From a virus, in the IMG/VR virus record IMGVR_UViG_3300047472_000281, positions 6,334 through 70,333 of that record: a stretch of 64,000 nt of DNA; one strand, 5' to 3'. This document shows, piece after piece, positions 1 through 64,000 of the stretch. The notes under the pieces are model-generated. The model did no database searches. It was not told where the DNA came from and worked only from the letters and a program-made list of their open reading frames with translations. The translations under genes were made by a program, and so were the position numbers. Positions within the stretch are counted from its first letter, which is position 1, and each line of letters begins with the position of its first letter.

Positions 1-10
1 GGTCCCCGCG

Positions 11-1498
11 ATGGACCTGGGCCACGGGCGTGGCCGCACCGAGGACGACGGCTCGCGGCACGATAACGCGCCCAAGGTCCAGCCCCACAACATGGAAGCC
101 GAGCAGGCTCTGCTGGGCGTGCTGCTGTACGACAACGGCGCCTATGAGCGCCTGATCGGCGTCCAGGACGGCCACTTCTACGAGCCGTTCCACAACCGGC
201 TGTTCGCGGCCATTGAGACGAAGGTCCGCAAGGGGCAACTGGCCGAGCCGATCCTGCTGGCCGACGAGTTCGCCAAGGACCCGGCGTTCATCGAGCTTGG
301 CGGCCTGCGCTATCTGGCCGATCTCGTCGACAGGGCGCCGCCGGCGATCAACATCGCCGACTATGGCCGAGCGATCTATGACCTGGCCTGTCGCCGGGCG
401 CTGATCCTGCTGGCCGGCGAGATCGAGGCCGAGGCCCGCGGCGACGTCCCCCTGATTCTGCCGGCCCGCGACCAGATCGAACTGGCTGAGAAGAAGCTAT
501 TCTCGCTGGCCAAGACCGGCGACACCCAGGGCGGGCCGCAGTCGTTCGCGCACTATCTGACTGGCGCGGTGGTGATGGCCGCCGAGGCGTACAGCCGCCC
601 AGGTGGAATATCTGGCCTCGCGACCGAACTGATCGATCTCGACGACAAGCTGGGCGGGCTGCGGCCCACCGACCTGATCGTCATCGCCGGCCGCCCGTCG
701 ATGGGCAAGACCGCCCTGGCGACCAACATCGCCTTCAACATCGCCCGTCGCTACGCATACGAAGTCCAGCCAGACGGATCACACAAGACCGTCTCGGGTG
801 GACGGGTGCTGTTCGACTCTCTGGAGATGAGCGGCGAGCAGTTGGCGCTGCGCATTCTCGCCGAAGCCTCCGAGATCTCGTCGCACAAGATCGCCAAGGG
901 AGAGATCCAGGCCCACGAGTTTGGCCGCATCCGCGACGCGGCCACCGAACTGAATGAGATCCCGCTCTACATCGACGCCACCGGCGGCATCTCGCTGGCC
1001 AAACTGGTCGCCCGCGCGCGTCGTCAGAAGCGCCTGACCGGCCTGGATTTGGTGGTGGTCGACTATCTGCAACTGATCGACGCCGGGATCATCGGCGACT
1101 CGAACCGCGTCGTTCAGATCACTATGATCACCATGGCGCTGAAGGCCCTGGCCAAGGAACTGGAGTGCCCGGTGATCGCGCTGTCGCAGCTGTCGCGGCA
1201 GGTCGAGCAGCGCGAGGACAAACGGCCACAGCTTTCGGACCTGCGCGAGTCTGGCTCGATCGAGCAGGACGCCGACCAGGTGTGGTTCGTCTATCGCGAG
1301 CAATACTACCGCGAACGCGCCGAGCCGCGCGAAGGCACCCCCGAACACATCGAATGGCAGGTCGCCATGGAGGCCTGCGAAGGTCTGGCCGACTGCATCA
1401 TCGCCAAGCAGCGCCACGGCCCCATCGGCACCGTGCGCCTCGCCTTCAACCCCGACCTCGCCAAGTTTTCCAACCTTTCCCGGGATCGACGCCCGTAA
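11..1498 (+). CDS. dnaB: Replicative DNA helicase (DnaB family); true start may lie elsewhere
   Basis: PHNxEAEQALLG N-domain, Walker A GRPSMGKT, VVDYLQL, LSQLSR, DLRESGSIEQDAD, KQRHGP motifs. Confidence 0.96.
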   Translation: MDLGHGRGRTEDDGSRHDNAPKVQPHNMEAEQALLGVLLYDNGAYERLIGVQDGHFYEPFHNRLFAAIETKVRKGQLAEPILLADEFAKDPAFIELGGLRYLADLVDRAPPAINIADYGRAIYDLACRRALILLAGEIEAEARGDVPLILPARDQIELAEKKLFSLAKTGDTQGGPQSFAHYLTGAVVMAAEAYSRPGGISGLATELIDLDDKLGGLRPTDLIVIAGRPSMGKTALATNIAFNIARRYAYEVQPDGSHKTVSGGRVLFDSLEMSGEQLALRILAEASEISSHKIAKGEIQAHEFGRIRDAATELNEIPLYIDATGGISLAKLVARARRQKRLTGLDLVVVDYLQLIDAGIIGDSNRVVQITMITMALKALAKELECPVIALSQLSRQVEQREDKRPQLSDLRESGSIEQDADQVWFVYREQYYRERAEPREGTPEHIEWQVAMEACEGLADCIIAKQRHGPIGTVRLAFNPDLAKFSNLSRDRRP

Positions 1499-1509
1499 CG
1501 GGGATTTGC

Positions 1510-2781
1510 ATGACAGACGCCCAGATTCTTCCAGACCCCCTGACGCCGCCCGGCTGCAACCTCAAAAGCATGCCGTCGATGCTGCTCGACGTTCAGCGCC
1601 TGTGCGACAGCGGGATCGCCAGCCACGAGAACGCCGAGGTGTTCCGCACCGCCATGCTGCTGTGGTGCAAGTCGTGGCATCAGATCCCGGCCGCCTCGCT
1701 GGATGACAAGGATTCCGAACTTGCCGGTCTGGCGGGGTTCGGCCGGGGCTCGCTCGACAAATGGATGGCGATCCGCGCGGACGTCCTGCGCAGCTTCGTC
1801 AAGTGCTCCGACGGCCGCCTCTATCACCCCGTCGTCGCCGAGAAGGCCCTGGAGCAGTGGATCAACAACCTGATGCGCAAGGTGTCGGGCGCCAAGGGAA
1901 ACGGCGCCCAGGGCAAGGCCGGAGCGAACGCCTCCGAGGCCCATATGGAAGCGCTGGGCGACGCCGCCTATCGCCTGCGCCGGCTGAACCCTTTGTCGGA
2001 CACCTTCAAGAAGGACGCTGTGAAGGTCGCCCTGGCGCTGTTCGACGAAAGCCCGCTTCGACCCGATCCGGACGCCGCGCGATTGGACCGCGAACGCATT
2101 GCGTCAGGCATGGTCGCGCACGGCGAACGCACTGCGTCACGCAGTGCGTCAGATATCGAGACGCAGCGCGTACCAACTGGGTCACGCAGTGCCGACGCAC
2201 CGCGAACGCAAGATAAAGGGAATAGAAATATATCCCCCCAACCCCCCTTGGAGGGGGGCGTTCGCGATGCGTTGTTCGACAAGATTTTCGCGGCCTATCC
2301 CGAGACGGGGAGGGCGTCGACCGATCAGCTGAAGGCCCTGAAGGCCCTGCCGGCGATCGTCGAGGAGATCGGCGCCGATGCGCTGCTGGGCTGCGTGGCC
2401 AAGCTGGCCGCGTCGGACTATGCCCGCCAGGACGGCGGCAAGAAGGTTTCCAGCCTGCACCGCTGGCTGACCGGCGGGAAGTGGCGAAACTGGTTGACGA
2501 CCGAGGCGGCACAGGCTTCGGCGCCGACCTGGGCCGGTCCTGCCGAAATCCGCGAAGCGATGATCGCCTACGTCGCCGACGCCAGGGGGGGCCGCGCCAA
2601 GGCCGAGGAATGGGCCGCCAGTTGGCTGGATAGCGTCACCACATGGTCGGAGGTGCCCAAGGCGATCGTCTGCCGGTCCGGGACGGTCCTGAAGCGGTTG
2701 CAGGAGGCGGTCGGGGCGATGCTGCGCACCGAATACGGCGTGCAGCTGCGCTTGGCCGTGGCCAGTGAGGTGGCGGCATGA
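1510..2781 (+). CDS. Phage replication initiator (DUF1376/YdaU-like N-terminus)
   Basis: ATG at 1510 within ORF 1165..2781; LLWCKSWHQIPAASL and DGRLYHPVVAEKA motifs; low-complexity linker containing DNA repeats; adjacent to DnaB. Confidence 0.75.
   Translation: MTDAQILPDPLTPPGCNLKSMPSMLLDVQRLCDSGIASHENAEVFRTAMLLWCKSWHQIPAASLDDKDSELAGLAGFGRGSLDKWMAIRADVLRSFVKCSDGRLYHPVVAEKALEQWINNLMRKVSGAKGNGAQGKAGANASEAHMEALGDAAYRLRRLNPLSDTFKKDAVKVALALFDESPLRPDPDAARLDRERIASGMVAHGERTASRSASDIETQRVPTGSRSADAPRTQDKGNRNISPQPPLEGGVRDALFDKIFAAYPETGRASTDQLKALKALPAIVEEIGADALLGCVAKLAASDYARQDGGKKVSSLHRWLTGGKWRNWLTTEAAQASAPTWAGPAEIREAMIAYVADARGGRAKAEEWAASWLDSVTTWSEVPKAIVCRSGTVLKRLQEAVGAMLRTEYGVQLRLAVASEVAA
2090..2233. 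repeat. Candidate replication origin: iteron-like repeats plus A/T-rich tract inside initiator gene
   Basis: GCGAACGCA at 2090, 2123, 2202; GTCACGCAGTGC at 2136, 2181; followed by AGATAAAGGGAATAGAAATATAT. Confidence 0.6.
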
Positions 2782-3101
2782 TCCCGCTGGACCAAGCCAT
2801 CGTGCTGGGGGCGTGTGTCGGCGCCGCCTGCCTGATGGGATACGCTCGAGGATCGCAAATTAAGGTGCGACCGCGTCCGCTCGTACTTCTGGTGAGGCGG
2901 CCTTGGCCAAAGCCGTTCAGTCGTCGCGCGGATGAATACTGGGTCCGTCTTCCGTTTGCCGGCGTTGAGGCCTTCACGGTCTGGAAGGGCGAGGATCCTG
3001 CCCCCGACGGTGGTTTCCACCGCAGCTGGAAAGCGGCCAGCGATCGCATCGCCGAAATTCAGGCGGCCGAGAGGGCCGCCGGTGGCGAGGCGTCAGCATG
3101 A
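2778..3101 (+). CDS. Hypothetical protein with N-terminal hydrophobic segment
   Basis: ATGA overlaps with both neighbours. Confidence 0.65.
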   Translation: MIPLDQAIVLGACVGAACLMGYARGSQIKVRPRPLVLLVRRPWPKPFSRRADEYWVRLPFAGVEAFTVWKGEDPAPDGGFHRSWKAASDRIAEIQAAERAAGGEASA

Positions 3102-3334
3102 CCCCCGAACTCAGCATGGCGATCAAGTTCGTCGAGAACGCGGGCTATCGGGTTCTTAAGCCGAAGCGCGCCGGCCTGCCGCCAGAGGCCATCAAAGCGG
3201 TTCTGCAGGCGCGACGAAACGATGATCCGTTCATCCGCATCGCTCGGCGACTGGGCCTGACAAAGGGCCAAGTGGCGGGCGTGACGACGCGCTATCGCCT
3301 CAACGACCTAGGTGTTGTGGAGCGACGCCGATGA
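3098..3334 (+). CDS. Small HTH protein resembling the GcrA N-terminal DNA-binding domain
   Basis: IARRLGLTKGQVAGVTTRYRL resembles GcrA-type IAxxLGxxxxxVxGxxxRL; translationally coupled. Confidence 0.5.
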   Translation: MTPELSMAIKFVENAGYRVLKPKRAGLPPEAIKAVLQARRNDDPFIRIARRLGLTKGQVAGVTTRYRLNDLGVVERRR

Positions 3335-4302
3335 CCGCTCAAGCATTCGGCGAGGCCCATCGGATTTACACGGATGGACCCCGGACCGGCTTCTACCGGG
3401 CCGACAGCACCCCGTGGGCGCCGGGGATCTACGACGCCCTGTCGGAACAAAGCCCATGGCGTGAAGTCTATGTGGTCAAGGGCGCTCAGCTCGGGCTGAC
3501 AGAGATCGGCATGATCTGGATCGGAGACGGCGCTGTCCAAGGCCTGCCTGGTCTCGTAATCGAGCCCACCGAGCGACATGCGCACCAGATCGCCAGCCGG
3601 AGGTGGACGGGCTTCGTCAACACCGCGCAGCCGCTTCGAGACCTGTTCGGCGGTGGTCAGCGCCAGTCGGCCCTGCAGTTCACATCGGACACGACGGACG
3701 TCACCTTCGCGGGATCAGGTAGCCCCGCCAGCTTTGTCTCTGCCGTCCCAGCCCGCGTGCTCGTCGACGACTACGATCGGTGTTCGCGCTTAAAGGGGGA
3801 GGGTGGCTTACTGCCCCTGATGCGCGACAAGATCGACGTCTGGGGAGAGCGCGGCAAGCTGTTCATTCCCAGCACGCCGGCCTGGGCCAACGATGGCATC
3901 TGGCCGGAATGGTTGCGGACCGATCAGCGGCTGTTCGAATGCCCGTGCCCGCTCTGTGGCCATCGCCAGCCTTGGGTCTGGGAAGACCTGCGCTGGAACC
4001 CCGGCCAACCCGAAACCGTCCATCTGACCTGCCGATCCTGTCGCGCGGGGCAGGTCGAATGGGCCTGGAAGTCTAAGTGGCGCGCCGGGCAATGGCGCGC
4101 GACAGCGGCCGTCTCTGATCCAAAGCGGGTCGGTTTCCACCTGTCGACCCTGTACGCGGCGCCGGGGACCCAGCCGTGGGAGCGCATTGCGAGGTTCTAC
4201 GAAGAGGCGCGGGACAGCCGCGATCCCCTGAAACTTCAGGTGTTCATCAACAGCGCCATGGCCTTGCCGGATGCGCATACGAAGATCGGTGGCGCGCTGT
4301 GA
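3331..4302 (+). CDS. Truncated GpA-type terminase large subunit paralog (ATPase and Zn module only)
   Basis: TPW, KGAQLGLTE, GKLFIPSTP, FECPCPLCGHRQ, GFHLSTLYA, QVFIN align with the N-terminal half of 8384..10372; ends before the nuclease domain. Confidence 0.85.
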   Translation: MTAQAFGEAHRIYTDGPRTGFYRADSTPWAPGIYDALSEQSPWREVYVVKGAQLGLTEIGMIWIGDGAVQGLPGLVIEPTERHAHQIASRRWTGFVNTAQPLRDLFGGGQRQSALQFTSDTTDVTFAGSGSPASFVSAVPARVLVDDYDRCSRLKGEGGLLPLMRDKIDVWGERGKLFIPSTPAWANDGIWPEWLRTDQRLFECPCPLCGHRQPWVWEDLRWNPGQPETVHLTCRSCRAGQVEWAWKSKWRAGQWRATAAVSDPKRVGFHLSTLYAAPGTQPWERIARFYEEARDSRDPLKLQVFINSAMALPDAHTKIGGAL

Positions 4303-4952
4303 GCGGTTCGGACGCCGAAGAGCGGGTGAGGGCGGTCGCGGTTGCCGCGTTGCGCCTCGAGATGCCGACGGCGCGGATCATCCATGAACTGGATGTCGGC
4401 GGCGCCCGTCTGGACCTGGCCGCGATCGAGACCGACCGCATCGTGCTGGTCGAGATCAAGAGCGAGCGGGACGTTCTGACCCGTCTGGCCGGCCAGCTGC
4501 GGTTCGCGCTGTCGGTCACCGACGACGTGCGGGTGGTCTGCACCCCGCGCCACCAGGCCAAGATCACGGCGGCGCGTGTGCCCTACATCCACGAGGGGCC
4601 AGATCGCGGCGCGAACGCCCTGCACATCAAGGGCCTTCAGCACTGCAGCCTGCATGTCGAGAGCCCCGCGGGCCTAGTCAAGGCCTGGGCCAACCACCCC
4701 CTCTACAACAAGAACTGGAACCGCGAACGCATCCGCGCCGAGCACGTCATGGACCTGATGCTGCAGTCCGAGGCCAAGGAAGCGCTTCGGCCGCTCGGCG
4801 CCAAGTCCCGGTGGATCCAGAGGGAGGTTACGGCCTTCGCGATGGAGCACCTGTCCGGCGCCCAGATCCGGCGAATGACCTGCGCGGCGCTGCGGGCCCG
4901 ACACTTCGCCCGGGCTGATGCCCCCATTCAAGCCGAGAGGATCGCGGCATGA
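4299..4952 (+). CDS. PD-(D/E)XK-like nuclease-fold protein (sce7726-like)
   Basis: HELDVGGARLDLAAI...VEIKSERDxLxRLxxQ motif; GTG start overlaps upstream stop. Confidence 0.7.
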   Translation: MSGSDAEERVRAVAVAALRLEMPTARIIHELDVGGARLDLAAIETDRIVLVEIKSERDVLTRLAGQLRFALSVTDDVRVVCTPRHQAKITAARVPYIHEGPDRGANALHIKGLQHCSLHVESPAGLVKAWANHPLYNKNWNRERIRAEHVMDLMLQSEAKEALRPLGAKSRWIQREVTAFAMEHLSGAQIRRMTCAALRARHFARADAPIQAERIAA

Positions 4953-5203
4953 GCCGGAAGTTTCGACCTGGCCGCCTTTTGCTGGCCGGCTGTCTGGCGG
5001 CGCCATTGTGCTTTGGCTTCTCCACCCTCGTCGTCGATGCGAACCAGAGATCCTTCGAGCGGGGGCAGTTGGTCGGCCAATGCCAGGTGGTCGTGAACCT
5101 CGTCGCCGCGAAGAAGCGCGCGGACCCCAGTTGGAGCCCGCCTCCGGGTGATCTGATGCAGAGGTGCAGAATTGCGCTCGCAAACGTTAGGGAGGGGAGC
5201 TGA
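4949..5203 (+). CDS. Hypothetical membrane/secreted protein
   Basis: Coupled ORF with hydrophobic N-terminus. Confidence 0.55.
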   Translation: MSRKFRPGRLLLAGCLAAPLCFGFSTLVVDANQRSFERGQLVGQCQVVVNLVAAKKRADPSWSPPPGDLMQRCRIALANVREGS

Positions 5204-5448
5204 TGGCAACGATCACATGGCGAGTCGAGGACTTTCGCACAGGCAAGGTCCGCGACGGCGAAAGCGCTGATGTCGGCGCCGCCCAGAAAGCCGCCTTGGC
5301 GGTGGTGCGTGACCTGGGGCGCAAGGATCTGGCCGGCATCAAGGCGACGGTCGTCCGACGACCCCGGAGTGCGCCGCCGAAGATCATGAACGCCAAGCTG
5401 GGCGAGCGCGGTCAGATCGAGTGGGTTGAGGCGGCGCTGGATGCTTAA
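5203..5448 (+). CDS. Hypothetical protein
   Basis: GGAGG SD and TGATG coupling. Confidence 0.65.
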   Translation: MATITWRVEDFRTGKVRDGESADVGAAQKAALAVVRDLGRKDLAGIKATVVRRPRSAPPKIMNAKLGERGQIEWVEAALDA

Positions 5449-5761
5449 GGACCAAACCCCTGACGATTGGCATCCGTGCGTCGTCCTGGACTGCCGCCGC
5501 ACGGGCAAGGTGCTCAAGGCGGGCCGGAAGTTCGTCTGTCACATCCACGTCGGCAAGGTCGGGGAGAAGCTGATCCGTGACCACACCCGGCACGCGGCGG
5601 ACCTGATCGACGCCCAGCGCCGCGCCGCGCTCAAGCCGGCGGCGAGTGACCGACCGGTGGTTGCCGCCAGCTTCGCGGAGGGCATGGCCTGGAACCGCAT
5701 CGTGCTGCGGGCCGGTGAATTGTTCGGCGTAAAGCCAGAGTTCGGGGGAGAAGCGTCGTGA
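5441..5761 (+). CDS. Hypothetical protein
   Basis: ATG at 5441 overlaps previous ORF end; coupled to next gene. Confidence 0.6.
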   Translation: MLKDQTPDDWHPCVVLDCRRTGKVLKAGRKFVCHIHVGKVGEKLIRDHTRHAADLIDAQRRAALKPAASDRPVVAASFAEGMAWNRIVLRAGELFGVKPEFGGEAS

Positions 5762-6666
5762 CGAGGAAGACCGCCAGGAAAGGCCTGTTCAAGCCCGGCT
5801 TCGCCGGCGCCAAGGACGAGAGCCTGGGCATGCCTGGCCGCGGCCAAGCCATCCCGGATGAGGGCGCGTTCGATGCGCTGGAGCAGCGCATCCACCGGGC
5901 CATGCTGACCTTGACCCGGATGTCGGGCGACGGCCCGTCCTCGCGCACCGGCTTCTGGCCCGACTATGTCGTCGAACTGGCCGACCGCATCGAGCGCGAG
6001 AAGGAAGAGGCCGCGCCGCCGCGTCGCTTCCGCCCGACCGGAACCGACGTCGACGACCTTTTGCCGGCGCTGGAGCTGCTGCAGGGCCTGCGCGTCGAGT
6101 ATTTCCAGCTGGTGCGCTACAAGGCCGTCGACGATTTCCGCCTCGACGGCGGCGCAACATGGGTCGACCTGGGCGACAGCTTCGGGCGCAGCGACTATTG
6201 GGCGCGCGAGAGCTATCGCCGCGCCATGCTGCAGGCGGCCAAGCGCGCCGGTCTGGTGTTCTCGGCGCCGACTGAATACGCGGTGGTCTGGGTGACCGTC
6301 ATGTACGACGGCCTGCTGATGACCTGGATCGGCACGTCCAGCAATCCGCGCCAGACCCTCTATGACAAGAAGGCCCACAACCCTGCCGAGATCGTCGATT
6401 GCTCGGCGGTGTGGGTGGCCGACAAGGCCACGGCGAAGGTCGTCCTGGACCAGACGCGGGCGCACCACACAGCCGATCGCAAGCACGGCGGCTGGCACAT
6501 CCTGAACCCCTTCGACGCCGAGGCGACGATCATGGACAAGGTCGAGGGGCTGAAGGCGACCTGGCGCATGGAATACTTGGCCGGCGAGCCGATCGAGGCG
6601 CCGGTGCGCCAGACGATCGAAGACGTGGCCGAGGCGGCCATGATGAGCATGGAAGGGGACGTTTGA
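5758..6666 (+). CDS. Putative late-gene regulator (DUF6362-like) fused to degenerate GIY-YIG/T5orf172-like domain
   Basis: WPDY...RFRPTxxDVD...W..LG.SFGRS HTH-like N-half; WIGTSSNPRQTL...NP...GGWH C-half; lies upstream of packaging genes. Confidence 0.5.
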   Translation: MTRKTARKGLFKPGFAGAKDESLGMPGRGQAIPDEGAFDALEQRIHRAMLTLTRMSGDGPSSRTGFWPDYVVELADRIEREKEEAAPPRRFRPTGTDVDDLLPALELLQGLRVEYFQLVRYKAVDDFRLDGGATWVDLGDSFGRSDYWARESYRRAMLQAAKRAGLVFSAPTEYAVVWVTVMYDGLLMTWIGTSSNPRQTLYDKKAHNPAEIVDCSAVWVADKATAKVVLDQTRAHHTADRKHGGWHILNPFDAEATIMDKVEGLKATWRMEYLAGEPIEAPVRQTIEDVAEAAMMSMEGDV

Positions 6667-6980
6667 TGGCCATCCGCGAGCAAGAGACCGGCGCGCTCAT
6701 CGAGTTCCTCAACGGGCTGTTGGAGGTCGATCGCCGGGCGATCACTCGCCTTGTCGCGACGCGCGTCCTTTGCGGGTCAGCTCTCGGCGAGCACCCGACC
6801 GTGCAGGTCGGCGTCCTGAAAGGTGTTGGGTTGGAAGTGGGCATGCTCGGCGTGCTGAACGGCTTCTGCGGTGTGTTTGACGAAGGCCCCAAGAAAGGCT
6901 GGGGCCCGATCATGGCGATCTACGACGGCGACCAGATCGCCCGTTTCCGCCGCACCGACGAGAAGGCCATCGACGCATGA
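6666..6980 (+). CDS. Hypothetical phage protein
   Basis: ATG at 6666 coupled to upstream TGA; LxEHPTVQV...VGMLGVLNG. Confidence 0.65.
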   Translation: MAIREQETGALIEFLNGLLEVDRRAITRLVATRVLCGSALGEHPTVQVGVLKGVGLEVGMLGVLNGFCGVFDEGPKKGWGPIMAIYDGDQIARFRRTDEKAIDA

Positions 6981-7354
6981 CCGTCGCCAAGACCGACGTG
7001 ACGCTGCTCGACGATGAGATATTCGGCCGCGCCTGGTACTACGAGAAGCTGGTGATCGACCCGCCGGTTTTCGAAGGCAAGGTTCTGCCCGTGCGCTCCG
7101 AGGACGGGCGGGTCATTGGCGCCGCCAGCTTGCACGCGGCCGCTGATCGGGTGAGCGCCGATGTCGAGATCACGGATCCCCTAGCAGGTGAGTTCTTCCG
7201 AGACGCCCTGGCCGGACCTTTTGCGGTCTACAAGGTCGGACGGTGGGAGGCGACAGATCAGATAGGCGCCAATGGACTACCCGTTTGGCTCGCCTGCGAT
7301 ATCGATTTGGTCAGCGTGACCCTCATGCCGATCGCGAAGGAGCCAAAGTCATGA
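6977..7354 (+). CDS. Hypothetical protein
   Basis: ATGA-coupled ORF. Confidence 0.6.
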   Translation: MTVAKTDVTLLDDEIFGRAWYYEKLVIDPPVFEGKVLPVRSEDGRVIGAASLHAAADRVSADVEITDPLAGEFFRDALAGPFAVYKVGRWEATDQIGANGLPVWLACDIDLVSVTLMPIAKEPKS

Positions 7355-7557
7355 GGTGGGAAAAGCGGCAGACCGGCGACTGGCGGCTGTTCGACGCCGA
7401 GGGCGAGATCGCGGGGGCGGTGGTCTGGCAGGATTTGGGACAGGGCCGGGTGTGGAACAGCGTCTCAGCGCGGCTTGCCCATGGTCCAGAAGAGGGCAAG
7501 CTAACCGAGTGCAAGCGTCGGCTGGAGCGCCTGTGGGACGAGGCCGGGAAGGCCTGA
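7351..7557 (+). CDS. Hypothetical protein
   Basis: AAGGAG SD, ATGA overlap. Confidence 0.55.
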   Translation: MRWEKRQTGDWRLFDAEGEIAGAVVWQDLGQGRVWNSVSARLAHGPEEGKLTECKRRLERLWDEAGKA

Positions 7558-7569
7558 ACGACGTGCCCG

Positions 7570-7645
7570 TGAAAAAAGTCAAATCTAGCAGATTGACCAA
7601 ACCCCGGTTTTGGGCGAATCAACGCCTAGCCGGGGCGAATCACGT
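7570..7645 (+). promoter_or_regulatory. Candidate late promoter/cos region with two GGGCGAATCA direct repeats
   Basis: A/T-richer intergenic gap before small terminase; TTGACC at 7593; repeats at 7612 and 7633. Confidence 0.45.
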
Positions 7646-7677
7646 TCCGCCGAAGTCGACGACACGGACGGCCTGAA

Positions 7678-8436
7678 ATGGCCACGCGGAAGTCGGCGAA
7701 AAGCTCAAAGAAAACCAAGGCTTCCAAGCTTCCTCATGCGGGAGGCGACCTTGTCACGGCCGCCGAGTACGCGCGCCGGGTCGGGATCTCGCCCCCGCGC
7801 ATGACGAAGTTCTTTCACGAGGGCATGCCCTTCGTGAACGGCAAGGACGCCGAGGGCCGGCGCGACTGCAAATTGGTCGATGTCCATGCCGCCGATCTGT
7901 GGCGGATGGCCAATACCGACATCCGCATCGATGCGGATGGGCGTTTGCGTGGACTGGAGTCGGGCGCTCGCGCGCCGGCTCCGGTTCCCGCGGGGGCGCT
8001 GGCTGGGACGGGCGTCCCCTCGCCAGCGGCCGAGCAGGCGACTCCCTCCCCCGTCTCCGGGGAGTCGCCTGCATCACCTAAGCCGCCCGCCGAGGAACTG
8101 ACCGGCTCGCAGCTGGCGGCGGCGCGGATCGCCGAGGCCAAGGCCGCCGGCGTCGAGGCCGACACCGACTACAAAAGGCAGCGGCTCGCCGCAGCCCAAG
8201 GGCTGCTGGTCGACCGCAAAGCGGCGATCGGAGCCCACCAGGCCTTCGTCCAGAAGGTCGGGGTCTCGATCGACCGCATGCCACAGAATTACGCCTCCAA
8301 GATCGCGGCGCGACTTGGGGTCTCGGAACACGAGGCCTTCAAGGCGCTCAAGGAAGTCGTCGCCCAGCAGATGAGAGAAGATCTTGCCCGCGACGCTCGC
8401 AGCCACGCCGACGCCGCCAGGCGGCGAGGGGGATAA
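7678..8436 (+). CDS. Terminase small subunit (Nu1-like)
   Basis: N-terminal HTH (AAEYARRVGIS), coiled coil then GLLVDR motif; directly upstream of GpA. Confidence 0.8.
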   Translation: MATRKSAKSSKKTKASKLPHAGGDLVTAAEYARRVGISPPRMTKFFHEGMPFVNGKDAEGRRDCKLVDVHAADLWRMANTDIRIDADGRLRGLESGARAPAPVPAGALAGTGVPSPAAEQATPSPVSGESPASPKPPAEELTGSQLAAARIAEAKAAGVEADTDYKRQRLAAAQGLLVDRKAAIGAHQAFVQKVGVSIDRMPQNYASKIAARLGVSEHEAFKALKEVVAQQMREDLARDARSHADAARRRGG

Positions 8437-10372
8437 CGACAACTGGCCATACCTGCTCGGCGGGGCTGAACTTCTAGACGCCGAAGCGGCGATGATGGCG
8501 CCGCAGAAGCGGCTGACACCTCTGGAGTTCGGCGACGAGCACCGGACGTACACCAAGGAAGGCCGCGCCTCGCGCTGGCGCTCCGAGGATACGCCCTGGG
8601 CCCGCGAGATCCTGGAGACCCTGGACGAGGACAGCCCGTTTCGGCGGGTGGTGGCGCCCAAGGGCACCCAACTGGGCTTTACCGAGCTTGGCCTGATCTG
8701 GGCCGGGCAGGGGATCATGCAGAGCCAGTCTCTGCTGATGATCCTGCCCAGCGAGGCGGTCGCCAAGCGGATCGTCAAGACCAAGTTCAAGCCGATGCTC
8801 AAGACCACGTCGGTCTTGGCCAACGCCTTTCCGGGGCGGTCGGTCGACACGGCGCTGCACTTCAGCAATGACGCCGTCGACCTGATGTTCGGGGGCTCCA
8901 ACAGCCCCAACAACTTCGCCTCGCTGACCGTCCAGCGGTTCATGGGCGACGAGGTCGATCGCTGGTCGCCGGAGCTGCTGAAGGAAGGCGACCCGGTCGA
9001 CCTGGCCGAGAACCGGATCGCCGAGTACGGCTTTCTGGGGAAGATGTTCCTGCCGTCGTCGCCGACGGTCGAGGGCGCGTCGATCGTCTGGCGCGAGTGG
9101 GAACAGTCCGACAAGCGGGTGTTCGAATGCCCCTGCCCGGGCTGCGGCCACAAGCAGCAGTGGCTCTGGGAAAACATCAAGTGGGAGCCGGGCGACACCG
9201 ACAACGTCACGCTGAAGTGCGTGGCCTGCGAAGAGAAGTTCCCGGAGGTCGACTGGAAGACCATCTGGAACGACGGGACGTGGCGCGCCACTGAGCCTAA
9301 CCCGGTCCGCCGGGACACGGCGGGCTTCCACCTGTCGACCCTGTATGCGCGGCTTGGCCAGCGCACCTGGGCCCAGCTGGCCCAGCAGTACGAGGCGGTC
9401 ATCAAGTCGGGCCTGTCGGCTCGGATGCAGGTGTTCGTCAACACCATCCTGGGCCTGCCCTGGAAGATCACCGAGGACGCGGTCGCGGTCGACGCGCTGC
9501 GCGAACGCCTCGACGACAGCCTGGAAAAGGGCGTCGTCCCCGCCGGCGCCCTGCTGCTGACAGCGGGCGTCGACTACCAGAAGAACCGCCTGGAAGTGTT
9601 CATCTTCGGCTGGGCGCGGGCTCGCGAGAGATGGCTGGTCGACAAGGTGGTCGTGCCGCGTCTGACGCTGGACGGAAAGATGCGTCCCGCCAAGGCGATA
9701 GCCGACGATCTAAAGGCCATGGCCCTGGAAAAGGATTGGCCGCACGAACTGGGCGGCACGCTGCAGGTCGAGATGGCCTTGCACGACGCCGGCGACCGAC
9801 CTTCGGACGTGTTCGATGTCCTGGAGCACCTGCGGCCAGACCGGAACGTGGCCTCGAAGGGCTTCGAGGGTTGGGGCCGGCAGATCCACTTCTCGGCGCC
9901 GAAGATCATCGACGTCCATCGCGACGGCAAGGTGGTCAAGTCCGGTCGCCTGCAGATGAGCATCTACACGGCCGAGGCCAAGCGGGCTTGGTACGACGAC
10001 CTTCGCCGGGCGCCTTCCGAGGACGGCGGCGCGTCGGAGCGCTACGTCCACCTGCCGATGTGGATCGACGAGGAAGAGGGCCTGCTGGCCGGCTTCGTCT
10101 CCGAGGAGATCCGCAAGTCCACGCGCGGCAAGATCCGCTGGGAAAAGATCGTCGAGCGCAACGAGCCGCTGGACTGCGCGATCATGGGCGAAGGCGCCCG
10201 GTGGCAACTGAAGTCGCACCGCTGGAACGAGGCCGACTGGCTACGCCGCGAGGCGATGGTCAACACGAACCCCGTCGCCGCGCCACCTGACCGGCCAGAC
10301 GATGACGAACCGCCGCCGACGTCGGGCGGGTTCGTTCGAGCAGAAAAGAATTGGTTCAACCGCAACCGTTAA
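8384..10372 (+). CDS. Terminase large subunit, GpA family (start uncertain)
   Basis: KGTQLGFTE Walker A, GDEVDR Walker B, SSPT, CPCPGCG, LTAGVDYQ and RNEPLDC nuclease motifs. Confidence 0.95.
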   Translation: MPATLAATPTPPGGEGDNDNWPYLLGGAELLDAEAAMMAPQKRLTPLEFGDEHRTYTKEGRASRWRSEDTPWAREILETLDEDSPFRRVVAPKGTQLGFTELGLIWAGQGIMQSQSLLMILPSEAVAKRIVKTKFKPMLKTTSVLANAFPGRSVDTALHFSNDAVDLMFGGSNSPNNFASLTVQRFMGDEVDRWSPELLKEGDPVDLAENRIAEYGFLGKMFLPSSPTVEGASIVWREWEQSDKRVFECPCPGCGHKQQWLWENIKWEPGDTDNVTLKCVACEEKFPEVDWKTIWNDGTWRATEPNPVRRDTAGFHLSTLYARLGQRTWAQLAQQYEAVIKSGLSARMQVFVNTILGLPWKITEDAVAVDALRERLDDSLEKGVVPAGALLLTAGVDYQKNRLEVFIFGWARARERWLVDKVVVPRLTLDGKMRPAKAIADDLKAMALEKDWPHELGGTLQVEMALHDAGDRPSDVFDVLEHLRPDRNVASKGFEGWGRQIHFSAPKIIDVHRDGKVVKSGRLQMSIYTAEAKRAWYDDLRRAPSEDGGASERYVHLPMWIDEEEGLLAGFVSEEIRKSTRGKIRWEKIVERNEPLDCAIMGEGARWQLKSHRWNEADWLRREAMVNTNPVAAPPDRPDDDEPPPTSGGFVRAEKNWFNRNR

Positions 10373-10403
10373 AGCGCCGCCGGCGCCGAGGAGACATGAC
10401 GAC

Positions 10404-10619
10404 ATGGCCGCTCTGACGATCGAGCAGCAGATCGCCCACCTCGTCAAAATGGCGGGGACCGGCGTCCTGGAGTCGGAGCAGGCCGACGGAAAGCGCGTGA
10501 AGTTCGCCGACATCACCGAGTTGAAGGCCCGCATCGCGTTCCTGCGATCGGAACTGACCAGCCCGCCCGGAACGGTGCGCGTCACGCGCACGACCTTCGC
10601 TAACTTCCGTCAAGACTGA
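10404..10619 (+). CDS. Head-tail joining protein (gpW-like)
   Basis: Small ORF between terminase and portal; DGKRVKFADITELKARI. Confidence 0.8.
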   Translation: MAALTIEQQIAHLVKMAGTGVLESEQADGKRVKFADITELKARIAFLRSELTSPPGTVRVTRTTFANFRQD

Positions 10620-12328
10620 TGGCCGGCTTCATGGAGCGGGCGGTGGACGGCGTGATCGCCGTCTTCGCGCCCAAGGCCGCGCTCATGCGGCGCGGCGCCC
10701 GCAATGCTCTGTCGGTTCAGAACGACGGCCAGGCGCTGCTGGCGGCCATGCGGATGGAGTCGCGCAAGTACGCGGCCGCCTCGCGCGACCGGTTCACGGG
10801 CGGCTGGCGCGCCAATGGTTCGTCCGGCAACGCCAACCTGCAGCCCGACCTGGCGCTGATCCGCGCCCGCACGCGGGGGATGGAGCGGGACAACCCGTAC
10901 ATCACCGCCGCGACCCGCAACCTGACGGTCGACCTGACGGGCCTGGACATGCGGGCCACGCACGAAAACCCCCGTCTGGCGAAGAAGGCCCAGCAGGCGT
11001 GGAACCGCTTCAAGAAGAAGACGAAGTTCCACATCCGCCAGAAGGTGGTGGTCCGCGAGACGATCACCGGCGGCGAGGCTCTGATCGTCTGGCGGCCCAA
11101 GGGCAACCTGCCCAACCAGCGCATGCAGGTGCTTGCCGGCGATCACCTGGACACCAGCAAGACCGAGATCCTCGCCAACGGCAACAGGATCGTCATGGGG
11201 GTCGAGTTCGACTCCGAAGATGGCGATCCGGTCGCCTACTGGATCTTCCCCGAGCACCCCGGCGATCTGGTGACCCGGAAGATAGCCTGGGTCTCGGAGC
11301 GCATTGACGCCCGCTATGTCGACCACGTGTTCGAAGAGTTGTGGCCGCAGCAGGCGCGCGGCGTGCCGTGGTTCTACGGCTCGGTCCTGACCTTCGACGA
11401 GATCGCGCAGCTGGAAACGGCGATGCAGGTCAAGAAGCGGGTCGAGGCCTGCGTGACCGTGTTCCGCACGCCTGGCACCGATCCCAACGCCGGATCCGAC
11501 GACCCGATCGGAGCGCGCAAGCGCGAAGCCGACGGCCGCATGCTCGAGGAAGTCGCGCCGGGCATGATCCTGCACGGCAACGTCGGCGACAAGTTTGAGA
11601 TCGTGAACCCGTCCAGCAACGGCGACGGCGGCGACTTCCTGCGCGCCCAGCTGATGAAGGGCTGCGCCGGCATCGGCGTGCCCTACCACATGGTCACGGG
11701 CGATGTGACGAAGGCGAACTTCTCCAGCCTGCGCGCCGACCTGATCCCCTATCGGGCCCGCCGCGAGGACTGGGCCTATACGGTGTTCACGCCCAAGGGC
11801 ATCGAACCCGCCTTCCGACGCTGCATGGAACTGGAAGCGGCCATCACCGGCGACCAGCGCTATCTGGACGTGATCGGCGAGGAAAGCCTGCCGCCGATGG
11901 AGTGGATTGATCCGCTCAAGGACATCATGGCGCTGAAGGAAAAGCTGCGGATCTTCCCCGGCATGCTGCCCGAGACGTTGGCCAAGCTCGGCCTGGACTG
12001 GCGCGTGCAGGTCGACACCCAGTCGGAGGTCGACCAGTACGTCGACCTGAAGAACGTCACCTATGACGCCGATGCGCGTCGCGTGAACGGCGCGGGCGCG
12101 CTGCAGACCGTCAAGGCCGGCGAAACGCCGACCGACGCCGGCGCCCAGGCCCAGGCGGCGATCAATGAGCGCACGACTGAGTTCGCGCTGCGGATCTGGG
12201 ACGCCCTGGATGAGCGCGACGGCGCATCACTGAATCTCGCCTTCGCCGAGGCCGCCCAGGCGGTTCGGTCGGGAGACCCCGCCGCCGCCGGCATGCACGC
12301 CGTGCTGATGGCCCTTACTGAACGCTGA
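10619..12328 (+). CDS. Portal protein, lambda family
   Basis: GVEFD...PVAYWI, QxRGVPW, GVPYHMVTGDVTKANFSSLRA, WIDPLKD. Confidence 0.95.
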   Translation: MAGFMERAVDGVIAVFAPKAALMRRGARNALSVQNDGQALLAAMRMESRKYAAASRDRFTGGWRANGSSGNANLQPDLALIRARTRGMERDNPYITAATRNLTVDLTGLDMRATHENPRLAKKAQQAWNRFKKKTKFHIRQKVVVRETITGGEALIVWRPKGNLPNQRMQVLAGDHLDTSKTEILANGNRIVMGVEFDSEDGDPVAYWIFPEHPGDLVTRKIAWVSERIDARYVDHVFEELWPQQARGVPWFYGSVLTFDEIAQLETAMQVKKRVEACVTVFRTPGTDPNAGSDDPIGARKREADGRMLEEVAPGMILHGNVGDKFEIVNPSSNGDGGDFLRAQLMKGCAGIGVPYHMVTGDVTKANFSSLRADLIPYRARREDWAYTVFTPKGIEPAFRRCMELEAAITGDQRYLDVIGEESLPPMEWIDPLKDIMALKEKLRIFPGMLPETLAKLGLDWRVQVDTQSEVDQYVDLKNVTYDADARRVNGAGALQTVKAGETPTDAGAQAQAAINERTTEFALRIWDALDERDGASLNLAFAEAAQAVRSGDPAAAGMHAVLMALTER

Positions 12329-12336
12329 GAGGCCCC

Positions 12337-14493
12337 ATGAAAAAGACCCTGATGGTCGGCGCCGCGCTCGCGGCGGCGCTGCTGACGCGTGAGTCGCCGC
12401 CGCCCGGCGTGACCCACGAACGCGGAACGCCGCCGCCCTCGCGCGGCGAGCGCTTCATGGCGTTCACCGGCAGTTCGTACGATCCGGCGACCCGCGAGTG
12501 CGACGCCACCTTCGCCACCGGCGAGGTGGTGTCGCGCTGGTATGGCACGGAGCAGCTGCAGATCGATACCGCGTCGATCATTCTGCGTCGGGTGGCGCTC
12601 AACCAGTGCCGCCTGCTGTTCGGCCACGACAGCCGCCAGCCGATCGGCTTGGTGATCTCGGCCGAGGTCGTCAATGGCCAGTTGGTCGGCCGCGTCCGCT
12701 TCGCCGAGACGCCGCAGGGCGACCTTTATGCTGGCATGGTCCAGCGCGGCGAGCTGACCGGAATCTCGGTCGGCTACAACGTCTTGCAGTGGACGCTCGT
12801 CAGCGAAGTCGACGCCGACTCCGACGCGTGGACCGCCACCCGATGGGAGCTGATGGAAGTCAGCCTCGTAACCGTTCCCGCCGACCCTTTTGCCGGGGTC
12901 AGGTCGGCGGAGCCTGCCCCAGCTAGCCCGCCTGTCGCCGATCCCGGCGCTGGCCAACGTTCTGAAGAGGAAAAAGACATGCTGACCATTGCTCAGGTGC
13001 TGGCTCTGCGCGCTCAAGCGCGTGCGCTGGGCGTCACCGCCGAGGCCGCCGAGGCGGTTCTGACCCGCGAGGGCATCACCCACGCCCAAGCCCTGGAAGA
13101 AATCATGGGCCTGGCGACGGCCGCCCGCGCCGCCGCCACCGCCGCGCCGGCTGTGGTCGCCGCCGCTCCTGCCCCCGCGCCGACCCCCGCCCTCGCTGGC
13201 GGCCTGAGCACCGCCGACGCTCTGAACCTGCGCAGCCAAGCCGTGGGCTATGGCATCGCCGAGGATACTGTCGACGCGATCCTCAGCCGCCAAAACATCA
13301 CCCGCCCCGAAGCGTCCGAGGCCATTCTGACCGCGGCGGCTTCGGCTCAGCGCGCCGCTGTCGCCCCGGTTCCGGCCGGCGGCGCCGCGCGCGTCACGGT
13401 CGACGAACGCGAGGTGCAGGCGGCCCGTATGACAGAGGCGCTGGCCGCCCGGATGGGCAACCGCGCGCCGGACTCCAGCGGCCGCGAGTTCATGGGCTGG
13501 AGCGTTCTGCATATGTGGGCCGAGCGCGCCGGCATCGACGCCCGCGACCCGGTCCGCATCTACGACACCATCGCCCGCAACTTCGGTCCGAGCATGTCTG
13601 TTCGCAGCGGCGCCATGATGACCACGGCGGACTTCCCGCTGATCCTGGAAGGCGCCGCCAACCAGACCCTGATGGCCGCCTACAATCTGCAGCAGCCCAG
13701 CTATCGCAACTGGGCCGCCAAGAAGCAGTTCCAGGACTTCAGGCCGCACCACTTCTATCGCATCGGCGACTTCCCCGAACTGCTGCCGTTGGGCGAGGGC
13801 GGCGAGATCAAGGCCGGCTCTTTCAAGGAAAGCAAGGAAAGCGCCGAGCTGGGCACCAGCGCGCGCCTGGTCATGATGACCCGGCCGATGCTGATCAACG
13901 ACAACCTCAACGCCTTCGGCGACTTCGCCGGCGGCGCGGGTCGTTCGGCCGCGCGTCGGGAAAACCTTCTGGCCTATACCTCGATCCTTTCGAACGCGGG
14001 CCTTGGCCCGACGATGTCGGACGGCAAGACCATGTTCCACGCCGACCATGGCAACCTGGCCGCCTCCGGCACCGCCATCACCGAGGACAGCCTGTCGGCC
14101 GCCCGCGAGGCCGGCTACGTCCAGAAGGATCTCGACGGTCACGAGCTGAACATCGACTTCCCGATCCTGCTGCTCGGTCCGAAGAAGCTGACCGAAGCCG
14201 AGAAGCTGCTGATCGAGGTCCAGCCGACCAAGACCGCCGACGCTCAGATCTTCGCCGGCAAGCGCCGCCCGGTCGCCGACGCGAAGATCAAGGACAAGGC
14301 CTGGTGGAACCTGGGCGACCCCGCCAACGGCGAGTCGAACTTCGTGTTCGGTTATCTCCGTGACCAGGAAGCTCCCGAGCTGCGCCAGGACAAGCCGTTC
14401 AACTATGACGGCATCGGCTTTGGCGTGATCCACGACTTCGGGTTCGGCGCCAACGAGTATCGCTTCGGCTACAAGAACGCCGGCGACAACTAA
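12337..14493 (+). CDS. Prohead protease-scaffold-major capsid fusion protein
   Basis: LLFGHD, ISVGY, WELMEVSLVTVPAD protease; duplicated helical linker; TTADFPLIL, DFRP, LINDNL capsid motifs. Confidence 0.93.
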   Translation: MKKTLMVGAALAAALLTRESPPPGVTHERGTPPPSRGERFMAFTGSSYDPATRECDATFATGEVVSRWYGTEQLQIDTASIILRRVALNQCRLLFGHDSRQPIGLVISAEVVNGQLVGRVRFAETPQGDLYAGMVQRGELTGISVGYNVLQWTLVSEVDADSDAWTATRWELMEVSLVTVPADPFAGVRSAEPAPASPPVADPGAGQRSEEEKDMLTIAQVLALRAQARALGVTAEAAEAVLTREGITHAQALEEIMGLATAARAAATAAPAVVAAAPAPAPTPALAGGLSTADALNLRSQAVGYGIAEDTVDAILSRQNITRPEASEAILTAAASAQRAAVAPVPAGGAARVTVDEREVQAARMTEALAARMGNRAPDSSGREFMGWSVLHMWAERAGIDARDPVRIYDTIARNFGPSMSVRSGAMMTTADFPLILEGAANQTLMAAYNLQQPSYRNWAAKKQFQDFRPHHFYRIGDFPELLPLGEGGEIKAGSFKESKESAELGTSARLVMMTRPMLINDNLNAFGDFAGGAGRSAARRENLLAYTSILSNAGLGPTMSDGKTMFHADHGNLAASGTAITEDSLSAAREAGYVQKDLDGHELNIDFPILLLGPKKLTEAEKLLIEVQPTKTADAQIFAGKRRPVADAKIKDKAWWNLGDPANGESNFVFGYLRDQEAPELRQDKPFNYDGIGFGVIHDFGFGANEYRFGYKNAGDN

Positions 14494-14521
14494 GCCTCGA
14501 CCCCACCGTCTCCCTGACCCT

Positions 14522-14564
14522 GCGAGGGCCGCCCGGCGAAAGCTTGGGCGGCCCTCGCCGTTTT
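14522..14564 (+). terminator. Rho-independent terminator after capsid gene
   Basis: GCGAGGGCCGCCC...GAAA...GGGCGGCCCTCGC stem then short T run. Confidence 0.6.
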
Positions 14565-14599
14565 GAGGCCCGCGACAGGGCCGAGCAAGGTTCAACACC

Positions 14600-15106
14600 A
14601 TGGCTAAGAACTTCATCTACAGCGGGTCGACGCACGACGCGCTGGTCGCTCCGGCCGGCGGCGTCGTCTCCGGCAAGGGCTATCTGATCGGCGCCATCTT
14701 CGTCATCGCCCTCACGAGCGCGGCCGAAGGCGACCTTTTCACCGGCCGTGAAGACGGCGCCTGGGAACTGGACGCCGTCGGCCACGTCAGCGCCCAAGCC
14801 ATCGGCCAGGGCGGCCCCGTCTATTGGGATACCGCCGCCGGTAAGGCGACCAAGATCCCGTCGGCCACCACGGTGCTGATCGGCGCCGCGATCGTGGCCA
14901 AGCCGACGGCCGACACGACCGTGCAGGTCAACCTGTGGGGCCGCGCCGCCGCTCCCGTGGCCGCCATCACCAAGCCGGTGGCGACCGCCGCGACCGCGAC
15001 CACCCCCTATGGCTTCGCGAGCCAGGCCCAGGCCGACGCGCTGGTCACCGCCGTCCGCGCCCTGATCGACGCGGCCGGTCTGCACGGCATCGCGATCCCG
15101 GCCTAG
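14600..15106 (+). CDS. DUF2190-like capsid cement/decoration protein
   Basis: MAKNFIYSG...APAGGVVSG...VYWD motif directly after capsid. Confidence 0.85.
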   Translation: MAKNFIYSGSTHDALVAPAGGVVSGKGYLIGAIFVIALTSAAEGDLFTGREDGAWELDAVGHVSAQAIGQGGPVYWDTAAGKATKIPSATTVLIGAAIVAKPTADTTVQVNLWGRAAAPVAAITKPVATAATATTPYGFASQAQADALVTAVRALIDAAGLHGIAIPA

Positions 15107-15267
15107 GCCGGGATCGCATAGAGAAGGAGTTCGACGCGGCGGCACCGAAAAGCATCGGCGCCGCCGCGTCGGACGACAAACGTCATTCGCCTGGGTCAGC
15201 CAGGCCACTTCTGAATGCTGACCGCTCCCCCTTCCGCCGGATAGTCCGGCCCTCCAAGGACGAGACC

Positions 15268-15801
15268 ATGGCTAATCACAACCGCACCTCCGGCGCGGCG
15301 CCTTCGCACGCCCAGGCCAAGGCCGCTCTTGCCGTCGCCCAAGCCGAGGTCGCCACCGCCCAGGCCGCCACCGCTGTCGCCCAGGCCGCCGCCGCCCAGC
15401 AGACGGAAACCGTCGATAGCGGCGCATCGGACAGCGCGATCAGCGGCGCCGGCGATGACGCCGTCATGGGCAGTGACGGTCGGGACTCCATCGACGCCAG
15501 CGCCTCCGGCGATAGCCTGGCGGGCGCCGACGGAAACGACACGGTCACTGGTCGTGATGCGAACGACGCCGGCGCGGCGCAGGGCGACGGCACTGGCGAC
15601 CTGGGCGACCTGGGCGACGACGCGATCCCCGATGTGGAGCCGGGAAGCGACCCGGTGTGGCTTACGACCCGATCCAGCGGGGAGTTCGGCCCGGACGGCA
15701 AGTTCGTCGACCTCTCCCAGAACTTGGCCAACACCATGCCCGAGGGCTTGCTGGTCCGCGCCACGGTCGCGCAGCTGGCGACCCGCCCGCGCAGCCTCTG
15801 A
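15268..15801 (+). CDS. Hypothetical structural-region protein with RTX-like Gly/Asp repeats
   Basis: AAGGA SD, ATG 15268; GAGDDAVM, SDGRDSID, ASGDSLA, ADGNDTVT at 9-residue spacing. Confidence 0.65.
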   Translation: MANHNRTSGAAPSHAQAKAALAVAQAEVATAQAATAVAQAAAAQQTETVDSGASDSAISGAGDDAVMGSDGRDSIDASASGDSLAGADGNDTVTGRDANDAGAAQGDGTGDLGDLGDDAIPDVEPGSDPVWLTTRSSGEFGPDGKFVDLSQNLANTMPEGLLVRATVAQLATRPRSL

Positions 15802-15827
15802 GTTTAAGCGACCTAGGAGCCGGCACG

Positions 15828-16187
15828 GTGGAACCAGATGACTTGGACGACATGGTCGTCGACCTGACCTATGAAACCCATGGGCTGGCCGCGACCTATG
15901 CTCCGCCATCGGGCGCCGCCGTGCCGGATATTCTTCTGGTGCTCCACCAGCCCAAGGCGGACCAGGCGCGCTCCTCGGCTTTCGATCTGAACGGCGGTTT
16001 GAGCATCGCCGAGAATGTCCTGACCGCCTGCGTGCGATCCTCCGAGGTCGCCCAGCCCGAGGCGGAGGGAACCTTCACCTTCAACGGCGGCAAGCTGGCC
16101 GGCCAGGTCTTCCGGTTGGGCGCCGATCCGACCGCCCACGAGGGCCAGACCCGCGAGTGGCGGCTGAAGCTGCAGAAAGTCGCCTGA
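15828..16187 (+). CDS. Putative head-tail joining/closure protein
   Basis: AGGAG SD with GTG 15828; position and size; ends WRLKL. Confidence 0.6.
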   Translation: MEPDDLDDMVVDLTYETHGLAATYAPPSGAAVPDILLVLHQPKADQARSSAFDLNGGLSIAENVLTACVRSSEVAQPEAEGTFTFNGGKLAGQVFRLGADPTAHEGQTREWRLKLQKVA

Positions 16188-16633
16188 TGGCCAACAAGGT
16201 TCGCGACGCCCACCAGCGCCTCTGGGCGCTGGTCGAGGCGACCTTTCCCGACGCCAGCCGTCACCGCAATCCGGCTGGGCCGCGCGCGCCAACCGCCAAG
16301 GCTGGCGGCCTGGCCCAATATGTATCGCTGACCGACGACAACATGCCCGACATCGTTGGGGTGATGTGCGGCCCGGTCTACGACCTGAAGGCCACCCCCG
16401 AACTGACTTTCGCCTTCAGCGGCAAGACCAAGGACGAGCGCCAAGAGGCCGCTTACGCCCAGGTAGAACTTCTGAAAGCCGCCATCGCCGCCGACCGCCA
16501 GCTGAGCGGCGCGGTCTCGTATTGCGACATCGCCGGCGTCCAGCCGACCGATGTGGCCGACAGCGACTGGATGGCCGGTGGCCTCTACGTCCAAGTCGGC
16601 CTGCTGCTCGACGCACCAACCCCCGCCGGCTGA
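16187..16633 (+). CDS. Putative tail terminator protein
   Basis: TGATG coupling; AIAADRQLSGAV motif; precedes tail tube. Confidence 0.65.
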   Translation: MANKVRDAHQRLWALVEATFPDASRHRNPAGPRAPTAKAGGLAQYVSLTDDNMPDIVGVMCGPVYDLKATPELTFAFSGKTKDERQEAAYAQVELLKAAIAADRQLSGAVSYCDIAGVQPTDVADSDWMAGGLYVQVGLLLDAPTPAG

Positions 16634-16655
16634 GCCGGCCAACCCCGAGAGCAAC

Positions 16656-17021
16656 ATGACCAAAGCCACTACCGGCCCGGCCGCCCTTAGCGCGGCCGGC
16701 GTAACCCTGTCTGCCGCGCTGGCCGCCGACACAGTCGCTGCTGGCGCGGGATCGGACACGACCGGCGACGCAAAGGCCTTGCCGATCCCCGCGGCGACCG
16801 AAGTCGCCAACACCGCCCCGATCGGCGCCGCAACGACTGACGCCGTGGCGGTACCGCTGGCCGACGTCGATGCTGTGCGCATGCCGTACCTGACGACCCG
16901 CGCGTCAGCCGAGTTCGGCGGCCAGGGCGTCTGGGTCGATGCGTCGGACGAAGAGTTCGAAGCCGCCCCCGAGGGCCTGCTGGCCGTCCCCACCGAGGAT
17001 CAGTTGGCCCTGCGCCGCTGA
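16656..17021 (+). CDS. Hypothetical protein; C-terminal domain paralogous to 15268..15801
   Basis: YLTTRASAEFG...PEGLLAVPTEDQLALR versus WLTTRSSGEFG...PEGLLVRATVAQLATR. Confidence 0.7.
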   Translation: MTKATTGPAALSAAGVTLSAALAADTVAAGAGSDTTGDAKALPIPAATEVANTAPIGAATTDAVAVPLADVDAVRMPYLTTRASAEFGGQGVWVDASDEEFEAAPEGLLAVPTEDQLALRR

Positions 17022-17059
17022 GCCTTTCCCCTCCCAGCCTCGTTTGAACGGAGAGCACC

Positions 17060-18016
17060 ATGCTCGGCCTTGATACTACCGTCTCGCTCGGCAAGCAGGC
17101 TTCGGCCAGCGACCCGACCACCCTGGCGCGCCAGTCGCTGCAGGTCTATTCGATCACCGGCGGCCAGTCCGAGAACCTCGTCGACGACGAGATCCTGGGC
17201 GGGGGTCTGAACAACTCGTCCGACCCCACCGAGGCCGCCCCTGGCCTCGACGACCACAAGGTGACGATCAAGTTCCCGCTCTGCATCGCGCAGGCGCCCT
17301 GGTGGTTCGCCGCCTTCTTCGGCACGGAAGCCGCTAGCGGCACCGATCCCGACTTCGAGCACCTCTGGCACTCCGGCGCCGCGCTGCCGTACATCTTCCT
17401 CGAGCACAAGATGACGACCGGCCGTTATCGCCGTCACTTCGCCATGGTCGGCGAAAGCCTGACGATCGACCTCGACGCCGAGCGTGAAGGCTTCGCCCAA
17501 GGCGAGATCACCTTCGTGGGCATGAAGGAACTGAAGAACTCGGCCGCCTTGGCCGGCGTCGTCACCGCCACCCCCGACCTCGACCGCCCGGCCGCCAAGC
17601 TGGCCAGCGTCATCTACAACGGCGTGGCCGGCGGCGACCTGATCGGCGGCAAGTTCACCTTCGCGCGCAAGCTCAAGCGCTATCGTGCCGCCGACGGCAC
17701 CGGCATCCCCTACAGCGTCGAGCAGAACGGCAAGTCGACCCTGTCGGGCTCGCTGCGCACCCGCTGCCGCGCCGACACGATCTATGACGACGGCGTGGCC
17801 CACACGCCGCGTTCGCTGTCGCTGCAGCTGCTGCGCGCGGCCGGTCGTGGCATGAAGTTCGACATGGCCCATATGCGGGTCAATCGGACCCCTATCAGCA
17901 TCGAGGGCGCCGATGAGATCGAACAAAACTACGACTATCGCGCCTGGCAGACGACCGCTGACGCGGCGCTGAACGTCACCGCGATGAATACCGAAGACAC
18001 GATCGCGTTCGCCTGA
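17060..18016 (+). CDS. Tail tube (major tail) protein
   Basis: GGAG SD; size, position before chaperones, ISIEGADEIEQNYDYRA C-terminus. Confidence 0.8.
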   Translation: MLGLDTTVSLGKQASASDPTTLARQSLQVYSITGGQSENLVDDEILGGGLNNSSDPTEAAPGLDDHKVTIKFPLCIAQAPWWFAAFFGTEAASGTDPDFEHLWHSGAALPYIFLEHKMTTGRYRRHFAMVGESLTIDLDAEREGFAQGEITFVGMKELKNSAALAGVVTATPDLDRPAAKLASVIYNGVAGGDLIGGKFTFARKLKRYRAADGTGIPYSVEQNGKSTLSGSLRTRCRADTIYDDGVAHTPRSLSLQLLRAAGRGMKFDMAHMRVNRTPISIEGADEIEQNYDYRAWQTTADAALNVTAMNTEDTIAFA

Positions 18017-18531
18017 TGGAAGGCTTCGCCCCGGCGGTTTACGCCCCGCGCAAGGCGGGCGAACTCCGCATCGCCGTGCTCCAGGAAGGAAGCGGCGAGA
18101 ACGCCCCGCCGCTGGCGGTGCAGTTCGCCGTTCCCGACTATCTGGAGATCTGCAAGGCCGAGGCGAAAGCCGCCGAGGCCATGGCGGCGATCCGTGAAGC
18201 GTCGGGGCACCTGACGGTCTATGGCCTGAAGGATCGCAAGATCGACGACACCGACTTGGCGGGCCTGGCCCGCCTGGTCAGCAATGTCGAGACCGCGCGA
18301 CACCTGTGGCGAGACTGGAACTTCCACGAGAAAGACGGGGAGGGCGTCCTTCACAAGGTCGCCCTCAACGCCGCCAACATCCTGCGCCTCCTGGAGGACT
18401 CGGGTTGTCGGACCGCGTGGGCGGCGCACTTCGACGCGGCCACGCCGCTGGAGCGCGCCGAGGGAAACGTCTCCGCCGCCTTGCCGAATGGGAACACGGT
18501 GAAGGCGGCGACTGGTGCAGACGTTGCGTAA
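18016..18531 (+). CDS. Tail assembly chaperone (gpG-like)
   Basis: Between tube and tape measure; contains in-frame G GGA AAC slippery heptamer. Confidence 0.8.
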   Translation: MEGFAPAVYAPRKAGELRIAVLQEGSGENAPPLAVQFAVPDYLEICKAEAKAAEAMAAIREASGHLTVYGLKDRKIDDTDLAGLARLVSNVETARHLWRDWNFHEKDGEGVLHKVALNAANILRLLEDSGCRTAWAAHFDAATPLERAEGNVSAALPNGNTVKAATGADVA

Positions 18532-18851
18532 AGCTCGATCGACCCTGTAGCCGCGGCCTCCCCCAGGTATCCGGACGGTTCTGTCCCCGGATCGCCAACC
18601 AGCCCCGGACGGCCGAGGGTCACCTGGCCCTCGATATCGGCGACCGCCCGGGCAATTGGGCCCGCGCGGGCCAGCTGGCCAGCATCGTCGGCCTCAACTG
18701 GTCGGCGGTGGTCGGCCTGATCCCATCGGCCGCCGACAGGGAGAAGATCGAGCACCTGCTGAAGGCCTATGAAACCGGCCTGATCTCGGGCGCGGCCAAG
18801 GCGGCCAGGGCGGCGCAGGACAAGGCCGACAAGGTCAAGGAACAGCAATGA
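18462..18851 (+). CDS. Tail assembly chaperone -1 frameshift extension (gpGT-like)
   Basis: GGGAAAC at 18462-18468 opens into the -1 frame ORF (KRLRRLAEW...CRRC...CPR) ending 18851. Confidence 0.75.
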   Translation, partial: GKRLRRLAEWEHGEGGDWCRRCVKLDRPCSRGLPQVSGRFCPRIANQPRTAEGHLALDIGDRPGNWARAGQLASIVGLNWSAVVGLIPSAADREKIEHLLKAYETGLISGAAKAARAAQDKADKVKEQQ

Positions 18852-19486
18852 TCGGGTACCGGCAGCGAGGCGACGACCTGGCCGCCTTCGTGCGCGGTTC
18901 CTTGATCGACAGCCAAGAGGCCGAACAGGCCGCCGTCCGGATGTCGGCGTTCCGGGCGGCGCGTGAATGGCGTCGTCAGATCAAGACTGGCTTCCGGACC
19001 GGCTCTCGCCTCTACAAGGCCAAGGGCTGGTCCAAAGGGGTCTTGGTCAGGAAGCGGACGCCGGTCCGCTATGAGGTCGGCGACAAGGCCACCTATTCTA
19101 AGGGCCGCTCGCAAAAGGTCGGGCTGTCGTGGGTGTTCGACAACGCGCCGACCATCCGAGGCCGGCGCGGCTGGGTGGCCGTCCCGATCGAAGGCCGAGC
19201 GCCGGTGGCGTCCAGCGGCCGCCGCTACATGTGGCCTAGCGAGGCCGCCGCCGCCGGCTATGAACTGGAAATCGCCCCCGTCATGGGCAAGCGGTACAAG
19301 CTGATCATGGGCCGGCGGGGCCCACACGACCACTGGATCGCCATGTGGTTCTACATCCCGCCATACCGGGCCAAGAAGGGCCTGGACCTTGACGGCATCC
19401 ATCGCCGCCAAGACGCCGCGATCGATCAGGTCTGGGGCGAAGAACTCGACAAGCGCACCGCGAGGCGGGCCCGCCGCTCCTTCTGA
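18848..19486 (+). CDS. Basic neck/tail completion-like protein (DUF6441-like)
   Basis: Arg/Lys-rich; TIRGRRGWVAVPI motif; ATGA overlap. Confidence 0.55.
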   Translation: MIGYRQRGDDLAAFVRGSLIDSQEAEQAAVRMSAFRAAREWRRQIKTGFRTGSRLYKAKGWSKGVLVRKRTPVRYEVGDKATYSKGRSQKVGLSWVFDNAPTIRGRRGWVAVPIEGRAPVASSGRRYMWPSEAAAAGYELEIAPVMGKRYKLIMGRRGPHDHWIAMWFYIPPYRAKKGLDLDGIHRRQDAAIDQVWGEELDKRTARRARRSF

Positions 19487-19540
19487 GCCGGGCTCTCGCC
19501 GCAGTGCGCCTCCACCACAACGCAAGGTACGGGCAAAGCC

Positions 19541-22500
19541 ATGGCGGTTCGCGAGTCGAAGCTGGTCTTCTCCGCGCCGGGGGCGGACTCCGCCAAGATG
19601 CGCGTGGTCAGCCTGACCGAGGCGCTGGAGACCCAGAAGCGCCGCAGCGACGAATTGTCCGTCACCCTGGCTAGGCAAAAGGTGGGCGTCGATCTGTTCG
19701 GCGCTGTCTCGCAGTCGGCGACGGCCAAGGTCACCAGCCTGACCAACAGCATCGGCCCGCTGGGCGCCGGTCTGGGCGCGCTGAGCCGCGGGATCGACCC
19801 CGGCGTCAATGGCCTGCTGAAGTGGGCGTCGGCGGCCGAGAAGGTGAGCCTCACCAACCGGCTGATGAACACCGCCTTCATCGGCGGTACGACGGCCATG
19901 ATCGCCGGCAGCATCGCCTTGGGCGCGATGATCGACGACGCCATTCGGGCGGGCGACACCTATTCGACCCTGCACGCCAGGATCCGCACCTTCTCGGACG
20001 GCCTCATCGCCACCGCCGAGAACGAACGGGCGATCTATGCGGCCTCGAAAGAGTCGCGGGTTGCCGTGGCTGACCTGACGACGCTCTACACTCGCCTGTC
20101 GCCGGCGGTGAAGGACTATGGCCGCAGCCAGCAGGACGCCCTGACCATCACCCAGTTGACCAGCAAGGCGCTGGCCATCCAGGGAGCGGACGTCCGCGAG
20201 CAGGCCGCCGCCACGGTGCAGTTCAGCCAGGCCATCGCGTCCGGCGTGCTGCGCGGCGACGAACTGCGCTCGCTGCTGGAAAGCTCGCCGCAGCTGCTGC
20301 GCTATGTGGCCCAGAACCTGGAGATCAACGGCAAGGTCGGCGTCGCCTTCAGCCAGCTGCGCAAGCTGGGCGAGGCCGGCACGCTGACCACGGACAAGCT
20401 GATCTCGGCGCTGCTGAAGGCTCAGCCGGCGATCGAGCGCGACTTCATCAACGCCCCGAAGACCGCCCAGCAGGGCTGGGTGGTGCTGAAGGATCAGGTC
20501 ACCCGCACGGTCGGCACGATCGACCAGACCATCGGCGGCCAGCGGGCGGTGGTCGAATGGCTCGGCAAGATGGCCGATGGCGCCGAAAAGTGGCGCCAGA
20601 AGATGCTGCTGGACCCAGCGTCGTTCAACGGCTTGAAGGCGGCCGGCGACTTCATCGGCGACGCCGTGGCCTCGATCGGCACGCTGGGCAAGGTCGCCGC
20701 TGAGAACTTCGACACCATCGTCACGGCCGGTGAAGGCGTGATCGCCCTGAAGCTGGGCTCGGTCATGGCCAGCTGGTTCGCGGCCGCCGCCCAGGGAGCC
20801 AAGAACGCTTATGTCGATCTGAAGGGCTTCCAGGACGCCGCGCGTTTCCAGGCCGGCGCGACCCAGAACCCGGTCATGGCGCAGGCCGCCACCGCCGCCC
20901 GCGCGGCCGCCACCGCCGCCGACGTCGCGGCGACCGAGAAGGCCGCCGCCGCCGAGATGGCGCAGGCTCGCGCTCTGGGGGTCCGCAGCGCCGCCGACAA
21001 GGCCCAGGCCGTCACCGAAGCGGCCCGTCGAACGGAGGCCAATGCGCAGGGCCGCGCCCAGGCGGCCTTGGCCAAGGTTGAGCGCGACGCCGGCAAGGAC
21101 ATTGCCACAGCTCAGCGATTGAAGGGCGAGGCGGCGGAGATCCGCGCCCGGCTCGAGGAAGACGCCAACCGGCGCATCGCCGCGTCCGCCAAGGCGGCCG
21201 ACGCCGCTACGGATGCGAAGGGGCTGTCGAAGGCGGGGATCGGCACGGCCGGCTCCTACTACGGCAAGCTGGCCCAGGAAGACGCCCGCACGGCGGCCAT
21301 GCTCACCGACCAGCAGCGCCAGCAGCAACTGGCCAGATTGCGCGAGATCGAAGTTGCCGAGGCGCGCGCGGCCGCCACCATCGAAGCCAGCGAACATCGC
21401 AAGGCCGCCGCTGTCGTGGCGGCGGACGCCGAGATCGCGTCCGCGTCGAACGCGGTGATCGCGCGCCAGGCGGCCGAGGCGGAGTCCGCCGCCCTGGTCG
21501 CGGCGGCCGAGCGTAGCGAAACCCAGGCCAAGGGCGCCAACGTCGCGGCGACGAACGCCGCCGCCGGCGCCGCCTTGCGCAACACGGTGGCCCAGGAAAC
21601 TGAGGCGCTCGTCACCAAGGACGTGACGACCGCCATGCTGATCAAGCAGGGCGCCATGAAGGTCGGCGTCGGCCTCTACAACCTGCTTGGCGGCGCCGTC
21701 GGCGTGGCGACCCTGGCGATTGGCGGTCTGATTTGGGCGGTCATGGAGGCCAACCGGGCCGAGAAGGAACACTACGACGCGATCCGCGCCACGGTAGACG
21801 TCACCGATCGGCTACGCGCATCGACGCAGGAACTGACAGCGGCGACCTGGGCGGAGGTGCCCGGCATCCTGGCGGCGGCCAAAGCGCTGCGCGAGAAGGC
21901 CGCCGCCGCCGAGGCTGACAACCGCGCGACGCTGCGCGGAAAGCAGGCCCGGCTCGAAGAGGTTCGCGGCCAGATGAAGGCGCCCGGCTCGCCGGAAGCC
22001 GCCCAGGGCCTGATCTATGAGGCCGCAAGTCTTGAAAAGGCGATCACCAAGCTCGGTGGCGCGCTCGGCAACGAGAACTTGAACGCCGCGACCCGCGCTC
22101 AAGCGGCCTATCGGGAACAGATCATCGCTGCTGCAAAGGAGAAGTCCTATGCCCAGACCCAGCTGGATCGCGGTACCGACGCCTCTGGACGCACGCTGAG
22201 CGCCGAGCAGAAATCGTCCCTCACCCAGCTGGTGAACGGCAAGCAGGCGTGGCTGCAGACCCAGGTCGACAAGATCCAAGTCGACATGGCGGTGGTTGAC
22301 CGAAAACTGGCCCTGACCGACGTCAAGCGCCCGCGCGGTCAATCCACGGCGGAAGACAAGCAGGGTCTGGCGGCGCTCAGCAAATCGCTGGGCGAGATCT
22401 TCAACTATGCGTCTGAAGGCGCTCAGCCATCGCGGACGGGTAAGCCGACAACGCCGACGACCAAGCCCAAGAAGGTCGCCGTTCCGGGCGGTGTTTCCGA

Positions 22501-24070
22501 GGCTTACACCGATCTCCTGAAAGCCGGCTTCCTGCAGCTGAAGGGCGGCGAGGGCTATGCCGCCGACGATGGCAAGGTGTCGCTGAACGGCAAGAACGTC
22601 ACGGCCCGCTCGGCCGACGAAGCGACCGCTCTGGCCAACTACGTCAAGGTGGTCGAGAGCCTGAACGACGCGACCGACAAGCAGTTGGCCAAGAAGGCCG
22701 AACAGCTGGGCGTGTCGGTCAAGACGCGCGCCGAGCTGAAACTGGCCGCCGGCGCCGTGCTCGCCGAGGAGATGGCCAACAGCAAGGCCGCCCAGGCCGA
22801 CGAGAAGTGGGCCGACATCAAGGCCGAGATGACGGGCACGACCCGTACGCAGATCAAGGCCGAGAACGACCTGCAGCGCCTGATCAAGGACGGCCTGGAG
22901 CCCAAGCAGGAAGACATCGACGCCTATAAGGCCTGGATCAAGGCGCGAGAGGCCGCGTCCAAGCTGGCCGAGCGACTGCAGCTGGCCAATCCAGTCGTCC
23001 AGCGCGGCTTCGACACGGCGTTGTCTGGATCCGTCACTCCGGTGGACAGCCGCGGCGTCGTCGACGAGGCCGCTGCGATCAAGCGTGTGATGGCCGCCCG
23101 CGCAGCGGTGATGCTTGATGAAGACCGGGCGGTTCGCGAGGCCATCGACCGGCTGAAGCGGACCGGCGAGGTCAATGACGTCAACGCGGCCCAGAAGGCA
23201 GCCGATCTGAAGGCGGGCTATGCGGTCGCGCTGGAAATCCAGACCCAGGACCAGATCCTGGAGATCCGTCGGGGCTATCTCCAGGAAAACACCCAGGCGG
23301 CCGAGCAGCAGGCGGCGGAATCGGCTGACGCGATCGTCGGCGCCCTGAAGGATGCGACCTTCGGCGGCGACTACCATGACGTCGGCAAGCGGATCGGCGG
23401 CGACATCATGTCGGCGATCTATGACGAGATCCTAGGCAACCCTCTGCGCCTGCTGATCAAGAGCGCGATCAGCGGCCTGATGACGCCAGGGTCCGGCGTC
23501 GGGCTGTTCGGCGGCCTGGTGAACGCCGGCCTGGGCATGGTCGGCCATGCCAACCTGAGCACGACGATCGCCACATCCATCGCCAAGAACCCGAACCTGT
23601 TCGCCGACGGCCGTGTGCCTGGCTACGCCAACGGTCGCCTGAATGGCCGGATGGACGGTCACATCTTCCGGGGGCGCGGTGGTCCGCGTGGCGACGAAAA
23701 CATGGTGCGGATCAGCGACAAGGAAGCGATCATCAACGCGCAGAGCACAGCGCGGTATCCCGGCCCGCTAGACGCGATCAATAAAGGCGTCTTCGAAGAA
23801 TATATCTATGGCCGCCGCCACGCCGACGGCTTCGTCCCTCAGGCGCCCCGAGTGAACCTGCCGTCATCGGCGATCAGCCGTCGGGAGGGCGACGTGTATC
23901 TCGTTAACCAGACGGGCGTGGATGCTAGGGCGACCAAGCGCACCGACGAGCGCGGCAACACCCACATCGACCTGAAGCCCTTGGCCGACCAAATGGCCAG
24001 GAGCGCGGGCCAGTCCGGCGCCCTGAAGCGCGGCCTGCAGCAGTCGCCCCAAACCAAGACGAGAGCGTAA
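19541..24070 (+). CDS. Tail tape measure protein
   Basis: 1509 aa Ala-rich; QFSQAIASGVLRGDELRSLLE tape-measure domain; FADG/GxGGPRGD C-terminus. Confidence 0.95.
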   Translation: MAVRESKLVFSAPGADSAKMRVVSLTEALETQKRRSDELSVTLARQKVGVDLFGAVSQSATAKVTSLTNSIGPLGAGLGALSRGIDPGVNGLLKWASAAEKVSLTNRLMNTAFIGGTTAMIAGSIALGAMIDDAIRAGDTYSTLHARIRTFSDGLIATAENERAIYAASKESRVAVADLTTLYTRLSPAVKDYGRSQQDALTITQLTSKALAIQGADVREQAAATVQFSQAIASGVLRGDELRSLLESSPQLLRYVAQNLEINGKVGVAFSQLRKLGEAGTLTTDKLISALLKAQPAIERDFINAPKTAQQGWVVLKDQVTRTVGTIDQTIGGQRAVVEWLGKMADGAEKWRQKMLLDPASFNGLKAAGDFIGDAVASIGTLGKVAAENFDTIVTAGEGVIALKLGSVMASWFAAAAQGAKNAYVDLKGFQDAARFQAGATQNPVMAQAATAARAAATAADVAATEKAAAAEMAQARALGVRSAADKAQAVTEAARRTEANAQGRAQAALAKVERDAGKDIATAQRLKGEAAEIRARLEEDANRRIAASAKAADAATDAKGLSKAGIGTAGSYYGKLAQEDARTAAMLTDQQRQQQLARLREIEVAEARAAATIEASEHRKAAAVVAADAEIASASNAVIARQAAEAESAALVAAAERSETQAKGANVAATNAAAGAALRNTVAQETEALVTKDVTTAMLIKQGAMKVGVGLYNLLGGAVGVATLAIGGLIWAVMEANRAEKEHYDAIRATVDVTDRLRASTQELTAATWAEVPGILAAAKALREKAAAAEADNRATLRGKQARLEEVRGQMKAPGSPEAAQGLIYEAASLEKAITKLGGALGNENLNAATRAQAAYREQIIAAAKEKSYAQTQLDRGTDASGRTLSAEQKSSLTQLVNGKQAWLQTQVDKIQVDMAVVDRKLALTDVKRPRGQSTAEDKQGLAALSKSLGEIFNYASEGAQPSRTGKPTTPTTKPKKVAVPGGVSEAYTDLLKAGFLQLKGGEGYAADDGKVSLNGKNVTARSADEATALANYVKVVESLNDATDKQLAKKAEQLGVSVKTRAELKLAAGAVLAEEMANSKAAQADEKWADIKAEMTGTTRTQIKAENDLQRLIKDGLEPKQEDIDAYKAWIKAREAASKLAERLQLANPVVQRGFDTALSGSVTPVDSRGVVDEAAAIKRVMAARAAVMLDEDRAVREAIDRLKRTGEVNDVNAAQKAADLKAGYAVALEIQTQDQILEIRRGYLQENTQAAEQQAAESADAIVGALKDATFGGDYHDVGKRIGGDIMSAIYDEILGNPLRLLIKSAISGLMTPGSGVGLFGGLVNAGLGMVGHANLSTTIATSIAKNPNLFADGRVPGYANGRLNGRMDGHIFRGRGGPRGDENMVRISDKEAIINAQSTARYPGPLDAINKGVFEEYIYGRRHADGFVPQAPRVNLPSSAISRREGDVYLVNQTGVDARATKRTDERGNTHIDLKPLADQMARSAGQSGALKRGLQQSPQTKTRA

Positions 24071-24957
24071 TGGCCGGCAACGGACTGACGAACGCCAGCT
24101 TCCTTGACGGGGTTGGCGCCTGGACCGCCGTGGGCGGAACCCTGAGCGTCGACGAAGGGGCGCCAGGACGGGGCGGCCAGGGCAGGGCAGTGCTCACCGC
24201 GACCCGCAACGCCACCGCTGGCGGTCAGACCGCTGGCGCCCGCTCGCAGGGCATCGCGGTGGTAGCCGGCCGGATGTTGGAGGTCGCATGCCTGTACGGA
24301 TCGACCGCCACGAACGTCGAGGCGGCCCTGGCGGTCTATTCCGGCGCGACGCTGCTGTCGCGCACTGTCCTGCCCCGCGGCTGGATCGCAGACGGCCCGA
24401 GCCGTCACGGCGCGCCGGAAACGTTGAACTCGGCCTATGCGCTGATGGCGGCGCCGAACACGGGCGACGCCAAGATCGAGGTGGTAGCGACGTCAGCCGC
24501 CGCCGGCGCAATGGAGGCCTGGCTCTCGAAGCCCTATCTCGACGGCGCCTGGCAGGACCGGAAGACCTATGTCTGGGATCCCGGTGCCTTCGACAATATC
24601 GACCTGGCCGGCTATCGGGTCTGGCCGCCCGCGTTCCCGCCTGTCCTGCTGGAAGGCTACAGCGCGAAAAAGACGCCTATCCGCGAGGCGTCGACCGGCG
24701 ATGGCGGCCGCGAGGAGACGATCCGCAAGGCGGGGATCGCCGCGACCCGGTTGACGGGCCGCATGCGGATGACGAGGGCGCTCTACGCCGATCTTGAGGC
24801 CTTCTTCGGCGCATCGGACCAGCCCTTCCTGTTCGTGAGGCCTGACACCGCCCAGTTGTGCAAAGCCACATGGCTGGCCGATGGCGAACCGGACACCGAG
24901 CCGACCGGCGTGGGCGACGTCTACGCCTCGTTCGGCCTGCAGCTGGTGGTGCTGTAG
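24070..24957 (+). CDS. Distal tail protein with N-terminal carbohydrate-binding-like domain
   Basis: Follows tape measure; LTNASF..G...W N-terminus; WPPAFP...PFLF C-domain. Confidence 0.6.
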   Translation: MAGNGLTNASFLDGVGAWTAVGGTLSVDEGAPGRGGQGRAVLTATRNATAGGQTAGARSQGIAVVAGRMLEVACLYGSTATNVEAALAVYSGATLLSRTVLPRGWIADGPSRHGAPETLNSAYALMAAPNTGDAKIEVVATSAAAGAMEAWLSKPYLDGAWQDRKTYVWDPGAFDNIDLAGYRVWPPAFPPVLLEGYSAKKTPIREASTGDGGREETIRKAGIAATRLTGRMRMTRALYADLEAFFGASDQPFLFVRPDTAQLCKATWLADGEPDTEPTGVGDVYASFGLQLVVL

Positions 24958-25425
24958 ATGACGCTGACCGGGAACATGGTCCGCGACCTCTATGCCGAGC
25001 AGGCCAAGCCCGGCGCGGTCCTGCTGAGCATCACGGGTCAGGGCCTGGCCGAACCGTTCCTGGCCACCAGCTGGCCCGGCGGTCTGGCGGCCGACGACAC
25101 CTTCTATCCCTACGTGCCGTTCACGATGGACTGGCCGGGCTCCGGCGAGGGCGAGCCCAGCCGGGCGGCCAAGCTGGTGGTGCACGCGAGCGGCGAGGCG
25201 GTCGAGATGATCCGCCTGGTCACGGGCGGCCAGCCGGAGTGCGAGATCAAGCGCGTGCGCGTGGTGGCGCCGAATGTCGCCGAGCGGGCGCTGCGCAAGG
25301 GAACCATGACGAGCGCGACGCTGGAGGGCGGGACGATCAACATCCCGATCAACGGCCGCGACTACGCCAAGGAACCGGCGGTCGGCGCGCGCTACACGAT
25401 CGGCCGGACTCCCGGCAACTACTGA
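24958..25425 (+). CDS. Tail tip protein (DUF1833-like)
   Basis: PFTMDWP and YTxxRTPG motifs; position. Confidence 0.65.
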   Translation: MTLTGNMVRDLYAEQAKPGAVLLSITGQGLAEPFLATSWPGGLAADDTFYPYVPFTMDWPGSGEGEPSRAAKLVVHASGEAVEMIRLVTGGQPECEIKRVRVVAPNVAERALRKGTMTSATLEGGTINIPINGRDYAKEPAVGARYTIGRTPGNY

Positions 25426-25844
25426 TGATCAGCCCCGCCGAGCTCGCCCTTCTGGCCAAGGCCGAGGGGTACATCGTCGTGCCCTATCGGCTGCATGGCG
25501 CGAGCGTCGAGGCCTGGGACTGCCTGGGCTTGGTCAAGGTGCTGGCGCCGATCCTGTTCGGCTGGGAAGCGCCCTATGGCGTGGGCTTCTACAGCCGCAG
25601 GGACGCTGTGATCCCTGAACGCCGCGCGGCGCTGCTGGAACAGGGCGCCAGGGCCTGGAAGCCGTGCATCGCAAGGCCCGGTGTGGTCGCGCTGTTCAAG
25701 GATCTGGGGCGGCCAAATCACGTGGCGCTGATGCTGACCGCCAAGACCTTCATCCACGCCCGCGATGAGACGACCGGAACCGTGATCGAGGACATGACCA
25801 GGACTTGGTCGGACAAGCTTGTGGGATATTTCGAATGCGCGTGA
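25425..25844 (+). CDS. Tail-associated NlpC/P60 protein
   Basis: VPYRLHG...WDCLGLV, PG, HVAL, FIHA catalytic Cys/His; ATG at 25425. Confidence 0.85.
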   Translation: MISPAELALLAKAEGYIVVPYRLHGASVEAWDCLGLVKVLAPILFGWEAPYGVGFYSRRDAVIPERRAALLEQGARAWKPCIARPGVVALFKDLGRPNHVALMLTAKTFIHARDETTGTVIEDMTRTWSDKLVGYFECA

Positions 25845-28800
25845 TTGAGCGGTGCGACACGGCGGTCGGGCTGTTCATCGCCAGGAATCCGTCCGCGCCC
25901 GAGACGCGCGCCGCCGAGGTGCAGGCCGGCGCCGACCTAGCCGACCTGATCGCCCACGCAGTCAACATCGGCGCCCTTGGCGAAGACGACCTGCCGGACC
26001 TGCGGGTCTATGTCGACGGCGAGTCGGTGCCGTTCGCGACCTTCGAGGAAAAGGTCGAAGCGCTGGATCTGGTCCCGGCGGCCGGGTCGATGGTCAATCT
26101 GCAAGTCGAGCCGGCAGGCGGATCGAATAGCAGCGCTCGGACGGCGCTGACCGTCATCCTGACCGCCGTCGCGGTGGTCGCCGCCTTCACCGTCGGCCCG
26201 TTCACGGCGGCGCTGTGGCAGCTGGGCGCGGCGATCGTTCCGCAGCTGACCTTCCCGATCAAGGCGCCTGACACCCTGGCGGGTCCGAACGACCAGGGCG
26301 CGCTGAACTCTGCCGCCAACCAGCGCCGGTTGCGCGGGATGATGCCGCTGCAGTTGGGCGAGGGGCGGGCGGCGTTCGACGTCGCCGCCAACGCCTACAG
26401 CAGCATCATCAACGGCGAGGTGTGGCTGACCGTCATTTTCGGCGTTCACTACGGCCCGTGCTCGATCCGCGACTACAAGATCGGCGAGACGCTGCTGTCG
26501 GACTATCCGGCCGAAGACGTTCAGATCGAAGAAAAGCTGCTGCCGGGTGAGCGGATCTTCTCGCTCTACGCCCAGAGCGTGTCCCCGCAGCCGATGCAGG
26601 ACGAGTTGGACCTGGGCGGCGCCGGCGAGGTCCACACCACGGCAGAGCAGTGCGAGCGCGTCGAGGTCGACCTGACCTGGCCACAAGGTCTATCGTTCCG
26701 CAAGGACTCCGGGTCGATCGTCCAGCAGGAAACCCGCTGCAAGATCGAGTGGGCGCCGGTCGGCTCGGACAGCTGGTCGGCCGCGCCGATCGAGAACGGA
26801 CCGTTCAGCGACCGCCTGGGCGCCGCCCTGCCGGTCGGCACGGTTGACGTGATGGCCAAGACCCAGGATCCGGTGCGCCGCACCTTCTCCTGGACCAAGG
26901 GCAACGCCGACCAGATCAAGGTTCGGGTGACCGCATGGGACCCTGAAGGCGACGACGCCACCAAGGCGACCCAGACCGTCTTCTGGACCGATCTGCGCTC
27001 GATCGTCTTCAAGCAGCCCATCGTCGACCAGAACCTGGCTTGCGTGGCGTTTCGCATCAAGTCTAGCGACGACCTGGGCGGCACCCTGCCCACGGTAACC
27101 GGCGTGGTGACCCCCCACGCCCCGGTCTATGACAGCGAGACCGGTGTCTGGGACGACGACCTAGCCAACTGGGCGCCGACAGCCAACCACGCCGCCCATG
27201 TGCGCATGCTGCTGATGGCTCCGGCCGCCGCGAAGCCGGCGGACCCGGACGAGTGGGGCGACAGCTTCGGCGACGTCTATGACCTGATCGAAGAGCGCGG
27301 GTGGAAGGGCAGCTATCGCCTTGACCGCGAGGCCAGCCAGGAAGACGCCCTGAAGATCCTGGGCGCGATGGGGCGGTTCTCGGCCTATGACGCGGGCGAA
27401 GGCCTGGTGCTGGTGCCGGATTGGGAAAAACCGGTCGCGCGGCAGATCTTCACTGGCCGCAACGTCGAAAACTACAGCTACACCCGGACGTTCCCCGACC
27501 CGTGCCACGCTGTCGTGGTCGAGTTCCAGAACATCGACGAGGACGGCAAGGCCGACGAGGTCATCATCTATGCCGAAGGTTTCAGCGCCTATGGCAGCGA
27601 GGCCACCGAGGACGAAGAGGCCACGCTTCCCGCGACCCTGCTGGAGACCATCCGGCTTGACTGGCAGGCGACGGGAGATCGAGCGACCAAGGAAGGCTAT
27701 GTCTTCCTGGCCAAGCGCAACATCTCGGTCGAGGCGCACGAGTGGACCGCCGGGCCCAGCGCCATCGCGGCGTCCTATGGCGCTCGGGTAAAGCTGCGGC
27801 ACTATTCGGCGCTGTACGGCGCCGGTGAGGGCAGGGTTCAGTTCCGCCACTTCTCGGGCGGTCTGGTCAGCGGCGTTCGCCTCGACGACGAAGTCGAGAT
27901 GGTCGAGGGCGAAACCTATGCCCTCGACGTACAGCGGACCGACCGGATCATCCCCGGCATGCTGCTGGTCACCACGCCAGGCCGCACCCGCGACCTGATG
28001 TTCCCGGTGGCGCTGGCGCCGGAAGACGCGCCGGAGGCCGACGACACCGTCGCGTTCGGCCGCACCGACGTGGTCACGGAAGATCTCGAGATCGTGGACT
28101 TCTCGCCTTCAGGCGATCAGGTGCAGATCTCGGCGCGCAAATACATCGGACCGGAGTTGGTGGCCGCCGAGACCGGCGACATCCCCGAGTTCACGACCAA
28201 ACTGACACCGACGGCCAGGGCGCCGCGCCCGCGCCTGCTGGGCATCACGGCGGCCTCTCCAGACGGGGTGAAGATCGCCTTCGATGTGGCCGAGGTGCGC
28301 GGCGCGCTGATCGAGAGCTTCCCGGTTCGCTGGCGTCGTTCGACCTCGGACACCGACGAGAACCCCTGGCAGATCCTGACGCCACTGGCGGCCAATCAGC
28401 GGCTGGCGATCACCCCGCCGTTCCCCGATGCCGCGTCGGCCGGCCAGGATCCGGAGTCGGCGTACAAGGTCGATGTCGAGATCCGCAGCAAGCTGCGCTC
28501 TGGCGACGTCTCGGCGCCGTTGCTGGTCACCGACATCCAGGTGTCGCGCCTTGTCAAGCCGCCGACCGGCTTCGCGGCCGCCGGCGTCAAGCGGACGGCT
28601 GCGGACGGCTCGTCCTATCCGGCGCTGACCGTCAGCGCCAACGCCATCACGTCGGGCCTCGAGCAGGATCTGATTGTCGAGATCCGCCCGGCCGGTGGCT
28701 CGGACACGTCCTGGAAGAGCGCCGGCCAGCCGCTGGCGGCCAGCAACCCGATCGGCGACTTCACGGCGGTGACCAGCGGGTCCCTGCTGGACACCCGCGC

Positions 28801-29995
28801 GCAGTGGCGCACCAGCGACAACTGGACCTCAGAATGGGTCGAGATCAGCGACGTGCTGATCCCCCTCAACGCCCTGATCAGCGCGGGCGTGACCACGATC
28901 GGGGGGCTGACGCCGGCGGAACTGGTCGCGGCTTTCGAGGCGACCGTCGATCAGGGCCGCGAGCTGACGCGGGCCACGCTGGAACTGAGCCTGCGGGCGA
29001 TCGAAGAGCGCGGCCAGCTGATCACCGAGACGTTCCACAATGGGGTCAGGGTCAAGCGGATCCTGATCAACGACGATCAGACCTGGGACGATGGCGACAA
29101 GTCGTTCTGGGAGCGGATGAGCCTGATGGCCATCCTGGCTGATGACGGGCTGTCGATGATCGTTCAGCACGACACGCTGATGTGGTCGCCGACCGAGAGC
29201 TATGCGACCCACGTCGAGGGCATTCGAACCCAGATCGGAACCGACATCGCGACGGCCACGGAGTCGATCCACACATGGGTCGACGAGGACAGCGCCGGGT
29301 CGATCTGGATCCGCGACCTCGAGGTGGCCTTCGGTCTCGACTTCATCGGGTCGATCACCGAGACGACCTCGATCGTGTCGGGGATCGGCGGCACGTATAC
29401 GCTGGCCTTCGACATCAATGGCCACGCCAGCGGCTTCCGCCTGGCCAACGATGGTTCGCTGTCGTCGATGGTGTTCCTGAGCGACGAAATCGGTTTCGCC
29501 AACAATGCCGGCGACGTCGTCTACCCGCTGTCGATCGTCGGCAGCATCGTCCGGGCGACGAACTTCGAAGCCGACATGATCAAGGCCAACACGATCACGG
29601 CCGACCGGATCATCGGCGGCGAGATCACCGACAGCGTGTTCTCGTCGTCGGGCTCGACCTATGGTCTTTCGATCGGCTCTTGGACCACGGTCCGGACCAT
29701 CAACTACACCAGCATCGGCGGCCGCCTGCAGATCCTGAGCCAGGCGACGGTGGAAGCGGTCGCGCCGAGCGACGCCTATTTCGGCTTCCAGATCGTGGTC
29801 GACGGCAGCGTGCTGGACGATTGGCCAAAGCGGGTCCTTTCGGGTGACTACGCCCGCGAGTTCGCGCTGTCCAACTGGACCCCGTCAGCCGGCGCCCACA
29901 CGATCGAGTATCAGATCCTGCTCTATGGCGGCAGCGGCGCGGGCAACTCGCTGAACCAGCTTCTCTACATCACCGAATACAAGACGGAGCACTGA
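25835..29995 (+). CDS. Tail tip/host specificity protein (gpI/gpJ-like)
   Basis: Large beta-rich protein; C-terminal DINGHASGF (DUF1983-like) and IKANTITADRI repeats. Confidence 0.85.
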   Translation: MRVIERCDTAVGLFIARNPSAPETRAAEVQAGADLADLIAHAVNIGALGEDDLPDLRVYVDGESVPFATFEEKVEALDLVPAAGSMVNLQVEPAGGSNSSARTALTVILTAVAVVAAFTVGPFTAALWQLGAAIVPQLTFPIKAPDTLAGPNDQGALNSAANQRRLRGMMPLQLGEGRAAFDVAANAYSSIINGEVWLTVIFGVHYGPCSIRDYKIGETLLSDYPAEDVQIEEKLLPGERIFSLYAQSVSPQPMQDELDLGGAGEVHTTAEQCERVEVDLTWPQGLSFRKDSGSIVQQETRCKIEWAPVGSDSWSAAPIENGPFSDRLGAALPVGTVDVMAKTQDPVRRTFSWTKGNADQIKVRVTAWDPEGDDATKATQTVFWTDLRSIVFKQPIVDQNLACVAFRIKSSDDLGGTLPTVTGVVTPHAPVYDSETGVWDDDLANWAPTANHAAHVRMLLMAPAAAKPADPDEWGDSFGDVYDLIEERGWKGSYRLDREASQEDALKILGAMGRFSAYDAGEGLVLVPDWEKPVARQIFTGRNVENYSYTRTFPDPCHAVVVEFQNIDEDGKADEVIIYAEGFSAYGSEATEDEEATLPATLLETIRLDWQATGDRATKEGYVFLAKRNISVEAHEWTAGPSAIAASYGARVKLRHYSALYGAGEGRVQFRHFSGGLVSGVRLDDEVEMVEGETYALDVQRTDRIIPGMLLVTTPGRTRDLMFPVALAPEDAPEADDTVAFGRTDVVTEDLEIVDFSPSGDQVQISARKYIGPELVAAETGDIPEFTTKLTPTARAPRPRLLGITAASPDGVKIAFDVAEVRGALIESFPVRWRRSTSDTDENPWQILTPLAANQRLAITPPFPDAASAGQDPESAYKVDVEIRSKLRSGDVSAPLLVTDIQVSRLVKPPTGFAAAGVKRTAADGSSYPALTVSANAITSGLEQDLIVEIRPAGGSDTSWKSAGQPLAASNPIGDFTAVTSGSLLDTRAQWRTSDNWTSEWVEISDVLIPLNALISAGVTTIGGLTPAELVAAFEATVDQGRELTRATLELSLRAIEERGQLITETFHNGVRVKRILINDDQTWDDGDKSFWERMSLMAILADDGLSMIVQHDTLMWSPTESYATHVEGIRTQIGTDIATATESIHTWVDEDSAGSIWIRDLEVAFGLDFIGSITETTSIVSGIGGTYTLAFDINGHASGFRLANDGSLSSMVFLSDEIGFANNAGDVVYPLSIVGSIVRATNFEADMIKANTITADRIIGGEITDSVFSSSGSTYGLSIGSWTTVRTINYTSIGGRLQILSQATVEAVAPSDAYFGFQIVVDGSVLDDWPKRVLSGDYAREFALSNWTPSAGAHTIEYQILLYGGSGAGNSLNQLLYITEYKTEH

Positions 29996-29997
29996 CC

Positions 29998-30222
29998 ATG
30001 GCCCGCGTCCTGGCCGTCTTCTACGACGGCGATGTCGCCGTGAGCGCCTTCAAGGGCTCCCAGGCACACTTCGAAGCCAACCGCGACAACGAGAACCTGC
30101 CCTGGCGGGTCCTAACCGGCACGCCGTGGGGCGACCTGCCGAACTATCGCGGCGCACCCACCCTGACTGAGTTCGACGCCTGGGTCGCCGCCCAGGCTCC
30201 CGATCCCCTGCTGCTCACCTAG
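29998..30222 (+). CDS. Hypothetical tail-associated protein
   Basis: GGAG SD; in operon. Confidence 0.65.
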   Translation: MARVLAVFYDGDVAVSAFKGSQAHFEANRDNENLPWRVLTGTPWGDLPNYRGAPTLTEFDAWVAAQAPDPLLLT

Positions 30223-30233
30223 GGCCCAAGCAC

Positions 30234-30470
30234 ATGACCAACCCGCCAGCCGCCAACCCCGCCCAGGGGCTGGCGATCGAGAAGCTGCGCCTGCTCGAAG
30301 CCCACCACCAACTGTCAGAGCGCATCAAGTCCGACACCGTCGAGCTGGAGCGCGTCAGCGCCCGCCTGGGCGAGGTGATCGGCGAGATGCGCGGCCGCAA
30401 GGCGGGCGCGGCCGAAGCCCGGGCCGAAGCCGCCAAACCCGACAAGCCCCCCACCGAGGATCAAGTCTGA
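30234..30470 (+). CDS. Hypothetical coiled-coil protein
   Basis: In operon; TGATG coupling to tail fibre. Confidence 0.6.
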   Translation: MTNPPAANPAQGLAIEKLRLLEAHHQLSERIKSDTVELERVSARLGEVIGEMRGRKAGAAEARAEAAKPDKPPTEDQV

Positions 30471-33400
30471 TGCCGTCCCTGCCGACTTCCACGCCGACCT
30501 TCGCGAGCCAGTTCGCCGCGCTGCTGGTCGATCAAGGCGTGACGCTCGACAATGCGACGACCTTCGCCACGTCCTTTTCCACCCAGCTGACTGACTGGCT
30601 GGGCGGCGAGGGGGCTATCCCCGCCGCGCTGTCGCAGAAGCTGGCGACGGCGATCGGCAACATCAACATCGACGCCCTGCAGCGCATCGAGTGGTGGACC
30701 GGGACGATCACCGGCGGGCCGAACAGCGACGGCCTGTATCCGATGACCAACGCGGCCGGGGTCACGACGCCGTTCCCCTGCCTGGCCAAGATCCTGTTGG
30801 ATGTGAAGGGCCTGATCCCAAAGGGCGAGAAGGCGACCTATGCCGAACTGCCGGCCTCCGGAAACAGCGTCGGTGACATGTGGAATGTCGCGCTTGACGG
30901 CCGTTCCTATGTATGGGGCACCGGCGCCAGCTGGATCGACATGGGCGCTTTCCGAGGCGCAACGGGCGCGAGCGCGGGCCAGGAGTTCACCATCGCCGGC
31001 GGCAACGCCGCGTCGGATCCTGGCAACGGCAAGATCAAGTTCAACAACGCCACGCCGGCCAGCGTGACGGCCCTCTACGTCGATAACCTCAATCAGGGCG
31101 GCTCCGACGTCACGGCCTGGCTTGACGCGATCAGCCTGCAGACCACTGCGATCCGCGCCCAGTTGACCCTGCGCCAGGTCGGTTCCGACAAGGTGATGAC
31201 GTTCAACGTCACCGGCGCCGTGACGAACGCCGCGAGCTACCGGACGATTCCTGGGGCGGTGGTCGGCACCGCGCCCGCGTTCGATGTGGGCGCTCGCCTG
31301 CAGCTTTCGGTGGGCTTTACTCCGGCTATGCTTGCCGAGGCGGCGGCGGCGACGGCGGACGCCAACACCAAGGCAGGTCTGGCGGACACTGCAGCGACCA
31401 ATGCCAACACCAAGGCCGGCCTCGCGCAGACGGCGGCGACGGCGGCCGACACAGCGAGAACCGATCTCGCGAGCGCCAGCGCTACGATCTTCGCCGCCAA
31501 GGACACCACGGTCGCTGCCCGGGACGAGGTCGTGGGCGTCTATGGCTCGAACGCCACCACTGGGACCTACCCAGCCGTAGACGGGACCAACACGTTCGCC
31601 TCAGGGCTGACCGCTTATCCGAACTCGCCGGTCACCGTGGCGGGCAACATCACCGGCGTTTCCCTGTTTGTCGCCGAAGCCGGCGCCGCCACGCTCGTGG
31701 TCTCATCGCTCAACGGGGACGGCACCCTAAAGCTTGAGGCCTCCAAGGACGTCACTCTCGCGATCGGCGTTAACACCTTCGAGGACTGGTATCCTAGCGT
31801 AAGCGTGGGCTGGTTCGTGGGTGTCTACCGGGCGGTCTCCGGACCCAGGTACGCGACCGGCGCCACAACGTACTACACGACAGGGCTCACCGGCGCGGCT
31901 AGCGCTAAGACATCCGCATCGGCCAACCTGCGCCTGAGCTACCGCGTCGAGACTGGCATGCTCAAGCGCATGCGGGTGGAAGAGGTCGCGTCAGCCGACG
32001 CCGTCGAGAAGATCACCGGCTCGACGACGACCTTTGGCACCTATCCCCCTGGCGATGGCTCGAACACCCTTGCCAGCAACATCACCACGATCCCGCAGGT
32101 TGCTTCGACGAAGGCCGGCACTGTCACTGACGTGGCGGTGCACGCGCTGCTGGCGGGCGCCGCGACGATCTGCGTGGTGTCGCTGAACGGCGATGGAACC
32201 GTCAAGCTCGAAGCCTCGGCGCCGGTGACGCTGGCGGTTGGGGCCAACGACTTCAGCGGTCTAACCTTGCCCATCCAGGTTGGCTGGTACGTCGGTATCC
32301 ATGCGGCCGCCTCGACGATCCGATATGCCGGGACTACACCCGGCATATATTACACGACCGGCATTCCTGGGCTGGCCACCGCCAAAAGCACGAGCACGGT
32401 GGGTGCCAAGATCGCCTATAAGGTTCGTACCGGGCTCACCTTGACGGCCGCTGGAGAAGCTTTCAGGGCGAAGGCCGCCGAACTGGCCAACTCCACGGCC
32501 ATTGCGGCGGAGACGGCCCGGGCCGGAGCCGCAGAGACTTCGCTGCAGGGCCAGATCACCGGGTCAACGGTTCAGCAGGGCTTGTACCCCGCCACTGATC
32601 AGACCTTCTCGCTGGCCGATGGCTACACCGCCATCAATGGGTCACCGATCTCCGCCGCTGGTCGACTCTCAACGGTGTCGGTGTTCGTGGCGGGCGCTCA
32701 GACCGGAACCCTCTGCTTGCTGACCAAGAATGGCTCCAACCAGTTCACGCTGGTGGCCAGCAAGGTGGTGACCCTCGCGACGGGCCTAAACGCCCTGACT
32801 TGGTCGCAGGCTGTCGCCGCGGGCCAATACCTGGGCCTCTACGCGCCCGGCAACGGTGTCGGTTCGAATAAAGGTGTGAAGTACGCCTCGGCGGGCGGCG
32901 CGGGGCTCAACAACTACTACGTCAGCGGCTTGCCGGCGACGGACTCGGCTAGCACCGCTCTTGGCACGAACACTCTCCTGTCGTTGGGATGGTCGTTCGC
33001 CCAAGGCCTTGGCACCCGGCTGACCGCCGTCGAGGACACTCAGGCAACCGAGTCGGGAGCAGCAGCGGCCGTGGCGGCCGAAATCACGCGGGCGACAAAC
33101 GCTGAAGCCGCACTGCAGGCCCAGATCACGGGCTCGAACGTCAGCCAAGGTCAGTCGCCGGCGGTCCACCTCTCGTTCGGCTTGGCCGACGGCTATACCG
33201 CGATCCCAGGCACGCCCATCAGCGCCAGCGGCAAACTGGCCTCGGTGTCGGTCTACTCCTCGGGTGCTCAGGCCGGAAAGCTCTGTCTTCTTACCAAGAA
33301 CGGCGCGAACCAGTTCACGCTGGTGGCCTCCAAAGATGTCACCCTGATCAACGGCCTCAACACTCTCGCTTGGTCGTATGCCATCACCGCCGGCCAATAC

Positions 33401-34918
33401 ATTGGTGTCTATGCGGCGGGGCCAGGGGGTGGCGGAAACCATGGGGTTGAGTACGCGACGACCGGCGGACCGGGGCTCAATAACTATTACCTTTCCGGCG
33501 TCGCGGCGACGAACACGGCCAGTTCGGCGCTTGGGACAAACAGCCTCTTCGCCATCGGCTGGACCTTTGCCCTAGGCCTGGGCACCCGGGTAACTGCCCT
33601 TGAGGATGCTCTTGCTTCGCCTCCGGCCCCCGCGTCGTTGACGGCGGCAGGTATTGGCCTCCTGGATGCGGCCGACAAAACCGGGGCGACAGACGCGACG
33701 GCTGTATTCGCGGCGGCCGTCGCCGCTCACCCTGCGCCTTATGTGCCGCCTGGGATCTTCGCCGTCACCGCGCTAGCGTCTGGTGGCGCGGGCTTCTGGG
33801 GGCCCGGCAAAGTCTATGTCAATGGCGTCCGCTATCCGCTGCCGGCGAGGCCGTCGAAGACCACCTTGCACCACAAACTGCGGTCAGGTTTTGGGCGGCT
33901 AGCGGGTACAGGCTCGCCGCTTGTCCTGATCGGCGACAGCTTGAGCGCGCACTTCACCGCGTCGGTGTTGGGCAAGCATTGGTTTAACCAGCTGGAGGAC
34001 TTCCTCAATATTGACAGCGCGCCAGGGTCGGAGCCATCCACGGTGGTGGTGCGCAACGATGACGGCACTACAGGAGAGACAGCGGCATTCTATGGCTTGA
34101 CGGTGTCGGGCGGCTCTAACGGGACGCGCGGGCCTGTCGGCAAGTCCGTGATCCTGGCGGCCGGTGACTATATTGAGCTGACGGGCGCCTACTCAGAGGT
34201 CGACGCTTTCTATCAGCAGCAATCTGGCGCGGGCCACATCCTGTTCAGCTACAACGGCGGAGCGGCATACAAGGATGTGGATGCGTCGGGTGCGACGACC
34301 TTGGACAAGTACACCGGCCCTAGCGCCACCGGCCAAACGGCCTCTGGCACCTATCGCCTGACCGCCAGTGGCGGACCTGTGGAAATTACGGGCATATTGC
34401 GCCACGCGCCGACCCTGTCGACGGGCGGCACGCCGCGACCGATTCGCTGTATGCGGGCTGCTTATGGCGGCTACACGGGCTCAAACTTCACCGACGCGCG
34501 GATCGACAGCATCATCGCCCAAGCAACGTCAGCGGCTGGCGGGCCAAACCCTGAATACATCATGGCGCCCTTTACGAACGACATGCTGTTCGGCTCTGCT
34601 CCCCGGCCGGCGACTTATGAGGGCAACCTTAATCGGATGATCGCTCGTGTCCAAGCGACGACACCGAGCCGGGTATCCCTGCTGACCCCGCCCCGTCCCC
34701 GCTTCAGCTCATGGGGAAGCTATCTTACGGCAGGCCAGGACTTCGACACCTTCCTGGCGATTGCCCAAAAGGTTGGTGCGTCCACCGGTTGCCCCGTGCT
34801 TTCGCTCGATACGGTAGACTTCGACGCCGAGGGATTATTCGGCGCCGACCACCTGCATTGGAACGACGCGGGCAACGATCGTGTCTTCGACATCTTCGCG
34901 GAGTGGCGTGCCCAATAA
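30470..34918 (+). CDS. Tail fibre/spike with four tandem beta domains and C-terminal SGNH hydrolase
   Basis: GGPNSDGLYP anchor; four related repeats; LIGDSL, TND and DHLHWN SGNH blocks. Confidence 0.85.
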   Translation: MPSLPTSTPTFASQFAALLVDQGVTLDNATTFATSFSTQLTDWLGGEGAIPAALSQKLATAIGNINIDALQRIEWWTGTITGGPNSDGLYPMTNAAGVTTPFPCLAKILLDVKGLIPKGEKATYAELPASGNSVGDMWNVALDGRSYVWGTGASWIDMGAFRGATGASAGQEFTIAGGNAASDPGNGKIKFNNATPASVTALYVDNLNQGGSDVTAWLDAISLQTTAIRAQLTLRQVGSDKVMTFNVTGAVTNAASYRTIPGAVVGTAPAFDVGARLQLSVGFTPAMLAEAAAATADANTKAGLADTAATNANTKAGLAQTAATAADTARTDLASASATIFAAKDTTVAARDEVVGVYGSNATTGTYPAVDGTNTFASGLTAYPNSPVTVAGNITGVSLFVAEAGAATLVVSSLNGDGTLKLEASKDVTLAIGVNTFEDWYPSVSVGWFVGVYRAVSGPRYATGATTYYTTGLTGAASAKTSASANLRLSYRVETGMLKRMRVEEVASADAVEKITGSTTTFGTYPPGDGSNTLASNITTIPQVASTKAGTVTDVAVHALLAGAATICVVSLNGDGTVKLEASAPVTLAVGANDFSGLTLPIQVGWYVGIHAAASTIRYAGTTPGIYYTTGIPGLATAKSTSTVGAKIAYKVRTGLTLTAAGEAFRAKAAELANSTAIAAETARAGAAETSLQGQITGSTVQQGLYPATDQTFSLADGYTAINGSPISAAGRLSTVSVFVAGAQTGTLCLLTKNGSNQFTLVASKVVTLATGLNALTWSQAVAAGQYLGLYAPGNGVGSNKGVKYASAGGAGLNNYYVSGLPATDSASTALGTNTLLSLGWSFAQGLGTRLTAVEDTQATESGAAAAVAAEITRATNAEAALQAQITGSNVSQGQSPAVHLSFGLADGYTAIPGTPISASGKLASVSVYSSGAQAGKLCLLTKNGANQFTLVASKDVTLINGLNTLAWSYAITAGQYIGVYAAGPGGGGNHGVEYATTGGPGLNNYYLSGVAATNTASSALGTNSLFAIGWTFALGLGTRVTALEDALASPPAPASLTAAGIGLLDAADKTGATDATAVFAAAVAAHPAPYVPPGIFAVTALASGGAGFWGPGKVYVNGVRYPLPARPSKTTLHHKLRSGFGRLAGTGSPLVLIGDSLSAHFTASVLGKHWFNQLEDFLNIDSAPGSEPSTVVVRNDDGTTGETAAFYGLTVSGGSNGTRGPVGKSVILAAGDYIELTGAYSEVDAFYQQQSGAGHILFSYNGGAAYKDVDASGATTLDKYTGPSATGQTASGTYRLTASGGPVEITGILRHAPTLSTGGTPRPIRCMRAAYGGYTGSNFTDARIDSIIAQATSAAGGPNPEYIMAPFTNDMLFGSAPRPATYEGNLNRMIARVQATTPSRVSLLTPPRPRFSSWGSYLTAGQDFDTFLAIAQKVGASTGCPVLSLDTVDFDAEGLFGADHLHWNDAGNDRVFDIFAEWRAQ

Positions 34919-34987
34919 GGGTACGGCGCACAGGCCTCGCGAGCAAATCGCATTTCCGGAACGACCGGTTGTGCTAAAGCTTAACCA

Positions 34988-35671
34988 ATGACCAGTCGGC
35001 CCAGCATCGCCTTGGCTCTGACCCTGCCGATTTTGGCAGGATGCGGCCTGCTGGTCGGATACAAGGCTTACCCTCTTCGCCATCCGGCTAACACGCATGC
35101 GGTCAGGGATAGAGCCATCGCCTCCCAGGCGGCTCAACTCGGCCACGTGGACACGCTTCTCGTCGGCGACAGTATTGTTGAGCTGTCCTACATCCCAGAG
35201 CTTTGCGGAACCGTGCTCAACGCGGGTGTCGGAGGTTCTGGGATTGCGGAGTTAGAGGCCGAGCTACCGGTTCTACAACGAGAACTGAAGCCTAAGCTCA
35301 TCGTGATCGCTACTGGCGTGAACGAAGGGGCGAGGGCGAAGAAGGTAGATGTAGCCGATTTCCGAGGGCGTTACGTGGGTCTGATCAGACTCGCTAAAGC
35401 ATCGGGTGCGAGAGTTGCGGTGGCCAACGTGCCTCCGGTTTCGGACGTCGGCCCCTTGGGCGTGAAGAATTTCGATCCCGCTGTTTTGCGGGCGCTCAGC
35501 TCGGCCGTCGACTCGTCTGCCGCGCAAGAGAACGTAAAGCTGTTGGACGTGCGCGCGGCCCTCGAAGGCCCCGATGGGGCGTTGAGGCCCGATGACACCG
35601 AAGATGGCGTGCATTTGCGGCCAAGCGGCTACGGCCGCTGGCGCCCGGTCATCATGACCGCCTGCAAGTAG
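34988..35671 (+). CDS. SGNH/GDSL hydrolase with N-terminal membrane anchor
   Basis: VGDSI, NAGVGG, GVNE, DGVHL blocks. Confidence 0.88.
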   Translation: MTSRPSIALALTLPILAGCGLLVGYKAYPLRHPANTHAVRDRAIASQAAQLGHVDTLLVGDSIVELSYIPELCGTVLNAGVGGSGIAELEAELPVLQRELKPKLIVIATGVNEGARAKKVDVADFRGRYVGLIRLAKASGARVAVANVPPVSDVGPLGVKNFDPAVLRALSSAVDSSAAQENVKLLDVRAALEGPDGALRPDDTEDGVHLRPSGYGRWRPVIMTACK

Positions 35672-35700
35672 GCTGGCCGAAAGCCAGCCGACAATCTTTT
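35671..35700 (+). terminator. Possible terminator hairpin
   Basis: GGCTGGC-CGAAA-GCCAGCC followed by a nearby T run. Confidence 0.4.
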
Positions 35701-35720
35701 CATCAGTAAGGGAGGGCCAG

Positions 35721-36089
35721 ATGGCCGACACCCCGGGCGAGCCACATCTGCTGGCCGTCCTTAGCAAACTCGCGCCCCTAGCACCGGGGGTAGCAGGCGC
35801 GGTCCTGTCCATGGCGTTCGGCGAGAAGCTGACCGTCAGGGGCAAGGCGCTCAGCGTCTGCATCGGCCTGGCGTGCGCGCTTTGGCTGGCGCCGGCGCTG
35901 ATGGCGTTGCTCTCGGCCATCTGGCCGTGGGGCAAGCTGCCTGTCGAGATGGGCCAGGCGGTCACCTTCCTGACCGGCCTGTTCGGCATGATCGTGTTGG
36001 CTGGCCTTGCCCCCTGGCTGGGCAAGGTGGCCGGCGATCCGCTCAGCCTGCTGAAGGTGCGGATCACGACCGGGGAGGTTCAGCCGTGA
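35721..36089 (+). CDS. Putative holin
   Basis: GGAGG SD; about three hydrophobic segments; upstream of amidase. Confidence 0.75.
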   Translation: MADTPGEPHLLAVLSKLAPLAPGVAGAVLSMAFGEKLTVRGKALSVCIGLACALWLAPALMALLSAIWPWGKLPVEMGQAVTFLTGLFGMIVLAGLAPWLGKVAGDPLSLLKVRITTGEVQP

Positions 36090-36469
36090 TCATGTACCTT
36101 TCAGTGTTCCTCGGCGCGTGCATCGTGCTGGTCATCGTCCTGGTGGCGCTGTTCGGCTGGGGCGGCATTCTCTCCCTCACCCAGCGCCTCAGTCTGGCGG
36201 CCATCGCCGCCGGCATCGTCTGGGCAGGGCCGGGCAGGGCGCTGGGCCGCGAGCCCGGCCCCGGAGACGCCTTGCTGCTGATCGGCGTGCTGGTCTACCT
36301 GATCGCCACCTATGGCCCGCGGATGTTCCAGCGACTCGACGGCCTGGACGGCGCCGTTGACGGTCGGATCGACGGTCCCTTCTCGATCGAGAAGGGCAGG
36401 GTCGCCGCCAAGCACATGGAGGTCGATCGCCTGCGCGCCAAGACGGCCCGCGAGCGCGGCCGGCCATGA
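36086..36469 (+). CDS. Membrane protein (holin/antiholin-like)
   Basis: GTGA overlap; about three hydrophobic segments; DGLDGAVDGRI tail. Confidence 0.65.
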   Translation: MIMYLSVFLGACIVLVIVLVALFGWGGILSLTQRLSLAAIAAGIVWAGPGRALGREPGPGDALLLIGVLVYLIATYGPRMFQRLDGLDGAVDGRIDGPFSIEKGRVAAKHMEVDRLRAKTARERGRP

Positions 36470-36567
36470 TCGCGCGCGCCTGGGATCGGCTGCTGGAATT
36501 GATCCTGGCCGCCGTCGTCATGGCGCTGCTCTACGCGTACCTGCGGCGACGCTCGCCGCCGAACTGA
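36466..36567 (+). CDS. 33-aa single-TM peptide (not in ORF track)
   Basis: ATGA overlap; MIARAWDRLLELILAAVVMALLYAYLRRRSPPN. Confidence 0.5.
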   Translation: MIARAWDRLLELILAAVVMALLYAYLRRRSPPN

Positions 36568-36617
36568 ACGACTGAACGCCTGGCGTTCAGCACCCCCTCA
36601 CATCAAAGGACGTCACG

Positions 36618-36833
36618 ATGACCGAAGCTCAGGTCCAGCACATGGTTGACCGCTTCCTGGCGTGGAAGCTGCCCGAAGCCTTCCGGCCGGACGGCGGCAT
36701 CACCTTCAAGGCCGAGTTCAACGAACACACCGACCACCCGATGAAGCACGAGCCGAGTGGGACCAATCTGCTCGACGCCTCCCAAGCCCAGGCGATGGTG
36801 CGTCACATGCTGGACGGCCTTCCGCAGGGCTAG
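36618..36833 (+). CDS. Hypothetical phage protein
   Basis: AAGGA SD; MVDRFLAWKLP...PSGTNLL. Confidence 0.75.
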   Translation: MTEAQVQHMVDRFLAWKLPEAFRPDGGITFKAEFNEHTDHPMKHEPSGTNLLDASQAQAMVRHMLDGLPQG

Positions 36834-36866
36834 TCCCTCCCCCCACATCGCTAGAAGGACATAATC

Positions 36867-37277
36867 ATGGGCCCCATCAGGTTCCTGACGATCCACTGCG
36901 CCGCTACACCTGAAGGACGCGACGTCAGCCCGGAAGACATCGCCGCCTGGGACATCAAGAAGTTCGGCCAGGAGAGCTATCACCACATCGTCACGCTGGA
37001 CGGCGCCGACCATGTGCGCTTGGCCGACAACGTGAAGGGCGCCCACGTCGGCGGCGCCAACACCGGCAACATCGGCGTCTGCTATGTCGGTGGTTGCGAT
37101 AAGGCGATGAACGCCAAGGACACCCGCACGATCGCCCAAAAGGCCACGCTGGCCAGGATCGTGAAGACCTATCAGGCCAAGTACCCCGGCCTGATCGTCA
37201 GGGGGCACAACGAATGGCCCGGCGTCGCGAAGGCCTGTCCGTCGTTCGATGTCAGCGAATGGCTGAAGGCGCTGTGA
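36867..37277 (+). CDS. Endolysin, N-acetylmuramoyl-L-alanine amidase (T7 lysozyme-like)
   Basis: IHCAAT, YH, GAHV, IGVCYVGG, GHNE, KACPSFDV Zn-amidase motifs. Confidence 0.95.
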   Translation: MGPIRFLTIHCAATPEGRDVSPEDIAAWDIKKFGQESYHHIVTLDGADHVRLADNVKGAHVGGANTGNIGVCYVGGCDKAMNAKDTRTIAQKATLARIVKTYQAKYPGLIVRGHNEWPGVAKACPSFDVSEWLKAL

Positions 37278-37498
37278 CCAAGGCCGCCATCGATCGCGAG
37301 GACGTGCTGGAGGTGTTGTTCGACATCACTCCTGTGCGGGTTCGCAAGGGTCGGCCGAACGCCTCCACCCCCGAAGACGACGACGTCAGGGCCATGGGCC
37401 GCCAGATCGGGCGGTTCCTGGAAGACCTGCCGGGCGAAGTCACCGTGTCGGAGCTGCGCGAGCTGCTGACCGAAGCCACAAGCAGGACAAACGCATGA
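37274..37498 (+). CDS. Hypothetical protein
   Basis: GTGA and ATGA overlaps. Confidence 0.55.
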   Translation: MTKAAIDREDVLEVLFDITPVRVRKGRPNASTPEDDDVRAMGRQIGRFLEDLPGEVTVSELRELLTEATSRTNA

Positions 37499-38100
37499 CC
37501 AAGGTCTTCTTCTGCGAAGAAACGCCTCACATCGAGGTGTTCCTGCGCCGCTTCGTCTTCAGCAAGGGCGACGGTGGGTGTTCCCACGACGCGTCCAGCA
37601 AGACACCGCTCGGCCGCTTCGAGTGGCCAGTGCGCAGCTATCTCGACGGCGACGTCATGGACGTCGATCGCGGCCACGCGCTGTGGCCGGTCGCCTGCGA
37701 CGCCTGCGGCTACCTCTTCCAGCCGACCGACGAGTGGCAGGCCTATCAGTGCAGGGTCATGCGCAGGATCGACACCGGCGAGGAACTGCCCGTTACCCGC
37801 CATCTGAGCAGTCTCCCGCCTGGCGCGGTCTTCGAATGCTGGTGGTCGGGCCGAGTCGGCGCCGACGGTCGATCCCTGGCGGTGGTCACACCTGGCGGGG
37901 AGTGGATGATCGACAGCCGCGCCTCCAACTGCACCAAGCCCGATGACGACACGCATCGCTGCTGGGTGCGGCACGGGCGGCCGGAAGATGGTGACCTGCA
38001 CGTCGACAAGGCGGGGCTGACCTGCGAGGCGGGCGCCGGCTCAATCATCGCCGGCGACTTCCACGGCTTCCTGCACCACGGCGAACTGAGGCCATGCTGA
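37495..38100 (+). CDS. Cys/His-rich hypothetical protein
   Basis: CDACGY, RASNC, HRCW, FHGFL motifs. Confidence 0.75.
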   Translation: MTKVFFCEETPHIEVFLRRFVFSKGDGGCSHDASSKTPLGRFEWPVRSYLDGDVMDVDRGHALWPVACDACGYLFQPTDEWQAYQCRVMRRIDTGEELPVTRHLSSLPPGAVFECWWSGRVGADGRSLAVVTPGGEWMIDSRASNCTKPDDDTHRCWVRHGRPEDGDLHVDKAGLTCEAGAGSIIAGDFHGFLHHGELRPC

Positions 38101-38210
38101 TGAAACAGGATGAACCTGGCCTTGTCGTGCCGATCGTCCTGATCCTGATCTGTGTGATCGGCGCCGTCTGCCTGGCTTCGGGCCTGCCTCTCGGGAGCAC
38201 ATGGGTATGA
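38100..38210 (+). CDS. 36-aa single-TM peptide (not in ORF track)
   Basis: TGATG and ATGA coupling; MKQDEPGLVVPIVLILICVIGAVCLASGLPLGSTWV. Confidence 0.5.
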   Translation: MKQDEPGLVVPIVLILICVIGAVCLASGLPLGSTWV

Positions 38211-38668
38211 ACCTGCCCGACCTCACACCGACCGGACAGATCCGCAAGGTCGGCAAGCTGATCGCGATCGCCGTGGCGGTGGTCATCAGCATCATCGGCG
38301 CGCTGGTTGTGATGAAGTTCGTCGGCGATCCGTTCGGCTTCGGTAAGCGCAAGACCGAGACCGCCCAGGCCACCGCCACCGTCAATGGCCAGCAGGCCGC
38401 CAGCAACGCCGCTGGAGCGGCCATCAATGACAATCGGGCTGGCAACGTCGCCCGGCTCGATAGAACCGCCCAGGAGGGCCAAAATGCGATCTGGCGTGCG
38501 GATGATCTCGACGCTGCTTATGGCAGCTACCTCGCTCACCTTGAGTGCCTGCGCGACCAGGGTCGTGCCCCTGTCGCCGTTCGTGCAGCTGACGACCGGG
38601 GACCGGACGCCGGCGCCGAACCCGACGGCGCCTGCGAGGCCGACGCTGCGGCCAGCGACCAGCCCTGA
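38207..38668 (+). CDS. i-spanin (Rz-like)
   Basis: N-terminal TM then helical periplasmic region; overlapped by lipoprotein ORF. Confidence 0.7.
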   Translation: MNLPDLTPTGQIRKVGKLIAIAVAVVISIIGALVVMKFVGDPFGFGKRKTETAQATATVNGQQAASNAAGAAINDNRAGNVARLDRTAQEGQNAIWRADDLDAAYGSYLAHLECLRDQGRAPVAVRAADDRGPDAGAEPDGACEADAAASDQP

Positions 38669-38858
38669 GGCCAGGGAAGAGCGCGACTATCTGATGGCGG
38701 TGGTGATCAAGCCGCTGATGGCCTTCAGTCTGCTCCAGGAGCGCGCCAAGCAGGCCGAGGGCCAGCGGGCCGACGGCGTGGTCGCCAAGGTAGACGCCTT
38801 CAATACGGCGGTCGAGCGCAAGCGGCGCTGGCTACCCTGGGCGCGCGACAAGCCCTGA
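38484..38858 (+). CDS. o-spanin (Rz1-like lipoprotein); start approximate
   Basis: Lipobox LSAC followed by Pro-rich segment; overlaps i-spanin in another frame. Confidence 0.7.
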   Translation: MRSGVRMISTLLMAATSLTLSACATRVVPLSPFVQLTTGDRTPAPNPTAPARPTLRPATSPEAREERDYLMAVVIKPLMAFSLLQERAKQAEGQRADGVVAKVDAFNTAVERKRRWLPWARDKP

Positions 38859-38885
38859 CCATATTGCTGACGTCAAGAACATGGT

Positions 38886-38917
38886 GCGCCCCTGGCTTCG
38901 GCCGGGGGCGCTTTTTT
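38886..38917 (+). terminator. Rho-independent terminator of late operon
   Basis: GCGCCCCTGGC-TTCG-GCCGGGGGCGC then TTTTTT at the convergence point. Confidence 0.85.
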
Positions 38918-38933
38918 GATTCCTGGGCGGTGG

Positions 38934-39251
38934 TTATCGCCTGACCCGGCCGGCTTGCGCCGCCGGCCGGCGGCTGCGGATATCATGCAGAAGCGAACGT
39001 CGGTGGCGAGCGGCGGCCGAACTTGCGAGGAATCGGCGCAACCAAGCATGCCCATTGCGCGTGATCGTGCAGGTACCCGTCCATTTGATGTCGGCCGTGG
39101 TGAAGTCCGCCTCGTCCTTGAGCGGATCCACATAGGCGTGGCGGGCTGGCCAGGTCAGGCTTGGGAACGTCAAGTCGACGGAGACCACTTCCACCCGCTC
39201 GCCGTTCACCGTCATGAGCGACCAAGAACCCGCCTGAACGGCGCCGGTCAT
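38934..39251 (-). CDS. Hypothetical protein
   Basis: ATGA coupling with upstream minus-strand gene. Confidence 0.55.
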   Translation of the reverse strand: MTGAVQAGSWSLMTVNGERVEVVSVDLTFPSLTWPARHAYVDPLKDEADFTTADIKWTGTCTITRNGHAWLRRFLASSAAARHRRSLLHDIRSRRPAAQAGRVRR

Positions 39252-39808
39252 AGGTCGCCGCCGCGCGGCCGCATGGCGAGGCGGGTCACGTTGGGGTCGT
39301 CGACTACCTTTAAGGCTTCACGCAGATAGGGCGTGTCGGCGGCGCGCCACCGGCCGGCCGCTTCGAACTCGTCCTGCAAGGCCATGTTCTTCTTGGCCCA
39401 GTCGATCGCTATCTCGGTCTTGCCGACCGAGGCGGGCTTGTGGATGACGACGATCTCGCCATCAGCCATCCAGCGGTCCAGACCCCAGAGGCCAGTTCCG
39501 CCGGGCGTGCCCTCGAACCGCCAGCCACGGCCCTCGCCGAGGGGCGTCCTTCGCTCCATCCAGTGCTCGCCGAGTCCCCTGACACGATCGGGGTAGAGGC
39601 ATTCCTTGGCGTCCAGGATCTTCATCCCAAGGCAGGTTCGCGCTCCGTCAGCGTCCCGCCCGAGCGCGGCGGGGTAATCCACGCCGATTTCGTTGACCTC
39701 TGCGCCGGTCAGCCAGACATAGTACGGGCGCTCCTGACCGCCCTCATCGGCCGCGGCGAGCAGTCGGCGGGTGTCCAATTCGGCCAGAAGCTGCTTCAGA
39801 ATGCTCAT
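39248..39808 (-). CDS. Hypothetical protein carrying terminase GpA-like motifs
   Basis: VVIHKPASVGKTE and GRWRAADTPYLREALKVVDDP. Confidence 0.6.
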   Translation of the reverse strand: MSILKQLLAELDTRRLLAAADEGGQERPYYVWLTGAEVNEIGVDYPAALGRDADGARTCLGMKILDAKECLYPDRVRGLGEHWMERRTPLGEGRGWRFEGTPGGTGLWGLDRWMADGEIVVIHKPASVGKTEIAIDWAKKNMALQDEFEAAGRWRAADTPYLREALKVVDDPNVTRLAMRPRGGDL

Positions 39809-40086
39809 GGCAGGCGCCCCGGAGGTCTCGGGACAGGGCGAACGCCCGTTGAGCCCTGGATGATGGCGTCGAGATCATGCTGGACGGCGGCCAGGCCACG
39901 CTGAAGGTGGTAGGCTAGGTCGCTACCGTCAGTCCCGTCGAGCTGCCGCCATGTGGTCATGAAGTTGAACTCACGGTCGGCGTTCTCGATGTGGATCGCG
40001 ATACCCTCAGGAAGGACGATGAGGGTGGTTGGGAATCGCGCCTTATCAGCCATCTCGGCCGCCGCTCGTAGCTGCAGGGTCCACAT
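39805..40086 (-). CDS. Hypothetical protein
   Basis: GGAGG SD; coupled. Confidence 0.6.
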   Translation of the reverse strand: MWTLQLRAAAEMADKARFPTTLIVLPEGIAIHIENADREFNFMTTWRQLDGTDGSDLAYHLQRGLAAVQHDLDAIIQGSTGVRPVPRPPGRLP

Positions 40087-40487
40087 CAGATCTCACCTCC
40101 AACAAAGGTCTCGTACAAGGCTAGCCGGGTGCGCTGGAGTTCCAGGGTTTGGTAGCCCTTCGCCGCGTCATCGTAGCTCTGGTTCAGGTCGATGATGGGC
40201 ATTGGAAAGCTGGACGCGCGAGCTTCGGCCAGATCAATAGGATCTCCCTCGCCCACGCCGACGATGGGCGGCGACAGGCGGGGATCGTATCCCAAGGCCT
40301 TGACCCAGCGGGCGCGCTCGCGATCCATCTGGCGCAGCGCTCGTATGGCCGGCGAGCCATAGATCCGCTCGAACACCTCGCGCGGGATGTGGTGCAGACG
40401 TCCGGTATGGCGGCTGATGTAGAAGTTCGCCGACGGCCGCCGCCAATACTTGCTCTTCACCCGGTGGTTGGCGGTGCGGAGACGCAT
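40086..40487 (-). CDS. Hypothetical protein
   Basis: TGATG coupling on both sides. Confidence 0.6.
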   Translation of the reverse strand: MRLRTANHRVKSKYWRRPSANFYISRHTGRLHHIPREVFERIYGSPAIRALRQMDRERARWVKALGYDPRLSPPIVGVGEGDPIDLAEARASSFPMPIIDLNQSYDDAAKGYQTLELQRTRLALYETFVGGEI

Positions 40488-40720
40488 CAGTCCGGCTCCC
40501 CGATGCCCAGCAGCCCGCGAAGGCTCGCCTGGATTTCATGCCGGCCCAAGCGCCGGGCCATGCTCATGGCCTTCGCAGCGGTGTTGGCCGAGGCCTCGTC
40601 GTCGAAGGTGATGCCGCCGAAAGGGCCAAGCTTGTCGCTAAGCCAGATCGTCCAGCGCTTGCCGTTGGGCTTGACGAAGAAGTCGTCGGCGATGGTGTCG
40701 TAGTGGACGAGCGCGACCAT
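40487..40720 (-). CDS. Hypothetical protein
   Basis: TGATG coupling. Confidence 0.6.
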   Translation of the reverse strand: MVALVHYDTIADDFFVKPNGKRWTIWLSDKLGPFGGITFDDEASANTAAKAMSMARRLGRHEIQASLRGLLGIGEPD

Positions 40721-40962
40721 CAGGCTTTCTCCGCTCGGACTTCGGCGATCATCGCCGAGAAAGCATCGGCCAGAATGCCAGGGCGGGGCTGGCCGGCCAT
40801 CGCCAACGCAAACTCGCGGAGCCCGGCCCTGACCATCGCTATATCGCGATCCTGCAGCGTGAATAGGAAGTCATCGACCAACTCGGCAGGAGTCTTGGCG
40901 CGCGCCATACCCTCGGCCGCAACTTCGAGCAGTCTTTCGCGCATTGTCTGTGGGTGAGCCAT
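40720..40962 (-). CDS. Hypothetical protein
   Basis: ATG at 40962 coupled to upstream stop. Confidence 0.55.
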   Translation of the reverse strand: MAHPQTMRERLLEVAAEGMARAKTPAELVDDFLFTLQDRDIAMVRAGLREFALAMAGQPRPGILADAFSAMIAEVRAEKA

Positions 40963-41483
40963 CAGACGGGCTCCCGGTCCATGACGACCGTGACGTCGTG
41001 GTTGTCGGTCCACAGCCAGCAGGCTGCGCGGGTGATGGCGGCGTCGACGACGGCGAAGAAGAAGCCCACGCCAGGATCGTTCAGCACGTCCAGCTGCTCG
41101 GGCTCGAGGCGCAGGCCATGATCGGGGAGGCGGAGCAGCTTCAGGATATGCCGCTCGCCCAGCGGCCGGCGGATCGGCGCCGACAGGCCGTCAGGATCCG
41201 CGCGGCGGGCCGCCAGCGCCTCTTCCTGCAGTTCCTTGGCCAGAGCCTCGACGGCCGTCTCGATCGACCACAGGGCGTCGCGCAGGGGATTGGGATAGCC
41301 GATCTTGGCTGAGCGCTCCCAGGACACCACGATGCTGTTGGTGGTCTCGCCGCGGCCGGCGTTGATCGCGTTGGCCAGGGCGGAGATGTGCCGGCGCTCC
41401 AGATTGATCGCGGTGCGCATCCCCCGGCTCTCTGGGCCGGTCAGGGGGCGGTCTCGGTGGCCGAACAGGGCGCGGGAGGTCAT
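40962..41483 (-). CDS. Hypothetical protein (repeat-array gene)
   Basis: Preceded by repeat copy with AAGGAAC SD. Confidence 0.7.
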   Translation of the reverse strand: MTSRALFGHRDRPLTGPESRGMRTAINLERRHISALANAINAGRGETTNSIVVSWERSAKIGYPNPLRDALWSIETAVEALAKELQEEALAARRADPDGLSAPIRRPLGERHILKLLRLPDHGLRLEPEQLDVLNDPGVGFFFAVVDAAITRAACWLWTDNHDVTVVMDREPV

Positions 41484-41533
41484 GGGCGGTGGTTCCTTGG
41501 TGAGCCGTGCTCCTGCGCGGCGTGGTTGCGATA

Positions 41534-41884
41534 TCAGAGGCGGCGCTTGGCCAGGGCGAGTCGTTCCATCCGGACAGCTTCACACCACCATGCGGCGCCG
41601 AGGATCCGTGTCGAGGGCGGCTCTTCAAGCCAGGCCTCCACCTCCGCCTGGGCGCCGGCGGTGTCGCCGTAATCCCCCTGGATCTGGAGGAAGATCAGAT
41701 AGGCGTCCTCGACCAGCACATAGGCCAGGGCCTTAGACCCGTTCGACGCGGCGATGCACGCCTGCAGAACGTCCAGATAGATCAGCGCGGCCTGCTGGGT
41801 GTTCAGGCCCATGGTCAGGGCGAGCTTGGCGATGCGCTCGTCGGTCGCATCGTTCTCGGGCGTGGCCTGCGAGGGGTTCGGCAT
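41534..41884 (-). CDS. Hypothetical protein (repeat-array gene)
   Basis: AAGGAG SD, ATG 41884. Confidence 0.65.
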   Translation of the reverse strand: MPNPSQATPENDATDERIAKLALTMGLNTQQAALIYLDVLQACIAASNGSKALAYVLVEDAYLIFLQIQGDYGDTAGAQAEVEAWLEEPPSTRILGAAWWCEAVRMERLALAKRRL

Positions 41885-41999
41885 AACGGCTCCTTGGCCT
41901 AGCAGAGTAGCACCGAGGGCGGATTGGGCCATAGGCTTCGCAGCTGACCCTTTCGCGTTTTGCGTCCACCCTTCACGCTGAAAGGGTGGCCTGAAAGGG

Positions 42000-42146
42000 T
42001 CAGCCATGGGCGAGCACTCCAAAGCCTTGCCGGGCAAGGGCTAGTAGGGGGCGAAGGGTGGCCAATCCGGCGCCCGAATAGAGCGGTTTTCCAGCCGCTT
42101 TCGCGGCCGCTCGGGCGTCACGGATAAGGGTCGATTTGGAAGACAT
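42000..42146 (-). CDS. Small basic hypothetical protein (repeat-array gene)
   Basis: TAAGGAG SD, ATG 42146. Confidence 0.5.
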   Translation of the reverse strand: MSSKSTLIRDARAAAKAAGKPLYSGAGLATLRPLLALARQGFGVLAHG

Positions 42147-42174
42147 GGGCGTCGTCTCCTTAGGCGAGGGCCGA

Positions 42175-43092
42175 TTAGGCCGGAGGGTTGTTGGGAGGGG
42201 CGGTGTCGCTGAAGGGCAGGGGCGTCCAGCCGGCGAACCAGTCGTCGTCGAGACCACCAAGGCCGAAGGGCCCAGCGAGCCCCCAGCCCTCGTCAAGACC
42301 TTCATCAACACCGTCGGTGTCGATGCCTGGGTGACGGATCACGACCCAGAGGCCGCCAAAGCGATCGAGATCGGCGCGCCCGGGGATTTCCGGCTTGAAG
42401 CGGGCCAGGACCGGCGTCCTGTTCTTCAGGGCCTTCGACATCGGGCGCAGAGCGTCGAGCAGTGGACCTTCCCATGTTGCCCGGCCATGCTCGCGCATCT
42501 TCTCGTCGATTGCCAGGCGGCAGGACCGCAGAGCGTTGGGCTCGGAGTCCTGCAGGTCGACGTCCTGGTCGCCCAACATCAGGCGATTGACGTTGTGGTT
42601 CATGACCAAGCGCCAGCGATAGGTCGTGCCGTACTTGGCATTGAGCCGGATATTGGCCTCGTCCAAGTAGTCGAGGCGGGCCTTGTCGGCTTCCAGCGCC
42701 GCGCACCTAGCCTCGGCGGCGACGGCGCGTGCGACCTGCTCCTCGCAGCGCAGGGCCATGTCCTCGGCGTTTTGGCGCCACGTCATGGGCCAGAGAGGCC
42801 CACAGCCATTGGGGCAGGGCTCGGTCTTGTTGTCGCCAGCCGTGATCGCGCCCGACTGGGCGTGGAGCACGTTGCGGACCAGGACGAACGAGCACTTGGC
42901 GCACCGCATCATGCCGGGGACGACATCGGCTCTGGCCGCCGAGCTGTCGCCCGACAAGGCTTGGGCCGCAACCACTAGCAGCGAGGCCGTTTCCTGAGCG
43001 TAGGGCGTGGCGCCGATCACTTCGCCCCGCATGAAGCGGTCCGCTAGCTCCAAGAGGCGCGGCGTGGGGTCAACTGTTTGGGGGGAAGACAT
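42175..43092 (-). CDS. Mosaic hypothetical protein with CxxC...CPNGC Zn motif
   Basis: Repeat and SD upstream; CAKC, EPCPNGCGPLW, DKARLDYL. Confidence 0.75.
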   Translation of the reverse strand: MSSPQTVDPTPRLLELADRFMRGEVIGATPYAQETASLLVVAAQALSGDSSAARADVVPGMMRCAKCSFVLVRNVLHAQSGAITAGDNKTEPCPNGCGPLWPMTWRQNAEDMALRCEEQVARAVAAEARCAALEADKARLDYLDEANIRLNAKYGTTYRWRLVMNHNVNRLMLGDQDVDLQDSEPNALRSCRLAIDEKMREHGRATWEGPLLDALRPMSKALKNRTPVLARFKPEIPGRADLDRFGGLWVVIRHPGIDTDGVDEGLDEGWGLAGPFGLGGLDDDWFAGWTPLPFSDTAPPNNPPA

Positions 43093-43177
43093 GGCGGTGG
43101 TTCCTTCGTAAGCCGCGCCTCATGCGCGGGGCTGATTGGGCTGTAGGCTTCAGGTCGAGGCTGATTGGGCTGCAGGG

Positions 43178-43603
43178 TCAGGGCCAGCCGCTCTTCATCA
43201 TACGCCGGCCGGGCGGAAACGGCGGCTTGACCAGGGTCAGATCGATTTGCACCGTGTTGGCGGTTTCACGCCTGACGGCCGATCCCAGCGGCGCACCGGT
43301 CAGATTGTTGACGATGATCGCGGGCTGAGCGACGACTGCGCCCGACTCGATATCCTCGGTGCTCCAGCCGTTCGCAGCGGCCAGGGACCAGAGTGCAGCC
43401 ACCCGCCGCGCGGCTTGGACGCGCTCATCTTGCGTCAGCAGGTAGGAATAGGCAGTGGTGGCCAAACCGAGAAAGCGGCCACCGACCTTGATCCGAACGC
43501 TGCGCCACCGGTCCCATTTCGCCGGCTTGGCCGCTAGCGGCTCGTTGTCGCCGCCGCGCTTTCCGATGGTGTTCGCCTCTTCGATCGCAAAGGGTGTGAC
43601 CAT
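43178..43603 (-). CDS. Hypothetical protein (repeat-array gene)
   Basis: ATG 43603 after repeat SD. Confidence 0.65.
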   Translation of the reverse strand: MVTPFAIEEANTIGKRGGDNEPLAAKPAKWDRWRSVRIKVGGRFLGLATTAYSYLLTQDERVQAARRVAALWSLAAANGWSTEDIESGAVVAQPAIIVNNLTGAPLGSAVRRETANTVQIDLTLVKPPFPPGRRMMKSGWP

Positions 43604-43662
43604 GGCGGTTGGTTCCTTGTGTTGCCGCGCCACATGCGCGGGGGCTGATTGGGTCGCAGGGT

Positions 43663-44844
43663 TCAGGCGAGAGCGGGCTGGCGCGGCAGGACGTCGCCGT
43701 CGAACCACTCTAGGTGGGCCATGGCGGCGTCCTTCTTGGACTTCGCTGCCAGCAAGTCTTCAAACCGCTGGATCACGGCCTCGGGCGTTGGGAACGTGTT
43801 CTCCAGACCATGATGAGCCAGGATGATCTCGCGGGCCGCAACGACCTGCACCGCCTCGTCATAGGTTGGGGCGCGCAGAGGCCAGCCCTTCACGTACCGC
43901 AAGCCCTTGGGCAGACTGGCCTCGAGGGCTTGGCGTTCGGCGCCGCGCACCTTGCCGACGGCCAGGCCTGCCGCGAGGGCCGGTGAGATCAGGTGCGGCG
44001 ACACATCGCCTAGCCAGCGCGTGGGCTGAAAGCTGAAGGTCGAGTTTGCCTCGACGCCGACCAGGTGACGATAGACCGCGTGGTTGTCCTCGCTGCGCGA
44101 CGAGGCTTCCTGATCACGGACCTTTTGCAGCACGCAGTAGGAGCAGCCCAGGCGAGACGTCCCGTGAACGCTGTAGGCAACGTGAAGGGGCAGGGCGTGG
44201 CGTTCATGATAGGCGAACACTTCGCCCAGCAGAACCTCGGCCGCTGGATGCCAGGACATCAGCGTCGTTCCGTCGCGCTTGGACCAACGAGGCTCGGGCT
44301 TCGACACCGGCGCCAAGCTGCGCGCGGGGCTCTCTTCGCGCCGGATCCCGATGACAGAGATGATCACGCGGCCGGGGAAAGCCTTCTGGAGGGCGGGCGA
44401 AATCACCTGCTGCTTGAGCTCGGCCGTGCAGAAGCGGAGACTAGCGCTCGACCAGGGTCCAATCAGGTTGAACACCTCCAAGGCGGCGTACCGGCGTTTA
44501 CCCTCGGCGAAGCGGGCCTCCCAGCGCGAAATCATGTCGTGGCGGCCATGGCGAACCACCATCAGCGGAACGCCCAGCTGCTCGGCGATGCGCTCGCACA
44601 TCGGCAGGCTTTCCTTCCACTCGATCCTGCCCAGGTCGGCGTGGATTGCCACGCGGTCCTCTTTCGGGTGGCCCAGCATGTCCAGGAGCCGGTTCGCGGA
44701 ATGCGCGGCGACCGAGGAGTCCTTGCCACCGCTCAGGCTGAAGGCAACGACGGCACCGGCTCGGATGGCCGCCAGGACCTCGGTGTCGACCGCGATCCCG
44801 ACCTCGCGGAACATCTCGATCTCTTCGGCGGTGGTCATCGTCAT
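43663..44844 (-). CDS. Phosphoadenosine phosphosulfate reductase family protein (PP-loop)
   Basis: SLSGGKDS, RFCTAELK, GIRREES..R, SRLGCSYC; ATG 44844 after repeat SD. Confidence 0.88.
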   Translation of the reverse strand: MTMTTAEEIEMFREVGIAVDTEVLAAIRAGAVVAFSLSGGKDSSVAAHSANRLLDMLGHPKEDRVAIHADLGRIEWKESLPMCERIAEQLGVPLMVVRHGRHDMISRWEARFAEGKRRYAALEVFNLIGPWSSASLRFCTAELKQQVISPALQKAFPGRVIISVIGIRREESPARSLAPVSKPEPRWSKRDGTTLMSWHPAAEVLLGEVFAYHERHALPLHVAYSVHGTSRLGCSYCVLQKVRDQEASSRSEDNHAVYRHLVGVEANSTFSFQPTRWLGDVSPHLISPALAAGLAVGKVRGAERQALEASLPKGLRYVKGWPLRAPTYDEAVQVVAAREIILAHHGLENTFPTPEAVIQRFEDLLAAKSKKDAAMAHLEWFDGDVLPRQPALA

Positions 44845-44899
44845 AGGGTCGTTCCTTGCTGGCCCGCGCCACATGCGCGGGCTGATTGATCTGGTGGGT

Positions 44900-45133
44900 C
44901 TACTGGCAGGCGACGTCGATGCTGGAGCGCAGCTCTTCGAAGTGGCCGGGCAGATCGTCCTGCAGGGTGGTGATCGCGTCCTGCATCTTGATTCCGCTGT
45001 CGGCGCCCTGAAGGCTCTCAGGGAGGTTTTCGAACGCGGCCTGTTCAGCGGCGAGCACCTCTTCGACAAGGGTCTCGGCCTGATTGATCAGCTCGGCGGC
45101 TTGCTGGAGCATCTTGCGGCGGTCGTTGTTCAT
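44900..45133 (-). CDS. Small acidic helical phage protein
   Basis: MNNDRRK...EQAAFENLPESLQ; ATG 45133 after repeat SD. Confidence 0.75.
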   Translation of the reverse strand: MNNDRRKMLQQAAELINQAETLVEEVLAAEQAAFENLPESLQGADSGIKMQDAITTLQDDLPGHFEELRSSIDVACQ

Positions 45134-45186
45134 GGCTTCGTTCCTTGGTGACCCACGCCATGCGCGGGCTGATTGAGCTTTAGGGC

Positions 45187-45984
45187 TTAGGCGGCCAGGT
45201 CGCGGCGCACCCCGATGAAGACTGCACCACGCGGCGCGCCATCCCTGGTCTTGCCGCAAAGCCGCACCGTGCCCAGTCGGCCGGGCAGATTGCCCCGTTG
45301 GGTCCAGAGCGACGCGGCCTGAGCGCGCGGCATGGCGACCGGCGCCGAGAACAGGCGCCCGGCATACTCAAGGGTGACAGACCCGACAGCGTCTGGATCG
45401 TCCAGCCGAGCGCGAACAGACCTGATAACGCCCTCTAGCTCGCCGGTCGGCTTCAGCTTGACCGCCTCGCAACGCGTGGAAGAGGCGTTGCCCTCGCGAT
45501 AACCCCACGTCCCGGCCTTCAGAACCAAGCCCTCGCCATTGCGGGCGACCACCTCGGCGAACGCCTCGTTGACGCTCTCAAGGGAGCGATGACAGAGGGC
45601 GGGCGACACCTGGACGACATCTTGAGCGCCAAGGGACGCCACAGCCTGCCGCACCTTCGCCAGACGATCCACAAAGGCCATGGAAGAGCCGGCCAGGTCG
45701 AAAACCATGAAGCGCCAGCCAGAGGGGAGAGCACCCGAACCCATGAAGGCGGATTGCGCGGCCTCAAAGCCGCCGGGGGCGGTCAGTTCGCCATGGTGAC
45801 CCCACAGAGCGCGCTGGGAGAGGAAGGCGCGGGCCTCCGGATTGGGAAGGGGAAGGCCCTCTTTCGTATGCAGGCCCATAGAGGGGCAGACCAGGCCGCC
45901 GACTCCATCGTGCTTTTCCTGCGACCAGCAAGGGAAGGGGAGGCGGGAGAGATCGGCCGTAACCGGGTGCATCGGCTTGAGCAT
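45187..45984 (-). CDS. Minimal ATP-dependent DNA ligase-like protein
   Basis: EKHDG, HGEL, FMVFDL, EGLVLK, KLKP motifs plus OB-like tail. Confidence 0.82.
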   Translation of the reverse strand: MLKPMHPVTADLSRLPFPCWSQEKHDGVGGLVCPSMGLHTKEGLPLPNPEARAFLSQRALWGHHGELTAPGGFEAAQSAFMGSGALPSGWRFMVFDLAGSSMAFVDRLAKVRQAVASLGAQDVVQVSPALCHRSLESVNEAFAEVVARNGEGLVLKAGTWGYREGNASSTRCEAVKLKPTGELEGVIRSVRARLDDPDAVGSVTLEYAGRLFSAPVAMPRAQAASLWTQRGNLPGRLGTVRLCGKTRDGAPRGAVFIGVRRDLAA

Positions 45985-46055
45985 GGCGGGCGTTCCTTGG
46001 TGACCCGCGCCACATGCGCGGGAGAGGCTGATTAAGGGGGCGGGTTAGGCGGTGG

Positions 46056-46391
46056 TCAATCTTCCTCGTGTTCTTCTTGGGCGGTGGTTTCGTCATCGCC
46101 CTCCGGCTGCTCTATCCCGGCGTCTTCGTGCGACACGAACACCCACGCCATGACATAACCGCCATCACTGCCCTCGGACACGATCGCGTCGCCGTCGACT
46201 TCGACTTCGCCTTCGCTGAGAAAGCCGGTGTTGCCGGCGCCATCCGCATAGGCGGACAGGTGCGGTTCGGTCTGGCGCTGATGCTCAGCGAAGACGGGAA
46301 CGGCGCGCCCGAAATTCAGGCCGGCTTCAATCAGCGCCAGTAATTGGTCTTCTAAGCTCGGGGCGGTGGTGCTCTGGACGGTCGCGGACAT
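46056..46391 (-). CDS. Highly acidic hypothetical protein
   Basis: EGEVEVDGDAIVSEGSDGGYVMAWVFV; acidic tail; ATG 46391 after repeat SD. Confidence 0.75.
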   Translation of the reverse strand: MSATVQSTTAPSLEDQLLALIEAGLNFGRAVPVFAEHQRQTEPHLSAYADGAGNTGFLSEGEVEVDGDAIVSEGSDGGYVMAWVFVSHEDAGIEQPEGDDETTAQEEHEED

Positions 46392-46443
46392 GGTTGCGTT
46401 CCTTGAAGGCCCACGCCACATGCGCGGGGCTGGCCATACAGGC

Positions 46444-46842
46444 CTAGAGCTGTTCCGAAGGGAAATTCGGCGTTTCGTTCGAAGCGAGGGCGGCTTGCAA
46501 CTGCTCCACGAGAGCCTTGTTGTCCTCGGTGTTTTCGTAGGTCCCGTCGGCGATGCCGGATTCAAGGTCTTCCAGGTAGGACTGCGCAGCGTCGCTAAGG
46601 CGGTCGAGGACCGAACGCCGGACCAGAACGAACGGGTCTGACGGTATGGCGGGCGGATCGTACTGCGACACCGACCCGCCGGTAACCTTCATGATGTTCC
46701 GCCCACGCTTGCGAAGGCAAATCTCGTTTCCGAGTTCACCAGCATGCTCGAAGTTGTAGGCCTCGACGTCGCCGCTCCAAGCGCCGGGGTTGCCGGCGTT
46801 CGTGCAGTAGAGAACCTCAACATGATATCGGCCTTTGGGCAT
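46444..46842 (-). CDS. Hypothetical protein (repeat-array gene)
   Basis: ATG 46842 after repeat SD. Confidence 0.7.
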   Translation of the reverse strand: MPKGRYHVEVLYCTNAGNPGAWSGDVEAYNFEHAGELGNEICLRKRGRNIMKVTGGSVSQYDPPAIPSDPFVLVRRSVLDRLSDAAQSYLEDLESGIADGTYENTEDNKALVEQLQAALASNETPNFPSEQL

Positions 46843-46922
46843 GGTCTCGTTCCTTGCTGGCCCGCGCCACATGCGAGGGCTGATTGGCTCATATGGTCGC
46901 CGGGCTGATTGGCCTGGCGGGT

Positions 46923-48116
46923 CTAGGCGGCCAGACGCAGCGCCACGGCTCGCGGGGCGTCCAGCGTGACGCAGGTCCCGTCACTCGCGGTGAGGCGGAA
47001 GGCGAAGCCCCCGGCCAGGCGCCGGGCGGTGTAGCGGACTAGGCCGCCCTCCGGCGCCGTGGCGTGGCGCTCGACCAGCAACAGCAAGGCGCGGGCCTTG
47101 TGCTTCGCCTCGGTCGATGCGCGTTCGAAGGCCGCGACGATTCCCGCCAGATCGAAGACGACGGCCGCTCCGTCGAGGTCATGCATGTTGGTCGGCGCCG
47201 TGGCTCCAGGAACGGCCGTCGCTTTGGCGACGATGACGGGCGGAAGTTCGAACGCTGCGACAGCGGCCGCACGGCGCGACGCCAGAAAATCGCATGCGCC
47301 GTCCGCGACGCGCAGATGGCCTGAGCCGTCCATTTCATAGGCGATGCCGGGGCTATGGGCTCGGCCTCGGAAGATGCGCCCGCCTTGGGCGGAAATCTCC
47401 GCCTCGCGCCAAAACAGGCGCGGCGGGACGATTCGGGCTTCGAGATTGGCCGCCTCATTGGCGTCGCCGGCGCCGTAGCGGCCGCCAGGGGGCGGCGTGA
47501 ACGTCTCGCCGGTGTTCTCGTCATAGATCGCCAACAGAGCGGCCATCGGACGCACACGGGCGAGGTGTTGCCAATCGGGCGAGTCGGCCATCACGCCACA
47601 CGACGTGCGAACCTGCATGGCGCGCAGCTCCACCCCGGCCATGGCCTCCAGCTGTCGGGCATACTCATGGCGAGCGCGGAGGCGGCGCAGCGTGTCGCCA
47701 GCCGCTAGGGCGGCCGCCCAGCGGGTCTGGGGCTTCCCGCCGTGATAGACGACGCCACAGACGCGGGTCGCCGTGCCATCGGCCCAGACGCACCAGAACG
47801 CGCCGGTGGCGGCCTTGTTGCGGGGAGGGCGGGAAAACAGCGCGGCTAAGTCATCCTCGACCCTCTCAGCCCGCGCCGTGCGCTTCTTGGCGGCTACGGG
47901 AGCGGCTTGCTCGCTGGGAGCGCCAAGGGCGGCCGAAAGAGGCGCGGAGGGGCGCAAGGTCGCACCGATGATGATTTGCCGCTGCAGGGCGCGGGCCAAG
48001 GCGTGCGCGGCGGCTTCATAGGCCGAGGCGGCGCCGGAAGTGCGCGCCAGGTCATAGAGCGCCAGGGCGGCTTGGGGGGAGGTGGCGCCCAGAGGGGCGG
48101 CTAGGGTGGCGATCAT
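46923..48116 (-). CDS. Ala-rich hypothetical protein (repeat-array gene)
   Basis: 397-aa ORF directly after repeat copy at 48123. Confidence 0.7.
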   Translation of the reverse strand: MIATLAAPLGATSPQAALALYDLARTSGAASAYEAAAHALARALQRQIIIGATLRPSAPLSAALGAPSEQAAPVAAKKRTARAERVEDDLAALFSRPPRNKAATGAFWCVWADGTATRVCGVVYHGGKPQTRWAAALAAGDTLRRLRARHEYARQLEAMAGVELRAMQVRTSCGVMADSPDWQHLARVRPMAALLAIYDENTGETFTPPPGGRYGAGDANEAANLEARIVPPRLFWREAEISAQGGRIFRGRAHSPGIAYEMDGSGHLRVADGACDFLASRRAAAVAAFELPPVIVAKATAVPGATAPTNMHDLDGAAVVFDLAGIVAAFERASTEAKHKARALLLLVERHATAPEGGLVRYTARRLAGGFAFRLTASDGTCVTLDAPRAVALRLAA

Positions 48117-48204
48117 TGGTCAGTTCCGTTTCAGGCCACGCCGCATGCGTGGCGGTTAGAACGTCGAGCCGTTCGGCGAGGCCCTGCAGCGCTAGGCGGA
48201 AAGG

Positions 48205-48594
48205 CTAGTTCAGGGCGGGCGGGTTCATGGGCCAAGTGGACCAATCTCCCGCGTCGCCGCTTTTGGCGTTGTCTCGGTCCTGCCAGGCGCGGGCGGCGTC
48301 CTCAGTAGGGAAGGGGCCAATCACAGGCGTCAGCAGTTCGGGTCTGAAGACAACCCAACCAGCGGCGGCTTCTTGGAACACAAACACATATCCCTTGATG
48401 GTCTCGCCGCCGACCAGCTCGCCCGGGCCGCAATAGCGCTCAGCGAGGGCTTTGGCCGCGGCCATGTGATTAGCGCTCTGCGAAAGGTTGTGATCGTAGG
48501 GCACAACGACGCGGCTATCCTGCTGGCGCGCCACGATGCGCGCGCTCTTGGTATTCGTCGCACCTAAAAAGCTGGTCTCAATCGCTGATCGCAT
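48205..48594 (-). CDS. Hypothetical phage protein, first gene of repeat array
   Basis: AIETSFLGATNTKSARI...NHMAAAKALA...KGYVFVF; ATG 48594 after repeat SD. Confidence 0.75.
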   Translation of the reverse strand: MRSAIETSFLGATNTKSARIVARQQDSRVVVPYDHNLSQSANHMAAAKALAERYCGPGELVGGETIKGYVFVFQEAAAGWVVFRPELLTPVIGPFPTEDAARAWQDRDNAKSGDAGDWSTWPMNPPALN

Positions 48595-48742
48595 TTGGTC
48601 GTTCCTTGCTGAACCACGCCGCATGCGTGGTCGGGATGTTGGCGCCATCCTGACTTCTCCGAGTTGGTGAGGTCAGAACCTCGAGCCTTTCATGATGCGC
48701 CTCGACCAAATGCGAGACGTCCAGGACGGCGCCGACAGCCGA

Positions 48743-48770
48743 AACATAGGCGCGGGCGATGCTGCGTCAA
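48743..48770 (-). promoter_or_regulatory. Predicted sigma70-type promoter of the repeat array
   Basis: Minus-strand TTGACG-16 nt-TATGTT with A/T-rich upstream and near-inverted repeat TGCTGCG...CGTAGCA. Confidence 0.6.
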
Positions 48771-49001
48771 CAAGAAAATGCAGTGCGTAGCAAGTATTCA
48801 ACAGCTCAGGCTCCGGGCGCTGACGCGATAGCGCCCGGTAATGCAGTAACCGTCTGGTCACGCGGCGGGTCCTTCCTGCCGGGAATGAATATGCGGGGAA
48901 AAGACCCGCCGGTCTAAACTGAAAAATATTTAGAAACGATGGTGTAGTGTAGGGTGGATATTGTCGCGGAAAAATCCGGCGGCGCGGCGTCGTCGCCCTT
49001 G

Positions 49002-49039
49002 TGGAATATTCCAATGCGGCATATATTCCAGTCTGGAAT
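49002..49039. promoter_or_regulatory. Palindromic operator-like sites before XRE gene
   Basis: TGGAATATTCCA (49002-49013) and ATTCCAGTCTGGAAT (49025-49039). Confidence 0.6.
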
Positions 49040-49061
49040 TATCCAAGTTGGAGCAACGAAA

Positions 49062-49376
49062 ATGACCGACGTGAAGTATGAGGATTGGCGGCCGGCTCTG
49101 TCGCCTGAGGAGGAAGCCCAGGTCGCCGAAGGCGTAGTGGCGCTGAAGGCGCGTGTTTCCTTGCTGCGCACGCTGCGCGAGCGCATCGGTCTAACTCAGG
49201 CCGAATTGGCCGAAATCCTTGAGACCTCCCAGTCGAACGTCTCCAAGATCGAAGCAAAAGACGACCCATACGTCTCGACGCTCAGGAAAGTCATCGAGGC
49301 GAAGGGCGGAAAGCTGAAGGTGATCGCGACCTTCCCTGAGGGCGACATCGAGATTCCACTGTTCTTGTCGGTTTAG
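49062..49376 (+). CDS. XRE-family HTH protein (HigA antitoxin-like)
   Basis: LRTLRERIGLTQAELAEILETSQSNVSKIE...STLRKVIEAKGGKLKVIATFP. Confidence 0.85.
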   Translation: MTDVKYEDWRPALSPEEEAQVAEGVVALKARVSLLRTLRERIGLTQAELAEILETSQSNVSKIEAKDDPYVSTLRKVIEAKGGKLKVIATFPEGDIEIPLFLSV

Positions 49377-49382
49377 CCGGCG

Positions 49383-49649
49383 CTATCGGCGCCTACGCAG
49401 CGGCCGGGTCGGCGTGCCTGGCGATGGGCCGTAGTGAAAGATGACCTTGTGCCCGCAGCCTGGCGTGGGGCAGGTCGGGCTGCGATCGGACAGGTCGAAG
49501 CCCTCGCCGTATTTGGCGATGATCGCGTCGAGATCCACCGGCCGGAAGAACTGGCACTTTGCGCACATGACGTTGACGACGGCGGTCGACGCCTTGAGCG
49601 CGCCGACCGATTGCGCCCAGGTTGGCAGGTAGGCGGGGTTCTTTCCCAT
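49383..49649 (-). CDS. Small Zn-finger protein, likely SOS-regulated
   Basis: CAKC...CPTPGC; GGAG SD before ATG 49649; LexA box upstream. Confidence 0.7.
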   Translation of the reverse strand: MGKNPAYLPTWAQSVGALKASTAVVNVMCAKCQFFRPVDLDAIIAKYGEGFDLSDRSPTCPTPGCGHKVIFHYGPSPGTPTRPLRRRR

Positions 49650-49662
49650 GGTCAGCTCCAGC

Positions 49663-49677
49663 GAACGGAGCCGGAAC
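49663..49677. promoter_or_regulatory. Alphaproteobacterial LexA (SOS) box
   Basis: GAAC-GGAGCCG-GAAC, i.e. GTTC-N7-GTTC on the minus strand. Confidence 0.7.
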
Positions 49678-49681
49678 ATTA

Positions 49682-49931
49682 TTCGGGACTATTCCGGGAC
49701 TTCTAGTCCCGAACCACCCCTTTTTTCGCCATTTGTTCCCACTTTCGACCACGTTTGAAGTGGCCGTTTTTGGGAGAAAAGTGTAGTGAAAACAAAGAGA
49801 AAGGTGGTGCCGGATGAGGGGATTGAACCCCCGACCTTCGGTTTACAAAACCGCGCTGTGAAGTGGCGCAAAGCCAGGCTCAATAAGGTGTTGAAGGCTG
49901 CGGTCTCGGAGTGGTTCGGGAGTATTCCGGG
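49682..49931. other. attP: core is 3' half of tRNA-Thr(UGU) (49805-49854, minus strand) flanked by arm-type repeats
   Basis: Minus strand GCGGTTTTGTAAACCGAAGGTCGGGGGTTCAATCCCCTCATCCGGCACCA; TTCGGGASTATTCCGGG at 49682 and 49915; directly downstream of integrase. Confidence 0.9.
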
Positions 49932-49976
49932 GAAGTCTGCAAGCGCGGCGGGCCCAAAAAGGACCTCGGTGGGGCC

Positions 49977-51110
49977 TTAGCCCGTCGCCTGGCCGTCGTC
50001 GACCACCTGGGCGGCCGCTACCGGAGCCGCAACGACTTCGTCTTCCAGGGCCGAGCGGAGATCGCTGGAGAGCACGTGCGCGTAGCGCTGCGAACTCTGG
50101 ATCGTGGCGTGGCCCAGGAGCGCCTGGACGGCCTTCAGGTTCTTGGTGCGCTTCAGAACGGTCGAGCCGGCGTGGTGGCGCGCGCCGTGGATGCGTCGGG
50201 CGCCGGTGAGCCCCGCGGCGTCCGCCGCCTTGCTGACGCGGTATTCGATCTGGTTGTACGTGTAGCAGACCAGCTTCTTGCCCTGCTGGTGGAACCACAG
50301 GTGTTCGAGGCCGGCCTCGACGGCGCAGGAGTGGCGGGCGGCCAGGGCGCGGCCGTGGTCCAGGCGAAGGGGAATGACCAGCAGGACGTCGCGCTTGCGG
50401 CCCTTCTGCAGGGTCAGCGTCGGATCCTCGGGGTCGAGGTTCAGCGCCGAGGGCGGGAACAGCAGCTCGCCCAGGCGCAGGCCATAGGTCAGCAGCATGT
50501 CGACCGCGAGCGCCATGTCTTCCTCGGCCGCGGCGATCCATCCTGTCCGCTCGGCCGGACTGTAGAGCCGGCTCAGGCCGCGCGGCTCCCGCAGACGCAG
50601 GACGCGCCAGTCGATATCGGGCAGGCCATGCGGGGTCTCGGCCGGCGTCCAGTGCGTTCTGGCGCGGCGGAGGATCGGCCGGAGGGTTTCGATGACGTCC
50701 CGGTTCACGGTCGAGTTTGACGGCTGATAGACCAGCGCGTCGTCGGCATGGCCGCGCTTCAGCGTCTGTTTCTTCCGGTCTTCGATCGCGGTGGCGACGA
50801 TGTCCTGGCCGATCGAGCCCAGTGTTTTGTTCTTGCCGATCAGCGCCACCAGGTTGTGAACCCTGCGCTCGACATCGCGATTGTCGCCGCGATGGATGCC
50901 GACCTCTTCCCACCAACGGCCGGCGGCTATGTCCAAGGTCATCAGCGAGACCGCGCCCAACTGGCCGGTGGCGGCCGCCATGCGCTTCTTGGTCTCTACG
51001 GCCTCGGCTGCACGACGCGTAGCCTGACCGGTCGATCCATGAAACCGCGTCCCGCCGATGACGAAGTCGTACTGCCAGAAGCGGCTTTTGGTCGGTTTGT
51101 AGACGGACAC
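49977..51110 (-). CDS. Tyrosine integrase
   Basis: GLRLGE, HGARH, LGH, RYAH catalytic residues; N-terminal arm-binding region. Confidence 0.95.
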   Translation of the reverse strand: MSVYKPTKSRFWQYDFVIGGTRFHGSTGQATRRAAEAVETKKRMAAATGQLGAVSLMTLDIAAGRWWEEVGIHRGDNRDVERRVHNLVALIGKNKTLGSIGQDIVATAIEDRKKQTLKRGHADDALVYQPSNSTVNRDVIETLRPILRRARTHWTPAETPHGLPDIDWRVLRLREPRGLSRLYSPAERTGWIAAAEEDMALAVDMLLTYGLRLGELLFPPSALNLDPEDPTLTLQKGRKRDVLLVIPLRLDHGRALAARHSCAVEAGLEHLWFHQQGKKLVCYTYNQIEYRVSKAADAAGLTGARRIHGARHHAGSTVLKRTKNLKAVQALLGHATIQSSQRYAHVLSSDLRSALEDEVVAAPVAAAQVVDDGQATG

Positions 51111-51355
51111 TGCTCCGGCTCCTTGGGCTTCACGACTATCGGCGGCGGGTTGATCAGATAGGCCCGCAGCACCGCCTCGCTATAGGTCGGCCTGCTGCCA
51201 CGCGGGCACGCCTGGATGTCGCCAGACGCAGTCATCGCTCGCAACACCTTCACGTCAAGACCGATCAGCTTGGCGGCCGCCTTGGCAGTGATCGTCGCGC
51301 GGTCCGCGAACTCGACTTGGAATCGCGCTTCGGTGGCCGGACCGAGGAAGGTCAT
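50996..51355 (-). CDS. Putative excisionase (HTH)
   Basis: AKAAAKLIGLDVKVLRAM winged-helix-like; overlaps integrase 5' end. Confidence 0.7.
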   Translation of the reverse strand: MTFLGPATEARFQVEFADRATITAKAAAKLIGLDVKVLRAMTASGDIQACPRGSRPTYSEAVLRAYLINPPPIVVKPKEPEQCPSTNRPKAASGSTTSSSAGRGFMDRPVRLRVVQPRP

Positions 51356-51858
51356 GACGACCTTCCCGCAGGGACAAGAGCTGCGGCCAGGGCGGCTTCA
51401 GGCGTCGCGCCAGACCCGATCAAGGTCCACTCGCGGTCGTTCACGCCGCCATTGACCCGGTGAACGCACCAGCCGTCGTCGCCTTCGTCGGCCCTGTGAT
51501 AGTCGAAGCTGAGCTCGAAGTTCTTGTTCTCGCCGAGCCGCTTCAACAGGTCCATCTCCCCCAGAGCCGCAGGTGCGGGAGAGGCGTCGGAGTTAAGCCG
51601 GATATGGCCGGTGATGCCCGGCTCCTTCAAGCGCTCGGGGTGAGCCGCGCGGTAGGCCGAGAACTCGTCCAGGCGGTCCATCACGGCCTGTCGGTGGTGC
51701 GGGTGGCTCACCATGTCGAGATAGGCCATCAGCACGGCGATGGAGTGCTTGTCGCGAGCGCGAAACAGGATCACCGGCTCATCATCGGGGATCGCCTCGC
51801 CCGATACGCGGTTGACGAACCCGCCGTCTTCGAACTTGAACTTGCGGTCTTCAGCCAT
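51352..51858 (-). CDS. Hypothetical phage protein
   Basis: IPDDEPVILFRARD motif; coupled. Confidence 0.75.
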   Translation of the reverse strand: MAEDRKFKFEDGGFVNRVSGEAIPDDEPVILFRARDKHSIAVLMAYLDMVSHPHHRQAVMDRLDEFSAYRAAHPERLKEPGITGHIRLNSDASPAPAALGEMDLLKRLGENKNFELSFDYHRADEGDDGWCVHRVNGGVNDREWTLIGSGATPEAALAAALVPAGRSS

Positions 51859-52426
51859 GGGTCAGGACTCCGGTGCGGCTGTCGACGATCCCGACCGCGC
51901 AGGCCCGCCAGAGCAGAACGTCGACCGTGGCGACCTTGAAGCCGCTTTCGGCGGCCAGGCGCTCGCACAGGGCCTGCGCGGTGCAGCCGGCGTGGTCGGC
52001 AAGACGCTGAAGGTGGACATCGGGCTTGGCGACCTGCGCGCCGAAGTTCTTGGCCAGGTGATATTTGGTGATCTTGCCGATGTAAGGCAGGCCGCCGCAG
52101 AATTCGACGAGATCACCCGTGGTCTGAAGGGCGGCGTACAGTTGGTCGCGCTCCGCCCAGATCCTGTCGATCGCCTTGGCCTTGCCGACGTTGCGCAGGC
52201 CGTCGAACGCAGGCCGTCCGGCTTCTAGGGCGGTCATGACGCGGTCGTAAATCTTGCGCGCGGTGGCGAACTTCATGCCCCCGTTGCAGATGACAAAGAT
52301 CGCCTCTTGAGCGAAGTCCTCGGCGGTCGCTGGCATCGTGATCGCTTCCGACCAGGCGATGTCGTCTTCGCCCCATTCGGTGCAACGGAGGCGTTCGACC
52401 ATGATCTTGAAATCGGACGGGCTCAT
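51851..52426 (-). CDS. HhH-GPD DNA glycosylase-like protein
   Basis: LPYIGKIT HhH followed by KPDVHLQRL and VDVLLW; ATG 52426. Confidence 0.65.
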   Translation of the reverse strand: MSPSDFKIMVERLRCTEWGEDDIAWSEAITMPATAEDFAQEAIFVICNGGMKFATARKIYDRVMTALEAGRPAFDGLRNVGKAKAIDRIWAERDQLYAALQTTGDLVEFCGGLPYIGKITKYHLAKNFGAQVAKPDVHLQRLADHAGCTAQALCERLAAESGFKVATVDVLLWRACAVGIVDSRTGVLTHG

Positions 52427-53013
52427 CGCGTTGCTCCATCGGTAGCGGACCTCAGAACCGCGGTCGACAGAGCCAGCGGACCCAACAGGATCGAGCACGT
52501 GCCCGCGCCCCCCTCGACGCCGAAAGCCCAGTGGCTGAGGTTGAAGAATAGGGCGAGGCCCACGGGGTCCGACATTCTCCAGAACCAGAGCGTTCTCCAT
52601 GATCCCGGCGGGACCAGTTCGACGCGCGTCAGACCCGTTTCCAACCCGGTCGGCCTCGGATAGGTGGCCTCTACGGCCGTCAAAATCTGATCGGCTAGGC
52701 TGCGTTCGGAGGTGAACACCGGCGCGCCGGCGCCTGTGCCTTCCTCCGCGATCATGCGGGCGATCAAGTCGGCGACAGGCCGCTCAAACGGCACCTTGCA
52801 GTTCAAGCAGCGCGCGCCGTGAAGGATGGGCCGGTCATAGTTCGCCGGCACGGTCCAGGTTTCCGGCGTCTTGTGCAACGCGCTGATGCAGGTCGGACAG
52901 ATGATCCATCCGTCCCAATAGTGCCGCCACCCGGCGACCTCGGCCGCGCTAAGAGCCCGGCCGCGAACGGGGCTGAGTCCTAGAATTCCACCTTGTTGAA
53001 CCGCGTCGGTCAT
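52423..53013 (-). CDS. Hypothetical protein with CxxC motifs
   Basis: CPTC...CLNC; ATGA coupling. Confidence 0.6.
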   Translation of the reverse strand: MTDAVQQGGILGLSPVRGRALSAAEVAGWRHYWDGWIICPTCISALHKTPETWTVPANYDRPILHGARCLNCKVPFERPVADLIARMIAEEGTGAGAPVFTSERSLADQILTAVEATYPRPTGLETGLTRVELVPPGSWRTLWFWRMSDPVGLALFFNLSHWAFGVEGGAGTCSILLGPLALSTAVLRSATDGATR

Positions 53014-53591
53014 GCCGCCACCGCCTCGGCCCGCTCGGCGATGATCGCAGCAGTGAAGTGTGGCCAGATCTCAGACCAGAACCCCTCGGCTTGCGGGTCG
53101 TACTTCTCCCACTTGTCGTCGTAGAGGTCGTGTCGCGACATAAGGCAATTGGACTCGCTGTCCCATTGGGCGAGGAAGTGCTGGCAGTTAAAGGCGTCGC
53201 CCCGCGCGCTCTCGATCGCATCGAACAGCTGTCTGGCGTCGGCGCGCGTCAGACCATCATGGCGGCGCCGTTCAACCACCAAGCCGCGCGCCTTGTCCGC
53301 TGCCTCGCTAACGTCCAGCGGCGTCCAGAGCCGCAAGCCCATCATCTTCTTCATGGCGTAGTCGAAATCGAGGCTCGCCAGGAAGTCGCGCCAGTCGCCG
53401 CCGATGTGCGACCAACAAAAGCCGAACGATCCGTAATCGGAGATCACGCTGACGTTGACCCAGCGGCGCTCGCCGGAGGTCAGCTTGTCGTCCGTGACCA
53501 CGCCATGGTCGACATAGAGGTAAGCCCAGGCCCAACCGTTCCGGACGGTGTAGCGGGTGGCAGGTGAGGTGTTGACGGTCAGTTTGGTCAT
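53010..53591 (-). CDS. Hypothetical phage protein
   Basis: ISDYGSFGFCW...FW.EIWPHF; coupled. Confidence 0.75.
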   Translation of the reverse strand: MTKLTVNTSPATRYTVRNGWAWAYLYVDHGVVTDDKLTSGERRWVNVSVISDYGSFGFCWSHIGGDWRDFLASLDFDYAMKKMMGLRLWTPLDVSEAADKARGLVVERRRHDGLTRADARQLFDAIESARGDAFNCQHFLAQWDSESNCLMSRHDLYDDKWEKYDPQAEGFWSEIWPHFTAAIIAERAEAVAA

Positions 53592-54025
53592 GGCTGCACC
53601 AGATCATCAGGAACGTTGAACCAGCCCTGGCCGCCCTTCCAGGGGATCGGCGTGTCCAGGAGGCGTCGGTCTTCGCCGCGCCAGGCGAACCGGCCGTCTT
53701 CCCAGAGGCCGAAGATGCGATCGAGGTTGTGGGCTGGCGCGACGCCGGTCATCGGACCCATCTTTCGGCAGTCGGTTATGACGACCGAGCCTACCAAGGC
53801 GCCGAACGGCAGGGTCTTGCGCCATCTGGAGCCGAAAGCGCCCACGGCGGCGGCTTCGGCCTCCGCACCGATTATCGCCGGCGTCACGACGCGCTTGGCG
53901 GCATGGATCATGACCCGCTGGCCGATGATGGCCGGAGGACAAACCCAATGACGGGTCTCGTTGACCTTCAGTTCGTCGTGGAGATAGGCGCTGGCGTAGG
54001 GTTGCCAGAGGGAGATCGCCTTCAT
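53588..54025 (-). CDS. ASCH domain protein
   Basis: MKAISLWQPYAS, KxxETRxW, IHAAK, PIPWKGGQGWF. Confidence 0.9.
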   Translation of the reverse strand: MKAISLWQPYASAYLHDELKVNETRHWVCPPAIIGQRVMIHAAKRVVTPAIIGAEAEAAAVGAFGSRWRKTLPFGALVGSVVITDCRKMGPMTGVAPAHNLDRIFGLWEDGRFAWRGEDRRLLDTPIPWKGGQGWFNVPDDLVQP

Positions 54026-54510
54026 GACGTCACCTCCGGCGCCTTCAGGCGGATGTGATTGCCGTCGTTTTCGATCAGGAAGAGCGTGCGCAGGCCCTCG
54101 GCCTGTTCGGTTAGCAGACGCTGCATCTCGGACTCGCTTTCGATCTCCGAAATGCAGGAGATGACCTCGGAGATCGCGCGGCAGACCAAGAAGCGCCTGC
54201 CCGCGCGGCGGCGCCGCATCGCGCGGTCGCTCTCAAGGGCCTGTTCCCCTGCCGATTTGGGGTATGGGCCCCATAGGCCGTTCCCCTTCAGGTGATCCTG
54301 AAGGTCTTGGCAAAGGGCGTGGAACTGCGAACGGCCCAGCAGTGCTTCTAGGTCATCGCAGACCTTATCGTACCAGGGCTGGCGTTCAGCCGACCGACCG
54401 AGGCTGAACAGCCTCAGTCCCCAAGCCAGCTGATAAACCGGTGTCGCCGGCGCGCCGTAGCGGATCGCTGCGGCCATGACCGGGTGGCTGGTGCTATCGC
54501 GCGAGATCAT
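54022..54510 (-). CDS. Hypothetical protein
   Basis: GGAGG SD, ATG 54510, ATGA overlaps. Confidence 0.55.
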   Translation of the reverse strand: MISRDSTSHPVMAAAIRYGAPATPVYQLAWGLRLFSLGRSAERQPWYDKVCDDLEALLGRSQFHALCQDLQDHLKGNGLWGPYPKSAGEQALESDRAMRRRRAGRRFLVCRAISEVISCISEIESESEMQRLLTEQAEGLRTLFLIENDGNHIRLKAPEVTS

Positions 54511-55571
54511 GCGCCCACCTCCGGCATGGCGTTGTGCTCGATGCCGTCCAGTAGGCGGCCAGACGCCTTCTTGCCGATGAATTTCAGCTGGGTGCCCAGC
54601 GTATGGACCCCGTCGTCGTCGAGCCGTTCCCAAGCGACGGCGTAGCGCCCCTGACTTGACTGTAACAACGAGACCGAACCCAGCGGATGCGTGACCTCAG
54701 TCGCCCGGAACGGACGGTCGAGGTCCGGGTCGGCACCCCATGCGCCCCACTGTTTGAAGAAGAAGTCGACGCCCTCCGCCTCGCAGGCGTCGCGGAGCCG
54801 GCGGACCCAGTCGGGGTGCATCGGGCGCGCGCCGGCGCCGCTCTCGCCGCCGACGATGATCCAGTCGAGCGGCGGGACGTCGGGAAACGGCTCGCCGTCG
54901 TCGTCCTCGCAGTCGGTGTCCCAGCGCAGCGGGTTCAACTCGCTGTACCCGCCCATGACATCGATCGGGCCGGGGTCGATCGGACTCAGCATCGGCTCGA
55001 CCGAGACGAAGCGTTTGGCGGCGATCGTCCACAGCAGCTCGGGGACGCGCTCGTCCCACATGATCTGGTTCTCGGCCGACACGCCCAGCCAGACGTTCGG
55101 AAGCGGCAGTTTCACGCCGTCGGGAAAGAGGTCGTACATGCCGGTGGCCACGAGGCGGTCGTGCAGGTTGGCGGCCAGTCCCGCGAAATACTCCCGCATC
55201 CGCTGGGAGCGCTTGGTCAGCACCTGATACGTGTGCCAGGGCGAAAGGTGCATGATCGCGACGACCATATCGATCCAGGCGTCAGGAACGCCTTCCGCGA
55301 ACAGGTCGCCGTGTGCGCAGACAAAGATGCGGCGCGGCTTCTTCCAGTGGATCGGCTGAGACAGCCAGCCTTCGTTCAGGCGGACCTCGCCGGTCCAGAC
55401 TGGGCCGGCCTTGCTGGGCTTGGTCAGGCCGGCGCGGCTGGGGTGGTGCTGGAGCCGCCCGCCTGCGAGCTTCATCGCATAGCAGTTGGTGCAGCCAGAC
55501 GAGACGATGTCGCAGCCCGTGATCGGGTTCCAGGTCGCGTCGGTCCATTCGATGTGGGACTTGTCGGCCAT
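54507..55571 (-). CDS. DUF5131 / phage Gp37-Gp68 family protein (radical-SAM-like)
   Basis: IEWTDATWNPITGC...GCxNCYA, LTKR, WIIVGGESG, FFFKQWG. Confidence 0.93.
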   Translation of the reverse strand: MADKSHIEWTDATWNPITGCDIVSSGCTNCYAMKLAGGRLQHHPSRAGLTKPSKAGPVWTGEVRLNEGWLSQPIHWKKPRRIFVCAHGDLFAEGVPDAWIDMVVAIMHLSPWHTYQVLTKRSQRMREYFAGLAANLHDRLVATGMYDLFPDGVKLPLPNVWLGVSAENQIMWDERVPELLWTIAAKRFVSVEPMLSPIDPGPIDVMGGYSELNPLRWDTDCEDDDGEPFPDVPPLDWIIVGGESGAGARPMHPDWVRRLRDACEAEGVDFFFKQWGAWGADPDLDRPFRATEVTHPLGSVSLLQSSQGRYAVAWERLDDDGVHTLGTQLKFIGKKASGRLLDGIEHNAMPEVGA

Positions 55572-55572
55572 G

Positions 55573-55842
55573 TCAGGCGGCCTTTCCTTTGAACGCGCCG
55601 ATGCGCAGGGTCTCGCGAAGGGTCTGTTCGCCGACCAGAGCGGCCGCCCAGACGCCGGTGTCGTAGCTGGCCGCTGCTAGCGGATCGGGGGACGGCAAGG
55701 TGCTCTGATGGCGCCGCCATGCGGCCACGTGCGCCAGCGCCTCGCCGGCGGTTTCGAACGTCATCGGCCAGAATGCCACGCGGCCGTCCCGATAGAGGAA
55801 CACCGGATAGGCCCGAGCCCTGGAGTTGAAGGGGCGCGACAT
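55573..55842 (-). CDS. Hypothetical protein
   Basis: TGATG coupling. Confidence 0.55.
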   Translation of the reverse strand: MSRPFNSRARAYPVFLYRDGRVAFWPMTFETAGEALAHVAAWRRHQSTLPSPDPLAAASYDTGVWAAALVGEQTLRETLRIGAFKGKAA

Positions 55843-56544
55843 CAGGCGGCCCTTTCGATGCCAGAGGCCTCGATTTCCAGCCGCTCGACCCGCGTCCAGA
55901 TGGCCTGATAGGTTTCACGCGGCAGCAACTCGCGCGCCGCGTCGATGAACATCCGCTCGCGACCGCTGTTCTGCTCGGCGGTCTTGGCGACTCTATCAGC
56001 GCGGCTGATCACGCCCCGGCGGACCTGCAGGGCAGAGCGGAGCGACTTCATCGCGCGGATCAGGGTGTTGGTCGCGGCTAGGAAGCCCTCGTCGCGCTGG
56101 CCCGATGGGAACCCGATCTCGTCGTTCCGGTCATTCTCGACAGCGACGATGCGTTCCGCCAGCCAGGCGACATGGCGGTCGATCTCGACGACGGTGGAAA
56201 TGCCTTCAGGGTCGATCTGAGGCCGGCGGGCGAGCACTTCGTTCGTCAGAGGGTCATTGTCGCCGGCTGGCCGCACGTGAGCGACGCCCTTGATAGGCTT
56301 GGGCCCCGATTGACGCCGGAGGGTCTTGATCCGTGCCCAGAGGAGTTTGGACGCGTGACGATGGGCCGTCAGCGCGCCGATCGCCCGATGGCGCCAACCG
56401 TCCACGTCGTCCTGGGTGTTCTGAAGGGTGGTCTCGATCCGCGTCACGACCAGATCGACCTCGTCGCGAAGCGCGATCAGGGCATTGAGGTCCGTGATTG
56501 CCTCGACCTGCGCCGCAGTAGGGAGTTCGATGCGCTCGCCCATA
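55842..56544 (-). CDS. Hypothetical helical protein with internal duplication (start approximate)
   Basis: Two similar helical modules; ERMFIDAARELL C-terminus. Confidence 0.65.
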
Positions 56545-56811
56545 TCAGTCGGCTCCGAAGATGCAGGCGGTGAGGTCGCGGCCGACATTGGCGTCCGCGA
56601 GGGTGAGGGTCAGCCGCGGCGGCTGTTCCACCGTGCTGTCGTCGGCGAGCCCGACCTTCCATTCGCCGGCCAGGCCCAGGGCCCGCATATCGCGGACGGC
56701 GTCGGCCAGGCGGTTGAGCGCGATGCGTCGCGACTCGGCGGTCTTGCGCACCTTCTCGGCCGCCACCTGGGCGATCGAGTTAGCCGTGGCGAAGGGGCGG
56801 GCGGCGCTCAC
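56545..56811 (-). CDS. Hypothetical protein
   Basis: GTG 56811 overlapping upstream stop. Confidence 0.5.
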   Translation of the reverse strand: MSAARPFATANSIAQVAAEKVRKTAESRRIALNRLADAVRDMRALGLAGEWKVGLADDSTVEQPPRLTLTLADANVGRDLTACIFGAD

Positions 56812-57053
56812 AGCCGCAGATCCTGGATGTGCCCGTTGGCCAGGCCTCGCTGGCCGTGGGCGATGTGCCGCTTGTCCCAGCCGTGAAACTCCTCGGCGCT
56901 CAGGCCGTGAGCCTTCAGCACCTCGTAGAGCGTCAGTTCGCCCTTGCGGACGGCGAGCACCACGGCCGCCTTGCGGCCTGGCGTCCAGCGGCGGACGGGG
57001 GTGAGCAGGTGCAGCGGGCTGGGCGGCGGAGCACGGTGCGGAACGTACGGCAT
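56808..57053 (-). CDS. sciP: SciP-like (DUF1153) CtrA-inhibitor homolog
   Basis: RRWTPGRKAAVVLAVRKGELTLYEVLKAHGLSAEEFHGW...HGQRGL...IQ matches the SciP pattern RWxxxRKAxVVxAVRxGxL...EEFxxW...HGxxGL. Confidence 0.85.
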   Translation of the reverse strand: MPYVPHRAPPPSPLHLLTPVRRWTPGRKAAVVLAVRKGELTLYEVLKAHGLSAEEFHGWDKRHIAHGQRGLANGHIQDLRL

Positions 57054-57055
57054 GG

Positions 57056-57268
57056 TCAGGTGTCCATGATCTCGGTTTGGGCAGGGCCCGCGCGCACGCC
57101 GAAGGCAAGGCCGGTGTGGGAGACGAGGGTGGTCAAGACACCTTGGGTCACCCATGCGGCGGCCAAGTCCTGGGCCAGACGCTCAGCGAAGGCTTCGGGC
57201 ATGCGGTCCTCGTCGATCGTGACGTGGGCGACGTGCTGGACCAGAACAGCGAAGGTACGCGCGGCCAT
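57056..57268 (-). CDS. Hypothetical protein
   Basis: Fills operon gap exactly. Confidence 0.55.
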   Translation of the reverse strand: MAARTFAVLVQHVAHVTIDEDRMPEAFAERLAQDLAAAWVTQGVLTTLVSHTGLAFGVRAGPAQTEIMDT

Positions 57269-57270
57269 GA

Positions 57271-57687
57271 TCAGGCCGTCGCGCTCTGCGGGGTCGTCAG
57301 GATCCGCGCGCAGGTGATCATGCCGCTGCGCGCCATGGTCGAGGCCTGCAGGTAGCGCTGGGCGATCTCCAGACCGCCCGGCTCGACCGTCAGGCGGATG
57401 GCGGGGTTGTCGATCTCGGCCGTGCTGGTCGGGTCGGTCTCGAAGCCTTCAAAGAAGGCGGCTGGCCCCACATCGAGCCTTTTGGCGATGGCCCAGAGCT
57501 TGGACGCCGAGACTCGGTTATGGCCGTTTTCGTACTTCTGGACCTGCTGGAACGACAGGCCCAGGCTATCGGCCAGCTGCTCCTGGCTGACGCCGATCTG
57601 CTTGCGACGGCTGCGGATCATCGCGCCGACGTGCTTGTCGATCTGGGTGGCGGCCTTGGCGGGTGTTTCGGTCTGGGGATTGCTCAT
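57271..57687 (-). CDS. XRE-family transcriptional regulator
   Basis: IDKHVGAMIRSRR...SQEQLADSLGLSFQQVQKYENGHNRVSASKL. Confidence 0.92.
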   Translation of the reverse strand: MSNPQTETPAKAATQIDKHVGAMIRSRRKQIGVSQEQLADSLGLSFQQVQKYENGHNRVSASKLWAIAKRLDVGPAAFFEGFETDPTSTAEIDNPAIRLTVEPGGLEIAQRYLQASTMARSGMITCARILTTPQSATA

Positions 57688-57698
57688 GGGGGGCGTCC

Positions 57699-57788
57699 TC
57701 AAGCGGCGGTGGCGATGAAATGGGCGAGCAGTCCGAACGCCAGCAGCACGGCCAGGCAGAGCAGGTTGTGATGCGGCGTTCGGAGCAT
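57699..57788 (-). CDS. 29-aa hydrophobic peptide
   Basis: MLRTPHHNLLCLAVLLAFGLLAHFIATAA fills operon gap. Confidence 0.4.
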   Translation of the reverse strand: MLRTPHHNLLCLAVLLAFGLLAHFIATAA

Positions 57789-57799
57789 GTCAGCGCGGC

Positions 57800-58084
57800 C
57801 TAGCGGCGGCCGTGCATGGGCGGGTTCGCACGCGCCGTGGGCGGCTTGTCGAAGCCCGGGGTGTGGCCGTTGTCGAGGTGGATGACGGGATGGTTGGGGT
57901 CGATGTCCAGACGCTGGACGTCGAACCACTCGCCTTCGCGGGTCTTGCCATCGGTATCGACCGGCGGCGTCACGGAGACCCGATTGCAGCCGGTCAGATA
58001 GATGCAGTAGGCGGTGGCCACGCCCTTGAAACCGGTCACCCGGTCTTTGACGGTGGCGCCGAGGATGGCATTTGCTTCAGTCAT
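57800..58084 (-). CDS. Hypothetical phage protein (SH3-like)
   Basis: LGATVKDRVTGFKGVATA...LTGC...WFD; AAGGAG SD. Confidence 0.8.
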   Translation of the reverse strand: MTEANAILGATVKDRVTGFKGVATAYCIYLTGCNRVSVTPPVDTDGKTREGEWFDVQRLDIDPNHPVIHLDNGHTPGFDKPPTARANPPMHGRR

Positions 58085-58109
58085 AGGTCTTCTCCTTGGG
58101 TTGAAGGGG

Positions 58110-58856
58110 TTAGGCCGCGTCGGCCGGCGCGCTTTGGCGCTGTTGCTGGCGCAGCGTCTGGTGGTGGCGGGCCGTGAACATCACGTCCGCGTCGAAGTCC
58201 CGATCGAGGATCCAGAACAGGAAGCTGTCTTCGGCTTCGGTCCATGGACGACCCTTTCGGTCGCCGAACGGCATTCGCGCCAGCAGCGCCGGCTGGGTGG
58301 TCCACTCGACCAGCTGGTCGGCGGTGGCGATCTTCAGCAGCTCGCGCAGCAGGAAGGCCGTGACGTAGGCGTCGGGGCCGGCGCGATGGGCGGGCGTGGC
58401 CAGCGCACGATCGAGGCCGTCTGGCTTCAGCCAATAGCGCAGAGCCTGATTGCTGTGGCTGGGCGCTTCAGGCCAAGCGTGCAGCGCGCATTTCCAGGTG
58501 CAAATCCACGGCGTGTCGCCGGTGTGCTCGCCGAGGTAGTGGCGCTCCATGCCGATGTTATGGGCGACGAAGGCCAGCACGTCGGCGTTGTCGACGAAGG
58601 GCTTAACGACGTCATCGATCCGAGGGGCGCGCTCGACATCCTCGTCCACGATGTGATGGACCGCGCTGGTCTGCGGCGGGATCGGGACGCCAGGGTTGAT
58701 CAGGCAGGCGTCGGGCGTCAGCGGGACGAAATGGACGCCGAGAACGTTGTTGTGCACCTGAACTAAGTCGCACTTTGCGATCTCGACCACCTTGCCCTCG
58801 GGGGCGAAGTCAGTCGCTTCAAGGTCCAGGATACGGAAGAAGGGCAGGAGATTCAC
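58110..58856 (-). CDS. DnaQ-family 3'-5' exonuclease (exonuclease X-like)
   Basis: LDLEAT, VAHN, WICT, HRAGPDA, MPFG motifs; GTG 58856. Confidence 0.9.
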   Translation of the reverse strand: MNLLPFFRILDLEATDFAPEGKVVEIAKCDLVQVHNNVLGVHFVPLTPDACLINPGVPIPPQTSAVHHIVDEDVERAPRIDDVVKPFVDNADVLAFVAHNIGMERHYLGEHTGDTPWICTWKCALHAWPEAPSHSNQALRYWLKPDGLDRALATPAHRAGPDAYVTAFLLRELLKIATADQLVEWTTQPALLARMPFGDRKGRPWTEAEDSFLFWILDRDFDADVMFTARHHQTLRQQQRQSAPADAA

Positions 58857-59629
58857 GCTGCAGTCCTTTGAGCGTTGATATGGGCCAGCAGCTGCAAGCC
58901 CATGTGGTGGGTGAAGGCAGGGGGGATGGCGTTGGACAGCTCGTCGAGCGTCATCCAATCGATGCCCATGGCCTCGCTGGCGGCGGCCTTGTGGCCACCG
59001 ATCCAGACGTCCTTGGTGCCCCGGCCGCCGTACTTGGCGGCGCGGTTGCGGGCGTGGCCGCCATAGACGCCGATGACGGGCTGAGTGTGGGCGCATGGGC
59101 CAGGCGCGGTGGCCGGGAAGCTGGTCTCGAACAGGCGCTCGCGCTGCAGCTGGTGGCCTTGGGCGCCGAGGCCGAACATCGAGCCGCACAGCATCAGGGG
59201 ATTGATCATGTCCCAGCCTGCGTCGACGACGTTCTCGATCACGTAGGGCAGGCCGGTGGCCTTCAGCAGCGTGCGGAAGGCCGGAATCATGCAGGGCTTG
59301 CCCTTAGCGCCCGGCGCGTGACGCATGCCGGTGTAGCCCTGGCAGTCGGGCGAGGCGTGGACGCCGTCGAAATTGGCGGCGATCCAGGCCGGGTCGAGCG
59401 CCAGAGCGTCGGTGACCATCAGTTCGTACGGATAATTGCGCTGCTTGGTCAGATCGGCGCCGACCACTTCGAAACCCGCGTCGGCATAGCCCTTGCTGCA
59501 GCCGCCGGCCTTGCAGGCCAGATCGAGCAGCCGGGGCTTGCGCGCCCAGTTCGAAACATCGAACTCGATGCGGTCGGTTGCGACGTCTGGTTGGCCGGGA
59601 GCCAGGAGTGTGGAGCGGACGGCCGTCAC
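58853..59629 (-). CDS. Short DNA cytosine methyltransferase-like protein
   Basis: LLDLACKAGG, HASPDCQ, IENV, RxRLFE, AIPPAF. Confidence 0.8.
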   Translation of the reverse strand: MTAVRSTLLAPGQPDVATDRIEFDVSNWARKPRLLDLACKAGGCSKGYADAGFEVVGADLTKQRNYPYELMVTDALALDPAWIAANFDGVHASPDCQGYTGMRHAPGAKGKPCMIPAFRTLLKATGLPYVIENVVDAGWDMINPLMLCGSMFGLGAQGHQLQRERLFETSFPATAPGPCAHTQPVIGVYGGHARNRAAKYGGRGTKDVWIGGHKAAASEAMGIDWMTLDELSNAIPPAFTHHMGLQLLAHINAQRTAA

Positions 59630-61662
59630 AGCGGCATGCTCGACGTGTCGACCGACAGGGCGATCATCAGCTGGCGCTGGGGCGCGACCCAGATCGGATC
59701 GGTCGACAGCATGAACGTCTGGCCCGACCAAGCCAGCAGTAGGGTCTTGCCCATGACGCTGGCGATGGCGGCCGCGGCGTCGGAAGGGACGGCGTTACCA
59801 ATACGCTCGCGCCAGGCGCTGTCCGACTTGCCGTCGAGCGTGAAACCCCAGGCTTCTTCCGGTTCGAAGAAGCTCTGCAGGCCCGCCAGATCCAGCGTAG
59901 TGAACGGGCGATGCCACGTGCCGTCCAGAGACCGGATCACGCAGACGAGGCGATCGCCCTTGGTGGGCAGGGCCTCGGTCTGGTCGCCGACGGCCTCGCG
60001 CGGGTCCGCGACCGACCATGAGCCATTGTTATTCTTGGCGTAGGCGGGGATCGCCTTGCTGGTTTCGTCCCAACCTATGACGCCGTAGTGCCCCTGGTTG
60101 GCATAGGTGTCGCGGTTCTTGCCGGCCAGGCCGACAGGGCGAGGGTCAGCGACCGACCAGCGACCGTTGTCCCAGGGGTGGGCGTTGCCCAGCACAGCGC
60201 CGGTGTGATCGTCCCAGGTCTGGACGCCGTAGTGGTCGGCGCGGTGCGTCTCGGCGGCGTTGAGCCCTACTGGTCGCGGATCAGCGACCGCGAAGGCGCC
60301 GTCGCCGGTAGTGCTAGCCGAGATCACCGTCCTGGACGTGCCCGAGTAGGGCGTGACCAGATACTTGGTGTGCTCGTAGCCGTCGCCGGCGGGATGGCGC
60401 GGATCGGCGACGCAGGCCATGCCGCCGCGCGCCGAGGTGACGGCGCCCGAGGCATCGCCATAGCGCACGATCTTATAGACGTTGGAGAAGCGCGGCCCGT
60501 CATCGCCCACGCGCGGGTCTGAGACGGCGAAGCCGCCCTGGCCGGTGCTCTTGACGTTGATGATCGCCCCGGTCGTGTCCTTCCAGCCGCGCACGCCGTA
60601 TTGCCCGGCCTCGTAGCCGTTGGCGTCGAAGCGGGGATCGGCGACACTGTTGGCGCCGTTCGTCGGCGACGAGCGGCCGGCGACGACGCCGGTGTGCTCG
60701 TCCCAAGTCCGAACGCCCAGCACGTCGCTGTTCCAGTTGACGTCGCCAGGACGGACATCCGTCGCCGGCTCGGGGCGACCGCCGTCGGGCACGATCCCGA
60801 AGTCCTTCAGGTGGCCGTCTTCGACCGCCAGCTTGTTCAGCGACCGCCAGTCGGACCCAGCCTCGACGAAGGCCAGGCGAACCCAGGTCTGCCACTGCAG
60901 GGCCGGGATCCGGTGCATAGGGCCGGCGCGCTCGTCGCCTGGCAGGGGCATGCGGTCCAGGATCTCGCCGACGCCGCGCAGGCCGCGCTTGGGCGGCTCG
61001 TACAGGAACGGCGGCACTTTCTTCTCGTGGCGGGCGACCAGCAGGAACCGCTTGCGGCTCTGGGCCAGATTGCCGATCTCCCCGCAGTCATGGGTGGTCT
61101 CCGACACCGCGTAGCCATAGGCGCGCAGCATGCCGGTGATCTGGTTGAGCAGCTTGCGGCCGCGCTTGGCGATCCGAGGCACGTTCTCGAAAATGAACAG
61201 CTCGACCGGGTCGTCGGCATAGGCTTCCAGCGCCAGCATCATGCCGCGCACGGTCAGTTCGTTCAGCGCCTGATACTTGTCGGTCTTGCTGGTCGTCTCC
61301 GACAGCAGGCCGGAGAAGCCCTTGCACGGCGCCGACAGGAAGATGATGTGCGGCTTCTTGAAGCCAAACGCGGCGTGGATGTCGTGCGGCAGGGCAGGGG
61401 TCCAGCCCGGCGGCGGCAGTTGGCCGTGGAAGGCGACATACTGCTCGAAGCTGAACAGGTCACGCACCGTGGCCTTGGTGCCCGTCAGGGTCTCGAAGTC
61501 ACGCACGCCGGCCGCGTCGACATCGATGCCGCCGACGCATTCGAAGACGGCTTCCATGCTGCCGACGCGGGCCTGGCCCATGTTGAAGCCGCGCGCGCCC
61601 GAGCCCAGGCCACAGAAGATGTGGCCGTGGCGGACGACCTTTTTGATCGTGATCTCGCTCAT
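59626..61662 (-). CDS. DNA cytosine-5 methyltransferase with expanded repetitive variable region
   Basis: FCGLG, SAPCKGFS, ENV, QSRKR, IGNAVP motifs; repeated VADPR units. Confidence 0.92.
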   Translation of the reverse strand: MSEITIKKVVRHGHIFCGLGSGARGFNMGQARVGSMEAVFECVGGIDVDAAGVRDFETLTGTKATVRDLFSFEQYVAFHGQLPPPGWTPALPHDIHAAFGFKKPHIIFLSAPCKGFSGLLSETTSKTDKYQALNELTVRGMMLALEAYADDPVELFIFENVPRIAKRGRKLLNQITGMLRAYGYAVSETTHDCGEIGNLAQSRKRFLLVARHEKKVPPFLYEPPKRGLRGVGEILDRMPLPGDERAGPMHRIPALQWQTWVRLAFVEAGSDWRSLNKLAVEDGHLKDFGIVPDGGRPEPATDVRPGDVNWNSDVLGVRTWDEHTGVVAGRSSPTNGANSVADPRFDANGYEAGQYGVRGWKDTTGAIINVKSTGQGGFAVSDPRVGDDGPRFSNVYKIVRYGDASGAVTSARGGMACVADPRHPAGDGYEHTKYLVTPYSGTSRTVISASTTGDGAFAVADPRPVGLNAAETHRADHYGVQTWDDHTGAVLGNAHPWDNGRWSVADPRPVGLAGKNRDTYANQGHYGVIGWDETSKAIPAYAKNNNGSWSVADPREAVGDQTEALPTKGDRLVCVIRSLDGTWHRPFTTLDLAGLQSFFEPEEAWGFTLDGKSDSAWRERIGNAVPSDAAAAIASVMGKTLLLAWSGQTFMLSTDPIWVAPQRQLMIALSVDTSSMPL

Positions 61663-61976
61663 GCCTTGGCCGCCTTCGCAGCCAAGCCGGGCATGACCTT
61701 TTCGCTATAGTCGAATACAGCCTGCAGCGCCGTTCGCGCGGCCGCTTCGTCGTTGACGGACTCGCCGAAAATCTTCGCAACGACGTGGGGATGGCCCGAG
61801 ATGCTCATCGAGATCTCGCCGTCGATCTGGTCGCACCCGACCGCGAAAACGACACTGTCGCGACTCGCGTCGTCCTCATGCTCCCGGACGGAGACCAGCA
61901 GCTGCCAGCCGTCGATCTCCCAGAACTTCCAGAGCTTCAGCGGCGTCAGGCCATAGGTGTTAAGGGGCGCGCTCAT
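61659..61976 (-). CDS. Hypothetical protein
   Basis: ATGA coupling on both sides. Confidence 0.65.
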   Translation of the reverse strand: MSAPLNTYGLTPLKLWKFWEIDGWQLLVSVREHEDDASRDSVVFAVGCDQIDGEISMSISGHPHVVAKIFGESVNDEAAARTALQAVFDYSEKVMPGLAAKAAKA

Positions 61977-62242
61977 GCGCGGGCCTTCAGGGCTTCGTTC
62001 TCGGCGCGAACGATGGTGATCAGGCCCGGGTCGAAGTGGTTATGCTGGTAGATGCACTGCTCGCAGGCCAGTTCGATGAAGTAGTCGGCCAGCAGCAGGC
62101 CGACCTCGCGCGGCGTGGCGTCCTCGCCGATCTCCGGCGGCGCCTTGCCCAGTTCGGGCAACAGGACGCGCTTTTCGCCCTGGGCGAAGATGTCGGCGAT
62201 CTGGCTGCGAGACAGCGTCACCTCGTTGATCCGGATAATCAT
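61973..62242 (-). CDS. Hypothetical protein
   Basis: ATG 62242 coupled to upstream TGA. Confidence 0.6.
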   Translation of the reverse strand: MIIRINEVTLSRSQIADIFAQGEKRVLLPELGKAPPEIGEDATPREVGLLLADYFIELACEQCIYQHNHFDPGLITIVRAENEALKARA

Positions 62243-62373
62243 CAGAGGAAGGGTCCTTGGATCCACAGGAGGACGTGCAGGCCGAGCGCCAGGCCGGCGA
62301 TGCCGACCAGGGCGACTTGGAACGGGGTGAGGGGCGGGGGCGTCTGGCGCTCGGGCGGAGGACGGCCGGGCAT
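62242..62373 (-). CDS. 43-aa single-TM peptide (not in ORF track)
   Basis: TGATG coupling on both sides; MPGRPPPERQTPPPLTPFQVALVGIAGLALGLHVLLWIQGPFL. Confidence 0.5.
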   Translation of the reverse strand: MPGRPPPERQTPPPLTPFQVALVGIAGLALGLHVLLWIQGPFL

Positions 62374-62762
62374 CAGATCAGCCCAACGGCGGTGCGCAGG
62401 ACGAAGAACAGCGCAACGGCCCCCATGCCGACGTAGATGATGCGGTCACCGATCCGGGCCCAGGCGGGAACGGGGCGGGGCGGCGGGATCGGGCGAAGCG
62501 GGCGGGCGGCGTTGCCGGCGGGCGTGAGGTGGTGGCGCGGCTCGCCCTCCAGCGGCGGCGGCAGGCCTTCCTCGAGTATCAGCGCGCAGCCCTCGGGCGG
62601 GCGGACGGATTCGTAGACGCGCGTGTAGGCGTTCATGGCGGCGTCGCCCACGCGGATGAACTCGGCGGGGCATTCGCCGCGCTCGGCCATCTGGGCCGCC
62701 GTCAGAGTTTCGCCGGTCAGCAGGGCCATGAGGCCGGGACGCTGGGTTTTCGGCTGGGCCAT
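62373..62762 (-). CDS. Hypothetical protein with C-terminal TM
   Basis: Pro-rich linker and hydrophobic C-terminus. Confidence 0.6.
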   Translation of the reverse strand: MAQPKTQRPGLMALLTGETLTAAQMAERGECPAEFIRVGDAAMNAYTRVYESVRPPEGCALILEEGLPPPLEGEPRHHLTPAGNAARPLRPIPPPRPVPAWARIGDRIIYVGMGAVALFFVLRTAVGLI

Positions 62763-62765
62763 GGC

Positions 62766-63335
62766 TCAGGCCCCCGCCACGGTGGTCGACGGCCAGCGAT
62801 AGGCCCGGCAGGGCACGCGGCCGAAGGCGGTGTTGAGGCGGATCTCGGGGCCGTGGGGCGCCCAGACCAGGGCGACAAGCTCGCCGCGGTCCTGGGTCTG
62901 CGCATCGGTGACGACGCAGCAGTCCGGCCCGTTGCCCAGGGTCATGATGATGTCGCCGGGGAGGGTCTTCAGCGGGAAGACATGCTCGATCCGCTGCAAG
63001 CCCCAGGACTCGATCGCGGCGCAGATGGAGTCACCCGACGGGTCGTGGTCGGGCCAGCCCATGTAGTCGCGAAGGTCGGCCAGATCGGCCGGTACGACGA
63101 AGCCGTGCCCTTCGGCCCAGCTTGCCGCGACCTCAGCGCACCAGCGGACAAAGCCGAAGGCGTCAAAGCCCTCGGGCGTCGTGCGGCCACCCGGCGTGTA
63201 GGTCGGGTGATATTTCGTCACGAGGGTTTTGGCCGCCCAGGCCATGACTTCGGCGCGGGTCAGCGTCGCCGGTAGCGGCGTGGTTACGCTGAAGTCTAAC
63301 GCCTTCTCGGCGCACGGTGCGGTAGTGGCGTCCAC
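62766..63335 (-). CDS. NlpC/P60-like protein lacking the catalytic Cys; first gene of early-left operon
   Basis: YTPGGRTTPEGFDAFGFV and LPGDII; GGAG SD. Confidence 0.6.
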   Translation of the reverse strand: MDATTAPCAEKALDFSVTTPLPATLTRAEVMAWAAKTLVTKYHPTYTPGGRTTPEGFDAFGFVRWCAEVAASWAEGHGFVVPADLADLRDYMGWPDHDPSGDSICAAIESWGLQRIEHVFPLKTLPGDIIMTLGNGPDCCVVTDAQTQDRGELVALVWAPHGPEIRLNTAFGRVPCRAYRWPSTTVAGA

Positions 63336-63362
63336 GATGGTCTCCCCCGAGGTTCTGGGGAG

Positions 63363-63413
63363 ACGATAGGAAACCTATTTCAAGCGGTCAACGAAAAAGA
63401 TAGAAAAAATATC
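63363..63413 (-). promoter_or_regulatory. Early leftward promoter (PL-like) with two operator palindromes
   Basis: Minus-strand TTGACC-17-TATCGT; GATAGGAAACCTATT (63365-63379) and GATAGAAAAAATATC (63399-63413). Confidence 0.75.
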
Positions 63414-63747
63414 ATTCGCCCGTGCCGATATGTTTGTTACGCGCACCCTCGGCGCCCGGGTTGCCTCCGAGCTGCGATAGGCGCTCATCTAGGCGTGTCG
63501 GCCTATTCGCAAGGGTGGTGTTTGCAGACTCAGACCCTAGCCATGCGATGAGTGAGGTTGCGCCAATAACGAGCGTGGCCACCAGCGCGATCCAGCACCA
63601 AGCTGGAACCTTTTGCGCTAGACCCAGTCCGACAGCGATAACGATCATGAGTAGTGCAATCCGGCTTAGAGCCGTGATTGCACCAGTAATCGCACCCACG
63701 CCAAGCAGGAGAATGGCGACAATCATAAGCAACAGAAAAACGATCAT
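63412..63747 (-). CDS. Membrane protein co-transcribed with repressor
   Basis: About three hydrophobic segments; lower GC; starts right after repressor stop. Confidence 0.65.
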   Translation of the reverse strand: MIVFLLLMIVAILLLGVGAITGAITALSRIALLMIVIAVGLGLAQKVPAWCWIALVATLVIGATSLIAWLGSESANTTLANRPTRLDERLSQLGGNPGAEGARNKHIGTGE

Positions 63748-64000
63748 CTAGGCGGCCTCTGACCATCGACGGATGATCTTCTGCGCTTGAATTGGCGGTA
63801 TGATCGCCGTGATGTGCGCTGCCCAGCGGATCTCGACGTCTTCAAGCGTTGGTCCCAGTATCGACTGAAGGTCAAAGCGACCGGTTGCCGATCCTCGCAT
63901 CAACCGCTTTACAAGGACGCGGCCATCCATTGTTTCCACGATCACCACCCTGTTGAGCATGTCCTTGCCAGGCTTGGTGACTTGTTCCTCGAAGTAGAGC
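63748..64000 (-). CDS. CI-like repressor C-terminus (S24 peptidase domain), 5' end outside window
   Basis: DGRVLVKRL, FDLQS, DVEIRWAA motifs; sits upstream of PL-like promoter. Confidence 0.8.
   Translation of the reverse strand, partial: LYFEEQVTKPGKDMLNRVVIVETMDGRVLVKRLMRGSATGRFDLQSILGPTLEDVEIRWAAHITAIIPPIQAQKIIRRWSEAA

Follow-up and report, generated by a model that had tools for sequence, protein, structure and literature searches.

P0001, a short phage-borne helix-turn-helix protein of the DUF1153/SciP superfamily

Results

By comparison with family profiles, the small phage protein P0001 is a member of the DUF1153/SciP superfamily and is not a SciP ortholog, because it scored at about half of the cut-off of a SciP-specific model and the N-terminal third of that model is absent from its sequence. 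Its gene is part of a leftward gene block in a temperate phage, and the gene order around it is kept in related viruses. On function we are tentative, and we give slightly less than an even chance to the reading that P0001 is a small helix-turn-helix (HTH) regulator that works on DNA and shares its leftward accessory operon with an Xre-type regulator and the small proteins p70 and p88.

A short DUF1153 gene in a temperate phage

The window, by which we mean the whole 64,000-nucleotide stretch of DNA that was analyzed, comprises bases 6334-70333 of a virus record that is 70,333 bp long, has direct terminal repeats, and is rated 100% complete. The plus strand of the window encodes a DnaB-type helicase, a large terminase, a portal protein, a capsid-protease fusion, and a tail gene, and the first 6.3 kb of the record carry plus-strand replication-type genes. 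The minus strand, followed downwards from ~63.9 kb, encodes two DNA methyltransferases, an exonuclease, a phrog_16275 protein, and an Xre-type regulator, and then, in order, p70, the DUF1153 protein, p88, two further ORFs of no known family, and DUF5131 (Table 1). A tyrosine integrase gene lies further down the same strand, ~6 kb from the DUF1153 gene, which indicates that the phage is temperate; the classification of four of five related viral records as provirus agrees with the presence of this integrase. Together with the completeness and terminal repeats of the record, the terminase, portal, capsid, tail, and integrase genes bear out the proposal of the sequence-only reading that the DUF1153 gene is phage-encoded. 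Two plus-strand ORFs, at 3331-4302 (323 aa) and 8384-10372 (662 aa), matched the phrog_15 large-terminase family, and this pair could reflect a duplicated or partial second terminase-like gene.

Table 1. Positions of the genes discussed, in window coordinates unless another locus is named
Feature	Position	Strand	Remarks
Tyrosine integrase	49977..51110	-	PF00589, 46.5 bits in the record, 46.2 bits on the ORF
DUF5131 (phage Gp37/Gp68 family)	54507..55571	-	Pfam 290.5 bits; phrog_2045
p88, 88 aa, conserved partner of no known family	56545..56811	-	GTG start
P0001 gene, DUF1153/SciP superfamily, short phage-borne type	56808..57053	-	81-codon ATG-to-TGA ORF, single-domain HTH
p70, 70 aa	57056..57268	-	no Pfam or PHROG match; weak syntenic tblastn matches in L002 and L004
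Xre-type HTH_3 regulator, 143 aa	57271..57702	-	Pfam HTH_3 57.1 bits; PHROG transcriptional regulator/repressor families
phrog_16275 protein, 94 aa	57800..58084	-	PHROG 70.8 bits; upstream of Xre
DnaQ/RNase_T-like exonuclease	58110..58805	-	phrog_192, 94 bits; Pfam RNase_T 23.4 bits (cut-off 24)
93-aa SciP-grade gene	L038:4043-4321, record G405 (L042-L044)	+	NF051866 111.7 bits; Pfam DUF1153 113.7 bits

The DUF1153/SciP pattern noticed earlier in the letters of this stretch coincides exactly with a minus-strand ORF, and an HMM search with the Pfam DUF1153 profile (PF06627) matched its product, P0001, over positions 27-87 of the 87 in the profile, with a score of 53.5 bits (E=2.7e-14; gathering cut-off 23.5). 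In a six-frame Pfam search of the record, DUF1153 scored 52.1 bits at the same gene. The protein begins with a Pro-rich leader of 19 residues. If translation is taken to begin at an earlier ATG, at 57155, the product is 115 aa long, does not match any better, and overlaps the upstream ORF; the homolog in the viral locus L002 starts at the equivalent Met. A pattern scan of IMG/VR returned 34 matching stretches, five of which were confirmed relatives, with identities of 74% (L002), 52% (L003), 41% (L004), 41% (L005), and 36% (L006). The P0001 gene is real because it has conserved homologs, namely the 74%-identical syntenic copy in L002 and remoter copies in L003 and L004. These homologs and a dN/dS of 0.46 between P0001 and the L002 copy (70 codons) rule out a chance ORF in GC-rich DNA.

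More distant homologs were found by a full HMMER search of 1.84 billion representatives, which returned 878 proteins at E<=1e-3. Eight of them reached E<=1e-10, and E<=1e-30 was reached by none; the best match is 55% identical. A word-index homolog search recovered the query itself only. Among 50,697 cultured-phage records, the sole match was a faint one in Erythrobacter phage XM05 (37% identity, E=8e-4), and P0001, p70, p89, and the next ORF in its 248-aa form all lacked a PHROG family. The short DUF1153 proteins of related temperate phages and of metagenomes (P0002, P0003, P0005, P0007, P0009, P0010, and P0012, and those of L002-L004) resemble P0001 in length (73-85 aa), in their L-x-P-V-x-R-W-T start, in an invariant His49, and in scoring below the SciP cut-off. 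Judged by these sequence features, P0001 is a member of a short phage-borne DUF1153 subfamily that has no PHROG family.

P0001 compared with SciP orthologs

NCBIfam model NF051866, named 'CtrA inhibitor SciP', is an equivalog model of 90 positions with a cut-off of 100 bits. It was the best NCBIfam match of P0001 (IS66 TnpA scored 20.5 bits), at a score of 52.1 bits that is below the cut-off and with only positions 30-90 aligned. The sequence-only reading had called the gene a phage SciP (CtrA inhibitor) homolog; of this description, the DUF1153 family and the phage setting stood, and the identity with SciP was not supported, at 52.1 versus 100 bits. Four phage-type proteins tested, including P0001, scored 42-52 bits on NF051866, and five related viral records scored 43-72 bits, with none of the five over the cut-off. 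Five of six cellular-type representatives scored 100.1-117.4 bits, and the sixth scored 92.6 bits. In a sample of 401 alphaproteobacterial genomes, which includes the unpublished genome G242, 156 had an NF051866 match over the cut-off and 172 had any match at E<=1e-5, and chromosomal SciP scored 103-146 bits among the matches listed.

P0001 and SciP share a Pfam family, and P0001 is ~45-50% identical to SciP-grade representatives over a core of ~60 residues. It differs from SciP in having no counterpart of SciP positions 1-29, in its length (81 aa rather than about 90-100 aa), and in being phage-borne. The full-length SciP architecture with the L-P-P-x2-T-x-R-W motif was not found in P0001, where the SciP motif LPPP-x-T is reduced to LLTPV (LPP to LT-P and T to V). 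The R35A and R40A variants of SciP reportedly lose function, a point that was given no weight here. The primary papers on SciP, which define the CtrA interaction, are Gora 2010, Gora 2013, and Tan 2010.

We took as SciP-conserved the 31 positions that are kept in at least 80% of 50 SciP-grade rows. P0001 has the SciP residue at 24 of these positions, five other phage-type rows tested (including L002, L004, P0003, and P0009) have it at 17-21, and IS3 OrfA proteins have it at 13-15. The R-W, R-K, LS-EEF-W, and HG-x2-GL motifs of SciP are present in P0001, and the seven replacements (SciP residue first) are P18T, T20V, R26G, R48A, Y49H, T74G, and Y79L. Tyr49, which is near-invariant in SciP, is His in all 14 phage-clade rows and in four of six IS3 OrfA rows. 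By these residue counts, P0001 comes closer to SciP than the rest of its clade, and the clade overall is not SciP.

A tree was built from ~72-residue domains of listed hits of at most 200 aa plus the loci (154 domains in total); after five truncated rows had been dropped, it contained 149 rows and 73 columns, and the six IS3 OrfA rows (support 99) served as its root. Within this tree, P0001 and its L002 homolog paired at support 98 in a basal grade of short proteins, and a nested crown that excludes P0001 took in every one of the 50 rows with scores of 100 or more on a proxy SciP profile. Because the branches that part P0001 from this crown had SH-aLRT values of 81-90, none at the high-confidence mark of 95, and because long-branch effects are possible, the placement of P0001 outside the SciP crown is suggestive and not firm; fast evolution in phages could have pulled its clade towards the outgroup.

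As a separate, weakly supported observation from this tree (IS3 OrfA root, SH-aLRT 81-90, 73 columns), the SciP-grade crown was nested within the grade of short phage-like DUF1153 proteins, and cellular SciP might have descended from a mobile-element HTH.

SciP binds CtrA, blocks recruitment of RNA polymerase, and is a Lon substrate, and it is made from a CtrA-activated promoter and has a possible TGTCGCG motif (PMC4083442, PMC6847485). P0001 could in principle act as a mimic of SciP that, at promoters activated by CtrA, binds the host CtrA and keeps RNA polymerase from being recruited, so that flagellar, pilus, chemotaxis, and division genes would be shut off in early infection, upon induction, or in lysogeny. 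We consider this role unlikely, if still a serious contender. The shared Pfam family, the rank of NF051866 as best NCBIfam match, and the 24 identical SciP-conserved positions speak for mimicry, and with these identities P0001 may make a SciP-like protein contact. The same comparisons also hold the evidence against mimicry: a score at about half of the NF051866 cut-off, the missing SciP positions 1-29, the replacement of seven conserved positions including the near-invariant Tyr, and the placement of P0001 outside the SciP crown in the tree.

Kinship with IS3 OrfA proteins and the predicted fold

A scan for the motif RWT-x-[GA]-RK[AE]A[VL] in one genome per species returned 160 stretches and 13 confirmed loci. 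According to their record titles, nine of these loci are from Phycisphaerales/Phycisphaeraceae, and one each is from Isosphaeraceae, Acidobacteriota, Sphingomonadaceae, and an alphaproteobacterial MAG. Two of the 11 non-alphaproteobacterial loci were opened (L007 and L010), and in both the motif ORF encodes an IS3-type OrfA and is followed by an ORF with HTH_21, rve, and rve_3 domains. The Planctomycetota IS3 OrfA proteins scored 33-39 bits on Pfam DUF1153, over the threshold, and matched HTH_28 too; on the same scale a SciP-grade protein scored 113 bits, and P0001 (53.5 bits) lies between that protein and IS3 OrfA. Because IS3 OrfA proteins pass the same threshold, a DUF1153 match is not diagnostic of SciP, and thus even the plainer reading of P0001 carries the lesson that a Pfam DUF1153 match by itself does not identify SciP. 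With IS3 OrfA proteins of both Planctomycetota and Acidobacteriota exceeding the DUF1153 gathering threshold, the Pfam family extends past SciP-like proteins.

The N-terminal HTH of IS3 OrfA (HTH_28 / HTH_Tnp_1 type) and P0001 share an R-W-T-x2-R-K-A-A-V arm, the HTH, a W, and a G-x2-G-L motif, and IS3 OrfA resembles the phage clade in having His as the majority residue at position 49. The SciP-type positions common to OrfA (13-15 of 31) and P0001 (24 of 31) are no more than general HTH kinship explains. Unlike IS3 OrfA, P0001 has no leucine-zipper extension and no downstream rve ORF, and it had no HTH_28 or HTH_Tnp_1 match at E<=0.01. We considered and rejected the reading of the P0001 gene as part of an IS element, as the downstream p88 and 233-aa ORFs have no Pfam match and no transposase ORF follows the gene. 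For SciP mimicry, the occurrence of the arm and motifs in these OrfA proteins is a counterargument, since they come from phyla in which CtrA is not known to occur.

An AlphaFold2 model of P0001, made from a 14-row alignment, had a mean pLDDT of 84.5 and contained three helices plus a long C-terminal helix (residues 13-17, 25-36, 42-49, and 53-71). A phmmer search of the PDB matched P0001 to the DUF1153 NMR structures 2jrt (E=2.6e-8) and 2oa4 (E=3.8e-7). When the model was compared with 48,161 chains by VIA-align, 2jrt ranked first (Z 6.0, rmsd 3.0, 61 residues aligned), and Foldseek gave a TM score of 0.60 for the same pair. The predicted fold of P0001 is thus that of solved DUF1153 members. 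The next fold matches, to KorB, Spo0J/ParB, TnsB, IstA, Tc3 transposases, CENP-B, and a small terminase, had Z scores of 4-5, a range that may mean merely a common helical arrangement. The recognition-helix region of P0001, LSAEEFHGW, is acidic, like that of SciP, which we read as an unusual property for a sequence-specific DNA reader.

Kinship with transposase OrfA HTHs, which bind element ends, and the presence of transposases and a small terminase among the fold matches at Z 4-5 would also suit an accessory DNA-transaction factor, whose HTH guides recombination or packaging and has no role in transcription. An OrfA-like binder of DNA ends would be one example and a recombination directionality factor serving the integrase another, and a temperate phage with an integrase on the same strand is a plausible setting for either. 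Nevertheless, we consider such a factor improbable. The integrase gene is ~6 kb away, the terminase gene is on the opposite strand and ~47 kb away, no transposase, rve, or other recombinase gene adjoins the P0001 gene, a resolvase was not found in the record, and the Z scores cited in its favor may reflect the common helical arrangement alone.

A probable alphaproteobacterial host and CtrA-related DNA motifs

GANTC, the site methylated by CcrM, was four-fold depleted in the window (76 sites versus 292 +/- 16 expected) and was also depleted in the five relatives L002-L006 (ratios 0.13-0.28). This avoidance fits hosts that methylate or restrict GANTC. The window has a GC content of 66%, and cultured-phage matches were faint and limited to phages of Erythrobacter and Labrenzia/Roseibium. 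On the strength of the GANTC depletion, the GC content, and these Erythrobacter and Labrenzia phage matches, the host of the phage is probably alphaproteobacterial. An alphaproteobacterial host would be CtrA-bearing, and in this respect the probable host favors SciP mimicry.

Wider comparisons gave more distant matches. A megablast search with positions 50000-64000 returned a single match, of 377 bp at 71% identity, in a Labrenzia phage. For the terminase, identity to cultured phages did not exceed 34%, and the matches spread over many host groups; capsid homologs were found in 20 of the 401 sampled alphaproteobacterial genomes at just 28-37% identity. The megablast, cultured-phage, and terminase comparisons gave no tie of the phage to Caulobacter. 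In the Erythrobacter phage locus L033, GANTC was not avoided (ratio 2.0).

The CtrA box TTAA-N7-TTAA had no occurrence in the window at up to one mismatch (0.67 expected), and the SciP motif TGTCGCG was not enriched there (20 occurrences versus 23.8 +/- 4.7 expected); both results count against SciP mimicry. A complex prediction for P0001 (alignment A1) with the Swiss-Prot CtrA sequence CTRA_CAUVC, a stand-in whose host may not be that of the phage, was run without controls and scored 0.00 versus a mark of 0.32, and it speaks neither for nor against binding. As a point for mimicry, phages of these hosts are reported to carry GcrA homologs and CcrM analogs; the same study describes alphaproteobacterial phages that read CtrA through binding sites (PMC9437464). 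If P0001 acts on CtrA, it would extend this picture of phages that read CtrA sites and carry look-alikes of GcrA and CcrM (PMC9437464), and it would provide a direct phage handle on the alphaproteobacterial master cell-cycle regulator.

A conserved, translationally coupled gene block

Within the long minus-strand block, the spacing of start and stop codons indicates that the P0001 gene is translationally coupled to its neighbors: its ATG lies 2 nt past the stop codon of the upstream p70 gene, and its stop codon overlaps the GTG start of p88 (GTGA). The block runs leftward and diverges from the replication and structural genes, a layout that, from gene order only, makes the earlier assignment of the P0001 gene to an early operon a fair guess.

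The order phrog_16275, Xre, p70, DUF1153, p88, and DUF5131 is kept in L002 and L004. In L003, the DUF1153 and p88 genes are kept and the DUF5131 gene is further downstream. As judged by these alignments, the Xre gene is the first gene of the conserved block; its copies are 50% (L002) and 48% (L004) identical. The p88 protein had no Pfam match, and the protein Atlas gave no usable match for it. By tblastn, it comes immediately or shortly after the DUF1153 gene in L002 (73% identity), L003 (43%), and L004 (33%). The phrog_16275 protein is 72% identical in L002 and 58% identical in L004, and the exonuclease is 78% identical in L002. DUF5131, whose gene lies at the downstream end of the block, is also encoded in L002, L003, L004, and L006.

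Upstream of the Xre gene is a perfect 10-nt inverted repeat, TCCGAACGCC / GGCGTTCGGA, at 57732-57741 / 57775-57784, with 33 nt between its arms, which could be an operator or a hairpin. Beyond it, a repeat scan of three intergenic stretches near the operon gave no convincing operator-like repeat. The N terminus of the DUF5131 protein carries a Cys cluster, and the ORF at 43663-45069 (-) encodes a PAPS-reductase-like protein (phrog_424). The occurrence of DUF5131, phrog_424, and two DNA methyltransferase genes in one strand block suggests a DNA-modification theme.

In lambda, host-modulating genes such as kil are located in the equivalent operon. The position of the P0001 gene, in a leftward accessory operon beside the exonuclease and integrase genes, is analogous and would be compatible with a host-directed SciP mimic. 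The reading that we prefer for P0001, a small regulator on DNA, gives this setting a different role. P0001 is little more than a single HTH domain of the DUF1153 superfamily, which includes alphaproteobacterial SciP and grades into the N-terminal HTH of IS3 OrfA. It would be co-translated with the Xre-type regulator and two small proteins of no known family, from a leftward accessory operon that also contains the exonuclease, the DNA methylases, and the integrase. Its HTH and basic N-terminal arm would act on DNA at phage or host promoters, and this regulation would need no CtrA. That P0001 binds DNA, when it is expressed, and what it targets are inferences in this scheme.

First, the fold matches include DNA-binding HTH proteins. 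Second, P0001 is kin to OrfA. Third, its gene is coupled in a setting with an Xre-type regulator. Finally, P0001 is not a SciP ortholog, and the window has no CtrA boxes. These features favor a regulator on DNA, and this reading is weakened by the acidic recognition helix, by the 24 SciP-conserved positions kept in P0001, and by our finding no DNA target in this analysis, neither an enrichment of TGTCGCG nor a repeated operator-like site near the operon. The probability that is left over from the regulator, the SciP mimic, and the DNA-transaction factor falls to any other role of P0001.

SciP-grade genes in other viral records

The 93-aa gene in the viral contig L038 (Table 1) demonstrates that SciP-grade genes do occur in phages, a point in favor of SciP mimicry. 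This 45.7-kb phage contig encodes helicases, a portal, a minor tail protein, and a tape measure, and its SciP-grade gene follows DNA polymerase I and adjoins an RNase_T exonuclease gene within a replication module. The contig has no other gene in common with the window. As judged from its profile scores, the L038 gene has a better claim than P0001 to be a phage-encoded SciP. It is also a better test case for the idea of a phage SciP. In the literature searched, with subscription journals and supplements outside its scope, we found no report of a phage-encoded SciP-family gene.

For the short phage DUF1153 proteins as a group, we regard it as doubtful that they are minimal SciP mimics that dock on host CtrA and shut down its regulon of flagellar, pilus, and division genes. 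If they are, the outcome could be receptor shut-off, superinfection exclusion, or a hold of the cell cycle, during infection or in lysogens. If this mimicry is true, then the short phage proteins and the L038 gene together would make SciP the third Caulobacter-type cell-cycle regulator taken up by phages, after GcrA and CcrM.

Two further viral records, G403 and G404 (loci L034 and L035), had SciP-grade matches of 139.9 and 113.8 bits, respectively. The 139.9-bit match lies 377 bp short of one end of a linear record of 44.8 kb, and the 113.8-bit match is in a provirus; either may be host DNA caught at the boundary of a predicted prophage. A Sphingomonadaceae MAG encodes two tandem DUF1153 paralogs that are sub-threshold, at 71 and 57 bits (L008:5920-6696; G001:C39). 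These paralogs adjoin a gene that by eye looks like an S24/LexA-type repressor, and the same genome has a canonical SciP of 139.5 bits. Another alphaproteobacterial MAG had seven matches, four of them over the cut-off.
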